This document shows positions 1-64,000 of a stretch of DNA of 64,000 nucleotides, one piece after another. The position numbers and the translations under genes are program-made. The stretch comes from an uncultured Aquimarina sp. GTDB lineage: Bacteria > Bacteroidota > Bacteroidia > Flavobacteriales > Flavobacteriaceae. Location of the stretch: contig NZ_CANMQT010000006.1 in the NCBI RefSeq assembly GCF_947500065.1, forward strand, positions 60,215 to 124,214, written 5' to 3'. Positions within the stretch are counted from its first letter, which is position 1, and every line of letters starts with the position of its first letter. The notes under the pieces were generated by a model. That model made no database searches and had not been told where the DNA came from. It saw only the letters and a list, made by a program, of their open reading frames with translations.

Positions 1-1083
1 GATGGTACATTTACACATATCACAAACAGTGAAAATGACGATCCTACTGAGGATCCATCGGGAACAGTATTCGGAAGAGTTAATTTGATAGATGAATTAG
101 GGCCGCATAGTATAGATCCTAATGGAGCAGATATAGAAAATTACCCGTTAAATGACTATTCGACGTCTTGGTCTGTAAGTGCTCCTGGAGGTGTAGAATC
201 CCTTAATTTAACAGGAATAGGTTTTGTTGGATATTATACTGGAGGCAATCATAGATACGAACTTTTTAGGTTTGCCGAACAACCTGCAAACGAACTAATC
301 TTAAGAACTACAGATGGTAATAATGAGTTTGACTGGTGGTTTATAATAACCTCAGAAGAACCTGGTGGAACTAACGATATTGCAGAGCCACCTTTTGATA
401 CATTAGTTTGGGCAGATGAATTTGATACAAATGGAGCTCCAAACACTGCAAATTGGACGTATGATTTTGGAACTGGAGATAATGGATGGGGTAATGGAGA
501 ATCTCAATCATATACAGACAACCCTAGTAATGTAATTGTAGAAGATGGATTACTTAAAATAACAGCAATATCTGAGAATGGAGAATATACATCGGCAAGA
601 ATAAAAACTCAAGATTTGTATTCGTTTACCTATGGTAAAGTAGATGTACGCGCAAAATTACCAACAGGAGGAGGTACCTGGCCCGCAATATGGATGTTAG
701 GATCTAATATCACAGAAGTAGGTTGGCCCAATTGTGGTGAGATCGATATTATGGAGCATGTTGGGAACAATCAAGATGCGGTATCCAGTGCACTTCATTT
801 CCCTGGAAATAATGGAGGAAATGCAATTTTTGAAGAAACCAATGTCGCAGGAGCATCTACAGATTTTCATGTATATAGTGTAGAATGGTCATCAACTGAA
901 ATTATCTTTTCTATCGATGAAACTCCTTATCACACATACCCTTATTCAAATAATTTACCTTTTTATAATAATGATTTTTTCCTAATACTAAATGTAGCAA
1001 TGGGAGGAACTTTCGGAGGAGCCATAGATCCTTCATTCACAGAGTCTACTATGGAAATTGATTATGTAAGAGTTTATCAATAG
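1..1083 (+). CDS. GH16 beta-1,3-glucanase (laminarinase), 5' end lies upstream of the window
   Basis: Frame 1 is open from nt 1, with no stop before the track start at 85. The C-terminal ~240 aa carry GH16 laminarinase signatures: LVWADEFD, WPAIWMLG, catalytic ExDxxE as GEIDIMEH, and terminal IDYVRVYQ. No T9SS tail. Confidence 0.9.
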   Translation, partial: DGTFTHITNSENDDPTEDPSGTVFGRVNLIDELGPHSIDPNGADIENYPLNDYSTSWSVSAPGGVESLNLTGIGFVGYYTGGNHRYELFRFAEQPANELILRTTDGNNEFDWWFIITSEEPGGTNDIAEPPFDTLVWADEFDTNGAPNTANWTYDFGTGDNGWGNGESQSYTDNPSNVIVEDGLLKITAISENGEYTSARIKTQDLYSFTYGKVDVRAKLPTGGGTWPAIWMLGSNITEVGWPNCGEIDIMEHVGNNQDAVSSALHFPGNNGGNAIFEETNVAGASTDFHVYSVEWSSTEIIFSIDETPYHTYPYSNNLPFYNNDFFLILNVAMGGTFGGAIDPSFTESTMEIDYVRVYQ

Positions 1084-1115
1084 ATATAAACTTAGTTTTT
1101 AAATTGTTTTAAGAA

Positions 1116-1144
1116 GGAAGGCTATTTACCACATATAGCCTTCC
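1116..1144 (+). terminator. Hairpin after first GH16 gene
   Basis: Perfect 10-bp stem GGAAGGCTAT/ATAGCCTTCC with a 9-nt loop. An A-run, not a T-run, follows, so terminator function is uncertain. Confidence 0.4.
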
Positions 1145-1188
1145 TAAAAAACATACTGATTGTTAAATAAAAAGTTTTACAAATAAAA

Positions 1189-1977
1189 ATGAAAACAAAT
1201 AACATTATGTTTATTGAAGTGATCATTAAAAGCTTAAGCTGTATTATGTTTTTAATGATAATTTCATGCGAAAATGTTGATACTGTTCTTTGGGAGGAAC
1301 AATTTAATGGTGATCAATTAGATACTTCTTCTTGGAATTATGAAGTAGGTGATGGATGCCCTAACTTATGTGGTTGGGGGAATAACGAAAGACAAATTTA
1401 TACTAAGGAAAATGCAAAACTAGAAAAAGGCAATTTAATTATTACAGCAACTAAGAAAGAAGATGTATATAAGTCTAGTAAAATAACAACAAAAGGTAAA
1501 ATAGAGTTTCAATATGGAACTATAGAAGTTCGTGCTAAATTACCAACAGGTCATGGTTTGTGGCCTGCAATTTGGATGTTAGGAGCTGATATTGATGATA
1601 TCGGCTGGCCCGATTGCGGGGAAATAGATATTATGGAATATGTAGGGAAGGAACCTCATACTTTATATACATCCTTACATACTAGGCAAAGTTTTGGTAA
1701 TACTATTAACTCAAAGAAAACGTTAATTGAAACGATAGAAGAAGGTTTTCATATCTATAAGTCAATATGGACTAAAGATAAAATAGAATTTTATATAGAT
1801 AATCAGCTGGTTTATACATTTTCTCCAGAAATAAAAAATGATAAGACATGGCCTTTTGATAAGCCATTTTATATAATAGTAAACCTTGCTATTGGCGGTA
1901 ATTTTGGGGGTCCTGAAGTTGATGATACTATCTTTCCAAAGCAATTGGAGATTGATTACATCAAAGTCTGGAAATAA
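1189..1977 (+). CDS. GH16 beta-1,3-glucanase, probable lipoprotein
   Basis: The hydrophobic leader ends in MIISC, and the Cys is followed by acidic ENVD. GH16 motifs present: VLWEEQFNG, WPAIWMLG, GEIDIMEY, IDYIKVWK. The start could instead be the Met at 1207. Confidence 0.9.
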   Translation: MKTNNIMFIEVIIKSLSCIMFLMIISCENVDTVLWEEQFNGDQLDTSSWNYEVGDGCPNLCGWGNNERQIYTKENAKLEKGNLIITATKKEDVYKSSKITTKGKIEFQYGTIEVRAKLPTGHGLWPAIWMLGADIDDIGWPDCGEIDIMEYVGKEPHTLYTSLHTRQSFGNTINSKKTLIETIEEGFHIYKSIWTKDKIEFYIDNQLVYTFSPEIKNDKTWPFDKPFYIIVNLAIGGNFGGPEVDDTIFPKQLEIDYIKVWK

Positions 1978-2290
1978 TGCCATTACAAGGAATGTTAAAT
2001 ACAGCTCTACCCTTGATTTCAGCATAGTATATATCATTATATCACTGAAATCAAATTTAAGATATTGATATTTTTTAAATATCAAATACGGAAATAGATA
2101 ATTGAAGTACATAACTGTATTTCTATTTATCAGGACTACTTGGGAAAAACGTATATGATTTAGATTATTTTGTTGAAATGATCTGAATGCTAAAGAATAG
2201 TAATGTTGTATGTATTAAAAGAATACATACGGCTTGGATTACGTATATGAAATTTTGAAAACTAACTTAAACACACAAACTCTCTTAATT

Positions 2291-5200
2291 ATGAAAAAAC
2301 ACTTATTTTTTAAAGCAATAATGGTCTTAGCCATTCTGATTTCTTCTTTAGGAATCGGTTATTCCCAATGTTCGGAGCTCATATTTAATGATGAATTTTC
2401 TGGTAATTCAGTAGATCTTAATAAATGGAGTTTTGATAATGGAGATGGATGTCCTACACTTTGTGGATGGGGTAATGCCGAGGAACAATGGTACCAACCG
2501 GAGAACACCACTGTACAAAACGGAAATTTGATAATTACTACTAAAAATGAATCAGCAGGTGGTAAGCAATTTACTTCTTCAAAGTTAATTACATCAGGTA
2601 AATTTAATTCTAAATATGGAAGATATGAAGCAAGTATAAAATTACCTTCTGCAGGAGGAATTTGGCCAGCTTTCTGGATGTTACCCGAAAATGGTAATTG
2701 GCCTTTTACAGGTGAAATAGATATTATGGAATCTCAACATAAAAACCCAGAAAGTATTGGTGGTACTGTTCATTATTCTAATGGAGGCTGGCAATACAAT
2801 GGAAGAGAATTTAATGCAGGGTTAGACCTTTCTGCTGGATTTCATGAATATGCTGTTGAATGGGAACCAACAGAGATTAGATGGTATGTAGATGATCAAT
2901 TGTATCATACAGTTACTCCAGCTAATACAGTAGATCCATGGCCTTTTAGTGAAGGTGATTGGTATCTTATTTTAAATGTTGCAGTAGGAGGACCAGGAAC
3001 TCCATACACTGGTAATATCCCACCAACACCAGCTGATTATCCTACACAAATGGAAGTAGATTATGTGCGAGTGTATAGTGGTACTTTTAATACACAACTT
3101 ATTGGCGATAATAGTGTATATGAAGGTGAAACTGGTAAGCCTTATACAATTACATCAACGGAAGGAGCTTCTTATAGTTGGACAGTACCCGGCGGCGCTA
3201 GTATTATTTCTGGCCAAGGAACAAATACTATTTTAGTTGATTGGGGTATCACAGAAGGAGATGTAAAAGTTGTTGTAAATGTTCCAGAATGTGGTACAAA
3301 TGAATTTAAGATGAGTGTTTCTGTTAATCCTATTAAAACCTTAGAATATGTTTTTGAGGATTTTGAAGGAAATAGAAACTTAACATATACTTCAACTACA
3401 GATGGTGCATTAAGTGAGTCCGTTGCAAATCCCGGATCTAGTAGTGGTAACGATTCTTCAATCGTAGGAAAATATGTTAGGGCTACTGGAGCTCAATATG
3501 ATGGTCTGTATATGGCTACTTCTAATATAGGGAATGCTTTGGAGTACACTTCTGGAGAAAAATCCGTTTGGTTAGATGTATATAGCGATGCACCAATAGG
3601 AACGGAATTTATTTTGCAGATTGAGAATAGTTCACTATCCTCAGGAGATTGGCCATCAGGTCGTCATAGTAGATATAGTGCTAAAACGATTTCTCAGAAT
3701 CAATGGGAGACTTTAGAATTCGAATTATTAGACAGACCAGATGCTGGTGTTGGAGCTTTAGATGTGGATCAATTTGTGCTGTTAATTGATCCGGATAGCT
3801 TTACGGGACATACGGTATACATTGATAATATGAGGAAAATGGATGCACCTGATCCCACTTTATTAGAAGAAATTATTATAGCTGATTATGATGGAATAAA
3901 TCAATTAGAATTGTTTTTTGAAAATGGAGAGTATACTCCAAATGTTACCAATCCGACTCCAAATGATATTAACAATAGTGCTAACGTAGCTAGATATGAA
4001 AGAGGAGCTTTTGAATTATATGATGTTGTAAGTTTTAATACAGATACTATAGAAGATTCAAGTTCTTTTATAGAAGGTGACAATATCTTTTTTATGGATG
4101 TTTATACATCTGCGCCGGTAGGAACTGAAATCTCTTTGAGTTTAGAAAACCGTGAAGGATCAGATAGTGATTTTCCTGCAGGAAGAAATAGTCAGTATAC
4201 TAGTGTGGTAAAAGAACAGAATCAATGGCATACTATAGCATTTAGTTATACTACATCGCCAGATGCCGGAACATCTAACTTATCTATTAATGAGATTTCA
4301 ATTCTTTTTGACCCTAATTCTAATATATCCGAAACATATTATTTTGATAACTTGAGATACGGGATTACTAAATATCCACCGTCTTATGAATTTTCTGAAA
4401 TGATTCATAATTACAATGGAGTAAATAATCTTTCATTAAATAATACTACTACAGGTAATTATATAGAAAATGTCGGGAATCCTGGAGCAAATGAAGTAAA
4501 CAACTCATCCCAAGCTGCAAGTTATGTAAGGGATAATTCAGAACTATATGATGTTTTATTTTTTAATACCGATTTTATTAATGATGCTAGTGCTTATGTT
4601 TCTGAAGATAAAAGGTTTGCAATGGATGTATATACAAGCGCACCAGTTGGAACAGTTATTAGTTGGCAATTAGAAGCAAGTTCATTGTCTACACCTAGTA
4701 ATTACCCATCCGGTCGACATAGTGTATATCAAGCAACCGTAAAAGAACAAAATAGTTGGCATACATTAGAGTTTGTTCTTACTGGAACGCCCGATTTAAT
4801 AGTAAATGATGCTCAAATAGATACTATTGTATTTTTATTTGACCCTAATAGTAATAACGGAGACACTTTTTATATTGATAACCTAAGGTCTTTGAGTAAA
4901 GAAGATGTTACGCAAACCCCAGTGTTGTCATCGATTGCAGTTTCTTCTATTAACGCTGAAATTAATCAAGGAGAAACAATGCAGTTCAGTGCGCAAGGGT
5001 TTGATCAAAATGGAGAACCTTTTACAACTAATTTTAATTGGACAAGCACAGGAGGTTCTATTGATGCTAATGGTTTATATACGGGTTCAGAGATTGGAAA
5101 TTATACAATCACAGCAACCAGTGGTTCGGTTTCTGGTTCGGCATCCATAATAGTGAATGAAAACTCTGGATCTTATAGTATAATACCTGCAATAATACAA

Positions 5201-6661
5201 GCAGAAGAATATAAAGAAGGTGGAGAAGGAGTAGGATATCATGATACCAGTGCAGGAAATACTGGCGGTGCATATAGACAAGATGATGTAGATATTCAGA
5301 GCACTACAGGAGGTTATAATGTAGGTTGGATAGCCTCAGGAGAGTGGTTAGCGTATGATATTAATGCAACAGCATCGACAAATAGTTATGATATCAACTT
5401 CCGTGTTGCCTCCCCTAATGGCAATGGTCAATTTCATTTAGAGCTGGATGGAGTTGCCATTACGGAAGTGATATCTGTAAATAACACGAATGGCTGGCAA
5501 AATTATGAAGTTATTGAAGTGAAAGGTATATCAATTAGTAATGGGCAACATGAACTTCGTTTGGTATTTGATACAAGCGGTTTGAATGTTGATAATATCG
5601 AATTCATTTCATCGACACAATCAACCGGAATTACAATACCAGGATTGATAGAAGCCGAAGATTATAATGAAGGAGGAGAAGGAGTTGGTTACCACGATAC
5701 CAGTGTAGGAAATACAGGAGGAGCATATCGTCAGGACAATGTAGATATTGAGAGTACTGCTGGAGGATATAATATTGGTTGGATAGCTACTGGAGAATGG
5801 CTGGCATATAGTATTAATGCTACAGCATCTTCGAATAATTACGACATTAATTTTCTGGTTGCTTCTCCTAACGGAACTGGTAGTTTTCATCTAGAACTGG
5901 ATGGAGTTTCAATTACAGATGTGCTAACCGTACCTAATACGAATGGCTGGCAAAATTATCAAACTGTAGAGATAAACAACGTAGCTGTAAGTAGTGGTTC
6001 ACATGAATTGCGAGTAGTATTTGATTCTAGCGGTTTAAACCTTAATAGTTTAGAATTTACAGCTGCTATAGGATCAACAGGTGGTGGAGATAATTGTTCT
6101 GGTATTGCTGATAATAATCAGTATAGTTATGAGGTTTCATCAGACGTTACGAATCCTACTATTACATTTGTTCCCGAAATTACAGGGATGGGGAATAATG
6201 TTTGTATTTTGTATTACGGCACATCGCCGACGGGAGGTTATCCAGGATATATCGTAAATCCTAATGTACCTTTTGAAATAAATGCAAATTCAGGAGATCA
6301 GATTTATTTCTATTATACATACAGTTTACCAAACGGAGGAGAAAATAACACAGCAAGTTCGCGACATAACTTTATTGTAGGATCTTGTACAAATAGATCA
6401 GATATAGTTGATGAAAAAAATCCGGTTGAGATATCTGTTTTTCCAAACCCAATGAATAATATGATCACATTGTCCGGTATAAATAACGCATATCGGGTTA
6501 ATGTATACAGTATGAGTGGTACAACGGTATTAACAAAACCCGTAAATAAAACCCAAACTCAGCTAAATATGGATGTTAGTTCTTTGTCTAAAGGTTTTTA
6601 TATAATTAAAATCTTTAGTCAAAGTGGAGAGTCTTCAATTCATAAAATACTTAAGAATTAG
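2291..6661 (+). CDS. Multimodular T9SS-secreted GH16 laminarinase (GH16 + Ig-like + 3 CBM-like modules + Big_2 + 2 CBM6-like + 98-aa unknown module + T9SS CTD)
   Basis: ATG at 2291 (MKKHLFFKAIMVLAILISS) gives a signal peptide; the track start at 2234 is an upstream TTG. GH16 motifs: WPAFWMLP, GEIDIMES, VDYVRVY. Three ~170-aa modules each end in (Y/F)(I/F)DN(M/L)R. A Big_2-like segment reads ISSIAVSS...TITATSGSVSGSASIIV. Two CBM6-like modules read AE(E/D)YxEGGEGVGYHDTSxGNTGGAYRQD. The C-terminus VFPNPMNN...GFYIIKI looks like a Por/T9SS type-A sorting domain. Confidence 0.9.
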   Translation: MKKHLFFKAIMVLAILISSLGIGYSQCSELIFNDEFSGNSVDLNKWSFDNGDGCPTLCGWGNAEEQWYQPENTTVQNGNLIITTKNESAGGKQFTSSKLITSGKFNSKYGRYEASIKLPSAGGIWPAFWMLPENGNWPFTGEIDIMESQHKNPESIGGTVHYSNGGWQYNGREFNAGLDLSAGFHEYAVEWEPTEIRWYVDDQLYHTVTPANTVDPWPFSEGDWYLILNVAVGGPGTPYTGNIPPTPADYPTQMEVDYVRVYSGTFNTQLIGDNSVYEGETGKPYTITSTEGASYSWTVPGGASIISGQGTNTILVDWGITEGDVKVVVNVPECGTNEFKMSVSVNPIKTLEYVFEDFEGNRNLTYTSTTDGALSESVANPGSSSGNDSSIVGKYVRATGAQYDGLYMATSNIGNALEYTSGEKSVWLDVYSDAPIGTEFILQIENSSLSSGDWPSGRHSRYSAKTISQNQWETLEFELLDRPDAGVGALDVDQFVLLIDPDSFTGHTVYIDNMRKMDAPDPTLLEEIIIADYDGINQLELFFENGEYTPNVTNPTPNDINNSANVARYERGAFELYDVVSFNTDTIEDSSSFIEGDNIFFMDVYTSAPVGTEISLSLENREGSDSDFPAGRNSQYTSVVKEQNQWHTIAFSYTTSPDAGTSNLSINEISILFDPNSNISETYYFDNLRYGITKYPPSYEFSEMIHNYNGVNNLSLNNTTTGNYIENVGNPGANEVNNSSQAASYVRDNSELYDVLFFNTDFINDASAYVSEDKRFAMDVYTSAPVGTVISWQLEASSLSTPSNYPSGRHSVYQATVKEQNSWHTLEFVLTGTPDLIVNDAQIDTIVFLFDPNSNNGDTFYIDNLRSLSKEDVTQTPVLSSIAVSSINAEINQGETMQFSAQGFDQNGEPFTTNFNWTSTGGSIDANGLYTGSEIGNYTITATSGSVSGSASIIVNENSGSYSIIPAIIQAEEYKEGGEGVGYHDTSAGNTGGAYRQDDVDIQSTTGGYNVGWIASGEWLAYDINATASTNSYDINFRVASPNGNGQFHLELDGVAITEVISVNNTNGWQNYEVIEVKGISISNGQHELRLVFDTSGLNVDNIEFISSTQSTGITIPGLIEAEDYNEGGEGVGYHDTSVGNTGGAYRQDNVDIESTAGGYNIGWIATGEWLAYSINATASSNNYDINFLVASPNGTGSFHLELDGVSITDVLTVPNTNGWQNYQTVEINNVAVSSGSHELRVVFDSSGLNLNSLEFTAAIGSTGGGDNCSGIADNNQYSYEVSSDVTNPTITFVPEITGMGNNVCILYYGTSPTGGYPGYIVNPNVPFEINANSGDQIYFYYTYSLPNGGENNTASSRHNFIVGSCTNRSDIVDEKNPVEISVFPNPMNNMITLSGINNAYRVNVYSMSGTTVLTKPVNKTQTQLNMDVSSLSKGFYIIKIFSQSGESSIHKILKN
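5171..6060 (+). repeat. Tandem CBM6-like cassette duplication inside the GH16 gene
   Basis: Copy 1 spans ~5171-5617 and copy 2 ~5631-6060. Both begin (I/L)I(Q/E)AE(E/D)Y.EGGEGVGYHDTS and end LN(V/L).(N/S)(I/L)EF. Confidence 0.85.
6095..6388 (+). other. 98-aa Cys-bounded module of unknown function (copy 1)
   Basis: CSGIADNNQYSYEVSSDVTNPTITFVPE...QIYFYYTYSLPNGGENNTASSRHNFIVGSC, lying between the CBM6-like module and the T9SS CTD. Confidence 0.7.
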
Positions 6662-6674
6662 CCATTTTTATAAT

Positions 6675-6714
6675 AAGGAACAACTTCTTTCTTGAAGTTG
6701 TTCCTTATTTACTT
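6675..6714 (+). terminator. Rho-independent terminator of the multimodular GH16 gene
   Basis: Perfect 13-bp stem AAGGAACAACTTC/GAAGTTGTTCCTT with a 6-nt loop, followed by T-rich ATTTACTT. Confidence 0.8.
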
Positions 6715-6873
6715 ACCCGCGATTATCCAGACTTTTCGCATTATTTTTTATAGAAGCATTCTGATGTAGCAAGTTCGATCAATGCTTTTACTATGAAGTG
6801 TTTAGATGTTACCTTTTTACACGATAACTTTTATAAGTGAATTATAATACATGTTCACATAAATATCTTACTC

Positions 6874-9800
6874 ATGAAAAAACCAAAAATATTTAAAAAA
6901 GCAGTAGTCGTTGTACTACTATTTTTAATTCCGGGTATTCATACTTGGTCACAGAATGTAATTCCTGTAGGTAGTGGATCCTATGCAGAATATCCGCCAT
7001 CACATGAATATATAGGTAATGATCCAACCCAGCCTATGTTCCAAACCATTGCCTTAAACCCTATGTTGGATATTGGCCCTAATATGATAGGGAAACCGGT
7101 TCCTACTAATGATTGGTGGACAAGCGTTTTGTATAATGAAAACCAAGATGGTTCTAGAAATGGAGGAAACTTATGGACGTACCCTTTATTGTCTCGGGCC
7201 AATAGCGAAGGTTATCAGATTGGACATAGAACCGCAAAAGATTGGGGAGGCGATGAAAGTATAGGAATTAGTGTAGATTATTTAGTAACATTGACTGGTG
7301 ATAATTTTACAGCGAATAAAACTATCGCAACAAATTGGTCAGATTGGCACGTAGATTTAGAAGTACAACAAAGCAGTAACAGCAATCAAACCATTGATGT
7401 CACTTTAGCACAGGGAATGCCTTTTGTATGGACAAAACCAAACGGTTTTAATGCTATTATTCAATCTATTCACACAGGAGTCAGGACTTATTATGATGCA
7501 AATGGAAATGAGCTTAGTTTTCCAGCTACTGTGGATCGATTTATTATAGAATACGATGGAAATTTATATGGTGTTCATCTTACAGAGAACGCCAATATTA
7601 CTCCAAGAAATGGAATAGATGGAAATCTAGAAATAGCAAATAGCGATGGTAAATACGTCGTGTTTTCAGCATTGACAGAGATATCAGATCTTAATTTCTT
7701 ACATGACTATGCTTTTGCAAAACCAACAGATACTAAAGCTAATTATGATTATCAGCCAGAGAATGGTTTGGTGAATGTTACGTATCAAGTAGAAAAGATG
7801 AATATTATTGGAAATCAAGCCAATGTGTTACAAGGATTCATCCCTCATCATTATAGAGGAAATACCAATACGTTTTCTTTTCTTAGTGGAAGAGAATATC
7901 GTGCAACACCAAGAGGAACGGTAAAACTTGCTGCAGGAACCAGTTTTTCCTTTAATTATGAATTCAACGCTGATCTTTTACCTCATTTTAATGAACCAGT
8001 TACAGTTGGTTCTGATACCAATTCTTATGAGAAAGCAAAGTTGGTGGAGATGATTGATAGTTATAGTGAAAAACTGAATCGTGATAATTTTGCTAATGGT
8101 ACTTATTGGGGAGGAAAAGCGCTAGTTCAATTAATTAAATATATACTTATTGCTAAAGAAATAAATCATCCTGACTTTGCTGATTTATTGAGTTTTGCAA
8201 AAGAAAAAACCTATGATTGGTTAACGTATACACCTGGTGAAACTTCTTTTTATTATGCGTATTATCCGGCTTGGAAAGCACTAGTAGGATTTAATGAAGA
8301 ATACTATTCTGGATTTTTTACAGATCATCATTTTCATTATGGATATTTAGCTCATGCAGGAGCTTTATTGGAAATAGCGGAGCCAGGATCTATGGATAAT
8401 TATTGGCCAATGCTTACTAAGGTTATAAAGACATATGCTAATTGGGATCGAAACGATACAGAATTTCCTTATATGAGAACATTTAGTCCTTGGATGGGAC
8501 ATTCTTTCGCTAATGGATTAGGGAACGCAATAGGAAATAATCAAGAATCTACTTCAGAAGCGATGCAATCTTGGGCAGGAATGTTCATGACAGGTGAAAT
8601 AACTGAAAATACTGCTATGAGAGATGCCGCTGCTTACGGTTATGTAATGGAGGGAAGAGCTATAGCGGATTATTGGTATAATGAAAGTGGTGTATTTGAA
8701 GAAATAGGATATGACCAGCCTATTGTCGGGATTTTAGAAATGAATCGATATGTATATGGAACTTTTTTTGGAGCGCAAGACACCTATATTCATGGAATAC
8801 AATGGTTACCGATTTCACCAGCTTATGGATTCTGGAATGACTTCCTTACACCAAATGAAGCCAATGCAATCGTAGATCCAATTATAAATAACATGGCCAC
8901 TGATCTGGGAAATTTAAGTGGTGATTGGATGAATGTTTCCTGGGGATTCAAATTGTTTTTTGATCCAGAAGGTGTGACTAGTAATTTTGATCAATTTTGG
9001 AATAGTCCAGTTGGTTCTCAGGAATATAACGTAGCTCATAATTCTAATGAGAGTGCATTAACATATTACTATGCACATAATTCTCAAAACCTTGGACTCA
9101 GACAGTCTAATTACCGATTAAGTTTACCAATGAGTAGCGCTTTTCTGAAAAACGGAAAAGTAATGTATGTAGTTTATAATCCAAAAGATACTGAGCAAAT
9201 CTGTAAAGTTTATAGAGATGGAAATGAGGTAGATTCATTTATTGTACCAGCGAATACTTTGATTACTACCGATGGAAATGGAATCATTATTAATCCTCCT
9301 ACTAATAGTAGTAATATACCAGGTTTAATTGAAGCTGAAGATTATAATGAAGGAGGTGAAGGTGTAGGGTATCACGATACAAGTATAGGAAATATAGGTG
9401 GAGCATACAGACAAGATAATGTGGATATTCAGGGTACTGGAGATACCGTAGGAGGAGATTATAATATAGGATGGATTAGCGCTGGAGAATGGTTAGCATA
9501 TGATATTAATGCTACTGCATCTTCTAATACCTATGATATTGATTTTAGAGTAGCGTCACCAAACGGTAATGGTAAATTTCATATAGAAGTAGATGGAGTT
9601 TCCGTAACTGATATAGTATCCGTTCCTAATACAAACGGATGGCAGAATTATGAAACTATAACAGTAAGTAACATTGCTATTAGTGAAGGTTTGCATGAGG
9701 TAAGGATGGTATTTGATTCTAATGGTTTAAATCTAAATTTTGTAGATTTCAAAGCTGCTGCAGATACAACCGGAGGTGGAACAACCTGCTCAGGAACGGC

Positions 9801-10356
9801 GGCAAACAGTCAGTACAGTTATCAAGTATCTGCGGATAGTAATAATCCAACGATTACTTTTATACCTGAAGCAAACGGAATGGGAGATAATGTATGTATA
9901 CTTTTTTATAGTACTTCTCCAACTGGGACGTATCCTGGATATGGTGTAACACCTAATGTTCCTTTTCAGATAAATGCCAATCAAGGAGAGCAGATTTATT
10001 TTTATTACACCTATAGTTTACCAACAGGAGGAGAGAATAATACGGCTAATGCGAAACACGAATTTGTTGTGGGTTCATGCGATACTAATAGATTATCAGG
10101 GTTGAACAAAGATGGTTTAGATATAATAGTGTATCCAAATCCAGTTTCTGACCGATCTCAAATAGTATTACCTATAGATCATGAATTTTACAAATACAGA
10201 ATATTGGATATTTCCGGAAAAGTAGTTTTAGAACAATCAATTAGTAAAAAGGAACAAAAACTAACATTGGATATGAGTCAAAATAAAAGCGGATTATATT
10301 TCTTGAAATTATATGGTGAATCCTATAATCCAAGCTTTAAGTTATCAAAAAAATAA
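6874..10356 (+). CDS. T9SS-secreted GH81 endo-beta-1,3-glucanase with CBM6-like module, 98-aa unknown module and T9SS CTD
   Basis: Signal peptide MKKPKIFKKAVVVVLLFLIPG. GH81 hallmarks: FFTDHHFHYGYLAHAGALL (DHHFHYGY) and NQESTSEAMQSW (ExxxE catalytic pair). Then LIEAEDYNEGGEGVGYHDTS (CBM6-like) and a tail VYPNPVSD...GLYFLKLY. Confidence 0.85.
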   Translation: MKKPKIFKKAVVVVLLFLIPGIHTWSQNVIPVGSGSYAEYPPSHEYIGNDPTQPMFQTIALNPMLDIGPNMIGKPVPTNDWWTSVLYNENQDGSRNGGNLWTYPLLSRANSEGYQIGHRTAKDWGGDESIGISVDYLVTLTGDNFTANKTIATNWSDWHVDLEVQQSSNSNQTIDVTLAQGMPFVWTKPNGFNAIIQSIHTGVRTYYDANGNELSFPATVDRFIIEYDGNLYGVHLTENANITPRNGIDGNLEIANSDGKYVVFSALTEISDLNFLHDYAFAKPTDTKANYDYQPENGLVNVTYQVEKMNIIGNQANVLQGFIPHHYRGNTNTFSFLSGREYRATPRGTVKLAAGTSFSFNYEFNADLLPHFNEPVTVGSDTNSYEKAKLVEMIDSYSEKLNRDNFANGTYWGGKALVQLIKYILIAKEINHPDFADLLSFAKEKTYDWLTYTPGETSFYYAYYPAWKALVGFNEEYYSGFFTDHHFHYGYLAHAGALLEIAEPGSMDNYWPMLTKVIKTYANWDRNDTEFPYMRTFSPWMGHSFANGLGNAIGNNQESTSEAMQSWAGMFMTGEITENTAMRDAAAYGYVMEGRAIADYWYNESGVFEEIGYDQPIVGILEMNRYVYGTFFGAQDTYIHGIQWLPISPAYGFWNDFLTPNEANAIVDPIINNMATDLGNLSGDWMNVSWGFKLFFDPEGVTSNFDQFWNSPVGSQEYNVAHNSNESALTYYYAHNSQNLGLRQSNYRLSLPMSSAFLKNGKVMYVVYNPKDTEQICKVYRDGNEVDSFIVPANTLITTDGNGIIINPPTNSSNIPGLIEAEDYNEGGEGVGYHDTSIGNIGGAYRQDNVDIQGTGDTVGGDYNIGWISAGEWLAYDINATASSNTYDIDFRVASPNGNGKFHIEVDGVSVTDIVSVPNTNGWQNYETITVSNIAISEGLHEVRMVFDSNGLNLNFVDFKAAADTTGGGTTCSGTAANSQYSYQVSADSNNPTITFIPEANGMGDNVCILFYSTSPTGTYPGYGVTPNVPFQINANQGEQIYFYYTYSLPTGGENNTANAKHEFVVGSCDTNRLSGLNKDGLDIIVYPNPVSDRSQIVLPIDHEFYKYRILDISGKVVLEQSISKKEQKLTLDMSQNKSGLYFLKLYGESYNPSFKLSKK
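9313..9760 (+). repeat. Third copy of the CBM6-like cassette (in the GH81 gene)
   Basis: Nucleotide runs are shared with 5631-6060, e.g. gaagattataatgaaggagg and cacgatac. The protein is colinear. Confidence 0.85.
9787..10080 (+). other. 98-aa Cys-bounded module of unknown function (copy 2)
   Basis: CSGTAANSQYSYQVSADSNNPTITFIPE...QIYFYYTYSLPTGGENNTANAKHEFVVGSC. Same length as copy 1, aligns without gaps, and about three quarters of positions are identical by eye. Confidence 0.7.
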
Positions 10357-10382
10357 ATAGTATTGATTTCTTTTAAATAAAA

Positions 10383-10420
10383 AAAACGGCTGAAGTTTAA
10401 TGTTTTAGCCGTTTTTATTT
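10383..10420 (+). terminator. Rho-independent terminator of the GH81 gene
   Basis: Stem AAAACGGCT/AGCCGTTTT with a T-run after it. An A-run precedes it, so it may work in both directions between the convergent genes. Confidence 0.8.
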
Positions 10421-10680
10421 CATGCTTAGAAAGAATTATTTTAAACTATTTGACATTACTGTTTTAAAAGTGTCTGTGCCACTGTAGTATTCTAATCCAC
10501 ATGAAAATATAGATCAAAATCTTATGTTTTGAAATTGTAAATTTTTATTTAGTAGAAATTAAAATAAATCTTTCTTTACGAAGATTAACTAATGATAAAA
10601 GTAGTTAAATAAATAAAACTTACCTCTCCACGTCATAAAAAGACAAGAGAGGCAAGTTTTACAAAGTATTAGGGGAAATG

Positions 10681-13600
10681 TTACTGTTTAATTAGTTTCA
10701 TTGTTTTTACTTCTTTACCCATTCTAAGTTTTAAGAAGTAGATTCCACTTGGAACACCATTTGTATCCCACTGAATATTTTGATTTCCAGAAGAAAGCTT
10801 TTCATTATCCTTCAATACAGCGACTTTAACACCGATCTGATTATAGATAACTGCATTGATTAATTTGTCCTTACTTAGTTTGAAGGTAATATTTACCTTC
10901 GAAGTAAAAGGATTAGGATACATTTTCAAACTTTCTTTTTCTAGTATTTGTTCTGGAGCTCTCTGATCTAAAGCATCTAAATAGATTCTATGTGGATTAG
11001 AAAATCCAAAACCTGCAACAATATCCCAGTTAATAGACCAAGTCATCAGTCCTCTGAAATCAGCATAACCAGAAGGTTTTACCATCGTATAGCTTCCTCC
11101 AAAAGATTGTCCTTTTATAATGTAATCCAATGCTTTATGGACTTCTGCTGGTGCTGTATAACCGCTTCCTGCGGCACTTGGACTAGCCGGCAGTCCTATA
11201 GCAACTTGATTAGGTCGTAAAGCAGGAAACTGTTCTCCTGTACTTAATGTAAATCCTTGTAATAACACTTCCGCCATCGCTACATGAAAATCTGCGGTAC
11301 CAGCAGAATATGCCTTGCCATCTAATGCTAACATGCTACCGGTATTATAATGTTGTACATGTATATAATCCATTTCAGTACGTAATGCATATATTAAAGG
11401 AAGATATGCTCCCCAAATACCACCATATTGGCCAATTCCTCCCTGTACATAAGCAGTTTCCGGAGCCATGGATAGAATAAATTTAGACATATCATATTGA
11501 GAAAGGATTGATCGGAAAGCTGTAATAAGATTAACAACCTTTGGAGAAGTCGGGTTTGATAAACTAGTATCTCCCGATGCCAAAGCAATTGAAGTACCTT
11601 CAAAATCAATATCCATTCCATCAAATCCATATTCATTGATAATATTTGTCATAGAACTACTAAAAATCTGAGCATCTGAAGAGTTATCAACATCAACTGC
11701 TCCTGTAGCACCACCCATAGAGATCAAGACTTTTTGGCCTCTACTCTGTAAGAGTCTTACATCATCCTTAAACTCCTGTGTAGAAGAATAAATGGAATTA
11801 TCAGGAATGAATTCCATATCTGCACCTAATTGAACCTTAGGTATTGCAAATGATACATTCACCACATCCCATTTATCAGATACATCTCTCAACTTAGGAA
11901 TTGAAGATCCATTATTAAAGTTGTGCCAATATCCTACCAAGATTCTTTTTGGTAAATCTCCACCAGTTGGAGGTGGAGGTACTGATCCCACAGAAATATT
12001 TACCGTAGACTCTCCTGTAGCATTATCATCATCAGTTGCCTTTGCTGTAAGTGTATAATTTCCTGTAGAAGCGTTGTTCCAGGTAAAACTATAAGGACTT
12101 GTTGTGTCTGTTTCAAGTAAAGTTCCATTTCTAAAAAACTCTACTTTTGTTACATTTCCATCGGTATCTGAAGCTGAAGCATTAATTGTAATTGTACTTC
12201 CTACAGTAAATGACTGTCCATTTGCTGGTTGTGAAATGGATACAGTTGGAGCTTCATTTTCTCCGGTATTTCCTCCATCACATTCACCTAGAAGCGTCCA
12301 TGCATCTTGCCAATAACTTCCTTCTCCAGGACTATATGCCCAAGCAGCACCGTTACACCATCCCGTAAAAGGATGTGGTTTACATTCATATTTATTTCCA
12401 TTGTTTTGAACGATACTCCCCGCAACATACCCTCCATTTTCTACATATTGAGGTTCATTACATTCTCCTCCGCCATCAGTATTCACTGTTATATTTATTG
12501 CTGTAGATGTACCTGATGCTCCTTCATTATCCGTTGCTGTTGCTGTAAGAACATGGTTACCAATTATTGCTGTCCAATTTGCAGAATACGGAGCGGAAGT
12601 ATCTTCGCTAATCATATTTCCGTCTACATAAAAAGATACTTTCGTTATATTTCCATCAGAATCATTTGCATTAGCTTGAATATCAACGCTTTCTCCAGTG
12701 TTAAAAGAAGTTCCATTAGATGTTATACTTATGGTTGGCGGAGTATTATCGTCATTAGTAACTGTAATAGAAACTGCAGTTGATGTTGTAACGTTGTTAT
12801 CATTATCTGTAGCACTAGCTGTAATTGTATGGTTACCTTCTAAAGCTGTCCAGTTTGTTGTATATGGAGCTGAGGTATCTTCAGAAATCATAGTATCATC
12901 TACATAAAATTCTACTTTAGTAATAGTACCATCTGCATCTGAAGCATTTGCGTTAATAGTAACTACATTGCCTATAAGAAATGATTGCCCACTACTCGGT
13001 GAAGTAATGGTTACTTGTGGTGCTGTTGACACATCTCCGCAAGGACCTATTAATTCCCATACATTCTCGCGATTGGTAACAGGATCATTATTTTGTGTCC
13101 ACCATTTGGCTCTATATTCATTTCCTTGATATGACACTTCATCACCATTAACATATATTTGCCCAGCTACGTATGGAGGTCTTGTACAAGGATTATCACT
13201 TCCTGTTACTGTAATAGAAACAGATTCCGAGCTTACTCCATTTTCATTATCAGTAGCGGTTACTTTTATTGAATGACTTCCTACTCCTGCATTGGCCCAA
13301 TCAAAACTGTATGGAGCAACAATATCTTCTCCCAAAAGAACTTCTCCGTCAAAAAATTCTACTTTAGCAATAGTACCATCCGCATCAGACGCTTCTGACG
13401 AAATCGTTATAATAGTTCCAACAGAAAAAGAATCTCCTTCATTTGGAGAATTAATAACCACTACAGGTAATTGATTATTACCATTTGCTACAGAGATTGA
13501 AACTGAATCAGTATTACTAACTCCTTCGTTATCGTAAACTTTTGCTATGATAGAATAATTACCTACTGCTACACTATTCCAGGTATAAGAATAAGGGGAA

Positions 13601-15318
13601 GTAGTATCTTCTCCTAATAAAGTTGTTCCATTATAAAATTCAACACGAGCGACACTAACATCATCAGTGGCATTGGCGGTAATATTGATCTCATTTCCAG
13701 CCTCAAAAGTGCTGCCTTGAGAAGGAGAAGTAATTGAAACTGTTGGAGGACGATTTCCTGTATCTCCTGAGGCAAATACTTCATTCATTTTATTAATCAA
13801 TGGAGATTTTACATTTGACCACCTTTTTAATTTTGTACCAAAAGATTGAGATGATCCGCTAAATTCTAGATCACCAAAAACCGTCCAAACTATAGTTCCT
13901 GCTAGGTTATTATCATTAATAAATTGCGCTTTGATTGCGATAGATTCATCATCATCGTAGCTTAGAAAGAAGTTTCCCTTTACCATATAAGGAACTTTTG
14001 CTTGATCATCCCATTTACGAGTCCATCCGCTACCAGATCCAGTCTTTTGTTTGATAAAAAAGTGATTGGGCGTACCGTCATATACTTCTTGAGGCCAATT
14101 CGTATAATCTGCGGCGGTACTTACTGGACCATCGGGTTGAATAGTAACATTTCTCTTCACTGTAGGAGCATTTAAATCTGCAGCTCCATCTGTAATAACA
14201 CCTCTACCGTAAAATGGTGCTCCAAAATTTATTTTATTCGAAGGTACTCCCATACCTGTCATTTTCTCAAGTAATGTCTGCCAGTTAAATTCAGGTGCTT
14301 CAGCTCCATCATAAGGATATACTGGAGCATTATGGCCTGCAATATTCGACCAACCACCATTAAAATCATAGGTCATCATGTTAAAATAATCCATAGTATT
14401 GACCAACTTAGACCAATTGAAGCCTTCTATTTTTTTGTAATCTGCAGCCATTGCTGCAGTTATTAATTTATCTGGTCCTATTGCGTTTCTGATTTCCTGA
14501 ACTAAATTTTCAAAATTAGCATAGTCCGCATTTGTTCCTGTAAAATTCATACCTGGAAATGGTCCAGGATATTCCCAGTCTAAGTCAATACCATCAAAGC
14601 CCATGTTGATAAGCTTTTTACAATCCTCTATAAAACGAGCTCTCTTTACAGGATCCGCTGCCATTTCAGGAAAGTGTTTACACATACTCCATCCACCAAT
14701 AGATGCCATTACTTTTACTCCATTTGCTTTTGCCAATTCTAACAAACCTTTAGCATCACTACCTTCTTTTGGAAGAGGTAATGGTAAAACACCACTAAGT
14801 CCCCATTCTGGATGATTCCATGTATTTCCTCCGACTGCAACTTGAAATCCCAAGGCTTCTGCACGTTGTTTTACATCTTCGTTAATCCATTGTATCGGTT
14901 CAATTTCACCAAAAAGAATATGAAAATCCCAACTGCTATATACGTCTCCATATAATAGATCGGCCGGTTGCTGTACTGTTCCTGGTTGATGAATTTGTTT
15001 ATTACGAAGATCTCCACTATGTAAAGAACCATCAACTGCTACTCCAAAAAAAGAGTAATTTAAAATAGTGTATTTTGAGTAATCAATATTTAATTGCGTT
15101 AATGCTCCAGCGGAAGGAACACCAGCACTAGCTGCTTTCCAAGCATCCCAGTTTGTGATATATCCAATTACCTCTTTTTGGTGATCAGATGTTGTAGCAC
15201 TTCCTCCTGTATTTACTTGCCCCCAGGTAAAGCTGACAAATAGAGAAAATAAAATTAATAATGGTTCTTTCCAGAATCTAAAATGAAAAGATTCTTTTTT
15301 AGGTTTTAATAGTTTCAT
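10681..15318 (-). CDS. T9SS-secreted chitinase with two GH18 catalytic domains, five Ig-like repeats and two CBM5/12-type chitin-binding modules
   Basis: ATG at 15318 (MKLLKPKKESF...). The N-terminal GH18 has the DxxDxDxE motif FDGIDLDWEYPG and the C-terminal GH18 has FDGMDIDFEG. Chitin-binding motifs: YVAGQIYVNGDEVSYQGNEYRAKWWTQNNDP and YVAGSIVQNNGNKYECK...SYWQDAWTLLGEC. The tail MYPNPFTSKVNI...GIYFLKL is a T9SS CTD. The architecture resembles ChiA of Flavobacterium johnsoniae. Confidence 0.9.
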   Translation of the reverse strand: MKLLKPKKESFHFRFWKEPLLILFSLFVSFTWGQVNTGGSATTSDHQKEVIGYITNWDAWKAASAGVPSAGALTQLNIDYSKYTILNYSFFGVAVDGSLHSGDLRNKQIHQPGTVQQPADLLYGDVYSSWDFHILFGEIEPIQWINEDVKQRAEALGFQVAVGGNTWNHPEWGLSGVLPLPLPKEGSDAKGLLELAKANGVKVMASIGGWSMCKHFPEMAADPVKRARFIEDCKKLINMGFDGIDLDWEYPGPFPGMNFTGTNADYANFENLVQEIRNAIGPDKLITAAMAADYKKIEGFNWSKLVNTMDYFNMMTYDFNGGWSNIAGHNAPVYPYDGAEAPEFNWQTLLEKMTGMGVPSNKINFGAPFYGRGVITDGAADLNAPTVKRNVTIQPDGPVSTAADYTNWPQEVYDGTPNHFFIKQKTGSGSGWTRKWDDQAKVPYMVKGNFFLSYDDDESIAIKAQFINDNNLAGTIVWTVFGDLEFSGSSQSFGTKLKRWSNVKSPLINKMNEVFASGDTGNRPPTVSITSPSQGSTFEAGNEINITANATDDVSVARVEFYNGTTLLGEDTTSPYSYTWNSVAVGNYSIIAKVYDNEGVSNTDSVSISVANGNNQLPVVVINSPNEGDSFSVGTIITISSEASDADGTIAKVEFFDGEVLLGEDIVAPYSFDWANAGVGSHSIKVTATDNENGVSSESVSITVTGSDNPCTRPPYVAGQIYVNGDEVSYQGNEYRAKWWTQNNDPVTNRENVWELIGPCGDVSTAPQVTITSPSSGQSFLIGNVVTINANASDADGTITKVEFYVDDTMISEDTSAPYTTNWTALEGNHTITASATDNDNNVTTSTAVSITVTNDDNTPPTISITSNGTSFNTGESVDIQANANDSDGNITKVSFYVDGNMISEDTSAPYSANWTAIIGNHVLTATATDNEGASGTSTAINITVNTDGGGECNEPQYVENGGYVAGSIVQNNGNKYECKPHPFTGWCNGAAWAYSPGEGSYWQDAWTLLGECDGGNTGENEAPTVSISQPANGQSFTVGSTITINASASDTDGNVTKVEFFRNGTLLETDTTSPYSFTWNNASTGNYTLTAKATDDDNATGESTVNISVGSVPPPPTGGDLPKRILVGYWHNFNNGSSIPKLRDVSDKWDVVNVSFAIPKVQLGADMEFIPDNSIYSSTQEFKDDVRLLQSRGQKVLISMGGATGAVDVDNSSDAQIFSSSMTNIINEYGFDGMDIDFEGTSIALASGDTSLSNPTSPKVVNLITAFRSILSQYDMSKFILSMAPETAYVQGGIGQYGGIWGAYLPLIYALRTEMDYIHVQHYNTGSMLALDGKAYSAGTADFHVAMAEVLLQGFTLSTGEQFPALRPNQVAIGLPASPSAAGSGYTAPAEVHKALDYIIKGQSFGGSYTMVKPSGYADFRGLMTWSINWDIVAGFGFSNPHRIYLDALDQRAPEQILEKESLKMYPNPFTSKVNITFKLSKDKLINAVIYNQIGVKVAVLKDNEKLSSGNQNIQWDTNGVPSGIYFLKLRMGKEVKTMKLIKQ
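11990..13752 (-). repeat. Five ~90-aa Ig-like repeats interleaved with two chitin-binding modules in the chitinase linker
   Basis: Repeat consensus: P.V.I.SP..G.SF..G..I.I.A.A.D.DG.I.KVEF(Y/F).....(L/I).ED...PY...W......G.H.(I/L).A.ATD(N/D). Confidence 0.8.
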
Positions 15319-15929
15319 AATGATTAGTGTTAAGTTTTTAATGACGTTTGTGTCAATAATCAAGGCTTAAAATAGAAAGAACCATACAGCTCTAAAAAAT
15401 AATTAGATCAACGACATTGTTTGAGAGATATTATGAGATAGAAATCCTATGAAGGTAGTTTTTGGTTTTTAAGAAATAGAATAGGAAATCACCAATTTTA
15501 TGAAGTGAACATTAAATAACTAATAATTAGTTTGTACAAATTTCTTACATGATCTATTATAATAATCTTTGCTATAGATGTTTGAATTATATTTTTCGAT
15601 GAAATGTATAGTGTTAAAATAAAGTAAGTTTTTTACTACAATTTAACATTTATTTATAGATTTTAACATTTTGTAGTTAGAATATGTTTTTTAACGTTTT
15701 TCGTTTTTTTTTCTTCTTTAGCAGTATATAAATCATAATATTTGTACGGGGAATAGGGGTAAAATTTTGTAATTGTATTTTGTTTAATACGTTGATAACT
15801 AGTTCTTAGTTGTCAGATTTCTATTTATTTCTAATTTTCATTGTTTATTTTTTTTGCTCTTTTCTATGGTATGGATTGGGCATTATTTTTTGCATACTAA
15901 CACAAATAACTAACAACAAAACCAACCGT

Positions 15930-18900
15930 ATGATGAAAATTACTTTCGGAAAGTACAAATCAAAGAGGCGCAATATGACAAGTATATTGTTAGCCTTATT
16001 ATGCTTTGTGTCACTTACAACACAAGCAGGAAATGAAGTTAACTCTTATGAGAGTGCAGAGAGTTACACGAATATTACTGTGGGATCTACCATAGTGTTA
16101 ATTGCTAACAATGGTAAATATGTATCTTCAGAGAATGGGAGAAAGCCAATAATAGCTAATAGAACAAGGATCGGTTCTTGGGAAAAATTTATTGTTGTAG
16201 ATGCAGGAAATGGAAAAATTGCCTTAAAAGGAAATAATGGTAAATACCTTTCTTCTGAAAATGGAAAAAAACCAATGTATTGTAATGTAAATCATTTAGG
16301 TGCTTGGCAAAAATTTAAAGTAATTCGATTAGGAAATGGAAAAATTGCTTTAAAAGGAAGTAATGGGAAATATGTTTCTTCTGAGAATGGAAAAAAACCA
16401 ATGAATTGTAATAGATCAAGACTTGGTTCTTGGGAAAAATTTAAAGTAAAAGTTTTACACCGTAACAATTGCGAACTTAATGCTGGTAGAATTGAGCATA
16501 CGCAAAAGAACTGTGGTGGTTTTACACCAGAAGAATTTGTAGGAACTACTGTAAATAGTGGGGACCATAGAAATGTAATATATCAATGGCAGATTAAAGA
16601 AAATATGGGGGAGCAATGGCAGAATATTGCTGGAGCAGATTCTAAAAATTATCAAGCACCTTATAGAGAATCTGGGTCAGTTTGGTATAGAAGAGCAGTT
16701 AAAATCGAAGGTTGTCATGAGTATTTTTATTCTAATTCAGTAGATATCCATGTAAAAGCACAGCCAAAAACTGATGTTAGTGTAATGAATGCTAATTGCG
16801 GAAAGCAAGACGGTACTATTACTTTTACATTTGCAGATACAGAAGGAAGAAGTCATATAGAATTTTCATTGGATGGAGGAACAACATATAAAACTGTTCC
16901 AGATAATTCTTCAATGTATACATTTAAAGATTTAGCAGCAGGAAGTTTTGATATATGGGTTCGTTGGGGTAATGACCAATGTCCAGTAGATCTAGGTACA
17001 GTTATTATAGAAGATAAGTCGATTACTGTAGATGCAGGTGAAGATGTAGAAGTTTGTGAAGGAGAAGAAGTTACTTTGACCGCTTCAGTAGAAGGGAATC
17101 AAAATTGTAGTGAATGTGTTGAGTATGGCATAGTTAATACAAACAATTGCAAGAGAAATGAAAATTATGTTATGTGGTTGACTGATGGTAATAATCCAAG
17201 ATGGTTTTCTAATGTAGATCTTCAATGGCAAGAGTTTGCTGATGGTACTGCAAAACTTTCAGGAACAGTATATGACCATACTTTAGAGCAAAAAACATAT
17301 GAAGTAGATGCATTATTTACTGGAAAAACGGTAAACACCCCTGCTGATAGCCCAAAAGATCATGTATGTAATGATGAAGATGCTACTGGATGGATGTACT
17401 ATACAGGATTGACAGGTACCGTAAAAAGTACAGATGGTTCTTGGTCGGTTAATTTATCTAGAAGAGGACCAGCTTTCCAGATGGGGAATGGAGCTAATCA
17501 AACTGAAACCGAAGAAGGTAAATTTGGAGCATGCGGATGGTTCGATACTACAGATCAAGAATATTGCAGAGGAGATTTTAATATTAATTTTGGAGATTGT
17601 ATTACTACAGATGAAGATAACCTGACGTATTTATGGTCTACAGGAGAAACTACAGAAAGTATTACTGTTAATGAAGCAGGTGCTTATTCTGTAACTGTTA
17701 AAAATTGCGATGATTGTGAAGCAACGGACATCGTAGAAGTTACATATACAAAAGAGCTTGAAGATGGTGGTGAAATTAAGGAAACACAGACAAATTGCGA
17801 AGCATTTGATCCAGAAGAGTTTACTGGTAATGACCTTGAAGAGGAAACCGGTTTAACTGTTGTATATCAATGGCAAATTAAAAAAGAACAAGGACAAACT
17901 TGGGAAGATATCGATGGAGCAAATGAAATGAATTATGTAGCACCTCGTATTGAATCAGGATCTTTATGGTACAGAAGAGGAGCAAAGAGCGAAGAATGTG
18001 GAGAGTTTGTGTATTCTAATAGTGTTGATTTACATGTAAAAGTAGCTCCAGTTGCAGAAGTAATTCTTACCAATGCCGATTGTACAGATCCTACAGGTGA
18101 TATTGAACTAACTTTTGAAGATTCTGAAGATCGCACACATATTGAGTTTTCTATTGATGGAGGAGTTACATATACAGAAGTTCCAGATGATTCAGGTTCT
18201 TTTAGTTTTAATGACCTGGAAGTAGGAGATTATAATTTATGGGTACGATGGGGTAATGAAGATTGTCCTGTTGATCTAGGAACTTTTACAATTGAAGAAG
18301 TAGAAGTAATTACTGTGGATGCAGGATCTGATGAGTTTATTTGTAAAGGAGAAGATGTTACTTTAAATGCACAAGTTACAGGAGATGGAGAATGCGAAGA
18401 ATGTGTTGGGTATGATATTAAAGATACCGATTACTGTAGAGGAAGACACCATCAGTTTGTGGTATACATAAACGATCAGGGAACAAGACTATGGATGAGA
18501 AATGTTAACTTGGTTTGGAGTGAAAATGCAGATGGAACCGCTACATTAAAAGGTGAAGTTTTTGAATACAATTCTACGAATACTTCTTTTATGGTTGATG
18601 CTACTTTTACAGGGTTCACAAGTGTACCGCCAGCAGGTAGTCCGAAAGCTAGTTCTTGTCAAACAGAAGATCCTTCAGGTTGGGTATATTATACAGAATT
18701 AAGTGGTTCTGTAACTCAAATAGACGGATCGTTAAGTTATAATATTTCTAGAAGAGGAGAAGCATTTCAGTTAGGAAACGGTGCCAATGTATTCGAGTAT
18801 GAGGATGCTGTATATGGAGGATCTGGATGGTTTAATTTAGAAGATAACCCTACTTCTTTTGGAGATTTTAATATCAATATAGGAGATTGTATTACAACAG

Positions 18901-19775
18901 AATCAAATGGAGTTGAGTATTTATGGTCAACAGGAGAAACTACATCAAGTATTACGGTATCGCCTACAGAAGATACTACATATTCTGTAACAGTTTCTAA
19001 TTGTGCAGATTGTACAACTACAGATGAGGTGAATGTATTCGTGAATGATGCAAATGTAAACTTAGGAGCTGATAAATACACTTGTAATGAAGAAGCAATA
19101 GAGCTTAATGCTGGAATAGCAGATTCATACCTATGGTCTACAGGAGAAACTACTCAAATTATTACAGTATTGCCTTTAGAAGATACTACATATTCAGTTA
19201 CAGTAAATCAAAACGGATGCGAAGCTTCAGATGAGATAGCTGTTTTTGTTACTAATTTATCGGTTGATGCTGGAGATGATCAAACATTCAATCCAGGAAC
19301 TTTAGGAGTGTCATTGACAGCCACTGCGTCTACAGATGTAGATTCTTACCTATGGTCTACAGGAGCTACTACAGCCACTATAGCTGTGTCGCCTACTATA
19401 ACAACTACCTATACGGTAACTGTTACTAAGAACGGTTGTGTAGCAGAGGATAACGTAACAGTTTCTGTAACATCAGATCCTTGTTTGAATAGCGTATTTG
19501 ATGCTACAGCATTTCCTATTCCTGTAAGTCGTTCAGGAGAAATGAAAGTAGATATAGCAGTTAATAGAGCTCAGGATGTGACTTGTGAAATTTATACAAT
19601 GGAAGGAATGTTAGTAAGTCCAGCCGCTGTACAAAGCTTAAATCCTGGTTGTAATACATTGACTATTAATATGTCTTCACAGGCTAATATTCAACCAATG
19701 TCTAACTATATATTAATACTGAAAGGTGATACATCAGAGAATACTGAAACAATTCAGTTTTCAACTACTAATTAA
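15930..19775 (+). CDS. Large secreted Cys-rich protein: beta-trefoil (fascin/ricin-like) head, two ~430-aa paralogous modules, Ig-like YLWSTGETT repeats, probable T9SS CTD; function unknown
   Basis: ATG at 15930 gives the signal peptide MTSILLALLCFVSLTTQAG; the track TTG at 15810 only translates T-rich intergenic DNA. Three ~45-aa repeats read NGKY(V/L)SSENGxKP...G(S/A)W(E/Q)KFxV. There is a long internal duplication, then four copies of Y(L)WSTG(E/A)TT...TTY(S/T)VTV. The last ~90 aa (AFPIPVSRSGEMKVDI...NYILILKG) are sorting-domain-like. Confidence 0.75.
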   Translation: MMKITFGKYKSKRRNMTSILLALLCFVSLTTQAGNEVNSYESAESYTNITVGSTIVLIANNGKYVSSENGRKPIIANRTRIGSWEKFIVVDAGNGKIALKGNNGKYLSSENGKKPMYCNVNHLGAWQKFKVIRLGNGKIALKGSNGKYVSSENGKKPMNCNRSRLGSWEKFKVKVLHRNNCELNAGRIEHTQKNCGGFTPEEFVGTTVNSGDHRNVIYQWQIKENMGEQWQNIAGADSKNYQAPYRESGSVWYRRAVKIEGCHEYFYSNSVDIHVKAQPKTDVSVMNANCGKQDGTITFTFADTEGRSHIEFSLDGGTTYKTVPDNSSMYTFKDLAAGSFDIWVRWGNDQCPVDLGTVIIEDKSITVDAGEDVEVCEGEEVTLTASVEGNQNCSECVEYGIVNTNNCKRNENYVMWLTDGNNPRWFSNVDLQWQEFADGTAKLSGTVYDHTLEQKTYEVDALFTGKTVNTPADSPKDHVCNDEDATGWMYYTGLTGTVKSTDGSWSVNLSRRGPAFQMGNGANQTETEEGKFGACGWFDTTDQEYCRGDFNINFGDCITTDEDNLTYLWSTGETTESITVNEAGAYSVTVKNCDDCEATDIVEVTYTKELEDGGEIKETQTNCEAFDPEEFTGNDLEEETGLTVVYQWQIKKEQGQTWEDIDGANEMNYVAPRIESGSLWYRRGAKSEECGEFVYSNSVDLHVKVAPVAEVILTNADCTDPTGDIELTFEDSEDRTHIEFSIDGGVTYTEVPDDSGSFSFNDLEVGDYNLWVRWGNEDCPVDLGTFTIEEVEVITVDAGSDEFICKGEDVTLNAQVTGDGECEECVGYDIKDTDYCRGRHHQFVVYINDQGTRLWMRNVNLVWSENADGTATLKGEVFEYNSTNTSFMVDATFTGFTSVPPAGSPKASSCQTEDPSGWVYYTELSGSVTQIDGSLSYNISRRGEAFQLGNGANVFEYEDAVYGGSGWFNLEDNPTSFGDFNINIGDCITTESNGVEYLWSTGETTSSITVSPTEDTTYSVTVSNCADCTTTDEVNVFVNDANVNLGADKYTCNEEAIELNAGIADSYLWSTGETTQIITVLPLEDTTYSVTVNQNGCEASDEIAVFVTNLSVDAGDDQTFNPGTLGVSLTATASTDVDSYLWSTGATTATIAVSPTITTTYTVTVTKNGCVAEDNVTVSVTSDPCLNSVFDATAFPIPVSRSGEMKVDIAVNRAQDVTCEIYTMEGMLVSPAAVQSLNPGCNTLTINMSSQANIQPMSNYILILKGDTSENTETIQFSTTN
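16071..16457 (+). repeat. Three-fold ~45-aa repeat forming a beta-trefoil-like domain
   Basis: NGKYVSSENGRKPIIANRTRIGSWEKFIV / NGKYLSSENGKKPMYCNVNHLGAWQKFKV / NGKYVSSENGKKPMNCNRSRLGSWEKFKV. Confidence 0.8.
16470..19050 (+). repeat. Tandem duplication of a ~430-aa Cys-rich module
   Basis: Module 1 spans ~16470-17753 and module 2 ~17754-19050. They are colinear: V(I/V)YQWQIK, SG S(V/L)WYRR, YSNSVD(I/L)HVK, HIEFS(L/I)DGG, LWVRWGN(D/E).CPVDLGT, ITVDAG, SRRG.AFQ(M/L)GNGAN, GDFNIN(F/I)GDCITT, YLWSTGETT. Confidence 0.85.
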
Positions 19776-19807
19776 TAATATGTAGTAATAGTATAAAATA
19801 TTTATAT

Positions 19808-19846
19808 AAAATCCTGTAGAACTCTGTTCTACAGGATTTTTTGTTT
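19808..19846 (+). terminator. Rho-independent terminator
   Basis: 15-bp perfect stem AAAATCCTGTAGAAC/GTTCTACAGGATTTT with a 3-nt loop, then TTGTTT. Confidence 0.85.
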
Positions 19847-19983
19847 AGCCATGTAAATGAACACGGTATAGAATTAATAATACTGATTCGGAAACTCCTG
19901 CAATTATGTAGTGAAATTTGTGTAGGTCTTGCTTTGGATTATTAATTCGTATTATTGTATAAGTAATATATTTCTTTTCTTAT

Positions 19984-22797
19984 TTGGGATTTAATAAAAT
20001 AATATCATTTTTATTAGTATTTATTTTCTGTACTTACACGGAAGCACAGGAAGTACCGCCTATTCAAAATTATTTACCTCAGGATTATAATGCAGAAAAT
20101 CAGAATTGGGCTATTTCTCAATCTCCAGAGAAATTAATTTATATAGCGAATAATAAAGGATTGTTGGAGTTTAATGGTTCAACATGGCAATTGTATCCAT
20201 CACCTAATGAATCTATTGTAAGATCGGTAAAGGTTGTAGAAGATAGAATTTACACAGGGTGCTATATGGACTTTGGTTATTGGCAGAAAGATATTTTAGG
20301 AGTTTTGCACTATACTTCGTTATCACAAAAAACAAAATTAAAACTAATTGAGGATGAGGAGTTTTGGAATATAATTAGTATCGATGACTTAATTGTTTTT
20401 CAATCTTTAAATCGAATATACATATATGATATTAAGGATGAATCGGTTAGTACCATAGATTCGGATAATACTATAACTAAAATATTTGAAGTTGATCGTA
20501 GTATCTATTTTCAGGTTGTTAATAAAGGGTTATTCAAAATTGAGTATGGTAAGGATGTTTTAATAAATGAAGATGAAGAGGTTAGGAATAGTGAAATCGT
20601 TAATGTTTTTAGCACTGATAAGGACTTTCTTATTTTAACAAGAAATAAAGGTTTTTATAGTTTAAAAAATAACAAGCTAACTAAATGGGGTGTAAATACA
20701 GAAAGGTTATTATCGGATATCAGTATTTATAATGCAATTCAACTGAAAGATAATAGTTTTGTTTTAGGAACAATTTCTCATGGATTGGTTTATCTAAATG
20801 ACGAAGGAAGTTTATTATATCAAGTTGATCAAAGTAAAGGATTGCTAAACAATACTATTTTGTCACTTTTTGAAGATATTGATAATAATATATGGTTAGG
20901 TCTTGATAATGGAATTAGTTATATAAACTTGAACTCGCCTTTTAGGATATATAGTGATAACCTTGGAGTTTTAGGAAGTGTTTATGCTTCTGCTATTCAT
21001 AATAATAATTTATATCTAGGAACAAATCAGGGTCTTTTTTATAAAAAAACACAAAGTAATGATGAGTTTAAGTTCATTAGAGGTACTCAAGGACAGGTTT
21101 GGTGTTTACAAAATATTGGCCAGACATTATTTTGTGGACACAATGCTGGGACTTTTATCGTCGATAATGATAAAGTAAAAAAAATATCTAATGTTCCGGG
21201 AACATGGAAGATTAGTGAGTTAAAAGATAAGTCTGATCTTTTGTTACAAGGAAATTATGATGGTCTTTATGTTTTTAAAAAAACAGATAACAATTGGCAA
21301 TTGAGAAATAAAATCAAAGGCTTTAATAATTCATCCCGTTATTTTGAAGTTGTTAGAGATGAGATATTTGTAAATCACGAATACAATGGTGTTTTTAGAA
21401 TAAAGGTTGATACTAGCTTCTTCAAAATAAAGAATGTTGCTATAGATACGTCTATAAAAGGTTCCAATTCAGGACTTATAACATACAATGATAATTTACT
21501 GTTTGCTTTTAAGAAAGGAGTTTTAAAATATAATGTTCCTAAAAAAGAGTTTATAAGAGATAGTCTTTTGAGCAAAATATATGTGGATAACGAATATGTT
21601 TCAGGTAAATTAATTGTAGATGAAACAAATAATAATTTATGGGTTTTTACACATTCTAATATAAGTTTTGTAACTCAGGGTATGCTTACAAATACACTAG
21701 CAGTTAGTAAAATACCTTTAACAAAGGCAGAAAGAAAAAGTGTCGCTGGATATGAAAGCGTGATGCATTTTGATGATAAAAATAAATATCTGTTTGGCAC
21801 AAGTTCTGGATATATAACTGTAGATATTGATAAACTGAATACTAAGGATTTTCAAGTTCAAATAGGCAACATTACCAATGGAAGTAATAAAATAAATAGA
21901 GCGGAAATACAACGTATAAATAAGAACTTGGAAGGCGATTTTAAGAGTAAGGATAATAATTTAAAAGTATCTTTTTATGCTCCAGAGTTTAATAAGTTTG
22001 GAAAACCAAAATTTCAATTTCAATTATTAGGAATTTATAACAATTGGAGTGATTGGTCTGAGAGCCCTATGGCATTTTTTGAAAATCTTCCTTTTGGTGA
22101 TTACACCTTTAATGTTAGATCCAGAATAGGAAACAAAGTCTCTAGTAATACTGCCAGTTATTCCTTTAAGATTCAAAAACCCTGGTATATCACTAATTTA
22201 ATGCTAGCAATTTATTTGTTAGCTACTATTTTGTTCTCCTTATTTATGCATATCACTTATAAACGATATTATAAGAAGAAACAAGAAGAATTAATTGAAA
22301 AGAATAAAAGTGAACTTAAGCTGACTAAGGTTCAAAATGAAAAGGAGATTATTAGGATTAAAAATGAACAACTAAAACAAGAATTTAAAGATAAGAGTAA
22401 AGAATTAGCTGCCTCAACAATAGACGTTGCGAAAAAGAATGAACTACTTACTCAAATTAAAAATCAACTTGCTAGAATTTCTGACGAAAACTCTGTTAAA
22501 CCTGTAATAAGTATTATTGATAAAAGCCTTGATCATAATGATAACTGGGAGGTTTTTAAAGAAGCATTTAATAATGTGGATAGAAAATTTTTGAAAAAGC
22601 TTAAAAAAACACATCCTGATTTATCTCCAAATGATTTAAAGCTCTGTGCATATTTGCGTCTTAATTTATCTTCTAAAGAAATAGCACCATTATTCAATAT
22701 ATCTGCTCGTAGTGTTGAGATTAAACGTTACAGACTTCGTAAAAAATTAAATCTTAAACACGAAGAAAACCTAGTAAACTATATTCTAGAGTTATAA
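19984..22797 (+). CDS. One-component PUL regulator: periplasmic beta-propeller/Y_Y_Y sensor, one TM helix, cytoplasmic LuxR-type HTH
   Basis: TTG start with signal-like N-terminus. Y_Y_Y-like FQFQLLGIYNNWSDWSE...GDYTFNVRS. TM helix WYITNLMLAIYLLATILFSLFMHI, then a coiled coil. LuxR/GerE HTH: LSPNDLKLCAYLRLNLSSKEIAPLFNISARSVEIKRYRLRKKL. No kinase or receiver domain. Confidence 0.85.
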   Translation: MGFNKIISFLLVFIFCTYTEAQEVPPIQNYLPQDYNAENQNWAISQSPEKLIYIANNKGLLEFNGSTWQLYPSPNESIVRSVKVVEDRIYTGCYMDFGYWQKDILGVLHYTSLSQKTKLKLIEDEEFWNIISIDDLIVFQSLNRIYIYDIKDESVSTIDSDNTITKIFEVDRSIYFQVVNKGLFKIEYGKDVLINEDEEVRNSEIVNVFSTDKDFLILTRNKGFYSLKNNKLTKWGVNTERLLSDISIYNAIQLKDNSFVLGTISHGLVYLNDEGSLLYQVDQSKGLLNNTILSLFEDIDNNIWLGLDNGISYINLNSPFRIYSDNLGVLGSVYASAIHNNNLYLGTNQGLFYKKTQSNDEFKFIRGTQGQVWCLQNIGQTLFCGHNAGTFIVDNDKVKKISNVPGTWKISELKDKSDLLLQGNYDGLYVFKKTDNNWQLRNKIKGFNNSSRYFEVVRDEIFVNHEYNGVFRIKVDTSFFKIKNVAIDTSIKGSNSGLITYNDNLLFAFKKGVLKYNVPKKEFIRDSLLSKIYVDNEYVSGKLIVDETNNNLWVFTHSNISFVTQGMLTNTLAVSKIPLTKAERKSVAGYESVMHFDDKNKYLFGTSSGYITVDIDKLNTKDFQVQIGNITNGSNKINRAEIQRINKNLEGDFKSKDNNLKVSFYAPEFNKFGKPKFQFQLLGIYNNWSDWSESPMAFFENLPFGDYTFNVRSRIGNKVSSNTASYSFKIQKPWYITNLMLAIYLLATILFSLFMHITYKRYYKKKQEELIEKNKSELKLTKVQNEKEIIRIKNEQLKQEFKDKSKELAASTIDVAKKNELLTQIKNQLARISDENSVKPVISIIDKSLDHNDNWEVFKEAFNNVDRKFLKKLKKTHPDLSPNDLKLCAYLRLNLSSKEIAPLFNISARSVEIKRYRLRKKLNLKHEENLVNYILEL

Positions 22798-22843
22798 TTA
22801 CCCATACAAAAAATTTTAGCACCTCAACATTACCCATACAAAA
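22797..22843 (+). repeat. Two perfect 15-nt direct repeats ATTACCCATACAAAA spaced 32 bp start-to-start
   Basis: Copies at 22797-22811 and 22829-22843, beginning at the last base of the regulator stop codon and upstream of the 23147 operon. Confidence 0.9.
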
Positions 22844-23146
22844 CAATGTTATGATTTTTTTTAACGGTTGTTTAGTGCTTTGCTGAAACCTGTTGGTAAC
22901 GGGTTTTAAGATGTTAATAATTTAAATAAATAACTCTTTTCTTGTGATGTATGTTTTTTGTTGAGGTATTTTTTAAGGATCTCGCATTTTTTTAAAATAA
23001 GTTTACTAAGTCTACAGACAGAAAACAAAACACAATCGATCACTTAATTTAATATTTAAAAGTCATGCTACATGATATTTGGGGCGAATACAGCAAAAGA
23101 AGTTTCTTCATATTTTTTACAGTCATTTTTAAAAACAATAGGTATA

Positions 23147-26100
23147 ATGAGAACTAATTTTCTACAATTAATAATACTCTTGTTTACGATAGTTGGGAGT
23201 TCACAGACTGATCAGGTATCCATAATAAATAATGATCAAGGGATAAAATTAGTAGTCAACGGAAAAGATTTTATGGTAAATGGAGTGAATTGGGATTATG
23301 TTCCTATTGGATCTACCATAACCGATCCTGGGATATGGGCAAAATCCGATGACATAATTAAAGCAGCAATAGATGGTGAAATGTCCTTGTTAAAGAACAT
23401 GGGAGTGAACGCTATTCGTACATATAATCTTAAACCCAAATGGGTTAAATACATTTATGAGAACTACGGTATTTACACCATGCTCAATATTACTTTTGGA
23501 GCATATGGACTTACCATAAACGGAGCTTGGGTACCGCAAACAGATTATGCAGATCCCGATACAAGAGAGGTCTTAATGAAAGAAGCCAGAGATATGGCTA
23601 ACACCTATAAAAATACACCAGGTTTATTGTTGTATATGATTGGTAACGAAAACAATTATCATTTATCATGGACAGGAGCAGAAACAGAAGATATTCCGAT
23701 TAATGATACAAGTTCTGGAATTAAACTTGCAGCTCGTGCTTTGTATAAAGCGTTTAACGATGCTGCAAAAGAGGTAAAAGGAATTGATCAATCGCATCCA
23801 GTAGCGATATGTAATGGGGATCTTTTATATGCGGATATAGTAAAAGAAGAATGTACAGATGTTGATATATATGGTACTAATATGTATCGTGGAATTTCCT
23901 TTGGAGATGCTTTCCAAAGAGTTAGAGACGAAATAGGTTTGCCAATTCTCTTTGCAGAATTTGGTGGAGATGCATTCAATGCAAGAGACAATCAAGAAGA
24001 TCAATATTCTCAGGCGTATTATAACTTGGGAAATTGGAAAGAAATTTATGAAAATGCAGCCGGACTAGGAAGAGCTGGAAACTCCATCGGTGGTTTCACT
24101 TTTCAATTTAGTGATGGTTGGTGGAAATATAAACAAACAGAAAACTTAGAAGTTCACGATAATGCTGCTTCTTGGTCTAATGGAGGATATAACCGAGATC
24201 AAGCAAAAGAAAGCGATAATAATATGAATGAAGAGTGGTTTGGTATTTGTGCCAAAGGACCAACTAATGAAAGAGGGCTTTATGAATTATATCCACGTGC
24301 CGCCTATTACGCTTTAAAAGAAGCTCATCTACTTAATCCATATGAAAAGGGAATGACACTTGATTTTATGGATAATTATTTTGATAATATCCAAATAATG
24401 GATGCGATGTTAAGGGCGCGCGGAGATAAAGCCGCCTTAGAAGCTAAAAGCGGTGCCAAAATAAGAATTAGTCAGTTAAGGGCGGAGTTCACTTCATTTA
24501 ATACAGGAGGAACTTTGCTTACTACAGATGATGTAGATCCCGATAGTAATATTTTTCCTAATAAAACAGGTTTTGATCATCTGCAATCATTTTATATAGG
24601 TGTAGAGGGAAAACCCACTGCAAATATGAGGGCTAATGTTAACTTTAATATTCTAGGTAATGTAGCCGACAATCCAATTGATCAATTGTTTTATGAAACA
24701 AGGGGACGCACCGTATCTGTAAATACAGATGAAGGAAATTTGGACCTTACCAATCTAAATACGGTACAATTATATAATGCAGAATTTGAGTGGAATACTA
24801 AAATAGCAGATATAAAAGGATTTTATAGAACTGGACACTACCATTGGGGATATGAAGGTGACTTTTTTGGATTGTACCCTGAAGCTAATTATGGACCAAA
24901 TTTAGATATTTATAATGGAGAATTTTCTGGAATTGAATTTTCTGGAAAAGCTGGTTTAAATGGTTTTAAGGCGGTTTACGGTCCTCAATTATGGTGGGGT
25001 GCTAATCCTGCTTTTTTAGTTAAATATAGAAAAAAAATAAAAGGAGTTGACGTTACTGGTATTTATCATGAAGATATTGATAATGCTAACGATATTGTAA
25101 CATCCATTGCGGTACCTGTTCCGAAAACAAGAAGAGTAACACTGCAGGCAGAAAAGGAATTCGGAAACTTTGATGTACAAGTAGGTGGTATTTGGGGAGG
25201 AGAACCACTAAATGGTAGAAAGTTCCAAATGGTTGAAGGTGGTCCGGGAAATTATGTAGTTTACAATGATGAGATTAACTCAGATGATAATTGGGGTGCT
25301 AAAGCAAAAGTCACATATTCAAAAGGTAAATTTAATTGGTATGCATTAGGCGCTACGATGGGCTTGGTTGCTAATGGCGGTACAGATCAAACACAAACAT
25401 TTACTGGTTGGAAGTTAAGAGATAATGGTAGCGGTAATCAAAACAGTTTCTTAACAGGTTTTTCTTATACATTGGGTGACTTTCAAATAGCACCAAACTT
25501 CCTGTGGCAAGAGCCTATTGTAGGAGCAATACCTAATGATGCAGGTGGTGCGGCTAGATTAAGAAATATTCAAGATGATCCTTTTGTCGTAAGAGCAAAT
25601 AGAAAAACAACAGCAGGAGAGTTACTAATTACATACGATCCAACTCCCGGATCATGGTTCTATGCTTGGGATAGTGATCGTAAAGAAGATGCTAAACTAG
25701 CTTTTAATTTTGGTTTTGTGTATCGTCATTTACCTACTACAATGGATGCCGCTATTGGATTTTTTGAAAATTCAAGGGTAGGAGCTCCGTTTTCAAATTC
25801 AGTTCCTGCTGAAGATTTATGGGAAGCAAGTTCGCGTATTGTATCTAAAGTAAGTCCAGAGTTAGCCTTAGTAGCAAATCTATATGCCGGTAATGGTCAG
25901 GCTAATGGTAGTGATGCTCGAGTAATCGATAGGATTGGAGGAGATATTCGTGTTATTTATAAAAAATGGAAACTACAACATACTTTTAAAATAGACGATT
26001 GGGGTCCTTATGATTATCACCGAGATTTCAATTTAACGTATCCAGTACAATTGATGTTAGATGTATCAACATCAATAGGGAAACCAGATTGGTTCCTCCT

Positions 26101-26284
26101 GCCTAGTACTAGAATAGGAGTTCGCGGCACATGGCGTTCATTAAACGAGTTTTCACCTCGTTACTCACCAACTGCAATACCACCAAATACTTTTCCTCCA
26201 GAACCAATACTAAACCCAGCGGGATTTGATAATGGCAGCGAATGGGAAATAAGAACATATGTACATATTAACATAGGAAAATAA
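23147..26284 (+). CDS. Clan GH-A (GH5/GH158-like) TIM-barrel domain fused to a ~600-aa putative outer-membrane beta-barrel domain; not SusC
   Basis: ATG at 23147 (MRTNFLQLIILLFTIVGSSQ signal peptide). N-terminal motifs: VNAIRTYN, MIGNENNYH (Asn-Glu), ILFAEFGGDAF (GH5-like nucleophile), FQFSDGWWKY. The C-terminal 600 aa are Gly/Asn/aromatic-rich with many amphipathic alternating strands: AFNFGFVYRH, DIRVIYKKWKLQHTFKID, VQLMLDVSTSIG, TRIGVRGTWRSL. No TonB box or plug. Confidence 0.55.
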   Translation: MRTNFLQLIILLFTIVGSSQTDQVSIINNDQGIKLVVNGKDFMVNGVNWDYVPIGSTITDPGIWAKSDDIIKAAIDGEMSLLKNMGVNAIRTYNLKPKWVKYIYENYGIYTMLNITFGAYGLTINGAWVPQTDYADPDTREVLMKEARDMANTYKNTPGLLLYMIGNENNYHLSWTGAETEDIPINDTSSGIKLAARALYKAFNDAAKEVKGIDQSHPVAICNGDLLYADIVKEECTDVDIYGTNMYRGISFGDAFQRVRDEIGLPILFAEFGGDAFNARDNQEDQYSQAYYNLGNWKEIYENAAGLGRAGNSIGGFTFQFSDGWWKYKQTENLEVHDNAASWSNGGYNRDQAKESDNNMNEEWFGICAKGPTNERGLYELYPRAAYYALKEAHLLNPYEKGMTLDFMDNYFDNIQIMDAMLRARGDKAALEAKSGAKIRISQLRAEFTSFNTGGTLLTTDDVDPDSNIFPNKTGFDHLQSFYIGVEGKPTANMRANVNFNILGNVADNPIDQLFYETRGRTVSVNTDEGNLDLTNLNTVQLYNAEFEWNTKIADIKGFYRTGHYHWGYEGDFFGLYPEANYGPNLDIYNGEFSGIEFSGKAGLNGFKAVYGPQLWWGANPAFLVKYRKKIKGVDVTGIYHEDIDNANDIVTSIAVPVPKTRRVTLQAEKEFGNFDVQVGGIWGGEPLNGRKFQMVEGGPGNYVVYNDEINSDDNWGAKAKVTYSKGKFNWYALGATMGLVANGGTDQTQTFTGWKLRDNGSGNQNSFLTGFSYTLGDFQIAPNFLWQEPIVGAIPNDAGGAARLRNIQDDPFVVRANRKTTAGELLITYDPTPGSWFYAWDSDRKEDAKLAFNFGFVYRHLPTTMDAAIGFFENSRVGAPFSNSVPAEDLWEASSRIVSKVSPELALVANLYAGNGQANGSDARVIDRIGGDIRVIYKKWKLQHTFKIDDWGPYDYHRDFNLTYPVQLMLDVSTSIGKPDWFLLPSTRIGVRGTWRSLNEFSPRYSPTAIPPNTFPPEPILNPAGFDNGSEWEIRTYVHINIGK

Positions 26285-26288
26285 TACA

Positions 26289-27701
26289 ATGAAAATGGAG
26301 TATAGAAAACAAATAAACTTAAAAACCATATTCTCTTTTATATTGGTTTTGATAATGCTATCTAGCTGTGAGAGAGAACTCTCAGATAATGCTGAATTTG
26401 CTACTTTTCCTACCACAGCAGAAATATTTATAGATACACCAGTTGGGCTTGGGAGCGATTTTTATTTTCCCTTTTTAGGCTCAAAACCAACAGCTTTTTC
26501 AGTTGATAATCAGGAAGGATACGAAAGTGATGCTTCGATGCGTGTTGATGTGCCTAATGCAGATGATGCAGAAGGTAATTACGCAGGAGCAATTTTTAGA
26601 GTCGATGGAGTGGGGCGTAACTTAACTGGATACGATGCACTTACTTTTTGGGCTAAAGCTTCACAAGGAGTCTCTATAGATGAAATGGGATTTGGCCAAG
26701 ACTTTGGTGAGAATAAGTTTCAAGTAACAAGAACTAGTATAAGTTTAGGGACTAATTGGGCTAAATATGTTATTCCAATACCTGATCCTTCTAAGCTTAC
26801 AGAAGAAAGAGGAATGCTTTGGTATTCTACCGGAACACAAAATACAGGTGGATTCGGATATACATTTTGGCTAGATGAGGTAAAGTTCGAAAGGTTAGGA
26901 ACTGTTGCACAATCGCAACCAGCAATACTTAATGGTGTTGCTGTAAATCAAGATGCTTTTATAGATGTTCCTGTTCAATTAACCGGACTTACGCAAACCT
27001 TTAACTTGGCATCAGGCAATAACCAAACAGTTGCTGCAGCCCCATCTTATTTTACATTCAGTTCTACAGATATTGATGTCGCTAATGTTAACGAATTAGG
27101 AGTGGTATCTGTGGTGGATACCGGTACTGCGACGATTACTGCAACTTTGGGTAATGTGGCTGCAACAGGTTCATTAGAACTTAATGTAACAGGACCTTTT
27201 GATTTTGCCCCAACACCTCCAATTAGAGACCCTGGAGACGTTGTTTCAGTATTTAGTGATGCTTATACCAGTGCACCGATAGAATTTTTTAATGGTTTCT
27301 TTACTCCAGATGGACAAACAACATTAGGAGGTTTTATTGATGTTAATGGAGATGGAGTAATTCGTTATTCAGAATTAAATTTTGTGGCACTTAAGACGGT
27401 AAATCGAGTAGATGCATCCGCTATGACTAATATTCATATAGATATAAAGGTAGAAGATGCACAGATAGATAATGGAGATTTTGTTAGAGTTCTATTACTT
27501 GCTCAAAATCCTGATGGCTCAGAAAATGAAGCTTCTATTGAGATTCCTAGTGCAGATTTGATAGCAGGGGATTGGATAAGTTTTGATCGTCCACTTTCAG
27601 ATTTTGCAGGGGTAAACCTCTCTAATTTGTCATTGTTCTTCTTTGTTTCGGATTCTACTATCTCTAACATTTTAGTGGATAATATCTATTTCTATAAATA
27701 A
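26289..27701 (+). CDS. Lipoprotein with central Big_2 Ig-like domain flanked by two CBM-like beta-sandwich modules (putative surface glycan-binding protein)
   Basis: Starts 5 nt after the previous stop. Lipobox LSSC followed by ERELSD. Big_2-like FTFSSTDIDVANVNELGVVSVVDTGTATITATLGNVAATGSLELNV. The modules end in YTFWLDEVKFE and NILVDNIYFYK. VVSVFSDAYT-type motif present. Confidence 0.6.
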   Translation: MKMEYRKQINLKTIFSFILVLIMLSSCERELSDNAEFATFPTTAEIFIDTPVGLGSDFYFPFLGSKPTAFSVDNQEGYESDASMRVDVPNADDAEGNYAGAIFRVDGVGRNLTGYDALTFWAKASQGVSIDEMGFGQDFGENKFQVTRTSISLGTNWAKYVIPIPDPSKLTEERGMLWYSTGTQNTGGFGYTFWLDEVKFERLGTVAQSQPAILNGVAVNQDAFIDVPVQLTGLTQTFNLASGNNQTVAAAPSYFTFSSTDIDVANVNELGVVSVVDTGTATITATLGNVAATGSLELNVTGPFDFAPTPPIRDPGDVVSVFSDAYTSAPIEFFNGFFTPDGQTTLGGFIDVNGDGVIRYSELNFVALKTVNRVDASAMTNIHIDIKVEDAQIDNGDFVRVLLLAQNPDGSENEASIEIPSADLIAGDWISFDRPLSDFAGVNLSNLSLFFFVSDSTISNILVDNIYFYK

Positions 27702-27720
27702 AAGCTAAAACTCTTAAAAG

Positions 27721-28560
27721 ATGAATATTATTAAAATATATAAAACAAGAATGAAAGCCATATTGTTTTCTGCTTTTCTACTTGTAATACTTTCTGCAGC
27801 CTCTAGCTGTGACACAGATGAAACTCAGGATGTCATTACTTTAAGAAATCTAGTGATGTCTGATGAGTTTGATATTGAAGGAGCGCCAAATTCTGCAATT
27901 TGGACCTACGATATTGGAAGAGGACCAAACGGAGACGGTTGGGGAAATCAAGAATTGCAATACTATACTGATCGTACTGAAAACGTAAAAGTAGAAAATG
28001 GTTTTCTATTGATTAATGCGAAAGAAGAAGATTTTGAAGGTGCTCAATATACTTCTGCACGACTTAAAACAGAAGGGTTGTTCGAACAGCAATATGGTCG
28101 CTTTGAAGCACGTATACGATTGCCTTATGGAAAAGGATTATGGCCGGCATTTTGGCTCTTAGGAAATGATTGCGAACAAAACATATGGCCGCTTTGTGGT
28201 GAAATAGATATTATGGAATACCTAGGTGATTCACCTAATGTAGTCTTTGGTAGTGCTCATGGGCCTGGTTATTCAGCAGGAGAAGCAGAAACTAAAGAGT
28301 ACACTTTGGAGGATGATCGATTTGATACCGGTTTTCACATTTTTGGTATAGAATGGGGGCCAGAGTATATCAACTATTATGTAGATGATGCATTGTACAA
28401 CCGGATCACACCAGATGATGTTGCTGGCGAATGGGTTTTTGATCATCCATTCTATATAATCATGAATGTTGCAGTTGGAGGTAGCTTTCCTGGGTCACCA
28501 AATGAAGAAACAGTTTTTCCGCAAACAATGATCGTAGACTACGTGCGAGTATATCAATAA
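27721..28560 (+). CDS. GH16 beta-1,3-glucanase (laminarinase), lipoprotein
   Basis: Lipobox ASSC followed by acidic DTDETQD. GH16 motifs: LVMSDEFD, LWPAFWLLG, GEIDIMEY, VDYVRVYQ. The start may instead be the Met at 27751. Confidence 0.9.
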   Translation: MNIIKIYKTRMKAILFSAFLLVILSAASSCDTDETQDVITLRNLVMSDEFDIEGAPNSAIWTYDIGRGPNGDGWGNQELQYYTDRTENVKVENGFLLINAKEEDFEGAQYTSARLKTEGLFEQQYGRFEARIRLPYGKGLWPAFWLLGNDCEQNIWPLCGEIDIMEYLGDSPNVVFGSAHGPGYSAGEAETKEYTLEDDRFDTGFHIFGIEWGPEYINYYVDDALYNRITPDDVAGEWVFDHPFYIIMNVAVGGSFPGSPNEETVFPQTMIVDYVRVYQ

Positions 28561-28592
28561 CAAAAGCAAACTAATTTAATTATTAAGAAATT

Positions 28593-30860
28593 ATGAAACT
28601 ATTTATCAAAAGAACCAAAATAATTTTGCTTTTAGTAGCAGCTGTTACCTTTTTTGGTTGTGAGGATGATGACGCTGATTTACCAAAAGTTGTTGCAAGT
28701 TTTGCACACAACATAAATGAAGATACCGGAAGAGTATCCTTTTTAAACCTTTCTGAAAACGCGGATAGTTACACTTGGGATTTCGGTGATGGTACGACAT
28801 CTACAGAAATTAATCCAATAAGAACTTTTCCAACGGGTAATTATACGGTTGTACTTACTGCAGAAAATGCGGCAGGAGCCGAAAGTACTTTTGAAGATGA
28901 AATTTTTATAAACATACCTATTCCCGTTTCGTTTCCTATTAATTTTGACGAAACTAATGTAAATTATGATGTCAGTATATTTAATGGTGCAGCATTTACA
29001 ATTGTAGAAAATCCAGATCCAACTGGAGCAAACACAAGTACATCTAATGTAGGTCAGATTACCAATAGCGGAGCTGCTTTTGAAGGTTTTTTCTTTAATT
29101 TAGGAGATCCGTTAGATTTAACAGAACAAAAATCTGTAAAAGTTCTTTTCTGGTCAGAGACTCCAATAGATATTTTACTTAAACTAGAAGAAGGAACTGG
29201 CCCAGATGTTGAAACTACCACAAGTCAAAGAGGAACAGGTTGGGAAGAAATTTACTTTACATTCGATTCATCAAATGCATTTTCAAGATTTACGATGTTT
29301 GTTGATGGACCAGGTACGACTGCAGGGACATTCTATATAGATGATATTTCTCAAATTAATACTGCAGACATTCCTTGTACGGATACGTTGTTAGAAATTC
29401 CAATAGATTTTGACTGTAATGGAATTGATTACGCTACTAAGATTGTTGGTAATGTGTCCTTTGCTATTGTAGATAATCCAGAATTATCGGGTATCAATAG
29501 TGAACCAACTATGGTTGGACAAATCACGAATGTAGGTGCTAACTTCGAAAATGCTTTCTTTAATCTAGATACCGCTATTGATTTTTCCGCAGATAAAGGG
29601 GTTAAAATGAAAATATTCTCTAATCAGGCATTACCAGTTTTATTAAAATTTGAAGATGGTACAGAAGCACCTGTTGAGAATGCACAAAACCATGGTGGTT
29701 CTGGCTGGGAAGAATTAACGTTCGTACTTAACTCATCAGCTTCTTACAACGATATGGTGATTTTTGTAGATGGTCCAGGTACCGCAACGGGTATCTTTTA
29801 TCTGGATGATATTGAGCAGGTTTCCGTAATGGTTGCTGGTCCTTGTATTCCAGAGACTAGTCAATCACTAGATGCATCCAATTTTGATTTAACATTCCAA
29901 ACGGATCCAACTGCTAGTATAGCCTCGTTTGATGCAGGTTTATCTTGGGTTGACAATCCAGATTTTGATAATGATGTAAATAAATCATGTAAAGTTGGAC
30001 AAATAGATCGATCTGGCGCAGCATTATTTGCTAATAATCAAATTGATTTTGATACTAAATTTGATTTTAATGCGAATTCAGGGTTTAAACTAAAAGTATG
30101 GTCTCCTACTGCAGGTACAAATGTTTTAGTAAAACTAGAAGATAAGACTAACGGTGGAATTAATGTAGAAGTAGGCGCTGTTACTAGTGTAGCTGGCGGT
30201 TGGGAAGAATTGACTTTTAATTTTGCAAGTGGTGAAAGTGGAAAATATGATAAGATTATATTGTTTTTTGAGTTGAATACGAATACAACAGAAACCTATT
30301 ATATTGATGATTTTAGGCTATACATTTCTGGTGGAACAGGTGGTGGCGGATGTGATACTACCTTTGTTGCAGCCACATCATTACCATTAGATTTTGAAGG
30401 TTGCGAAACGTTTCTTTCTGATGTTAATTTTGGAGCAGGTCTTACTTCAGAAGTTGTAGCAAATCCTTTTCAAACAGGTATTAATACTTCTCCTTTTGTT
30501 TTAAAAGTAGATAAACCTACTGGTTCCGAATTTTTTGCCGGAGTTCAAAATACGTTCGATAATTTTGATTTGACTACAACAATGACTTTTAAAGTTAAAG
30601 TCTATTCTACCAAAGCAAATGTAGTAATGCGTTTTGAATTAGCTGTTTTACCTAATGATGGAAGTATTGGTAATCCAGCTCCAGTATTTGTAACAATAGC
30701 GAATGCAAATGAATGGACAGAAGTCGAATTTACTTTTATCAATTTACCAGCATCACCAACAACATATAATCATTTAGTCATAAAACCAGATAATGATCAG
30801 ACTGATAGTGCAATAACATCGGGTGGTACATATTATTTTGATGATATAAGACTTGAGTAG
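28593..30860 (+). CDS. Lipoprotein with PKD domain and four tandem CBM-like modules (putative surface beta-glucan-binding protein)
   Basis: Lipobox FFGC followed by EDDDADL. PKD motif YTWDFGDGTTSTEINPIRTFPTGNYTVVLTAENAAG. Four ~150-aa modules each carry NP...G.N.S..VGQI.N.GA.FE and end in FYIDDISQ, FYLDDIEQ, YYIDDFRL and YYFDDIRLE. Confidence 0.75.
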   Translation: MKLFIKRTKIILLLVAAVTFFGCEDDDADLPKVVASFAHNINEDTGRVSFLNLSENADSYTWDFGDGTTSTEINPIRTFPTGNYTVVLTAENAAGAESTFEDEIFINIPIPVSFPINFDETNVNYDVSIFNGAAFTIVENPDPTGANTSTSNVGQITNSGAAFEGFFFNLGDPLDLTEQKSVKVLFWSETPIDILLKLEEGTGPDVETTTSQRGTGWEEIYFTFDSSNAFSRFTMFVDGPGTTAGTFYIDDISQINTADIPCTDTLLEIPIDFDCNGIDYATKIVGNVSFAIVDNPELSGINSEPTMVGQITNVGANFENAFFNLDTAIDFSADKGVKMKIFSNQALPVLLKFEDGTEAPVENAQNHGGSGWEELTFVLNSSASYNDMVIFVDGPGTATGIFYLDDIEQVSVMVAGPCIPETSQSLDASNFDLTFQTDPTASIASFDAGLSWVDNPDFDNDVNKSCKVGQIDRSGAALFANNQIDFDTKFDFNANSGFKLKVWSPTAGTNVLVKLEDKTNGGINVEVGAVTSVAGGWEELTFNFASGESGKYDKIILFFELNTNTTETYYIDDFRLYISGGTGGGGCDTTFVAATSLPLDFEGCETFLSDVNFGAGLTSEVVANPFQTGINTSPFVLKVDKPTGSEFFAGVQNTFDNFDLTTTMTFKVKVYSTKANVVMRFELAVLPNDGSIGNPAPVFVTIANANEWTEVEFTFINLPASPTTYNHLVIKPDNDQTDSAITSGGTYYFDDIRLE

Positions 30861-30898
30861 TTTACACTCGAATAATTATTTGAATTAGCATTAAGTAT

Positions 30899-30930
30899 AA
30901 GAGGTTGAAATAAATATTCAACCTCTTTTG
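30899..30930 (+). terminator. Intra-locus terminator between the PKD/CBM lipoprotein gene and the phosphorylase gene
   Basis: 11-bp perfect stem AAGAGGTTGAA/TTCAACCTCTT with a 7-nt loop, then TTG. Confidence 0.7.
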
Positions 30931-30985
30931 AACCTGAAAAATGAATGCTTTAAGAAGCAACTTTTTAAATTGAAGTACATAAAAG

Positions 30986-33900
30986 ATGATAAAGGACTCA
31001 GTATTAACACCTGGAAAAATAGAGGATAAAGAGGTAAGACTAGAACACATTATTATAGACAATGAGACATTTTATATGATTTCTAATAGTGATGTAATGC
31101 GTCCCTTTTTTATGAGTATCGTTAGTGATTCTAATCATTGGATGTTTATATCCAGTAATGGAGGATTGTCTGCTGGCAGAAAAGATTCGAATAATGCAAT
31201 TTTCCCATATTATACAGATGATAAGATTACAGAATCATATGATAATACAGGTAGTAAATCCATTTTCAGAATAAAACAAGAAGGTAAACTATTAATATGG
31301 GAGCCGTTTTCTGAACGTTACTCAGGGACATACCAATACTCTAGAAATATTTATAAAAATGCATATGGAAATAAAATTTTATTTGAAGAAATAAATCATG
31401 ATGCAGGACTGACTTATACATATATGTGGAGTTCTAGTAATGAGTATGGTTTTGTCAGAAAAAGTACATTAATAAATAACTCGAATAAATCTGTAAATGT
31501 TGAAATATTAGATGGTTTACAAAATATCTTACCATACGGAGTTAATACCGACTTACAGGCAATAAGAAGTAACTTGGTAGATGCTTATAAAAGAAGTCAA
31601 CTGGAAGAAGTAAGCGGATTAGGCATGTATGCACTTAGTGCAATTATTGTAGACCGTGCAGAACCAAGTGAGGCTTTAAAAGCAAATATAGTTTGGTCTA
31701 AAGGACTAGAAAACCCTAAACACCTATTATCATCATTACAGTTAAATAACTATAGGAATGGTAATGAGATATACAAAGAAATTGATGTAAAAGCTGAAAA
31801 AGGCGCGTATTTTGTCAATTGTAATATTACTTTACAAGCTTCAGAAAGTAAAGAATGGGTAATGGTTACTAATGTTAATCAAGGACCTTCTCAAGTAGTT
31901 GAAATTTCCGAAATAATTAAAAATGAAAAAGATTTAATTCAGAAAGTTACTGATGATATAGAATTAGGAACACAACGTTTGATCAATTTGGTGTCAGCTT
32001 CAGATGGACTTCAATTAACGGCTGATAAGAGACTAAATGCCAGGCATTATTCAAATACATTGTTTAATATAATGCGAGGTGGTATTTTCGATGCGAATTA
32101 CACGATAGAAAAATGGGATTTCATTAACTACCTAGCATCAGCTAATAGAGAAGTACATCTTAATAATGAAATATTATTAAGGAGTTTCTCGGATTCCTTT
32201 ACACTTTTTGAACTTAGAGAAGAAGCACATAAAAATGAGGATAAAGACTTTAGGAGATTAGCATTAGAGTATATGCCGCTTAAGTTTAGTCGACGTCATG
32301 GGGATCCCAGTCGCCCTTGGAACATATTTTCGATAAATACTAGGGATGAATTAGATGGTTCCAAAATATTAGATTATGAAGGTAACTGGAGAGATATTTT
32401 TCAGAATTGGGAGGCGCTGGCGTATTCTTATCCAGAGTTTGTGGAAAGCATGATTTACAAGTTCTTGAATGCAAGTACTTTTGACGGTTATAATCCATAT
32501 AGGATTACAAAAGGAGGAATAGATTGGGAGGTCATAGAAGAGCACGATCCGTGGTCATATATTGGTTATTGGGGCGATCATCAAATTATTTACTTATTAA
32601 AATTTTTAGAATTTTTCCAAGATCATTACCCAATCAGACTTCAGAATTTTCTTAGTAATGATACGTTTGTTTATGCGAACGTTCCTTATAAAATCAAGCC
32701 TTATGAAGACCTCTTAAAGAATCCAAAAGATACTATAGAGTTTGATTACAATCTTGATAAAAAAGTGCAAAAAAAACGTGTTGAGCTTGGCGCAGATGGG
32801 GTATTGTTAAGAGATCAAAATGATAGTATTCATAAGGTGAATTTTATTGAAAAAATATTAGCTACAACTTTAGCGAAGTTGTCTAATTTTATTCCTGAAG
32901 TGGGTATTTGGTTAAATACGCAACGCCCAGAATGGAATGATGCTAATAATGCTTTAGTAGGTAATGGAGTTTCCATGGTAACACTATATTATTTAAGGCG
33001 ATTCTTGTCTTTTTTCAAGAAATTATTATCTAATTCAAAAATCGAAAAATTAGAAATCTCCGAAGAGCTCATAGTTTTTTTTACTAAGGTGTTAAATACT
33101 TTGGATGATTACCAATATCTACTTTCCGGAAAAATTACTGATACATCCCGAAAACTCATTGTAGACAACCTAGGTCAAGCAGCTAGCAAATACAGGTTAA
33201 GGATTTATGAACAAGAGTTTTCTGGTCGAAAAAACAGTGTATCAATGAATGATCTTAATCGTTTTATAGACTTAAGCCTTCTGTATATTGAACACTCCAT
33301 AGATGCTAATAAAAGACAGGATAATTTGTATCATGCTTACAATTTGATGACTGTTAAAAACGATGATGAAATCTCAGTTTCATATTTAAGCGAAATGTTA
33401 GAAGGTCAGGTTGCTGTGCTAAGTTCAGGGTATTTATCATCCAGAGAAAGTCTTCAGCTTTTAGATGGTTTGAAGAGCAGTAAACTTTTTAGAGAAGATC
33501 AATACAGTTATTTATTATATCCGAATAAAGAATTACCAAAGTTTACGGAAAAGAATACCATTCCTAAAGAGGATGTGGAAAATTCAGGATTGCTAAAGCA
33601 ACTTCTTATAGATAATAATACACAAATTATCGAAAAAGACATAAACGGGAATTATCATTTTAATGGAAGTTTTAATAATGCAGAGAGTGTAAAACAAGAA
33701 TTAGAAAATCTCTCTACCCAAGGATACAATAATTTAGTTGAAAAAGATAGAGATGTAGTCTTACAGACTTTTGAAAAAGTATTTAATCATAAAGCATTTA
33801 CAGGACGTTCCGGAACATTTTATGGCTATGAAGGATTAGGTTCTATTTATTGGCATATGGTTTCAAAATTGTTATTGGCAGTAGAAGAATGTTGTTTAAA

Positions 33901-34450
33901 AGCTATAGGTGTTCAAGAATCAGATGAAGTCGTAGGGAGGCTACTAGAGCACTATTACGAAATTAATGAAGGTATTGGAGTTCACAAATCTCCAGAATTG
34001 TATGGAGCTTTTCCAACAGATCCTTATTCGCATACACCAGCTGGTAAAGGAGCGCAACAACCAGGAATGACTGGGCAAGTAAAAGAAGATATTCTGAGCC
34101 GTATAGGAGAACTAGGTGTAACAGTTAACAATGGCGAGTTGCAATTTTGTCCGAGTCTGTTAAGGATAGCAGAGTTTTTGAAAAATCCAAAGATGTTCGA
34201 GTACGTGGATGTAAATCAACACAAAAAACAATTACAGTTATATAGACATGAATTAGCTTTTACATATTGTCAAGTACCTGTTGTGTATTCATTGTCAGGA
34301 GAAAATAGCATTGAAATAGCATACCGTGATAGCGTGATCACTTCACATATTGGTTTAAAATTAGATAGCTCTATTAGCCAAAAGCTATTTAAGAGGACTG
34401 GAGAGATTGAAAACTTAAAAGTAAACATCGAGAAAACTATTTTAAAATAA
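30986..34450 (+). CDS. Cytoplasmic GH94-fold glycoside phosphorylase, probably GH149/GH161-type beta-1,3-glucan (laminari-oligosaccharide) phosphorylase
   Basis: No signal peptide. Ordered motifs resemble GH94-clan phosphorylases: RRHGDPSRPWN; NWRDIFQNWE (cf. RD..QD); GYWGDHQIIYL; RPEWNDANNAL (cf. catalytic DWNDxxN); YGYEGLGSIYWHM; QQPGMTGQVKE (cf. phosphate-binding TG). The size and the GH17/GH30/MFS context fit bacterial GH149. Confidence 0.6.
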   Translation: MIKDSVLTPGKIEDKEVRLEHIIIDNETFYMISNSDVMRPFFMSIVSDSNHWMFISSNGGLSAGRKDSNNAIFPYYTDDKITESYDNTGSKSIFRIKQEGKLLIWEPFSERYSGTYQYSRNIYKNAYGNKILFEEINHDAGLTYTYMWSSSNEYGFVRKSTLINNSNKSVNVEILDGLQNILPYGVNTDLQAIRSNLVDAYKRSQLEEVSGLGMYALSAIIVDRAEPSEALKANIVWSKGLENPKHLLSSLQLNNYRNGNEIYKEIDVKAEKGAYFVNCNITLQASESKEWVMVTNVNQGPSQVVEISEIIKNEKDLIQKVTDDIELGTQRLINLVSASDGLQLTADKRLNARHYSNTLFNIMRGGIFDANYTIEKWDFINYLASANREVHLNNEILLRSFSDSFTLFELREEAHKNEDKDFRRLALEYMPLKFSRRHGDPSRPWNIFSINTRDELDGSKILDYEGNWRDIFQNWEALAYSYPEFVESMIYKFLNASTFDGYNPYRITKGGIDWEVIEEHDPWSYIGYWGDHQIIYLLKFLEFFQDHYPIRLQNFLSNDTFVYANVPYKIKPYEDLLKNPKDTIEFDYNLDKKVQKKRVELGADGVLLRDQNDSIHKVNFIEKILATTLAKLSNFIPEVGIWLNTQRPEWNDANNALVGNGVSMVTLYYLRRFLSFFKKLLSNSKIEKLEISEELIVFFTKVLNTLDDYQYLLSGKITDTSRKLIVDNLGQAASKYRLRIYEQEFSGRKNSVSMNDLNRFIDLSLLYIEHSIDANKRQDNLYHAYNLMTVKNDDEISVSYLSEMLEGQVAVLSSGYLSSRESLQLLDGLKSSKLFREDQYSYLLYPNKELPKFTEKNTIPKEDVENSGLLKQLLIDNNTQIIEKDINGNYHFNGSFNNAESVKQELENLSTQGYNNLVEKDRDVVLQTFEKVFNHKAFTGRSGTFYGYEGLGSIYWHMVSKLLLAVEECCLKAIGVQESDEVVGRLLEHYYEINEGIGVHKSPELYGAFPTDPYSHTPAGKGAQQPGMTGQVKEDILSRIGELGVTVNNGELQFCPSLLRIAEFLKNPKMFEYVDVNQHKKQLQLYRHELAFTYCQVPVVYSLSGENSIEIAYRDSVITSHIGLKLDSSISQKLFKRTGEIENLKVNIEKTILK

Positions 34451-34456
34451 AAACAA

Positions 34457-35743
34457 ATGACACAAAGACATAACATAATACTCACATTATTATTTATAGT
34501 ACTTATGCTGTCTTGTAATCAAGAACAAAAATCTAAAAAATCTATGCACCCCCAAAATAGCATCATCGCAAAAGACATTTTAGGCAACCCAAATTATCTT
34601 GCAATATCTTATGGTGGTTACCGTAAATCATCTAGAGAGTTTCAACCTAGCATTGCACAGTTAAAAGAAGATATGAAAATGCTGAAGGCTATGAATATTA
34701 AAATCTTAAGAACTTATAATGTTCAATTAGCTCAAGCTTCTAATTTATTAAAAGCTATAAATCAGCTAAAGATGGAAGATGAAACTTTCGAAATGTATGT
34801 AATGCTCGGAGCTTGGATTGATTGTAAGAATGCTTGGACTGATAAAGAACCAGATCATAATGAGGAAAGTCTACAAAATGAAAGCGAAATAAATAGAGCT
34901 GTAGCATTGGCAAATCAATACCCAGATATTGTAAAAGTAATCGCTGTTGGTAATGAATCCATGATAAGATGGGCAACCAGCTATTATGTACAACCAAGTG
35001 TAATATTGAAATGGGTTAATTATTTACAGAATTTAAAGAAAGAGGGTAAACTTTCTAAAGATCTATGGATTACTTCTTCTGATGATTTTGCATCCTGGGG
35101 AGGAGGAGAGGAAAGTTATCAGATTAAAGATTTAGAAGACTTAATCAAAGCAGTAGATTATGTGTCCATGCATACCTATCCATATCATAATACTCATTAT
35201 AATCCTCAGTTTTGGGGGATAGATAATACGGAATATAATCTCTCTTCAGAAGAAAAAATAGAAGCCGCGATGCAAAGAGCATTAAAATTTGCTCAAAAGC
35301 AATATGAAGCAGTTTCGGTTTATGTTGAAAGTTTAGGAGTAAAAAAGCCGATTCACATAGGTGAGACAGGTTGGGCTACTGTCTCTAATGGACACTATGG
35401 ACCTAATGGCTCTAAAGCTACTGATGAATTTAAAGAAGCTTTGTATTATAAATATATCAGAGAATGGACCAATAAAGAGGGTATTTCTTGTTTTTATTTT
35501 GAAGCCTTTGATGAACCCTGGAAAGATGCTCATAATCAGAAAGGTTCAGAAAACCATTTTGGATTAATAACGGTTGATGGTAAAGCAAAATATGCACTTT
35601 GGGATATGGTAGATGAAGATATGTTTAAAGGATTGACTAGAGGCGGTAATCCAATTACTAAAACGTACGATGGTGATAAAAGTGAAATGATGAAAAGTGT
35701 AGAGTTACCCGTTTCTAAAGAAGTATTGACAGTTAGTTTTTAA
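34457..35743 (+). CDS. GH17 beta-1,3-glucanase, lipoprotein
   Basis: Lipobox MLSC followed by non-acidic NQEQKSKK. GH17 motifs: IAVGNESM (acid/base), IHIGETGWATVS (nucleophile), FYFEAFDEPWK. Confidence 0.85.
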   Translation: MTQRHNIILTLLFIVLMLSCNQEQKSKKSMHPQNSIIAKDILGNPNYLAISYGGYRKSSREFQPSIAQLKEDMKMLKAMNIKILRTYNVQLAQASNLLKAINQLKMEDETFEMYVMLGAWIDCKNAWTDKEPDHNEESLQNESEINRAVALANQYPDIVKVIAVGNESMIRWATSYYVQPSVILKWVNYLQNLKKEGKLSKDLWITSSDDFASWGGGEESYQIKDLEDLIKAVDYVSMHTYPYHNTHYNPQFWGIDNTEYNLSSEEKIEAAMQRALKFAQKQYEAVSVYVESLGVKKPIHIGETGWATVSNGHYGPNGSKATDEFKEALYYKYIREWTNKEGISCFYFEAFDEPWKDAHNQKGSENHFGLITVDGKAKYALWDMVDEDMFKGLTRGGNPITKTYDGDKSEMMKSVELPVSKEVLTVSF

Positions 35744-35746
35744 GAG

Positions 35747-37234
35747 ATGCAAAAAAAGATTTACATAATAGTACTAATTGCTTTAACGATGAGTGCATGC
35801 AATAACAGCCAAAGCCTAGAAGTAGAGGTTTATGAAACTTCTGCAAGCGGTAATAAGTTGACTAAAATTACAGAATTTCTAACTTCGGAAAAAAAAGCTA
35901 GCATTAAGTTAAACCCTGAAAAAACCTATCAAACTATTACGGGTTTTGGTGGTGCTTTTACAGAATCCTCAGCGTATTTGCTAAATAAATTAAGTAAGGA
36001 AAACCGCAATAAAATCATTAAAAAGTATTTTGGAAGAGAAGGTGCTAATTATTCACTGACAAGAACACATATGAATTCTTGTGATTTCTCCCTAAGTCAA
36101 TATTCCTATACACCTACTGAAGATAAAGAACTCAAAGATTTTTCTGTAAAAGAAGATATGGATGATTTAATCCCAATGATTAAAGAAGCGATGGTAGCCT
36201 CAGAAGATGGTTTCAAAATTTTTGCTTCACCATGGACAGCACCGCCTTGGATGAAGGATAACAAGAATTGGGTTGGCGGAAAACTATTACCAGAATATTA
36301 TGATACTTGGGCATTGTTCTTTTCTAAGTATGTAGAGGCGTACAAAGAGCAAGGAATTAATATTTGGGGGTTTACTGTCGAAAATGAACCTCACGGTAAT
36401 GGTGATAACTGGGAGAGTATGCATTTTACACCAGAAGAAATGACAGATTTTGTACAAAATCATTTAGGACCAAAATTAGAAGAAGATGGTAAAGGAGACA
36501 TCAAAATTCTAGGATATGATCAGAATAGAGAAGGCTTAAAAGAATGGGTGGATGTGATGTACAAAGATGAAGCATCCTCGAAATATTATGATGGTACCGC
36601 TGTACATTGGTATGAGAGTACTTATGACTATTTTCCAGAAGCATTGCAATATGCTCATAAAAAAGCACCAAATAAATACTTGATTCAAACCGAGGCTTGT
36701 GTTGATGCAGAAATTCCAAAATGGAAAGATGATGCTTGGTATTGGTCTAAAGAAGCAACCGATTGGGGTTGGGATTGGGCTCCAGAAGATCAGAAACATT
36801 TGCACCCTAAGTATGTGCCAGTATATCGATATGCCAGAGATATAATAGGTTGTTTGAATAATTGGGTAGATGGATGGGTTGATTGGAACATGGTACTCGA
36901 TAAGCAAGGTGGTCCAAACTGGTTCAAAAACTGGTGTGTAGCACCGGTAATTGTGGATCCAGATACTGATGAGGTTTATTTTACGCCTTTGTATTATACC
37001 ATGGCGCATTTCAGTAAATATATTCGCCCAGAGGCGAAAGTAATTGATGTAGAGATCTCAGATGAGAAAGTAATGGTTACTGCCGCTAAGAACCTAGATG
37101 GGTCCATTGCCGTGATTATATTTAATCCTACAGAAGATGTAAAACAGTTTTCATTAGCCCTAGGTGAAAAATCAAATGATATTTCTATTAATGCACAAGC
37201 TATTCAAACAATAGTCGTTGCGAACAAAAATTAA
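35747..37234 (+). CDS. GH30 (glucosylceramidase-like) beta-1,6-glucosidase/glucanase, lipoprotein
   Basis: Lipobox MSAC. GH30 motifs: GFGGAFTESSAY, ASPWTAPPWMK, FTVENEPH (acid/base), LIQTEAC (nucleophile). Confidence 0.85.
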   Translation: MQKKIYIIVLIALTMSACNNSQSLEVEVYETSASGNKLTKITEFLTSEKKASIKLNPEKTYQTITGFGGAFTESSAYLLNKLSKENRNKIIKKYFGREGANYSLTRTHMNSCDFSLSQYSYTPTEDKELKDFSVKEDMDDLIPMIKEAMVASEDGFKIFASPWTAPPWMKDNKNWVGGKLLPEYYDTWALFFSKYVEAYKEQGINIWGFTVENEPHGNGDNWESMHFTPEEMTDFVQNHLGPKLEEDGKGDIKILGYDQNREGLKEWVDVMYKDEASSKYYDGTAVHWYESTYDYFPEALQYAHKKAPNKYLIQTEACVDAEIPKWKDDAWYWSKEATDWGWDWAPEDQKHLHPKYVPVYRYARDIIGCLNNWVDGWVDWNMVLDKQGGPNWFKNWCVAPVIVDPDTDEVYFTPLYYTMAHFSKYIRPEAKVIDVEISDEKVMVTAAKNLDGSIAVIIFNPTEDVKQFSLALGEKSNDISINAQAIQTIVVANKN

Positions 37235-37238
37235 AACT

Positions 37239-38804
37239 ATGTCAAATATTAAAACTGCAACGAAAGATAAAGTTCCAATGGGGCAAAAAGCTGCCTTTGG
37301 CGCTGGTCATTTCATATTAAATATATTACCTGGAACGCTAGGAGTTTTTATTCAGTTTTTTCTATTAACAGCTTGGGGAGTTGATCCCTTGTGGGCAGGT
37401 TTATTAGGTGGTTTACCAAGAATATTTGACTCTATAACGGATCCAATAATGGGGTTCATTTCGGACAACACCAAATCGCGATGGGGGCGCAGAAGACCCT
37501 ATATTTTTGTTGGTGCAATCATAAGTGGTATTCTTTTCTTTTTAATGTGGCAAATTGGCGATGATGCTACTCAATCCTATATTATTTGGCATGTGATGGT
37601 AATCCAATTGCTATTCCTTATTGGTAATACGATGTTTGCCACTCCATTGGTGGGGCTCGGTTATGAAATGACATCTGATTATAATGAAAGAACACGTATA
37701 ATGGCATTTTCTAATACTATGGGGCAAATTGCTTGGATGATTGTACCGTGGTTATATGTTATTATTCCGGACACAAATACATTTAATACGCAGACAGAGG
37801 GTGTTCGTACGATGGCACTTATTGTAGGTGCGATGTGTGTAGTTTTTGGGATTTTGCCCGCATTGTTTTGTAAGGGTATTGATTCCTCACATATGAAAAA
37901 TCGAAAAGAAATTAATTTCAAAACGCTTGCTGCTAATATGAAGGATTTATATGCAGGAATTGTTCAGGTTTCTAAAAATAAACCCTTCATGAAATTATGT
38001 GGTGCGACGTTTTTGGTTTTTAATGGATTTCAACTTGTTGCTGCATTTGGAGTTTTCATTATTGTATTTTATATGTATAATGGAAGTTATGAGTTAGCTG
38101 GTACTTGGCCAGCATGGTTTAATACGATAAATGCTATAATTACCGCATTTATTGTTATACCAATTATTTCAAAAATGGCGAATAAATGGGGGAAGAAAAA
38201 AGCCTTTATAATTTCAACAGTTTTATCAATAGTAGGCTATCTTTTAAAATGGTGGGGTTTTGATAAGGAACTTAATAATCAATTTAATCAAACGGGATTA
38301 GGTAAATCATTAAACTCTGGAATAGGTTCAATATTTGAATTTTTAAATCCAATACTGGATAATATTGGAATGTCTTGGTTTAGTATAGATCCTGGTAGCG
38401 AAGTACCATGGCTTATATTTTTACCAATTCCATTATTTGCTTTCGGGATGGGAGGGCTATTTACATTAATGATGTCTATGACAGCAGATGTATGTGACTT
38501 AGATGAGTTAGAGAACGGGATGCCACGTAAAGAAGGAACCTTTGGAGCTATTTATTGGTTAATGGTAAAAATAGGACAGTCTATCGCACTAGTTTTAGGA
38601 GGGGTAATTCTAAGTATTGTTGGTTTTGATCCTAATGTTACTGAGCAATCTTTAGAAACCATGAATGGTCTCAGGATTGCCGACATATTAGTTCCATCAG
38701 TGACTGCAGCATTAGCTGTGTGGGTAATGTGGAAATATAGTCTTTCCGAAAAGAAAGCTAGGGAGATAAAAGCTACATTGGTAGAACGAAGAGGAGAACT
38801 TTAA
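37239..38804 (+). CDS. MFS glycoside-pentoside-hexuronide (GPH) family sugar:cation symporter
   Basis: ATG at 37239 lies just after the GH30 stop; the track start at 37218 overlaps GH30. GPH signature FDSITDPIMGFISDNTKSRWGRRRPYIF. About 12 hydrophobic segments. Confidence 0.85.
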   Translation: MSNIKTATKDKVPMGQKAAFGAGHFILNILPGTLGVFIQFFLLTAWGVDPLWAGLLGGLPRIFDSITDPIMGFISDNTKSRWGRRRPYIFVGAIISGILFFLMWQIGDDATQSYIIWHVMVIQLLFLIGNTMFATPLVGLGYEMTSDYNERTRIMAFSNTMGQIAWMIVPWLYVIIPDTNTFNTQTEGVRTMALIVGAMCVVFGILPALFCKGIDSSHMKNRKEINFKTLAANMKDLYAGIVQVSKNKPFMKLCGATFLVFNGFQLVAAFGVFIIVFYMYNGSYELAGTWPAWFNTINAIITAFIVIPIISKMANKWGKKKAFIISTVLSIVGYLLKWWGFDKELNNQFNQTGLGKSLNSGIGSIFEFLNPILDNIGMSWFSIDPGSEVPWLIFLPIPLFAFGMGGLFTLMMSMTADVCDLDELENGMPRKEGTFGAIYWLMVKIGQSIALVLGGVILSIVGFDPNVTEQSLETMNGLRIADILVPSVTAALAVWVMWKYSLSEKKAREIKATLVERRGEL

Positions 38805-38830
38805 TAATATTAATTAATCATAGCTACCTT

Positions 38831-39715
38831 ATGTCTGTAAGAAAAGAAAAGTTTTTGGCTTTAGCTAGTTTAGACTATACGGATAAAACTACAGAAGATT
38901 TAAAACATATGTATAAGCAGGTCTTGGAAAATGGCATGCACGGATTATGTTTTAGTCCTTATGTAGAAGGTCAAGAACCAGGCGATCAATTATCTGAAGA
39001 ACAGATAAGACGTCGAATAGAAATCATAGCCCCATATACCAAATGGGTACGTTCATTTTCTACTACAGAAGGCAATGAATTAATACCTAAAATAGCTAAA
39101 GAATATGGAATTAAAACACTAGTTGGTGCTTGGCTTGGAGATGATGATCAGGTTAACCAAAAAGAGGTTGCAAATCTTATAGAATTATGTAATGAAGGCT
39201 ATGTTGATATAGCTGCGGTTGGTAATGAGGTGATGTATAGAGGTGATTTAGCTGAACAACAATTGTTGGATTTCATTAATCACGCTAAATTAAAAATAAA
39301 AGACGTCCCTGTAGGTTATGTGGATGCGTATTATGAGTTTGTAGATCATCCTCGAATCACCGAAGCTTGTGATATTATTTTAGCAAACTGTTATCCTTTT
39401 TGGGAAGGCTGCGATCTGGATTATTCTTTATTGTATATGAAAGATATGTACCAAAGAGCACTTCGTGCTGGGAATGGTAAAAAAGTAATTATTTCTGAAA
39501 CGGGCTGGCCCAGCATGGGAACAAATCTTGAAGGAGCATTTCCATCTTATGAAAATGCTATGAAGTATTTTATCAATACACAAAAATGGTCTGAAGAAGA
39601 TGATATAGAAATATTCTTTTTTTCATCTTTTGATGAGTCCTGGAAAGTTGGCGCAGAAGGAGATGTAGGCGCTTATTGGGGTATTTGGGATAAAAATGAG
39701 AAGCTAAAATACTAG
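38831..39715 (+). CDS. GH17 family protein without signal peptide (predicted cytoplasmic)
   Basis: GH17 motifs: AAVGNEVMY, IISETGWPSMG, FFFSSFDESWK. The N-terminus MSVRKEKFLALASLDYTDK has no hydrophobic leader. Confidence 0.8.
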   Translation: MSVRKEKFLALASLDYTDKTTEDLKHMYKQVLENGMHGLCFSPYVEGQEPGDQLSEEQIRRRIEIIAPYTKWVRSFSTTEGNELIPKIAKEYGIKTLVGAWLGDDDQVNQKEVANLIELCNEGYVDIAAVGNEVMYRGDLAEQQLLDFINHAKLKIKDVPVGYVDAYYEFVDHPRITEACDIILANCYPFWEGCDLDYSLLYMKDMYQRALRAGNGKKVIISETGWPSMGTNLEGAFPSYENAMKYFINTQKWSEEDDIEIFFFSSFDESWKVGAEGDVGAYWGIWDKNEKLKY

Positions 39716-39742
39716 CTCAATATTTTCGAAACAATTTTAAAC

Positions 39743-39772
39743 TTTTATAGAGAATTATGTTACTCTATAAAA
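39743..39772 (+). terminator. Hairpin after second GH17 gene
   Basis: 10-bp stem TTTTATAGAG/CTCTATAAAA with a 10-nt loop. AT-rich and lacks a clean T-run. Confidence 0.45.
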
Positions 39773-39946
39773 ACGTTGTACACTAAGTTAGTGAAGATTC
39801 ATTAGTTATTAAAAGTAAAAGTGCATTCAAGGGCGAAAATTCCTTATTGATAGAGAACTTTATATGTAAAAATTAAGACTTTTTATAAAGCCTGCATTAG
39901 TTGCACGAGATAATTGGTTTGATTTTTTAAGCAAAGTTTAAATGAT

Positions 39947-39986
39947 TTAAAAACAAAAAAGTCTTACTTATAAAAGTAAGACTTTT
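39947..39986 (-). terminator. Terminator of the tRNA operon
   Basis: 13-bp perfect stem (39957-39969 / 39974-39986) directly 3' of tRNA-Arg on the minus strand, followed there by TTTTTTGTTT. Confidence 0.75.
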
Positions 39987-39988
39987 CG

Positions 39989-40062
39989 TGAGCCCGATAG
40001 GATTCGAACCTATGACCGCCTCCTTAGAAGGGAGGTGCTCTATCCAGCTGAGCTACGAGCCC
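39989..40062 (-). tRNA. tRNA-Arg (anticodon UCU)
   Basis: Reverse complement: GGGCTCG TA GCTC AGCTGGATA GAGC A CCTCC CTTCTAA GGAGG CGGTC ATAGG TTCGAAT CCTAT CGGGCTC A. Cloverleaf folds by hand. CCA is not encoded. Confidence 0.9.
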
Positions 40063-40078
40063 GTAACTCTAGTATTAG

Positions 40079-40153
40079 TCGGGGTGGCAGGATTCGAACC
40101 TGCGACCTCCGCGTCCCAAACGCGGCGCGATAACCGGGCTACGCTACACCCCG
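40079..40153 (-). tRNA. tRNA-Pro (anticodon UGG)
   Basis: Reverse complement: CGGGGTG TA GCGTAGCCCGGTTATCGC G CCGCG TTTGGGA CGCGG AGGTC GCAGG TTCGAAT CCTGC CACCCCG A. Confidence 0.9.
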
Positions 40154-40211
40154 AAGTGTAACTATTCAAAATAATAATTATTAAAACTAAACTATTATTC
40201 TAAAATATTAG

Positions 40212-40298
40212 CGGAGAGACAGGGATTCGAACCCTGGGTACCATTACTGGTACGACGATTTAGCAAACCGTTCCTTTCGGCCACTCAGGCACCTCTCC
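40212..40298 (-). tRNA. tRNA-Ser (anticodon GCU), long variable arm
   Basis: Reverse complement: GGAGAGG TG CCTGAGTGGCCGAAAGG A ACGGT TTGCTAA ATCGT CGTACCAGTAATGGTAC CCAGG GTTCGAATCCCTG TCTCTCC G. Confidence 0.9.
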
Positions 40299-40347
40299 AA
40301 ATTCATTATTTAGTATGAACTCCGCATTAATATCTCAAATGCGGATG

Positions 40348-40355
40348 CAAATGTA
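40348..40355 (-). promoter_or_regulatory. Candidate -7 box for the tRNA Ser-Pro-Arg operon
   Basis: Plus-strand CAAATGTA equals TACATTTG on the minus strand, about 50 nt upstream of the tRNA-Ser 5' end. Confidence 0.3.
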
Positions 40356-40520
40356 GGATTTATGAATCTACAATGCAACATTTTTTTACCATTATTTTCG
40401 TTTTATAGGTGTCAAGATTTTAAAAAGTTGAAAATCAGTTTTTTCATTGGAAATAAATTTATAAAAAAATAATAAAAGAGTTTATAATTTACAAAAAATA
40501 GACGTTTCAAACAAGAATCA

Positions 40521-40528
40521 TATATTTG
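40521..40528 (+). promoter_or_regulatory. Candidate Bacteroidota -7 box (TAnnTTTG) for paralogue A
   Basis: Exact TATATTTG, 54 nt upstream of the ATG at 40582. No clear -33 element seen. Confidence 0.3.
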
Positions 40529-40581
40529 TGTTACTTGACCTAATTATATATCTTATGTATTCAGATAAAAAACCATTAATA

Positions 40582-42177
40582 ATGAAAATTAAGAGTCTTT
40601 TAATTTTACTAATTCTTATAAGCGGATATTCATATTCCCAAAAGCCAGTTCTTTCGGAAGAATTTAATTTCAAAATAGGTGAAAAGTATAAAAGAATTAA
40701 AAGTTCTAATTCTTATTATGTTGCTTCAGGTGATAGGATGGTTGCTATAAAAAAGGGAAGGAAAGATATGACTATTCAACGTTTTTCTTTAAAAGATCTT
40801 AAGGAAGACGTTAAGAAAAGACAAGTAATAGAAGATAAAGGTGATTTTCAGACAGTGATGAATCTTAATGGAAAAGCTGTTGTTTTTTATACTGTTAAGG
40901 ACAAAGCGTATGCGCAAAAAATATCTCTTACCGGAATTATAGCTGAGAAACCAGTTCTTGTTGGAAGTGATAAGGATAATATCAATAATGATGTTGGTTT
41001 TAAAAGTACTTATGGTTTTGATGCTGGAGGAAGAATCAATAAATTCGTTTTTAAGAAATCGTTTGATGGAACTAAATTGTTAGTGTTGTTTAGAGTGAAA
41101 ACGGCGAATGATAAAGCTGATAAAATAGGAATAAGTGTATATGATGCTAGTCTGAAATTAATTTGGAGTCGAAAAGTAAGATTGCCTTATGCTAATAAGT
41201 GGATGGAGAATGAGGATTTTGCGATTGATAATGAAGGAAGTTTTTATATGACAGCGTCTGTGTTTAATTCCAGTGCAGAAGAAAAAAATAAATTAGAGAA
41301 TACCTTTAGGACAGAAGTTTTTAAAATCAAGGAAAACCCTAAAGAAATTGTCAAAAGTAAAATAGAGCTACCTGGTAAATCAGTAATGGATGCGGTAATT
41401 GGACTGGATAAACAAGGGAAGATTAGAGTGTCGGGTTTTTATGTTAATAATGATAATAAATTAGAAGCTTCGGGTTTGTTTTCTGCTAGTTTAGATGAAA
41501 CAGGTGTAATCAGTTCAATCTTAAAAACAGATATTCCTTCAGAAATAGCTCAGCAGTATGCCTTAAAAAGAGAAGAGCGAATTAATGAAGGAACCCAGAA
41601 TGAAGATGATAAAAAGGATTTTGAAAGCTTAAAAGTAAATAATATTGTTTTTAATGAAGATGGTAGTTTGGTGCTTTTAGGAGAACAACGATATGTAGAA
41701 TCATTTACAACATCCAGTTCTTCTGGATCAAGAACGACATATAAATATTTTTATAGAGATGTAATTGCTTCAAAACTATCATCACAGGGATCTGTAGCGT
41801 GGTTTCATAGATTGCCTAAATATCAAACAGGAGCCAGAGGGAAACGTAGCATGTCCTATATTAATTTTAGGAATAATGGTAAGCATTATCTATTTCATAT
41901 TGATGATTTTACTAATCTAAAAAGGTCTTTTGATGAATATCCTACACGATATTTTGATGGTAAAAAAGAGTTTTTGTATCTAACCTCTTATACTATAAAT
42001 GATGAAACAGGAGAAGTAACAAAAGATCCAATTCTTACCGGAAGCGATATTAGAAACTCTCGTTTAGATAACTTAGAAGTATACAAAGTAGCAACACTAC
42101 CTAATCAGGATATGATTTTCGAAGCCTTTGATGGTAAAAAAAATAATCTACTTCTAAAAGTATCAGTAGCTAAATAA
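40582..42177 (+). CDS. Secreted protein of unknown function, paralogue A of a three-gene family
   Basis: ATG at 40582 (MKIKSLLILLILISGYSYSQ signal peptide); the track start at 40528 lies in the promoter box. Shares long colinear motifs with 44649-46322: LKVN.IV.N.DGS, GEQRYV, SSSG.RTTY.Y.YRD, LPK.Q.G.RG.R.MSY, INDETGEV. Confidence 0.7.
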   Translation: MKIKSLLILLILISGYSYSQKPVLSEEFNFKIGEKYKRIKSSNSYYVASGDRMVAIKKGRKDMTIQRFSLKDLKEDVKKRQVIEDKGDFQTVMNLNGKAVVFYTVKDKAYAQKISLTGIIAEKPVLVGSDKDNINNDVGFKSTYGFDAGGRINKFVFKKSFDGTKLLVLFRVKTANDKADKIGISVYDASLKLIWSRKVRLPYANKWMENEDFAIDNEGSFYMTASVFNSSAEEKNKLENTFRTEVFKIKENPKEIVKSKIELPGKSVMDAVIGLDKQGKIRVSGFYVNNDNKLEASGLFSASLDETGVISSILKTDIPSEIAQQYALKREERINEGTQNEDDKKDFESLKVNNIVFNEDGSLVLLGEQRYVESFTTSSSSGSRTTYKYFYRDVIASKLSSQGSVAWFHRLPKYQTGARGKRSMSYINFRNNGKHYLFHIDDFTNLKRSFDEYPTRYFDGKKEFLYLTSYTINDETGEVTKDPILTGSDIRNSRLDNLEVYKVATLPNQDMIFEAFDGKKNNLLLKVSVAK

Positions 42178-42570
42178 TCATTAAACTCTATTCCTTTCAA
42201 GAAAACTGGTGAGCATAAACACACAAAATAGTTTCTGCCTTTTAGACCAATAACGGTAAAAGCTTTTGTGAATCTTCTGTAATAGATAATTTTATTAATG
42301 AAATTATAGAGAGTATAATGTGATTTAGGAGATGCTGTTACAAAACCAGAAGTTAAGTTTTTTGCAGAAAACCTAAATAATGAGGGTAACATTTATTGCC
42401 CATGACGCACTAATCCATGATAAATATGTGTTAAGTGGAAAAATCACGTATTTAGGATAAGAGTTTAAATAAAAAAACTACCCAAAAAGGGTGGGGTAAT
42501 TCTACTATTATATCAATAATTTTGCGAATATTTTATTTTAAACTATGAATCCCAATCAAATTTATTAATC

Positions 42571-42578
42571 TATTTTTG
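42571..42578 (+). promoter_or_regulatory. Candidate -7 box (TAnnTTTG) for paralogue B
   Basis: Exact TATTTTTG, 20 nt upstream of the ATG at 42598. Confidence 0.3.
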
Positions 42579-42597
42579 CATCCTTTAAAATTATATT

Positions 42598-44235
42598 ATG
42601 AAAAAACTAGCCTCATTATTACTTTTACTTATTTGTACAACGTTATCTGCTCAATTAAAAGTAGGTAATATAGATCTTGATTTTGGTGATGCAGTAACGT
42701 CCAAAGATGGAGATGTTATTCAAATTGCCGGAGAAAAAGAAAATGTTGTTTATGCGTTAGCGAAGAAAAAGAAGAGTTATTTTTTGCAGACTTTTGATGC
42801 TGCTACTAAATCTTTTAAAAATAGTACACCTCTTGAATTTGACAAAATTGATGGGTATAAACTACAAGTCGAAGATTTGGCGATAGTAGGAGAGAAAGTA
42901 TTTTTAATGCTTTCCTACTATGATAAAAAAGCGAAAAACAACAATTTTTTAGCTAAAGAGATTGTGGGAAATAAGATCGTAAAAACAACAAACATTTTAT
43001 CAGTTCCTGTTGAAGGGAAAAGAAAAAAAGGAACTTTTGTGTTTACGACATCTTATGACGATTTTAATTATTTAATAGCGCATGTTGGTATTAATTCTAA
43101 GAAAGAACAATTAAAGTACACCGTAAAGCTTTTGGATGATGGTTTAACAACTGTCTTAAATGATACCTATGAAGTAGTATTTGAAGAAAAAAACAAACAA
43201 TATTTTGATTTTTCTGATGTACAAGTTAATGAGCATGGAGACGTATTAATTGCTACAACTGAAAGCTATAGAGATAAGAAAAAGAAAACGAGTATCAATA
43301 ATATTACGGTACATGCGTATTTGGCAAAGAATAATTATGAAAAACAAGTAACTAATGTTGTTCTTGAAGGTAAACGTGCATTGAGTTGTAGTTTAATGGA
43401 GACTAAGGATAATACACTTCATGCTATTGGTTTTTATTCTGATTTAAAGAAAAGCGGTAAGGCAGAATCTACTGTAGAAGGAATGTATGATGTTATTTTT
43501 GATTACAGTAAGGGAGAAGTTATTAAAAAGACGTTTAACGACTTTACTGTGGAGGTTAAAGCACAACTAATAGGAGAAAGAAGAGCTAAGAAAGGAAGAG
43601 ATTTAAAGCCTTACTACAGAAATATCGCTTTTGTGGAAAGAGATAATGGAGGAGTAATTGTTCTTTCAGAGTATAAAACCGTTTTTGAAGGTAAAGCTAG
43701 CGGAATGGGGCCTATGAAAATGACACCTTATACATATAATGCAAATGAAATAATAGTAACAGCTTTAAATAAAGAAGGGAAGTTAGATTGGAGTAATGTA
43801 ATACCAAAAGAACAACAAGTTACAGTTACGGAATTAGGTTTTTCTATTAGTTTTTGGGGTGCTTCTGGAGGAGTTTCAGTTTCCGCAGGCTTGTATTTTC
43901 CTTTAACAGTTTTGGGTAATGGACCAGAGTATTTAAGTGCAATACCAATTTATCATAATGGACAATTAACTGTGGTTGTCAATGATGATCCTAAGAATAT
44001 TGGGGTTACTAAAATGGATGATGTTAAAAAAACAAAGAAAATTAGCAAAATGATACCAGTGGTATTTTCTTTTAATGAAGAAACAGGCGAAATAACAAGA
44101 ACTGATCCTGAAGAGTTCGAAAAGAAACAAATAGTAGTTAGGCCTTCTACAAAATATAGAATAAGTTCTAATACGTATTGGATTTACGGAGGTGGCAAAG
44201 AAGGAAGTTCATTAGGTAAATTAATTATGAATTAA
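42598..44235 (+). CDS. Secreted protein of unknown function, diverged paralogue B
   Basis: Signal peptide MKKLASLLLLLICTTLSAQ. Colinear with A and C but much more diverged: SEYKTV, TPYTYNANEIIVTALNKEGKLDWSNVIPKEQQ, FNEETGEITRTDP. Confidence 0.7.
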   Translation: MKKLASLLLLLICTTLSAQLKVGNIDLDFGDAVTSKDGDVIQIAGEKENVVYALAKKKKSYFLQTFDAATKSFKNSTPLEFDKIDGYKLQVEDLAIVGEKVFLMLSYYDKKAKNNNFLAKEIVGNKIVKTTNILSVPVEGKRKKGTFVFTTSYDDFNYLIAHVGINSKKEQLKYTVKLLDDGLTTVLNDTYEVVFEEKNKQYFDFSDVQVNEHGDVLIATTESYRDKKKKTSINNITVHAYLAKNNYEKQVTNVVLEGKRALSCSLMETKDNTLHAIGFYSDLKKSGKAESTVEGMYDVIFDYSKGEVIKKTFNDFTVEVKAQLIGERRAKKGRDLKPYYRNIAFVERDNGGVIVLSEYKTVFEGKASGMGPMKMTPYTYNANEIIVTALNKEGKLDWSNVIPKEQQVTVTELGFSISFWGASGGVSVSAGLYFPLTVLGNGPEYLSAIPIYHNGQLTVVVNDDPKNIGVTKMDDVKKTKKISKMIPVVFSFNEETGEITRTDPEEFEKKQIVVRPSTKYRISSNTYWIYGGGKEGSSLGKLIMN

Positions 44236-44256
44236 TTTTTAAATTATTTAGTAAAC

Positions 44257-44313
44257 TATTTAAATTAAAAAAATGGCTTAGATAACATCTAAGCCATTTT
44301 TTTAATTTAAATA
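44257..44313. terminator. Bidirectional terminator / 27-bp-arm perfect palindrome after paralogue B
   Basis: TATTTAAATTAAAAAAATGGCTTAGAT aac ATCTAAGCCATTTTTTTAATTTAAATA. The GC-containing core GGCTTAGAT/ATCTAAGCC is flanked by A7/T7 runs. Confidence 0.7.
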
Positions 44314-44648
44314 CTAATGAAATGTGTTAAAATATAGGTTTTTAAAAAGAGAAATGAACTAATTAAATTTATAAGTGATAAAGAGAAACTCAAAAACAAA
44401 AGCTAATCACAACACTATATGTGTTATCACAACAGTTATACGATCAATCGAATGGTTGTTTTGTTCCTGTCTACCTGGCAAATGGCAGACAGATTTGATA
44501 AGGTTTGAAAGAAAATTTAGCAACGAATGCGTATAAAAATCAAAAAGCAAGGTAACATTTTGCCTTGCAATGATACATACATTAAACTTTAAGAACTCAT
44601 AAGAGATGAGTTACTGAAAAAATACAATACCAATCCTAAATTATAAAT

Positions 44649-46322
44649 ATGAAAAATAAATTTTTACTCTTATTGTTACTTGGAGCAATCAATGTGTTTG
44701 CTCAAGATCCTAAATTATCAGAAAACTTTACCATAGAGGTGGGAGAAGAGTATGGTGAAACGGATGGGAAATTCAAAGAATTTCATAAATACAAGGATCA
44801 TGTGATAGCTGTGAATCGCCACAAGGATCATTTAGTAATTCAGAAATTTGATGTTAATACACTTAAGGAGATTGATAGAATAGAGCATGAAAAGTTTTTT
44901 AAAGACAAGGCAAAAGGCGGTTTTAAAAAAATAATGCGATTAGGAGACAACGTTCTCATGTTTTATACAAAATGGAATAGGAAAAAGAAGATAGAGTCTT
45001 TAGAAGCTCAAGCTATTTCTTTGGAAACTCTTAAACTGGGTGAGCAAAAAGAAATTATCAGACAAGAAGGTAAGATTGCAAGAAGTCATTCTTTTCAGAG
45101 TGTAGCTACAATAAATAGTATAGGAGGAAGTAAGTTTTTATATAGACGGTCTTTTGATGACCAAAAATTGCTAATTACGTATAGGCTTAAACCAGAATCA
45201 AGGGATGATTCTAAAGGGAATGATAGGTTTGTAATTAATGTGTTTGATTCTGAGTTGGAACTACAGTGGAAAGAACAAGTTACAATGCCTTATACGGAGA
45301 AAAAGATGAATAATGTTGATTATGTTATCGATAGGGATGGTAATTTTTATATGCTAGCTTCGGTTTATGAGGATGATAGTACGGATGAGAAAAAGAAAAA
45401 AGAAGAAGATGCGAATTATCATTTAGAACTTTTTAAGGTTAAAAAGAATACCAATAGTATTGTTAAGAATGAAATTAAAATAGGTGATAAATTTATAGAT
45501 GAAATCATTTTATATGAAGATGCAGATGCTAATGTAGTGATAGCAGGTACTTCTAAAAACCCTGATAAAGGAACTTCAAGAGTGTTTTTTTCGACAAAGA
45601 AAAAGGGTCAAGCTACAGGTGTTTTTACGATTAAATTAAATGAAGAAGGTGCTGTAAGCGATTTTAAAAACTATGATTTTCCAGTCGAATTGTTGAATAA
45701 ATACGCAACAAAAAGGGAGAAAAAGAGAATAGAAAAGAAGGAAAAAGACGAAGATGCTAAGCCAGCTTTTGAGAATCTTAAGGTTAATACTATTGTTGCT
45801 AATAATGATGGGAGTTCTTTAATTTTAGGAGAACAGCGATACGTTGTCGCAAGAACAATACATAGTTCTTCAGGTAGGACAAGAACTACCTATACGTATT
45901 ATTATAGAGATATTCTTGCTGCTAAGATAGATGCAGATGGATCATTGGTATGGATGCATAAATTACCAAAAAGACAAGTAGGTAAAAGAGGGCAAAGAAC
46001 CATGTCGTATACGCATATGTTTGCCGGAGAAAACCATTATTTGTTATACCTTGATAATGTTAAAAATCTAAATTTACCTGAAGACGAAGTTCCTTATAAG
46101 CACACAGATGGTAAAGGAGGGTATTTTACAGCGTATATAATCAATGATGAAACAGGAGAGGTTAAGAAAGAAGCGATTTTTAATTCTCGTGATTTCAATG
46201 ATACAGAATTAGAGCATTTCGAAACAGATAAAATATTACCTTTATCGGAATCAGAAATTCTTATAGAAGGTTTTGAAGGAAGAAGTAAGGATTTTTTAGT
46301 TAAGGTGACTGCTAAGAAATAA
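44649..46322 (+). CDS. Secreted protein of unknown function, paralogue C
   Basis: Signal peptide MKNKFLLLLLLGAINVFAQ. Close homologue of paralogue A along its whole length. Confidence 0.7.
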   Translation: MKNKFLLLLLLGAINVFAQDPKLSENFTIEVGEEYGETDGKFKEFHKYKDHVIAVNRHKDHLVIQKFDVNTLKEIDRIEHEKFFKDKAKGGFKKIMRLGDNVLMFYTKWNRKKKIESLEAQAISLETLKLGEQKEIIRQEGKIARSHSFQSVATINSIGGSKFLYRRSFDDQKLLITYRLKPESRDDSKGNDRFVINVFDSELELQWKEQVTMPYTEKKMNNVDYVIDRDGNFYMLASVYEDDSTDEKKKKEEDANYHLELFKVKKNTNSIVKNEIKIGDKFIDEIILYEDADANVVIAGTSKNPDKGTSRVFFSTKKKGQATGVFTIKLNEEGAVSDFKNYDFPVELLNKYATKREKKRIEKKEKDEDAKPAFENLKVNTIVANNDGSSLILGEQRYVVARTIHSSSGRTRTTYTYYYRDILAAKIDADGSLVWMHKLPKRQVGKRGQRTMSYTHMFAGENHYLLYLDNVKNLNLPEDEVPYKHTDGKGGYFTAYIINDETGEVKKEAIFNSRDFNDTELEHFETDKILPLSESEILIEGFEGRSKDFLVKVTAKK

Positions 46323-46337
46323 GTGAAAACTTGTAAA

Positions 46338-46385
46338 TACATATAATAAAAAAGGAGGCAATTGTCTCCTTTTTTATTATATGTA
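46338..46385. terminator. Bidirectional terminator between convergent paralogue C and halogenase genes
   Basis: 20-bp perfect arms TACATATAATAAAAAAGGAG / CTCCTTTTTTATTATATGTA around an 8-nt loop. Confidence 0.8.
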
Positions 46386-46398
46386 TAGATATCAGAAA

Positions 46399-47640
46399 CT
46401 ATTCCGACATATTTTCTTCCATCTCTACAAGTTTCGCTACATTCCTAACAATGTGACTATGCTTTTTTACAAAAGGATTTGTTTTGTCCCAAACATATCC
46501 AGCAAGTACAGCACATATCTGTTCCTTAAAGTCTTCGTTTGGTTTATCATGAAAAATGATTTTTTGTAAATTTCCTGTGTACCATTCTTTTACATACGTT
46601 GTAAACACATCAACTCCTTGTTTCATGTAATCTACAAATTCAGCCTGCCAATCAACTTCTTCATTATTAAGTTGTCTAATAGCTAGCTTAGCTGACAGTA
46701 AGCCGGTCTCAGTGGCAAAAGAGACTCCTGATGAAAAAACAGGGTCTAGGAATTCCGCGCTATTCCCAGTTAGTACAAAGCCATCACCAAATAGTTTAGT
46801 TACATTTTTAGCAATGTTTTCTACTTTGTAAGGTTCAAATAAGTAAGGAGTATCTTTAAACTGCTCATAATAATAAGGAGAGGTTTTCATCATTTCCTGT
46901 AATACTTCTGTTTTATTTCCTTCAAACTTATTGATCCAATCCATAGGTCCAACAAAGCCAATGCTGGTATTTCCATTAGAGAAAGGGATGTACCAAAACC
47001 ATACTTCGGTTTCTATAATTTCAAAAGTTATTGTAGTGCCTTCAATTCCTTCTGGCCTGTTTACGTCTTTTACTTGAGTGAAAATTGAACCGTGTTCTGC
47101 AATTTTAGAAGGAGCTTCAAGGCCTAGTTGTCTTGCTATTACACGTCCAAAACCACTAGAATCTATAATGAATTTAGCTTCAATCTGACTTTCGGAGCCG
47201 TCTTTATGTTTTACTGTAGTTAAAGAATCGGTTCCGTGAAATTCTACATTGGTAACCTCAGATTCGAAATCAACACTAACTCCTTGTTTAATGGCTTCGT
47301 CTATTAATGTCTTGTCAAAATGATCTCTAGGTACTTGCCAAGTCCAATCCCAGCCCTCCCCATATTTCTTGCTGAAATCAAAACAACCTTTAACACCATC
47401 TTTGATAAATCGAGCGCCATGTTTTTTCTCATATCCTTGTTCCATAAGGCAATCTAAAAGACCTGCTTCTTTGAAATTATCCATGCATCTAGGAATCAAA
47501 CTTTCTCCTACCTGAAAACGTGGGAATTTTGTTTTTTCAACTACCTTAACATTTATTCCATGTTTGTTAAGATAAGCAGCGCTCACACTACCTGACGGAC
47601 CGGCGCCAATAACCAGAACATCTACATTTTCTTTTTTCAT
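46399..47640 (-). CDS. Flavin-dependent halogenase-like FAD oxidoreductase
   Basis: GxGxxG motif in VLVIGAGPSGSVSA. WxWxIP halogenase motif as WFWYIPF. FLDPVFSSGVS motif. Divergent from the ammonia-lyase gene of the pigment cluster. Confidence 0.7.
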   Translation of the reverse strand: MKKENVDVLVIGAGPSGSVSAAYLNKHGINVKVVEKTKFPRFQVGESLIPRCMDNFKEAGLLDCLMEQGYEKKHGARFIKDGVKGCFDFSKKYGEGWDWTWQVPRDHFDKTLIDEAIKQGVSVDFESEVTNVEFHGTDSLTTVKHKDGSESQIEAKFIIDSSGFGRVIARQLGLEAPSKIAEHGSIFTQVKDVNRPEGIEGTTITFEIIETEVWFWYIPFSNGNTSIGFVGPMDWINKFEGNKTEVLQEMMKTSPYYYEQFKDTPYLFEPYKVENIAKNVTKLFGDGFVLTGNSAEFLDPVFSSGVSFATETGLLSAKLAIRQLNNEEVDWQAEFVDYMKQGVDVFTTYVKEWYTGNLQKIIFHDKPNEDFKEQICAVLAGYVWDKTNPFVKKHSHIVRNVAKLVEMEENMSE

Positions 47641-47666
47641 AATTTTTAAAGGTACATTAAATACAT

Positions 47667-47674
47667 TACATTTG
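47667..47674 (+). promoter_or_regulatory. Candidate -7 box (TAnnTTTG) for the ammonia-lyase gene
   Basis: Exact TACATTTG in the 102-nt divergent intergenic region, 69 nt before the ATG at 47743. Confidence 0.3.
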
Positions 47675-47742
47675 CCCTCGGTAAAAATAAAGAGTAAACT
47701 TGAATTTTTTACAAATATTGGAAAAAACTTACTAATTCGCGA

Positions 47743-49272
47743 ATGCTAATACTAAAAGAAAAGTTAGAAATTAAAGATTTCCTAAGTGTTATTTTTAATG
47801 AAGAGAAGCTTGCTATAGATGATTCTATAATAAATAGAGTGGATGATAGCTTTAAATTTTTAGAGAAATTTTCTGAAAATAAAGTTATCTATGGAGTAAA
47901 TACTGGATTTGGGCCAATGGCTCAATATAAGATTGATGACAAGGATAGAATTGAATTACAATTTAACTTAATAAGAAGTCATTCATCTGGTACCGGTAAA
48001 GCGATGGAGCCTGATTATGTGAAAGCATTAATGTTAGCAAGACTTAATACATTATCATTAGGTAAATCTGGAGTTAATACTACTGTTGTTAATGGCTTGA
48101 AGGATTTAATTAATAATGATGTTACTCCTTTAATTTTCGAGCATGGAGGTGTGGGAGCTAGTGGTGATCTTGTGCAATTGGCACATTTGGCATTGGTGTT
48201 AATAGGAGAAGGAGAAGTTTTTTACAAAGGAGAAAGAAGAAATACAGAAGATGTTTTTAAAGAGTTAGGTCTTAAGCCAATAGAGGTAAAGATTAGAGAA
48301 GGTTTGGCATTGATGAATGGTACTTCCGCTATGACGGGAATTGGTATTATTAATGTTATTAATGCACAGAAGCTATTAGATTGGTCTATCTCTTGTTCTT
48401 CAGCAATAAATGAAATTGTAGAGGCATATGATGACCACCTTTCAAAAGAATTAAATCATAGTAAACTTCATTTAGGACAACAAGATGTTGCTCGTAAAAT
48501 GAGAGAGCACTTATCAGATAGTAAACTTACAAGAGACCGTACTGAGCATTTGTATTCTGGGCAGAATGGTGATACCTATTTTAAGGAAAAGGTTCAGGAA
48601 TATTACTCGCTTAGATGTGTTCCTCAGATCTTGGGGCCGGTTTGTGATACTATTAAACATGTCGGTAGGATATTAATTGAAGAATTAAATTCTGCTAATG
48701 ATAATCCAATCATTGATGTGGAGAAAGAACATGTGTATCATGGTGGTAATTTTCACGGAGATTATGTTTCTTTAGAGATGGATAAACTTAAGCTTGTAGT
48801 TACTAAATTATCAATGTTAGCAGAACGTCAATTGAATTATTTGCTAAATTCTAAGTTGAATGATATTTTACCTCCTTTTGCTAATTTAGGAAAACTAGGA
48901 TTTAATTTCGGAATGCAAGGGATTCAGTTTACAGCGGTGTCTACTACAGCGGAAAATCAAATGCTTTCCAATCCAATGTACGTACACAGTATTCCTAATA
49001 ATAATGACAATCAGGATATCGTTAGTATGGGTACTAATGCAGCTAATATGACCAAGACTGTTATAGAGAATACATTCGAAGTTTTAGCGATAGAATTGAT
49101 GACTATTGTACAGGCTTTGGAGTATCTTGATTTTGGAGATAAGCTATCGAGTAGGACTCAGAAGTTGGTTGAGGACATTAAGAAGATAGTCCCTCCATTT
49201 ACAAAAGATTATATTACGTACCCTTTTGTTCAGGGAGTTAAAGACTACCTGAAAGAAAACGATGCCTATTAA
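47743..49272 (+). CDS. MIO-dependent aromatic amino acid ammonia-lyase (HAL/TAL family); context suggests tyrosine ammonia-lyase for flexirubin starter
   Basis: MIO-forming triad in GGVGASGDLVQLAHL. YGVNTGFGPMAQ and SLRCVPQ motifs. Sits at the head of a flexirubin-type cluster, with no hutU/hutI nearby. Confidence 0.8.
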   Translation: MLILKEKLEIKDFLSVIFNEEKLAIDDSIINRVDDSFKFLEKFSENKVIYGVNTGFGPMAQYKIDDKDRIELQFNLIRSHSSGTGKAMEPDYVKALMLARLNTLSLGKSGVNTTVVNGLKDLINNDVTPLIFEHGGVGASGDLVQLAHLALVLIGEGEVFYKGERRNTEDVFKELGLKPIEVKIREGLALMNGTSAMTGIGIINVINAQKLLDWSISCSSAINEIVEAYDDHLSKELNHSKLHLGQQDVARKMREHLSDSKLTRDRTEHLYSGQNGDTYFKEKVQEYYSLRCVPQILGPVCDTIKHVGRILIEELNSANDNPIIDVEKEHVYHGGNFHGDYVSLEMDKLKLVVTKLSMLAERQLNYLLNSKLNDILPPFANLGKLGFNFGMQGIQFTAVSTTAENQMLSNPMYVHSIPNNNDNQDIVSMGTNAANMTKTVIENTFEVLAIELMTIVQALEYLDFGDKLSSRTQKLVEDIKKIVPPFTKDYITYPFVQGVKDYLKENDAY

Positions 49273-49370
49273 ATACTTGATAAGATTTAATTTATTTCAT
49301 ATATAAGTTAAAGCATGTTTACTTGTGCTTTATAATATGCACTAAAAAATAAACCTTAAATATAGATATA

Positions 49371-50510
49371 ATGAAAAACGCATTTTTAATTACACTAGCA
49401 TTAGTATTTGGTTTACAAACAATATTTTCTCAGGAACTTGCAAAGGCAAGAGAAGGAGGTAAATTTGGTTACATAAACAAAAAAGCAGAATTTGTTATTG
49501 CTCCTAAATATAAAAAAGCAAATAATTTTGCTGATGGCGTAGCACTGGTTTTAGATGGTAAAAAATGGGGGTATATAAACCCTGATGGAAAATGGCTCCT
49601 TGAACCACAGTTTAGCAAAGCTAAAGATTTTAATAGTGGTGTTGCTATGGTTTTAAAAGATAAGAAATGGATGTATGTAGATAAGCAAGGTAAAGAACTA
49701 GCTTACTCTGATGCAGAAAAAATATATCCTTTTAAAGATGGAGTAGCTTTTGTTAGATCTGAAAAACTTGTTGGTTTGATGAATCCAAAAGGTGAAGTTA
49801 TAGTAAAACCAACATATAAAATTATTAAAGGTTTCCGTAATGGGTATGCTAGATTTTCTACGCAAGCCGATCAATGGGGAATTATAGATAACAAAGGGAA
49901 TATTGTTATTAAACCTGAATATACATCTATAGGGAACTATGTAAATGACGTTGCTCGTGCCGAAAAAGGAGAAGGAATTTTTGGTATAGCTTCCGCTAAT
50001 TCTTTCAATAAAGTAGATGGAGCAACAAAATTATGGGATTTTAGAGCTGGAGGAGAATATACGATTGCTAGAAAAAATGAGAAAATCGGATTTATTGATA
50101 AAGAGGGTAAATGGGTGATAGCGCCTCAATTTATAAAAGCAAAAACTTTTAAAAACGGATATGCCGGTGTTTATGATGGTAACAAATGGGGCTTTATTGA
50201 TACTAATGGTAAAGTGGTTATAGATTATAAATATGATGATGTTGATTATTTTGACGCTAACGGTATGGCTCCCGTGAAAATTGAAGAATGGGGATTTGTG
50301 AATGCAAAAGGAGAATTAGTTATAGAAACTAAGTATGGTATCACAGCAGGTAGTTTTAAATTCTTGTCAGGAAAAGTAGCTGAAAAAGGATTTGTAGATG
50401 GTCTGGCACGTGTAAAGTATAATAAGAAATGGGGGTTTTTAACACCAGACGGAAAGCTTTTGGGTGATAAATGGTTTGAAAATTTAGAGCCCTTCGTTAA
50501 AGTTAAATAA
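49371..50510 (+). CDS. WG-repeat (KWG) protein, secreted, function unknown
   Basis: Signal peptide, then about eight repeats of the type KWGYINPDGKWLLEPQF / KIGFIDKEGKWVIAPQF / KWGFIDTNGKVVIDYKY. Confidence 0.75.
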   Translation: MKNAFLITLALVFGLQTIFSQELAKAREGGKFGYINKKAEFVIAPKYKKANNFADGVALVLDGKKWGYINPDGKWLLEPQFSKAKDFNSGVAMVLKDKKWMYVDKQGKELAYSDAEKIYPFKDGVAFVRSEKLVGLMNPKGEVIVKPTYKIIKGFRNGYARFSTQADQWGIIDNKGNIVIKPEYTSIGNYVNDVARAEKGEGIFGIASANSFNKVDGATKLWDFRAGGEYTIARKNEKIGFIDKEGKWVIAPQFIKAKTFKNGYAGVYDGNKWGFIDTNGKVVIDYKYDDVDYFDANGMAPVKIEEWGFVNAKGELVIETKYGITAGSFKFLSGKVAEKGFVDGLARVKYNKKWGFLTPDGKLLGDKWFENLEPFVKVK

Positions 50511-50520
50511 ATATTTTCGT

Positions 50521-50565
50521 TTCCTAACAACATTAGACGATTGTTAAAGTTGTTAGGAATCTTTT
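50521..50565 (+). terminator. Terminator after WG-repeat gene
   Basis: 11-bp stem TTCCTAACAAC/GTTGTTAGGAA with a 17-nt loop, then TCTTTT. Confidence 0.6.
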
Positions 50566-50650
50566 AATATTGTTAATTAAATCTTAATTTGGAATAATTG
50601 TTGTGTTTATATTATTCAATAGTTAATTGATTTTAAAACCAAAATTGTAA

Positions 50651-51382
50651 ATGAAATACGCCCTTGTTACTGGAGGATCCAGAGGAATAGGAAGAGCAAT
50701 TGCTGTAAAATTGGCAAAAGATTTAGAATATCCTGTACTTATTAATTATCAATCTAATGATGCTGCTGCTAATGAAACAAAAAAGCTGATTGAAGATGAA
50801 GGAGGTCAGTGTGTATTGTTGAAATTTAATGTAGCCGATAGAGAAGATACTCATCAGGTACTAGATGGTTGGATTGCTGATAATCCAGATGCAACTATTG
50901 AGGTAATTGTCAATAATGCTGGGATTACCAGAGATGGTTTGTTTATGTGGATGAAACAAGAGGACTGGAATGATGTTTTAAATATTAGTTTAAACGGTTT
51001 TTATAACGTTACTGGTCATCTTATTCAAAAAATGCTAACCAATAGATATGGTAGAATAGTAAATGTTGTATCGGTTTCTGGAGTAAAAGGAACTGCAGGT
51101 CAAGTTAATTATTCTGCTGCCAAAGGAGCATTGGTAGCTGCTACTAAAGCATTAGCTCAAGAGGTAGCCAAACGTAAGATTACCGTAAATGCAGTAGCAC
51201 CTGGTTTTATAAAAACAGATATGACAGCAGAGATGGATGAAAAAGAGTTGAAGCGTATGATTCCTGTTAATCGTTTTGGAGAAGCAGAAGAAGTTGCTGA
51301 TTTAGTAACTTTTTTAGCATCAAAAAAAGCTGCATATATAACTGGGGAAGTTGTTAATATTAATGGAGGGATTTATTCATAA
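50651..51382 (+). CDS. fabG: 3-oxoacyl-ACP reductase (SDR)
   Basis: VTGGSRGIGRAIA cofactor motif, NNAGIT, and catalytic YSAAKGA. Confidence 0.85.
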   Translation: MKYALVTGGSRGIGRAIAVKLAKDLEYPVLINYQSNDAAANETKKLIEDEGGQCVLLKFNVADREDTHQVLDGWIADNPDATIEVIVNNAGITRDGLFMWMKQEDWNDVLNISLNGFYNVTGHLIQKMLTNRYGRIVNVVSVSGVKGTAGQVNYSAAKGALVAATKALAQEVAKRKITVNAVAPGFIKTDMTAEMDEKELKRMIPVNRFGEAEEVADLVTFLASKKAAYITGEVVNINGGIYS

Positions 51383-51388
51383 GAGATT

Positions 51389-52606
51389 ATGCGAAGAGTA
51401 GTTATTACTGGAATGGGAATATATTCTTGTATAGGTTCTAATGTTGACGAAGTTAAAGAATCTTTATATCAAGGAAAATCAGGTATCGTTTTCGAACCTT
51501 CTCGTAAAGAGTTTGGATATCGATCTGCGTTAACAGGAACTGTGCCTAAGCCTAATTTAAAAAAAGAGCTAAGTAGAAGGCAACGTGTTAGCTTTGGTTC
51601 TGAGTCTGAATATGCGTATATAGCAACAAAACAGGCATTTGATCAGGCAGGTGTGGATCAGGAGTTTTTGGATAATGAAGAAATTGGCATTCTGTTTGGT
51701 AATGATAGTACCGCAGAATCAGTGATGCAAGCAATTGATAAAATCAGAGTTAAGAAAGATACTACTTTGGTAGGTTCTGGAGGAGTTTTTAAATCGATGA
51801 ATTCTACAGTTACTATGAATCTTTCTACTGTTTTTAAATTAAAAGGTATCAATTTTACTATAAGTGCTGCTTGTGCTAGTGGTTCGCATTCTGTAGGAAT
51901 GGGGTATTTGTTAATTAAGCAAGGACTGCAGGATTATGTGTTATGTGGAGGAGCTCAGGAAATTAATGATTATGCATTTGGTAGTTTTGATGGATTAGGA
52001 GTTTTTTCTGTTAATGAGGAAAATCCTACAAAAGCCTCTAGGCCTTTTGATAGCGAAAGAGATGGGTTGGTGCCAAGTGGAGGTGGAGCCGCATTATTTA
52101 TGGAGTCTTATGAAAGCGCTGTAAAAAGAGGTGCGACGATTTTAGGAGAAGTAGTAGGTTATGGTTTTTCTTCTAATGGAGATCATATTTCTACTCCTAA
52201 CCAAGAAGGTCCGGCTAGAGCAATGAAACGTGCAGTGGATCAGGCAAATATTAAGCCAGAAGATATTGATTATGTGAATGCACATGCAACATCTACTCCA
52301 ATAGGAGACGCTAATGAGGCGAAGGCGATAAATGAAGTCTTTGGAGAGTCAAAACCCTATGTCAGTTCTACAAAATCTATGACTGGACATGAGTGTTGGA
52401 TGGCAGGTGCGAGTGAAATAGTGTATTCATTAATAATGTTGAATAATTCATTTATTGCTCCTAATATTAATTTAGAATCTCCAGATGAAGACTCTACAAA
52501 GTTAAATTTGGTAAAAGAAACGGTAGATAAAAAAATTGATGTATTTTTGTCGAATTCATTTGGATTTGGGGGCACAAATTCTGCAATCGTCATAAAAAAG
52601 ATTTAG
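51389..52606 (+). CDS. Beta-ketoacyl-ACP synthase (KS I/II type)
   Basis: Cys-His-His triad present: ISAACASGSH, NAHATSTPIGD, SMTGHECW. C-terminal GFGGTNSAIVI. Confidence 0.85.
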   Translation: MRRVVITGMGIYSCIGSNVDEVKESLYQGKSGIVFEPSRKEFGYRSALTGTVPKPNLKKELSRRQRVSFGSESEYAYIATKQAFDQAGVDQEFLDNEEIGILFGNDSTAESVMQAIDKIRVKKDTTLVGSGGVFKSMNSTVTMNLSTVFKLKGINFTISAACASGSHSVGMGYLLIKQGLQDYVLCGGAQEINDYAFGSFDGLGVFSVNEENPTKASRPFDSERDGLVPSGGGAALFMESYESAVKRGATILGEVVGYGFSSNGDHISTPNQEGPARAMKRAVDQANIKPEDIDYVNAHATSTPIGDANEAKAINEVFGESKPYVSSTKSMTGHECWMAGASEIVYSLIMLNNSFIAPNINLESPDEDSTKLNLVKETVDKKIDVFLSNSFGFGGTNSAIVIKKI

Positions 52607-52629
52607 AATAGAAAAAAATTACTAGTAAG

Positions 52630-52878
52630 ATGATGGAAACAAGTGTAATTGTCGAAAAAGTTGATGAATTTTTGATAGAAGAATTCGAGGTAGAAGCTGA
52701 TGAGATTGCTCCCGAAGAAAACCTTAAAGAAACTTTAGATTTAGATAGTCTAGACTATGTAGATCTTGTAGTGGCTATAGAAGCCACTTTTGGAGTTAAG
52801 CTCGTGGGAGATGATTTTGTTGGAGTAGAAAGCTTTCAGGATTTTTATGATTTAATAGAACGCAAAGTCAATATTTAA
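52630..52878 (+). CDS. Acyl carrier protein
   Basis: 82 aa and acidic, with the phosphopantetheine site LDLDSLDYVDLV. Confidence 0.8.
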   Translation: MMETSVIVEKVDEFLIEEFEVEADEIAPEENLKETLDLDSLDYVDLVVAIEATFGVKLVGDDFVGVESFQDFYDLIERKVNI

Positions 52879-52886
52879 GAAATAGA

Positions 52887-53777
52887 ATGGCCCAATGGGA
52901 AGGTAAGGCTAAAGGAACTCCTTTAGGATATAAAATATTCATTTTTTTTATAAAAAATTTAGGTCTTAACGCTGCCTATTCCATTTTGGTATTTGTGGCG
53001 GCGTACTATTTGGTGTTTTCTTTCTCTACAACAAAAACAAGTTATTATTTCTATAATAAAAGACTTAAACAATCTGCTTTTAAGTCTGTTTTAAGTGTCT
53101 ATAAAAATTATTTTGTTTTTGGACAGACTCTCATAGATAGAACTGCAATATCTTTTGGGTTAAAGGATAAGTTTACTTTTACGCATGATGGAAGAGAAAA
53201 AATGCAACGCATTTTAAATGAGGGTGATGGAGGGATTATTTTTAGTGCTCATGTAGGTAGTTTTAATATTGCTCGCTACTTTTTTGATGATTTTGACATG
53301 ACTAATACCGGAGTTAATCTGCTAGTTACTGATCAGGAGAATGAACAAATCAAAGAATATGTCGGTGCGGTGTCTTCAGGTACGGCTATGAAGTATATTA
53401 TTATAAAAGATGATATGTCTCATATATTTCAAATGAATGATGCTATATCCAACGGAGAAGTAATTATTTTTGCAGCAGATCGTTATGTAGAAGGTGTTAA
53501 GTTTTTGGAACATGACTTTCTTGGTAAATCAGTCAAATTTCCTTCAGGGCCCTATAAACTAGCAGCGCGGAAGAAAAAACCTATCCTTTTTATGTATATT
53601 ATGAAAGGGTCTGGTAAGAAATACAATCTATATGCTCGAGAACCTAAGTTTCTGGAGACATCAATCAAACCTAGCCATGTGTTAAAAGAGTATGTTAGAA
53701 ATACTGAAATTATGGTTAAAAAGTATCCCTTGCAATGGTTTAATTACTTTGATTATTGGGATGATCTTAAAACCTAA
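52887..53777 (+). CDS. LpxL/HtrB-like (lysophospholipid) acyltransferase family protein
   Basis: N-terminal TM segment, FSAHVGSFNIARY region, and size and position typical of the acyltransferase in aryl-polyene/flexirubin clusters. Confidence 0.55.
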   Translation: MAQWEGKAKGTPLGYKIFIFFIKNLGLNAAYSILVFVAAYYLVFSFSTTKTSYYFYNKRLKQSAFKSVLSVYKNYFVFGQTLIDRTAISFGLKDKFTFTHDGREKMQRILNEGDGGIIFSAHVGSFNIARYFFDDFDMTNTGVNLLVTDQENEQIKEYVGAVSSGTAMKYIIIKDDMSHIFQMNDAISNGEVIIFAADRYVEGVKFLEHDFLGKSVKFPSGPYKLAARKKKPILFMYIMKGSGKKYNLYAREPKFLETSIKPSHVLKEYVRNTEIMVKKYPLQWFNYFDYWDDLKT

Positions 53778-53780
53778 TGT

Positions 53781-54704
53781 ATGAAGAACATACTTGTTTT
53801 GTATTATAGTCAAAGTGGTCAATTAGGAGAAATTCTAACAAATTTAGTGAATCCACTTCTTGAAGATAGTAACTGCTTAGTTACTGTTCAGCAGATTGAG
53901 CCAGAAGAATCATATGAGTTTCCTTGGGATAAAAAAGATTTTTTACAGGTCTTCCCAGAATCTTATTTGCAAATCCCTAGACCTAACAAATCAATCCCTG
54001 ATGCTGTAAAAAATAAAAAGTATGATTTAATCATATTTGGTTATACAGTTTGGTATCTTTCACCATCAATACCCATTAATTCCTTTTTAAAAGGAGATGA
54101 TGCACAAGTATTACTAAAAAACACTCCAGTAATAACGGTTAATGGTTCTAGAAATATGTGGATCTTAACCCAAGAGAAAGTTAAAAGGTTGTTAGTAGAT
54201 TGTAAAGCCGAATTGGTTGGAAATATAGCTTTTGTAGATAGACATTGGAATCATATTAGTGTGATTACTATTGTACATTGGATGATGGGAGGAAAGAAAA
54301 CTAAATATCTAGGTGTTTTTCCGAAACCTGGAGTATCAGAAGAGGATATTAATGGGGCTGGAAAATTTGGGTTTATTATAAAAAAACATCTTTTTCAAGA
54401 AAATTTTAAACAATTACAAGAAGAGTTGGTAAAAGATGGAGCTGTTCAGATAAAACCTTTCTTAATAAGGTCAGATAAATCTGGAAATCATATCTTTAGT
54501 AAGTGGTCAGCACATATATATAAAGTAGGTCTGAAATCATCAAAAAGGAGAGCGAAATGGTTAAACTTTTTTGAGTATTATCTACAATTTGCTATTTGGG
54601 TTTTTGTACCTATAGTTTTTGTTATATTTTTGTTGACTTATTTGCCTTTCTATGCACGCATAAAAAAGGACATTAAATATTATCAATCAGTAAGATTAAG
54701 GTAG
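53781..54704 (+). CDS. darA: Dialkylresorcinol condensing enzyme DarA-like protein
   Basis: Flavodoxin-like N-terminus ILVLYYSQSGQLGEIL and a C-terminal TM segment. Lies immediately upstream of a KAS III-like gene, as in darAB loci. Confidence 0.6.
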   Translation: MKNILVLYYSQSGQLGEILTNLVNPLLEDSNCLVTVQQIEPEESYEFPWDKKDFLQVFPESYLQIPRPNKSIPDAVKNKKYDLIIFGYTVWYLSPSIPINSFLKGDDAQVLLKNTPVITVNGSRNMWILTQEKVKRLLVDCKAELVGNIAFVDRHWNHISVITIVHWMMGGKKTKYLGVFPKPGVSEEDINGAGKFGFIIKKHLFQENFKQLQEELVKDGAVQIKPFLIRSDKSGNHIFSKWSAHIYKVGLKSSKRRAKWLNFFEYYLQFAIWVFVPIVFVIFLLTYLPFYARIKKDIKYYQSVRLR

Positions 54705-54716
54705 GTTATCACTTTT

Positions 54717-55853
54717 ATGAAGAACGTTTATATAACAAAAACAGGGCATTTCTTGCCAAATGAGCCAGTTTCGAATGATGAAATGGAGAAGAGACTAGGT
54801 ATGATTGATGATCAACCTTCTCGGGCTAGAAGAATTGTTCTAAGAAACAATGGTATCAAAGAAAGGTATTATGCTGTTAGTGATAATGGCAGCATAACTC
54901 ATAATAATGCTCAGCTTACAAGAGAAACGATTAAAAGTTTATGTGATTCTGAATTTCCTGAAAGTGAAATAGAATTACTTTCTTGTGGGACATCCACTCC
55001 AGATAATTTATTGCCGTCTCACGCATCCATGGTACATGGATTGTTAGACACGAAAGATAGTATTGAGTTGAATACAGCTTCAGGAGTATGTTGTTCGGGA
55101 ATGAGTGCTTTAAAATATGGTTTCTTATCAGTTAAATCTGATAGTACTAAAAATGCCGTATGTACAGGAACGGAAAGAGTTTCTACCTGGATGCAGTCTA
55201 GAAAATTTGATAAAGAAGTAGAGAATTTGAAATCTTTAGAGGAGCAACCTATTATTGGTTTTAAGAAAGATTTTCTACGTTGGATGTTGTCTGATGGAGG
55301 AGGAGCATTTTTATTAGAAAGTGAACCGAAAGGAGAGAGCCCACTTAGGATTGATTGGATGCAAGCGTATTCATATGCCCATGAATTGGAATCTTGTATG
55401 TATGCAGGAGGAGATAAAAATGATGATGGAAGCCTTAAACCCTGGAGCGAATATGAACCCGAAGAATGGTTGTCAGAATCTGTTTTTTCGCTAAAACAAG
55501 ATGTCAAAATATTAGATAAGTACGTGGTGCCGAAAGCAGTTTTAAGTATGAAAGATGCTTTTCAGAAAAACAACCTAAATGAAGAAGAGGTGGATTATTT
55601 TTTACCACATATTTCTTCATTTTATTTTGAAGAAAGATTAAATGCCGAAATGAAGAATCAAGGAATTGCAATTCCTAAAAATAAATGGTTTACTAATCTG
55701 GAAAAAGTTGGTAATGTTGGTTCGGCATCTATTTATTTAATGATTAATGACCTTAAAAAATCAGGGAAATTAAAAAAAGGAGATAAAGTTTTGGCAATGG
55801 TACCGGAAAGTGGTCGTTTTACATATTTTCACATTTTATTTACTGTGTGTTAA
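54717..55853 (+). CDS. darB: KAS III-like ketosynthase, DarB-type dialkylresorcinol condensing enzyme
   Basis: FabH-like active-site Cys in ASGVCCSGMSALKYG. C-terminal GNVGSASIYLMI. Confidence 0.7.
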   Translation: MKNVYITKTGHFLPNEPVSNDEMEKRLGMIDDQPSRARRIVLRNNGIKERYYAVSDNGSITHNNAQLTRETIKSLCDSEFPESEIELLSCGTSTPDNLLPSHASMVHGLLDTKDSIELNTASGVCCSGMSALKYGFLSVKSDSTKNAVCTGTERVSTWMQSRKFDKEVENLKSLEEQPIIGFKKDFLRWMLSDGGGAFLLESEPKGESPLRIDWMQAYSYAHELESCMYAGGDKNDDGSLKPWSEYEPEEWLSESVFSLKQDVKILDKYVVPKAVLSMKDAFQKNNLNEEEVDYFLPHISSFYFEERLNAEMKNQGIAIPKNKWFTNLEKVGNVGSASIYLMINDLKKSGKLKKGDKVLAMVPESGRFTYFHILFTVC

Positions 55854-56308
55854 TGGATAATCAATTAGAAGATAAAATAACAGATATTGATTTCATAAAA
55901 AAGCTGATCCCTCAGAAGGATCCTTTTGTAATGATTGATAAATTGTTATACTTTGATTTAGATAAAGTTATTTCTGGATTGACAGTTACATCTGATAATA
56001 TACTTACTTCTGGTAATTATTTTACGGAAGGAGGCTTGGTAGAAAATATGGCACAGAGTATAGCCTTACATAGAGGATATAGAGGGTATATAAATAAAGG
56101 ATCAGAAGAAAAACCTAAAACTGGTTTTATTGGATCTATAAAACACGCTACAATACATATTTTACCAAAAGTGGGTACCGAGTTAATAACTACTGTGAAA
56201 ATCGTTGCAGAAATTATGATGGTGAGCTTAGTCGAAATAGAGGTGAAAGATGTAGAAGGAAACTTAATAGCGTCTTCAGAGATGAAAACGATTATCGTAG
56301 ATTCTTAA
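55853..56308 (+). CDS. FabZ/FabA-like hot-dog fold 3-hydroxyacyl-ACP dehydratase
   Basis: TAATG stop/start overlap with darB (an alternative GTG lies at 55847). Hot-dog motif region LVENMAQSIALHRGY. Confidence 0.6.
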   Translation: MDNQLEDKITDIDFIKKLIPQKDPFVMIDKLLYFDLDKVISGLTVTSDNILTSGNYFTEGGLVENMAQSIALHRGYRGYINKGSEEKPKTGFIGSIKHATIHILPKVGTELITTVKIVAEIMMVSLVEIEVKDVEGNLIASSEMKTIIVDS

Positions 56309-56342
56309 TTGTAATAAACCTTAAATTTTATTTTTTTAAAGT

Positions 56343-56744
56343 ATGAAGAAAGAAGACGTACCTCAGGATGAAAGTGGTCTTTCTAAAGCCAATATAAGAG
56401 AAGTTGTATATGCGGTTGATAAAGATGGAAAGTACGGTAAGGCATTAAGTTCTGGTTGGGAAGCAAAAACTATTGCGCTTAACGAATCTTTAGAATTAAT
56501 AGAAGAACAGCTTCAGGAAACTATTCAAAAAATAAAACAAGGAGAACTTAGTCCAATTGCTTATTATATGGAGTTACAGCGAATGGATGTTGTAGTCCTA
56601 TCAGGTTATGTAGGCTTATGGCAATGGAGAGTGAAAAGGCATTTAAAAGCTAAAACGTTTAAAAAACTAAGCGAAAAAATATTAAAGAAATACGCCGAAG
56701 CTTTCGAGATCTCTATAGAAGAACTTAAAAATCCAAAGATTTGA
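56343..56744 (+). CDS. Small conserved hypothetical protein with C-terminal XRE-like HTH
   Basis: 133 aa. The C-terminal half (LSGYVGLWQWRVKRHLKAKTFKKLSEKILKKYAEAFEISIEEL) has the spacing of an XRE-type helix-turn-helix. Confidence 0.4.
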   Translation: MKKEDVPQDESGLSKANIREVVYAVDKDGKYGKALSSGWEAKTIALNESLELIEEQLQETIQKIKQGELSPIAYYMELQRMDVVVLSGYVGLWQWRVKRHLKAKTFKKLSEKILKKYAEAFEISIEELKNPKI

Positions 56745-57739
56745 AAATAAACTTTGAACACAATCAATCTGCCCATTGCGAAAATGGAGTGGTTTCTAAT
56801 TTGTTGAATTATAACGGACTTAAAGTAAGCGAACCAATGGTTTTTGGTATCGCTTCTGGAGTTTTCTTTATATATATACCTTTTGTAAAGGTAAATTTCG
56901 CACCAATGTTTAGTTTTAGACCTGTTCCTGGATTTATTTTTTCTAGAGTAAGTAAAAGACTAGGTTTTAAAATTAGACGACATAAGTTTAAATCCACAGA
57001 GAAGGCGCAACAGACTTTAGATGCTGAACTAGCTAAAAATAACCCTGTAGGGTTACAAGTGGGGGTATATAACCTAACATATTTTCCTGATGAATATCGT
57101 TTTCATTTCAATGCTCATAATTTAGTTGTTTATGGAAAAGAAGGAGATGATTATCTAATAAGTGATCCTGTAATGCCTGATGTAACGACTTTGTCTTCTA
57201 AGGAATTAGAAAAAGTACGTTTCGCTAAAGGGCCTTTTGCTCCTAATGGTCATATTTATTATCCTACACAATTACCAAATGATATAGATCTAAAAAAAGC
57301 AATTACCAAAGGGATAAAACAAGCGTATAGGCATATGTTAGCACCTGTTCCTGTTGTTGGATTTAGAGGAATTAGGTATGTAGCAAAACGAATTCGTAAG
57401 TGGCCTGATAAGATTGGCGTAAAAAAGACAAATCACTACTTAGGTCAATTAGTTCGTATGCAAGAAGAAATAGGAACTGGTGGAGGAGGTTTTCGATTTA
57501 TTTTTGCGGCATTTTTACAAGAAGCTTCCGTAATTATGGAAAACCCCAGACTCGCTGAGTTGTCTAAAGAAATGACCGTAATCGGTGATCAATGGAGAGA
57601 TTTTGCAATAGATGCATCAAGACTTTATAAGAACAGAAGTAGAGAGACCGATGCTTATAATAAAATTGCAGATAAGTTAGATGCCATAGCTTTAGCAGAG
57701 AGAGATTTCTTCTTAGATCTTAAGAAAGCTGTTAAATAA
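56741..57739 (+). CDS. BtrH-N/DUF4872-like (papain-like Cys) protein
   Basis: TTG start overlaps the previous TGA by 4 nt. N-terminal SAHCENGVVSNLLNYNG is reminiscent of the BtrH N-terminal domain. The call comes from memory of flexirubin cluster content and is weak. Confidence 0.4.
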   Translation: MKINFEHNQSAHCENGVVSNLLNYNGLKVSEPMVFGIASGVFFIYIPFVKVNFAPMFSFRPVPGFIFSRVSKRLGFKIRRHKFKSTEKAQQTLDAELAKNNPVGLQVGVYNLTYFPDEYRFHFNAHNLVVYGKEGDDYLISDPVMPDVTTLSSKELEKVRFAKGPFAPNGHIYYPTQLPNDIDLKKAITKGIKQAYRHMLAPVPVVGFRGIRYVAKRIRKWPDKIGVKKTNHYLGQLVRMQEEIGTGGGGFRFIFAAFLQEASVIMENPRLAELSKEMTVIGDQWRDFAIDASRLYKNRSRETDAYNKIADKLDAIALAERDFFLDLKKAVK

Positions 57740-57746
57740 TTACGAG

Positions 57747-58505
57747 ATGGATAAGACTCCTCTGATTGAAATAAAAAGCATTTCTAAACAATACAAAGGA
57801 GCTACTTTTCTTTCTTTAGATACTATAAACTTGCAAATAAGCAAAGGAGAAATATATGGACTTCTTGGGCCTAATGGGGCTGGAAAAACTACACTTATAT
57901 CCATTTTATGTGGACTGATTAAGCCTACTTCTGGAGAGGTATTGGTTTCTGGAAAGAGTTTTAAAACACATGCTAAAGAAATTCAGAAAGCAATTGGGGT
58001 AGTGCCACAAGAATATGCTTTATATCCAAAACTTACCGCAAAAGAGAATTTATTATATTTCGGAAGTATGTTCGGAATGACAAAATCCGAACTAAAACCA
58101 ATTGTTTTATCGCACTTGGATCAATTAGGATTATTACCTTTTGCGGATAAAAAAATTAAAACATTTTCTGGGGGAATGAAAAGAAGAGTAAACCTTATAG
58201 CAGGAATACTTCATAATCCAGAACTATTGTTTTTAGATGAACCAACTGTAGGAGTGGATGTACAGTCAAAACAAGCAATTACTAAAAAGCTTAAAGAACT
58301 TAATGAGGCCGGCACTACTATAATCTATACGTCTCATCATCTTAGGGAAGCACAGGATTTATGTTCTTTGGTGGGAATTATTGATTCTGGTAAAATTATT
58401 GCTGAAAATACTCCTTCTAAGTTAATTTCAAATACTAAAGAAGCAAGAAATTTAGAAGATGTGTTTATAGAGCTTACAGGAAGAGAACTACGTGATTATG
58501 CATAG
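57747..58505 (+). CDS. ABC transporter ATP-binding protein
   Basis: Walker A GPNGAGKTT, signature FSGGMKRR, Walker B LLFLDEPT. Confidence 0.9.
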   Translation: MDKTPLIEIKSISKQYKGATFLSLDTINLQISKGEIYGLLGPNGAGKTTLISILCGLIKPTSGEVLVSGKSFKTHAKEIQKAIGVVPQEYALYPKLTAKENLLYFGSMFGMTKSELKPIVLSHLDQLGLLPFADKKIKTFSGGMKRRVNLIAGILHNPELLFLDEPTVGVDVQSKQAITKKLKELNEAGTTIIYTSHHLREAQDLCSLVGIIDSGKIIAENTPSKLISNTKEARNLEDVFIELTGRELRDYA

Positions 58506-59787
58506 ATTTTTAGCTTCCATAAAAAAAGAGTTTTTATTGCTTCTAAGGGATCCTGGAGGGTTGATTATTTTGTTTATAATGCCAATTGTGTTAGTAGTTG
58601 CAATTACATTGATTCAGGATGCCACCTTCAAATCAATTTCTAGCAATTCTATCGAAATTCTATTAGTAGATAAAGACAATGGAAAGTTATCGCAAGAAAT
58701 TCAAAAAAGTTTTTCTGAAATAGAATTTCTAGAGCCAATTTCAGAAGTAGATAATATTCCTTTAACAGAAGAGAAAGCGAGCCTTTTGGTTGCTTCTGGA
58801 GATTACCAGCTGGCAGTTGTGATTCCTGAGGGATTGAGTGATGGACTTCAGAAACAAATTGATAAAAATATAACTAAAATTCTTGAAGAATTTGAAGGTT
58901 CGGTAGATTCTTTAAAAGTAGAAAATGTTCAAGAGAAACTATCAGGTAAAGTAGTGAAGTTGTATTTTGACCCAATAACACAAGAAACCTTTAGGAGTTC
59001 TGTGATATTTGCAGTGGATAAATTGGTGGCAAGTATTGAAACTAAGTCGATTTACGAAGCTTTCGAAAAAGAGTTAGGAGAATCAGAAAGCCTTAAATCT
59101 TTTAATCGAGATAATTTTGTAAAGTATGAGCAAATTAATCCTTCTTTATCCGGTGAATCAATTCTTCCTAATTCAGTACAACACAATATTCCGGCTTGGA
59201 CGCTCTTTGCAATTTTCTTTATGATTTTACCATTATCATTGAATCTTGTTCATGAAAAAGGACAAGGTACATTTGTTCGTTTACAAACAACACCTATCAA
59301 TTATTCAACAATTATAGCGGGTAAAGCATTTTTATTTCTATTAGTTAGCTTATTGCAGTTTACCTTGATTTTGCTATTAGGGATTTATGTATTTCCAAAA
59401 TTAGGGTTACCAGTTTTAGACCTGGGTAATAATCTGGGATTGTTATATATTGTAGCCTTATCTTCGGGACTAGCTTCTATTGGCTTAGGAATTTTGTTAG
59501 GAACAGTGTTTAATTCACACGAACAAGCAGCTCCTTTTGGAGCCGTATTGGTAGTTTTGTTAGCGGCAATTGGAGGGGTTTGGGTACCTGTATTTGCAAT
59601 GCCTGATACAATGCAACTCATAGCAAAAGTTTCTCCCATGAACTGGGGGTTAGAAGCTTTTTATGATTGTTTTTTAAGAAAAGGTAGTTTGATAGATATT
59701 CTTCCCGAAATTGGTTTGCTTATTGGGTTTTTTATTAGTACTATCGTAATCGCTATATTATACTATGAAAAGAAAAAGGCGGTCTAA
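58498..59787 (+). CDS. ABC-2 type transporter permease
   Basis: The ATG at 58498 overlaps the ATPase stop (an alternative GTG lies at 58492). One N-terminal TM segment, a large loop, then five C-terminal hydrophobic segments. Confidence 0.8.
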   Translation: MHRFLASIKKEFLLLLRDPGGLIILFIMPIVLVVAITLIQDATFKSISSNSIEILLVDKDNGKLSQEIQKSFSEIEFLEPISEVDNIPLTEEKASLLVASGDYQLAVVIPEGLSDGLQKQIDKNITKILEEFEGSVDSLKVENVQEKLSGKVVKLYFDPITQETFRSSVIFAVDKLVASIETKSIYEAFEKELGESESLKSFNRDNFVKYEQINPSLSGESILPNSVQHNIPAWTLFAIFFMILPLSLNLVHEKGQGTFVRLQTTPINYSTIIAGKAFLFLLVSLLQFTLILLLGIYVFPKLGLPVLDLGNNLGLLYIVALSSGLASIGLGILLGTVFNSHEQAAPFGAVLVVLLAAIGGVWVPVFAMPDTMQLIAKVSPMNWGLEAFYDCFLRKGSLIDILPEIGLLIGFFISTIVIAILYYEKKKAV

Positions 59788-60211
59788 AGAAATTATAACA
59801 GACATCAAACATGTTCACGAGGTGAGAGTCAGATTTAACGATTGTGATCCTTTAAGTATTGTTTGGCACGGTATATATATAACTTATTTCGAAGAAGGAA
59901 GAGAGGCCTTTGGTCGAAGCCATGGGATTTCTTATCTCCATGTGAAAGATAATGATTACGTAACACCGATCGTTAATTCTAATTGTGATCATAAGTTACC
60001 GCTTAAATATGGTGATATTGCAACAGTAGAAACAGTGTATGTAGATAGTCCCGCTGCGAAAATGATTTTTAGATATAATGTATATAATCAAAATAAAGAA
60101 TTAGTTTGTGTAGGTGAGACTACACAGGTGTTTTTAGATATGGATGGTAATATGTCTCTAAGTATTCCGGAGTTCTTTCTGGATTGGAAACGTAAAGTAG
60201 GACTACTATGA
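59765..60211 (+). CDS. 4HBT/YbgC-like hot-dog acyl-CoA/ACP thioesterase
   Basis: VRVRFNDCDPLSIVWHGIYITYFEEGR motif. Overlaps the permease gene by 23 nt. Confidence 0.7.
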   Translation: MKRKRRSKEIITDIKHVHEVRVRFNDCDPLSIVWHGIYITYFEEGREAFGRSHGISYLHVKDNDYVTPIVNSNCDHKLPLKYGDIATVETVYVDSPAAKMIFRYNVYNQNKELVCVGETTQVFLDMDGNMSLSIPEFFLDWKRKVGLL

Positions 60212-61347
60212 AAAAAGTCTATTTAGTTGCGGATAATATAATTTCTCCTATTGGATTTTCTACTGAAGAAAATATAGAAAACCTTCGATTAAACCAGACT
60301 GGAATCAAAAAAGTAGATGATGATTATATCTGGTCAGAACCATTTTTTGGTGCAGTGGTTAATAATGATAAGCTTTCTAAAGCTTGGGAATCGATTTCGA
60401 GTGATTTAGGATATACAAAGTTAGAAAAGATGATGTTACTATCTGTTTCTAAGATGATAGTCGAGAACCCTTCTTTGGATATAGTTAAATGCGGAATTGT
60501 TGTTTCTACTACAAAAGGAAATATAAATAACCTGAAAGGTGGTTTAGATAAAAAAGCCTATCTAAGCAGTATTTCCGAAACGATACAAAACTATTTTAAA
60601 TTAGACCATACACCTATTGTATTATCCAATGCTTGTATTTCTGGAGGATTGGCTTTGGCAGTTGGAAAACGAATGATTCAGTCTGAGCTTTTTGAAGATG
60701 TAGTGGTGATAGGAGGTGATTTGCTTTCTGAGTTTACACTTTCTGGGTTCTTTTCGTTTCAAGCGGTAAGTAATGAGCCTTGTAAGCCTTTTTGTAAAAA
60801 TAGAACGGGTATTAGTTTAGGAGAAGCAGCCGCTAGTGCTTGGTTAAGTTCTAAAAAAGATACTACTAAAAAAGAAATAATCGAGATTACAGGAGATGCG
60901 TCAGCTAACGATGCTAATCATATTTCCGGACCTTCACGAACAGGAGAAGGATTGTATATAAGTATAGCAAAAGCATTAAAAGAAGCTGGGTTAGATAGTA
61001 CTCAGGTTGATTATATTACCGCGCATGGAACTGCTACTCCTTTTAATGACGAAATGGAAGCTATTGCTTTTAATAGAGCTGGGCTACAAAATGTTCCGTT
61101 AAATAGTCTAAAAGGATATTATGGGCATACTCTGGGAGCTTCTGCTTTAATAGAAAGTATTGTGGCAAGACATTGCTTGATTAATAATGAGGTATTCACA
61201 TCTCTAGGCTTCGAAGAATTAGGAGTATCTCAGTCGATCAATGTAATTACTAAGAATGAGAAAAAAGAATTGAATAGGGTTCTGAAAACAGCTTCTGGTT
61301 TTGGAGGGTGTAATGTGGCATTGATTATTGAAAAAGTTGCATCGTGA
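60208..61347 (+). CDS. Beta-ketoacyl synthase (aryl-polyene type KS)
   Basis: ATGA overlap with the previous gene. Triad motifs: LSNACISGG, TAHGTATPFND, GYYGHTLGASA. C-terminal GFGGCNVALII. Confidence 0.8.
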   Translation: MKKVYLVADNIISPIGFSTEENIENLRLNQTGIKKVDDDYIWSEPFFGAVVNNDKLSKAWESISSDLGYTKLEKMMLLSVSKMIVENPSLDIVKCGIVVSTTKGNINNLKGGLDKKAYLSSISETIQNYFKLDHTPIVLSNACISGGLALAVGKRMIQSELFEDVVVIGGDLLSEFTLSGFFSFQAVSNEPCKPFCKNRTGISLGEAAASAWLSSKKDTTKKEIIEITGDASANDANHISGPSRTGEGLYISIAKALKEAGLDSTQVDYITAHGTATPFNDEMEAIAFNRAGLQNVPLNSLKGYYGHTLGASALIESIVARHCLINNEVFTSLGFEELGVSQSINVITKNEKKELNRVLKTASGFGGCNVALIIEKVAS

Positions 61348-61958
61348 TTAAAGAAAAATATTACATATCAGGTTTTTGTTCCATTAAAGAAAAGAAGGTT
61401 TTTAAAAATGGGAATCAATTATATGTCGATTCAGAATCTGATAATCTAAAAGATTTTGCAAAAGGAATTTATAAGTACTTGGAATTAAAATACCCGAAAT
61501 TTCACAAAATGGATGAATTGTGTAAATTGGGTTTTTTAGCTTCAGAAGTGTTGATAAAGGACATGAAAGAAGTGGATCAAGATACTGCGCTGGTATTATC
61601 AAATAAATCATCAAGTCTTGATACGGATAGAAAACATCAAGAAAGTATTCAAGATAGGGAAGATTTTTACCCATCTCCGGCAGTGTTTGTATATACGCTT
61701 CCTAATATAATTATGGGGGAGATAAGTATTAAAAATAAACTGAAAAGTGAGAATGCCTTTTTTGTTACCGAAAGTTTTGATGCAGAGTTTGTGTCAAGGT
61801 ATTCTGAAATTTTAATAAATACAGGAAAAGCAAGTAATGTTATTTGTGGTTGGGTAGATTTGGATAATGACAAATATGACGTATTTTTGGCTTTTCTTTC
61901 GAAAAAGGGCAAAATAGAGCTAACAAAAGAAGAATTAAATAATTTATACAATCAATAG
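61344..61958 (+). CDS. Hypothetical protein, KS-associated (short KS N-terminal-like partner seen in aryl-polyene clusters)
   Basis: GTGA overlap with the upstream KS. 204 aa with no catalytic Cys motif. Segment PAVFVYTLPNIIMGEISIKN. Confidence 0.4.
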   Translation: MIKEKYYISGFCSIKEKKVFKNGNQLYVDSESDNLKDFAKGIYKYLELKYPKFHKMDELCKLGFLASEVLIKDMKEVDQDTALVLSNKSSSLDTDRKHQESIQDREDFYPSPAVFVYTLPNIIMGEISIKNKLKSENAFFVTESFDAEFVSRYSEILINTGKASNVICGWVDLDNDKYDVFLAFLSKKGKIELTKEELNNLYNQ

Positions 61959-61960
61959 TT

Positions 61961-62218
61961 ATGGCTGAATTAAGAGAAGAGCTAAAAGAAAAATTAATAG
62001 AGCAACTAAGTCTTGAAGATGTAGAAGTAAGTGAAATAGGAGATAATGATCCTCTTTTTGGTGATGGTTTGGGGTTAGATTCTATTGATGCTCTTGAGTT
62101 AATTGTATTATTAGAAAAAGACTATGGAATTAAGTTAAAAGATCCTAAGGAAGGTAAAGCTATATTTGAGTCTATTAGTGTTATGGCAGATTATATTTCA
62201 AAACATCGTACAAAATAA
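61961..62218 (+). CDS. Acyl carrier protein (second ACP)
   Basis: 85 aa with the site GLGLDSIDALELIVLLE. Confidence 0.8.
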   Translation: MAELREELKEKLIEQLSLEDVEVSEIGDNDPLFGDGLGLDSIDALELIVLLEKDYGIKLKDPKEGKAIFESISVMADYISKHRTK

Positions 62219-62219
62219 T

Positions 62220-63416
62220 ATGAATAAAGGCATTGCCATTACTGGTATGGGAATAATTTCTTCTATCGGGAATACGGTGGAGGAAAATTTTGATGCTTTA
62301 AAGTCAGTATCTCATGGAATTTCCAGAATTGAGATGTTGAAAACTCGTCATAGCGAAGAAATCATGGTTGGTGAGATTAAGAAAACCAATAATGATTTGG
62401 AAAAAGTATTGGGTTTAAAACCTTTGCATACTTTTTCTAGAACTGCTATGATTGGAACTATTGCGGCAAAGGAAGCATTACAAAATGCTCAGATTTCTGA
62501 TGTAAATGAATATAGAACTGGTTTTGTTTCAGGTACCAGTGTAGGTGGAATGGATACTACAGAAAAGTATTACCTTGAGTATGCCGAAAGAGAAGAAAAT
62601 AGAAGGTTTATTCAGGCGCAACATGCTGGGTTTACTACACTGTCTATTTCTAATTATTTAGGGATTAATGGATACGTTTCTACAATAAGTACAGCGTGTT
62701 CTTCTGCAGCAAATGCAATAATGCTCGGAGCTCGTATGATTCAAGCAGGTAAAATTGATAGAATGGTTGTTGGAGGGACAGATGCGTTATCTAAGTTTAC
62801 TATAAATGGATTTGGGACTTTAATGATTTTATCGGATGCTGAGTGTACTCCTTTTGATGATAACAGAAAAGGATTAAATCTAGGAGAAGCTGCTGCGTAT
62901 TTAGTACTGGAGAGCGATGCTATTGTGAAGAAAGAAAATAAAAAAGTGTTGGGCCGGGTTGCCGGTTGGGCAAATGCAAATGATGCGTATCATCAAACAG
63001 CCTCATCATCTGATGGTGAAGGAGCATATCTAGCTATGAGAAAAGCACTGAAGGTTGCCGATATGACTGCAAAAAATATAGATTATGTAAACGCTCACGG
63101 AACTGCAACGCCTAATAATGATTTGTCTGAAGGTGTCGCTATGACTAGAATTTTTGGAGAAGAGAATACTCCGGTTTTTAGTTCAACGAAAGCATTTACA
63201 GGACATACTTTAGCTGCAGCAGGTTCAGTAGAAGCGGTATATTCACTTTTGTCCCTTCGGGAAAATTTAATTTTTCCGAACCTGAATTTCAAAACTAAAA
63301 TGAAAGAGTTTTCTTTAGTGCCACAAACTGAATTGGTTGCCAAAGAAGTAAATACTATTTTATCAAATTCTTTTGGTTTTGGAGGCAATTGTTCCACTTT
63401 AATCTTTACAAAATAA
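62220..63416 (+). CDS. Beta-ketoacyl-ACP synthase II-like KS
   Basis: ATG at 62220 lies right after the ACP stop; the track start at 62166 overlaps the ACP. Triad motifs: ISTACSSAANA, NAHGTATPNND, AFTGHTLAAAG. Confidence 0.85.
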   Translation: MNKGIAITGMGIISSIGNTVEENFDALKSVSHGISRIEMLKTRHSEEIMVGEIKKTNNDLEKVLGLKPLHTFSRTAMIGTIAAKEALQNAQISDVNEYRTGFVSGTSVGGMDTTEKYYLEYAEREENRRFIQAQHAGFTTLSISNYLGINGYVSTISTACSSAANAIMLGARMIQAGKIDRMVVGGTDALSKFTINGFGTLMILSDAECTPFDDNRKGLNLGEAAAYLVLESDAIVKKENKKVLGRVAGWANANDAYHQTASSSDGEGAYLAMRKALKVADMTAKNIDYVNAHGTATPNNDLSEGVAMTRIFGEENTPVFSSTKAFTGHTLAAAGSVEAVYSLLSLRENLIFPNLNFKTKMKEFSLVPQTELVAKEVNTILSNSFGFGGNCSTLIFTK

Positions 63417-64000
63417 TGAGCGATTGTTTTATTAATGGTATTGCCAGTATTTCGGCACAACCTACGACCGATCCAGATACCTTTTTAGAGGATATAATTT
63501 CTCACAAGGAAGCTATATTCAGATCTCATGATCCTAACTATAAAGAATATATAAAGCCTGCGGCTATGAGACGTATGTCTAAATCTGTAAAAATGGGAGT
63601 TACTACTGCTTCCATGGCTCTTAATAATTCTGGAGTAGAAATGCCTGATGCTATTATTACAGGCACAGGAATGGGATGTAAACAGGATTCTGAGAAGTTT
63701 CTGGAAAACATTCTTAATAATGATGAACAATTTTTAACGCCAACTCTATTTATTCAATCTACACATAATACTGTTGGAGGTCAAGTAGCATTGGGATTAG
63801 GATGCAAAGCCTATAACGTTACTTACGTACAGGGAGCGGCTTCGTTTGAAACTTCTGTAATGGATGCTCAGTTGATGTTGTCAGAAGAATCTGAAATAAA
63901 TATCTTGGTAGGAGGGATCGACGAAATAGCAAAAAATTCTACCCTTTTACATAAATTAGATGGCCAAATTAAGGAAGATGATATTGATGTAATCAAATTG
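63416..64000 (+). CDS. KS-like chain-length-factor type protein (no active-site Cys), 3' end beyond window
   Basis: Not in the ORF track because no stop is reached. TAATG overlap with the upstream KS, and the frame stays open for 195 codons to nt 64000 (MSDCFINGIASISAQP...). The KS active-site position reads LFIQSTHNTVGGQVAL, with no Cys. Confidence 0.7.
   Translation, partial: MSDCFINGIASISAQPTTDPDTFLEDIISHKEAIFRSHDPNYKEYIKPAAMRRMSKSVKMGVTTASMALNNSGVEMPDAIITGTGMGCKQDSEKFLENILNNDEQFLTPTLFIQSTHNTVGGQVALGLGCKAYNVTYVQGAASFETSVMDAQLMLSEESEINILVGGIDEIAKNSTLLHKLDGQIKEDDIDVIKL

Follow-up and report, generated by a model that had tools for sequence, protein, structure and literature searches.

In the laminarin-type PUL described here, a GH158-like enzyme is fused to a large outer-membrane barrel and encoded next to a lipoprotein resembling SGBP-B. 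Within the 64-kb stretch of DNA that was analysed (the window), the two ORFs lie at 23147..26284 (gene 1, 1045 aa) and 26289..27701 (gene 2, 470 aa), on the forward strand like every feature given below, and the gene 2 ATG (26289) is found 4 nt past the gene 1 stop codon (26282-26284). We favor, with a probability of about 55%, the reading that the pair makes up a TonB-independent beta-1,3-gluco-oligosaccharide channel, covalently joined to a laminarinase and accompanied by a glycan-binding lipoprotein partner. This reading builds on direct observation of the architecture, the conservation of catalytic residues, a strand meander, the conservation of the gene pair and the genomic contexts. The barrel is an unannotated outer-membrane family. 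Laminarin-PUL papers give “GH2” or “GH158” here (PMC13188888; bioRxiv 10.64898/2026.01.10.698779; PMC12175321), and no mention of the barrel half was found in the laminarin-PUL literature that lists a gene at this position. The initial annotation, which considered the architecture undescribed, was therefore right about the barrel half, unremarked until now, but not about the gene, which was already listed.

Gene 1 starts at 23147 rather than at the first ATG of its ORF (23072), as homologue N-termini align at 23147. It has more than 5000 homologues, with 67–91% identity across genera, and relatives occur in at least 571 species-level genomes. Because of these homologues, and because gene 2 immediately follows gene 1 in 80/80 Bacteroidota loci, the features of both genes are far beyond chance. 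The protein begins with an SPI-type signal peptide without lipobox Cys (23147..23206, with a cleavage site predicted from the sequence), and its Gln20 is invariant (alignment A1).

The signal peptide is followed by a clan GH-A (beta/alpha)8 domain (residues ~22–400, 23210..24346). Pfam finds Glyco_hydro_2_C alone in gene 1 (residues 34–281, E 2e-8), and the AF2 model of this N-terminal half displays alternating beta/alpha secondary structure. Foldseek gives BuGH158 (6pal, E 7e-11) as the best match and LaGH157 as the next, and a PDB profile search brings up both GH2 and GH158, with E-values of 1e-3 to 5e-3. All motifs quoted in the initial annotation are present (VNAIRTYN, MIGNENNYH, ILFAEFGGDAF, FQFSDGWWKY and five strand-like segments), and its clan GH-A enzyme with an Asn-Glu pair is borne out, although both searches make the domain GH158-like and not “GH5-like.” The predicted acid/base pair, Asn167-Glu168 (23645..23650), corresponds to the N136/E137 motif of BuGH158 (PMC7157763) and aligns with the GNE of GH158(Pro) Glu143 (PMC13195107). 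Glu271 (FAEFG, 23957..23959), the predicted nucleophile, aligns with the TEFG of GH158(Pro), in which the nucleophile is Glu229 (PMC13195107). N167-E168 and Glu271 are invariant in 55 flavobacterial homologues and in 17/17 fused homologues, proteobacterial ones included, so that both catalytic Glu are conserved. The enzyme half is best explained as a predicted, catalytically competent GH158-like endo-beta-1,3-glucanase. GH158 (BuGH158 6pal; GH158(Pro) 9oro) offers the closest structure, with the NE acid/base and xEFG nucleophile aligned, and shares the laminarin-locus context. However, identity is only ~15% (sequence E-values 0.005–0.2), and gene 1, a non-lipoprotein fused to a ~608-aa barrel, lacks the Ig-like domain found at the C-terminus of GH158 (PMC7157763; PMC13195107).

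Enzyme and barrel are connected by a helical linker (residues ~401–437, 24347..24457; AF2 helices at 405–434), which differs between phyla and is missing from stand-alone barrels (alignment A3). The ~608-aa barrel domain (24458..26281) comprises ~24 membrane strands and an extra hairpin at residues 692–709, according to AF2, Foldseek and DCA. No Pfam match is found for the C-terminal 646 aa even at E<=10, and searches with residues ~438–1045 come back empty from Pfam, NCBIfam and PDB sequences. In the AF2 model of gene 1, a TIM barrel and helices are followed by a long series of antiparallel hairpins, forming a ~24-strand antiparallel meander with all its short turns on one side; eight of the eight 2–3-residue turns lie between even and odd strands, which is what periplasmic turns would give. 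Foldseek returns membrane barrels exclusively for this half, with matches at E ~1e-8 to the TBDT barrels BtuB, PfeA and FepA as well as to LptD and OprC. In DCA on 327 sequences (Neff 146), 22/25 pairs of sequence-adjacent strands score higher than 95% of the non-adjacent pairs, and S11 pairs with S14, yielding a 24-strand next-neighbour meander; first-to-last strand pairing is not detected (score 0.19, below background), which leaves barrel closure without independent support from covariation. The enzyme/barrel fusion proposed initially is thus upheld, the C-terminal region modelling as a large TBDT- and LptD-like barrel and not as Ig/sandwich domains.

Could these ~600 aa instead be soluble and beta-rich, folded as stacked sandwiches, a solenoid or a propeller, and help a periplasmic or secreted glucanase to bind carbohydrate or to oligomerise? 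The missing first-to-last pairing would agree with this, as would the moderate confidence of the model (mean pLDDT 66.6, pTM 0.48, loops <50) and the non-aromatic terminus of gene 1 (...INIGK). It is nevertheless very improbable in view of the exclusively membrane-barrel Foldseek matches, the strictly next-neighbour order over 24 strands, unlike that of Greek-key sandwiches, and the alternation of short and long connections with consistent parity. Moreover, stand-alone and proteobacterial homologues terminate in ...Y/F-x-F, the classical aromatic C-terminal OMP signal, and the stand-alone forms have their own signal peptide. The most conserved segment of the barrel is the aromatic-rich loop GFYRTGHYHWGYEGDFFGLYPEANYGPNLDIYNG (residues 558–591, 24818..24919), which has dense invariant columns in alignment A1 and is conserved into proteobacterial and stand-alone barrels. 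It may be a constriction or binding loop, and our guess is that conserved loops folded into the lumen seal this plug-less 24-strand barrel.

The gene 2 product (AF2 pLDDT 84.6) has a lipoprotein signal peptide up to the lipidated Cys27 (LSSC, 26289..26369), a residue invariant in alignment A2, with acidic residues past it. Next comes an unstructured tether (residues 28–57, 26370..26459) whose pLDDT stays below 50 despite its conservation: it contains the invariant R29, D49 and G55, is bordered by C27 and P61, and shows >=90% conservation in many of its columns (alignment A2). This tether is possibly a partner-binding segment. The remainder consists of a first CBM-like beta-sandwich (residues ~58–203, 26460..26897), a Big_2 Ig-like domain (residues ~204–305, 26898..27203; Pfam Big_2 on 245–291) and a second CBM-like beta-sandwich (residues ~306–470, 27204..27698), AF2 and Foldseek agreeing with the initial view of a lipidated all-beta protein that is no SusD. 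Foldseek matches include tandem CBM22, BtSGBP-B (7kwb), BuSGBP-B (7k44), CBM11, CBM30 and Big_2-CBM56, with no sequence-level match to solved SGBPs. Gene 2 shares with the SGBP-B or SusE-F-positioned proteins, Cf-SGBP among them, a lipid anchor, an Ig spacer and CBM-like beta-sandwiches (for SGBPs in beta-glucan PULs, see bioRxiv 10.1101/2023.09.07.556657), but it sits after gene 1 and not after SusD, and its post-Cys tether is unusually conserved. It would bind glucan and work with the enzyme half.

The layout of the locus is that of a laminarin-type PUL, as initially described (Pfam on listed ORFs). Upstream lies a BguR-type membrane-spanning one-component regulator (19984..22797) with a Reg_prop / Y_Y_Y sensor and a GerE HTH. 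In Formosa agariphila, the same regulator architecture is needed for growth on laminarin, and the whole laminarin PUL, “GH158” included, goes up 70–110-fold on laminarin in a BguR-dependent manner (bioRxiv 10.64898/2026.01.10.698779); this induction concerns only a probable homologue of gene 1. A candidate operator ~310–350 nt upstream of gene 1 consists of two direct repeats of TACCCATACAA (at 22799-22809 and 22831-22841), the only 2 matches in 64 kb, vs. 0.13 expected. In 31/60 related loci, TACC[CT]ATACA occurs <=120 nt past the stop codon of the regulator gene, and in 5 SusCD-containing loci it is found again ~260–330 nt before gene 1, these 5 sites being among only 21 other matches in 1.55 Mb. 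The repeats may be bound by the regulator. Downstream of gene 2, Pfam and N-termini identify a GH16 lipoprotein (27721..28560; acidic after Cys, CDTDE), which holds this position in nearly all related loci, a PKD / CBM4_9 lipoprotein (28593..30860; CEDDDAD), GH17 and GH30 lipoproteins (34457..37234) that probably face the periplasm, and an MFS_2 sugar transporter with a second GH17 lacking a signal peptide (37218..39715). Between the PKD and GH17 genes lies that of a 1154-aa GH149 beta-1,3-glucan phosphorylase, also without signal peptide (30986..34450; NCBIfam NF058639, 1787 bits).

The exporters BcsC/BcsZ, PgaA/PgaB and AlgE/AlgL consist of a periplasmic N-terminal domain and then a C-terminal barrel threaded by the glycan. 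Gene 1 has a similar layout, and LptD-type and other large barrels are among its Foldseek matches, so the barrel might export a beta-1,3-glucan exopolysaccharide trimmed by the periplasmic N-terminal hydrolase. This is the least probable of the alternatives, since the loci examined hold no glycosyltransferase or synthase, the neighbours are all catabolic (GH16, GH17, GH30, GH149, MFS/ABC importers, Entner-Doudoroff genes, glucokinase) and the regulator is of the type required for laminarin growth. In LptD/LptE, likewise, an N-terminal periplasmic domain is joined to a very large barrel of 26 strands, which has a dedicated lipoprotein partner, and in LptD, BcsC, PgaA and AlgE alike a polymer threads through the barrel. 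These are however biosynthetic export systems without homology to gene 1, whose context is catabolic and whose periplasmic domain would instead be a glycoside hydrolase.

Another comparison is with SusC/SusD, in which a large outer-membrane barrel gene and then a lipoprotein gene also head a glycan operon under a PUL regulator. The barrels are comparable in size, and that of gene 1 matches TBDT barrels by Foldseek. Yet gene 1 lacks the N-terminal extension, the plug and the TonB box, its barrel bears an enzyme, and its partner is an all-beta CBM-Ig-CBM protein, vs. the helical SusD fold. As initially noted, no CarboxypepD_reg, Plug or TonB_dep_Rec match is found in gene 1 (Pfam), and hhalign between the barrel and the SusC proteins of related PULs yields a probability of 0.3%, i.e., no detectable homology. 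SusC and SusD are absent from the whole window by Pfam on listed ORFs and by tblastn with the SusC/SusD of related loci. In Bacteroidota, the order gene1-gene2-GH16-(PKD)-GH149-GH17-GH30-MFS is conserved. Of the 59 related loci whose upstream sequence is long enough, about 36 have the regulator immediately before gene 1, without SusCD, and 15 have a canonical SusC-SusD-PKD/CBM (SGBP) triplet between regulator and gene 1. The pair thus does not simply occupy the SusC/SusD slot, as the initial annotation had it: the present locus is the SusCD-less form of the module, unlike those 15 relatives. As the pair coexists with SusCD there, it is a module of its own rather than a simple SusCD substitute; it is not needed in these loci as sole import route, and could serve another role.

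Outside Bacteroidota, the barrel alone (575–600 aa, with its own signal peptide) is found in gammaproteobacterial clusters. Three of these (L004, L005, L093) contain a LacI regulator, an SBP_bac_5 oligosaccharide ABC importer and GH16 genes, with an additional GH1 in L005, and in a fourth (L094) the barrel has a glucokinase gene on one side and an SBP_bac_5-type oligosaccharide ABC importer on the other. No TonB-dependent transporter occurs within +/-8–10 kb of these four. Proteobacterial fused forms have GH16, GH30 or both as neighbours, together with importers or Entner-Doudoroff genes and a gene of the size of a GH149-type phosphorylase (confirmed by NCBIfam in L007, a weak match in L008). 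In Proteobacteria, these contexts support an association of the barrel family with laminarinase clusters that contain no TonB-dependent transporter. Sugar-specific porins such as LamB, ScrY, ChiP, CymA and KdgM/NanC pass oligosaccharides too large for general porins, and their genes adjoin matching hydrolases and inner-membrane importers. Gene 1 can be likened to them by its proposed function, TonB-independent oligosaccharide passage, but they have 12–18 strands, carry no enzyme, share no sequence or family match with gene 1 and possess nothing like its lipoprotein partner.

From all this we infer a channel function, a substrate, a membrane side and a coupling of enzyme to channel. The BguR-type regulator would turn the unit on via the operator ~300 nt upstream of gene 1. 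Laminarin would be bound and cut by secreted and surface GH16/GH81 enzymes and CBM lipoproteins, and its fragments would go through the gene 1 barrel, to be cleaved at the channel by the fused enzyme. This enzyme is most likely positioned at the periplasmic exit; cleaving the fragments there would keep the gradient steep and prevent back-diffusion. The products would then be trimmed by GH17 and GH30 and imported by the MFS transporter, the GH149 phosphorylase and cytoplasmic GH17 taking the last steps. The enzyme is tentatively placed in the periplasm because the N-terminal extension of an even-stranded OMP barrel begins there, and weak covariation favors this side. Among the best 50 GH-barrel pairs, 21 involve periplasmic turns or strand ends vs. 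13 on the extracellular side (expected periplasmic fraction 0.34, binomial p 9e-4; Neff 115, pairs not independent, variable columns preselected). A per-column Mann-Whitney test leans the same way (p 9e-4), the same columns not being generally more coupled within the barrel, and no inter-domain pair enters the overall top 60 (Neff 115).

A doubtful but serious alternative is that the barrel, like an autotransporter, mainly carries the GH158-like domain to the cell surface and anchors it there, building with gene 2 a covalent mini-“utilisome” that cuts laminarin. Import would then proceed, just as tentatively, through the same barrel from outside, or through a SusCD pair, whether encoded in the PUL, as in a quarter of relatives, or at another place in the genome. 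Type Va autotransporters are ordered as signal peptide, passenger, helical linker and C-terminal barrel, and gene 1 follows this order, with an enzyme as passenger as in EstA. Surface display, rather than a periplasmic enzyme, is also suggested by the surface location of characterised GH158 enzymes, BuGH158 being a predicted cell-surface endo-laminarinase (PMC7157763), by the likeness of gene 2 to surface SGBP-B/CBMs, acidic past the lipid Cys, and by the N-terminal CBM4_9 of one gene 1 variant (P0249). It agrees too with the co-occurrence of SusCD in 15/59 loci and with the downstream lipoprotein, which accompanies 84/84 fused forms examined and 0/5 stand-alone barrels. With ~24 strands, the barrel is however roughly double what anchoring or autotransport would take (12 strands), finds no Autotransporter match in Pfam, and exists passenger-free in laminarin clusters beside ABC importers. 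The inter-domain covariation tilts toward the periplasmic face, and since the Lol pathway leaves proteobacterial lipoproteins by default on the periplasmic leaflet, the proteobacterial partner would be expected there. On the preferred reading of a TonB-independent channel, the gene pair would probably let this marine flavobacterium take up pieces of algal glucan by a route that bypasses the customary TonB-powered SusC/SusD.

The laminarin-type gene set at 19984-39715 runs along the forward strand. It opens with a regulator carrying Reg_prop, Y_Y_Y and GerE domains (Pfam; 19984-22797), followed by the 1045-residue gene 1 (23147-26284) and the 470-residue gene 2 (26289-27701). Then come a GH16, a PKD/CBM4_9 protein and a GH149 beta-1,3-glucan phosphorylase (NCBIfam, 1787 bits), and finally a GH17, a GH30, an MFS_2 transporter and a second GH17, all on the same strand. 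A database entry from an uncultured Aquimarina sp. is 100% identical to gene 2, while the best homologue of gene 1, also from Aquimarina, shows 91% identity. The sequence motifs quoted in the initial annotation are all present in the window proteins, and neither SusC nor SusD was detected in the 64 kb, whether by Pfam on the ORFs or by tblastn with SusC and SusD from related loci.

Cellular locations can be predicted from the N-termini. The gene 1 product has an SPI-type signal peptide, as judged by inspection of its N-terminus. Gene 2 (C-E-R-E-L-S-D from Cys27), the GH16 and the PKD protein are lipoproteins in which acidic residues follow the lipid-bearing cysteine, which suggests that they are surface-exposed. 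The first GH17 and the GH30 are lipoproteins lacking such residues, and the GH149 and the second GH17 have no signal peptide. Further upstream (85-15363) lie two small GH16 genes, a 1475-residue GH16-PKD-Big_2-CBM6 protein and a 1160-residue GH81-CBM6 protein on the forward strand, together with a 1560-residue GH18 chitinase on the reverse strand, the last three ending in a T9SS C-terminal sorting domain. These secreted glycanases suggest that extensive extracellular cleavage of beta-1,3-glucan feeds the locus. Just before the regulator, a 1321-residue ORF (15810-19775) has FRG1/fascin-like (beta-trefoil) matches near its N-terminus as its only Pfam matches, the remainder being unannotated. 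Directly downstream of the cluster are three consecutive genes of about 550 residues (40528-42177, 42598-44235 and 44649-46322), with signal peptides and no Pfam match, which look like paralogues from their size and similar N-terminal regions. Next to them is a flexirubin-like pigment or lipid cluster (46399-63416), encoding a FAD halogenase-like protein, an aromatic amino-acid ammonia-lyase, several ketoacyl synthases, a short-chain reductase, a BtrH_N/DUF4872 protein and a lipid A-type acyltransferase.

In databases the gene 1 product usually goes by the name of "GH2", and its only Pfam match is the GH2 TIM-barrel model (residues 34-281, E 2e-8, 34 bits). This name overstates what the protein is, since NCBIfam beta-galactosidase models score just 19-24 bits against cut-offs of 999-1284. 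A GH2 identity was rejected: there is neither a family-level score nor the multi-domain GH2 layout, in which sugar-binding and Ig-like domains precede the TIM barrel. An AlphaFold2 (AF2) model built from 55 homologues is moderately confident (mean pLDDT 66.6, pTM 0.48) and gives residues 24-395 an alternating beta/alpha pattern. In Foldseek searches of the PDB, this half matches BuGH158, an endo-laminarinase of Bacteroides uniformis, best (E 7e-11) and a GH157 laminarinase next. Asn167-Glu168 and Glu271 are invariant in the 55 flavobacterial homologues, as well as in 17 out of 17 fused homologues from Bacteroidota, Gammaproteobacteria and Desulfuromonadales. In HMMER alignments they fall on the GNE and TEFG motifs of GH158(Pro), whose catalytic residues are Glu143 and Glu229 (PMC13195107); those of BuGH158 are N136/E137/E220 (PMC7157763). 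Because the fold matches and the invariant residues align in this way, the enzyme half is predicted to be a catalytically intact, GH158-like member of clan GH-A, a TIM barrel with an Asn-Glu acid/base and a Glu nucleophile. At the sequence level the relationship is distant: GH158 appears at E 0.2 with the single sequence and at 0.005 with a profile, in searches of PDB sequences rather than with a dbCAN/CAZy model. Identity to characterised GH158 enzymes is about 15%, and the eight-stranded Ig-like domain that packs on the TIM barrel at the C-terminal side of both BuGH158 and GH158(Pro) (PMC7157763; PMC13195107) is missing from gene 1, where the model instead places a short hairpin, helices and then a large barrel.

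This second half of the protein (residues ~438-1045) has no match in Pfam, even at E ≤ 10, in NCBIfam or among PDB sequences, a PDB sequence profile search having matched the TIM barrel alone. The same holds for relatives consisting of the barrel without the enzyme: six of them gave nothing in Pfam at E ≤ 10, and one (P0324) gave nothing in NCBIfam. In the model, the region is a run of long antiparallel hairpins, with strand blocks at pLDDT 80-90 and loops below 50. Turns of 2-3 residues all (8/8) connect an even strand to the following odd strand, a parity that fits short turns on the periplasmic side and long connections as extracellular loops. Foldseek matches are BtuB, PfeA, FepA, Cir, OprC and LptD (E 1e-8 to 1e-7). 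The barrels of TonB-dependent transporters have 22 strands, and that of LptD has 26.

Covariation tests this topology independently, through mean-field direct coupling analysis (DCA) of 327 barrel sequences (Neff 146), in which strand pairs were given a ladder score. The strongest couplings are hairpin contacts between predicted neighbour strands, and 22 of the 25 pairs of sequence-adjacent strands score above the 95th percentile of the non-adjacent ones. The strongest non-adjacent pair is S11-S14, so residues 692-709 form an extra hairpin, leaving a 24-strand next-neighbour meander. Such a meander is the topology of a transmembrane barrel, unlike that of stacked Ig or sandwich domains. With a Sec signal peptide, strands that all pair as antiparallel next neighbours, and short turns facing the side opposite the long loops, the region has the features of an outer-membrane barrel. 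Covariation between the first and last strands gives no signal (0.19 for a background of 0.27); that the barrel closes is suggested by the Foldseek matches to closed barrels. Fusion of an enzyme to a barrel, as first proposed from the sequence, is supported by AF2, Foldseek and DCA.

The barrel domain is autonomous. When 1.84 billion representatives were searched, 505 clusters containing it were retrieved (130 at E ≤ 1e-30), among them proteins of 565-615 residues in which a signal peptide is directly followed by the barrel. In these stand-alone forms, as in the proteobacterial fusions, the last residues are Y/F-x-F, the classical C-terminal signal of outer-membrane proteins; flavobacterial forms, the window protein among them, close with Y-x-H-I-N-I-G-K. 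Candidates for what seals a plug-less barrel of 24 strands are conserved loops, among them the highly conserved aromatic one at 558-591.

The barrel is not that of SusC. The CarboxypepD_reg-like extension (PF13715) and the Plug (PF07715), which the same Pfam scan detects in the SusC proteins of related loci, are absent from gene 1, and TonB_dep_Rec has no Pfam match in it. There is no TonB box either: the mature N-terminus leads directly into the TIM barrel and, in stand-alone barrels, strand 1 comes immediately after the signal peptide. That it is a degenerate SusC was rejected on the strength of hhalign, which gave a probability of 0.3% in a comparison with 15 SusC proteins from sister polysaccharide utilisation loci (PULs), and Foldseek sees only a generic fold resemblance to the barrels of TonB-dependent transporters. 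Nor does the barrel half match the 12-strand autotransporter beta-domain (PF03797) at E ≤ 10; type Va autotransporters have 12 strands where gene 1 has about 24. The initial annotation had noted that gene 1 lacks the carboxypeptidase-regulatory, TonB-box and plug regions of SusC and that gene 2 is not the helical TPR fold of SusD. Pfam, the N-terminus and hhalign agree with the first observation. Concerning the second, SusD_RagB and SusD-like_3 have no Pfam match in gene 2, and its model is all-beta.

That model (51 homologues, pLDDT 84.6), read together with Pfam, divides gene 2 into a lipoprotein signal ending at Cys27, a tether (28-57), a beta-sandwich (~58-203), a Big_2 Ig domain (~204-305) and a second beta-sandwich (~306-470). 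Its Foldseek matches are tandem CBM22, the SGBP-B proteins of B. thetaiotaomicron and B. uniformis, CBM11, CBM30 and Big_2-CBM56; CBM11 binds mixed-linkage beta-glucan. With a lipoprotein signal, an Ig-like spacer and CBM-like beta-sandwiches within a PUL, the modelled protein is SGBP-B-like, a term which denotes a functional class and not one homologous family. The tether (26370-26459) is predicted to be disordered (pLDDT below 50), yet it is strongly conserved, with R29, D49 and G55 invariant. Such conservation is unusual for a linker and suggests that the tether folds on a partner; it may mark a docking segment. In proteobacterial fusions the following gene is instead a lipoprotein of about 210 residues in four out of four loci (L007 13003-13629; L008 13117-13764; L091 11099-11749; L092 11142-11789). 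It has two conserved cysteines, helical-looking repeats (FYLWATALA...KAYRSVLDNF) and no Pfam or NCBIfam match; kinship with gene 2 was rejected, the two showing no similarity. Altogether, a partner lipoprotein lies downstream of 84/84 fused forms and of 0/5 stand-alone barrels.

The fusion is a real, ancient and widespread architecture. Gene 1 has more than 5000 homologues of 67-91% identity across flavobacterial genera, and when one genome per species was scanned, at least 571 species proved to carry a relative. The best 80 of these are all Bacteroidota except for one contig labelled Acidimicrobiia (L059); they come mainly from Flavobacteriaceae, Saprospiraceae, Lewinellaceae and Chitinophagales, freshwater Flavobacterium included. 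In all of these best 80 loci a gene 2 homologue directly follows gene 1, and in nearly all a GH16 comes next; the order GH149-GH17-GH30-MFS also recurs in related loci. No other enzyme family was found fused to the barrel, the variants seen being an added N-terminal CBM4_9 (P0249, 1218 aa) and a second, degenerate GH-A-like domain with a Pro-rich linker before a normal enzyme-barrel unit (P0126, 1351 aa). At the inner membrane, a second transporter-hydrolase fusion in the same pathway points the same way: in Winogradskyella ludwigii (L009 19257-21614), the MFS transporter and the signal-less GH17, which are separate genes in the window (37218-38804 and 38831-39715), form one continuous ORF of 785 residues, in parallel to gene 1.

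It had been proposed that genes 1 and 2 occupy the SusC/SusD slot of a laminarin PUL. This holds for the window itself, where the pair stands without SusCD, but not as a general replacement. Among 59 loci with at least 6.5 kb of upstream sequence, about 36 have the regulator directly upstream of gene 1, as in the window, and 15 carry a canonical triplet of SusC (CarbopepD_reg_2 and Plug), SusD and a PKD/CBM protein between the two. Since SusCD coexists with it in a quarter of its relatives, the pair does not exclude SusCD: what stays constant is the pair, a module in its own right, and what varies is SusCD. Two direct copies of TACCCATACAA (22799-22809 and 22831-22841), the sole matches in the window, closely follow the regulator gene and precede gene 1 by about 310-350 nt. 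In 31 of 60 related loci the motif TACC[CT]ATACA lies just after the regulator, and it reappears about 300 nt upstream of gene 1 in five loci that contain SusCD; its presence there even with SusCD intervening suggests that a separately regulated unit begins with gene 1. The window regulator shares the architecture of BguR, which is required for growth on laminarin and for the 70-110-fold induction of the whole laminarin PUL in Formosa agariphila (bioRxiv 10.64898/2026.01.10.698779), and the repeat is a candidate BguR operator. Besides SusCD, that PUL encodes a "GH158" and a hypothetical protein containing CBM103-like modules (bioRxiv 10.64898/2026.01.10.698779), the latter two, matched by description, being probably homologues of genes 1 and 2.

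What would such a module do? From fold and context, we infer that it is a TonB-independent glucan channel covalently coupled to a laminarinase and accompanied by a glycan-binding lipoprotein, a reading to which we give a probability of about 55%. What speaks most for the barrel as a channel for beta-1,3-gluco-oligosaccharides is its recurrence, alone, beside laminarinases and oligosaccharide importers. Stand-alone barrels adjoin GH16 genes in four of five loci and, where upstream sequence exists, these also have a LacI regulator and an SBP_bac_5 oligosaccharide ABC importer, with a GH1 in one; in the fifth, the barrel has a glucokinase gene as its immediate neighbour on one side and an SBP_bac_5 ABC importer on the other. 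Within 8-10 kb of the barrel, none of these five loci was found to have a TonB-dependent transporter, and their hosts need some route for oligosaccharides across the outer membrane. Proteobacterial fused loci contain GH16 and/or GH30, a gene for a GntR regulator and one of phosphorylase size (verified as GH149 in L007); ABC importer, ROK-kinase or Entner-Doudoroff genes are close by. An exporter of extracellular polysaccharide was rejected on this gene context. The absence of plug and TonB box argues that the channel is TonB-independent. In the Desulfuromonadales locus L008 (17293-22609), the opposite strand encodes an OmpA-family protein, two ExbD and a MotA/ExbB a few kb further downstream; they are probably coincidental neighbours, yet bear on the claim of TonB independence. 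Finally, because the laminarinase is fused and predicted to be intact, and because its lipoprotein partner is obligatory, hydrolysis and binding would be physically coupled to the pore.

On which side of the membrane the enzyme works separates the favoured form of this channel, with the laminarinase at the periplasmic exit, from its main rival. The N-terminal extension of an even-stranded barrel starts in the periplasm, a rule of outer-membrane topology by which the enzyme would be periplasmic. A second DCA (269 full-length sequences, Neff 115, 537 columns) leans the same way. Among the top 50 enzyme-barrel pairs, which are not independent of one another, 21 involve periplasmic turns or strand ends and 13 extracellular ones (expected periplasmic fraction 0.34, p 9e-4). 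A per-column Mann-Whitney test also favours the periplasmic side (p 9e-4), the same columns not being more coupled in general. Inter-domain covariation is weak, with no enzyme-barrel pair in the overall top 60. Against this rule and this weak signal stands a "covalent utilisome" with its enzyme at the cell surface, which we hold to be less likely; in its favour, characterised GH158 enzymes act at the surface (PMC7157763), gene 2 resembles a surface glycan-binding protein, one variant carries an N-terminal CBM4_9 (P0249) and the domain order of gene 1 is that of type Va autotransporters. With the periplasmic-exit channel, an energy-free alternative to TonB can be imagined. The glycan chain would thread the plug-less barrel of about 24 strands and, on reaching the exit, be cut by the laminarinase, covalently docked there with its catalytic face upward. 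Hydrolysis, which may be processive as it is in some GH158 enzymes, would work as a ratchet, so that import runs one way only. Such an energy-free, enzyme-coupled translocon, which would be spread over at least 571 species and several phyla, is a speculative extension of the channel reading, and a rather unlikely one.

The gene and the type of locus are already known. A study of Muricauda lutaonensis describes the same order (LuxR, "GH2", GH16, GH149, PKD, GH17, GH30, MFS, GH17), takes the "GH2" as a beta-glycosidase and mentions neither a barrel nor the absence of SusCD. The Maribacter, Woeseiaceae and BguR papers report GH2 or GH158 in such clusters, labels that may stand for gene 1, and the structural papers on GH158 deal with a TIM barrel and an Ig domain alone (PMC7157763; PMC13195107). 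No laminarin porin or fusion of a glycoside hydrolase to a barrel was found described in the literature searched, within which the barrel half and its implications are undescribed. We rate gene 1 as a probable substrate-specific outer-membrane channel or PUL outer-membrane module of a new family, with a new enzyme-fusion architecture.

Laminarin is among the largest carbon fluxes of the ocean and, to our knowledge, its uptake by bacteria is at present tracked almost wholly through SusC/SusD genes and proteins. The module described here occurs in hundreds of species, with a barrel half that Pfam and NCBIfam leave unannotated; at the very least, thousands of "GH2 TIM-barrel domain-containing protein" annotations cover less than half of the protein they name. 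If glucan does pass without TonB, PUL definitions that require SusCD would miss many laminarin loci, the one in the window included, and models of "selfish" uptake would need a second route. The fusion of enzyme and channel would then be a new design principle for outer-membrane transport, and an enzyme-coupled translocon would have been overlooked by every survey that takes SusC/SusD as the marker of marine laminarin uptake.
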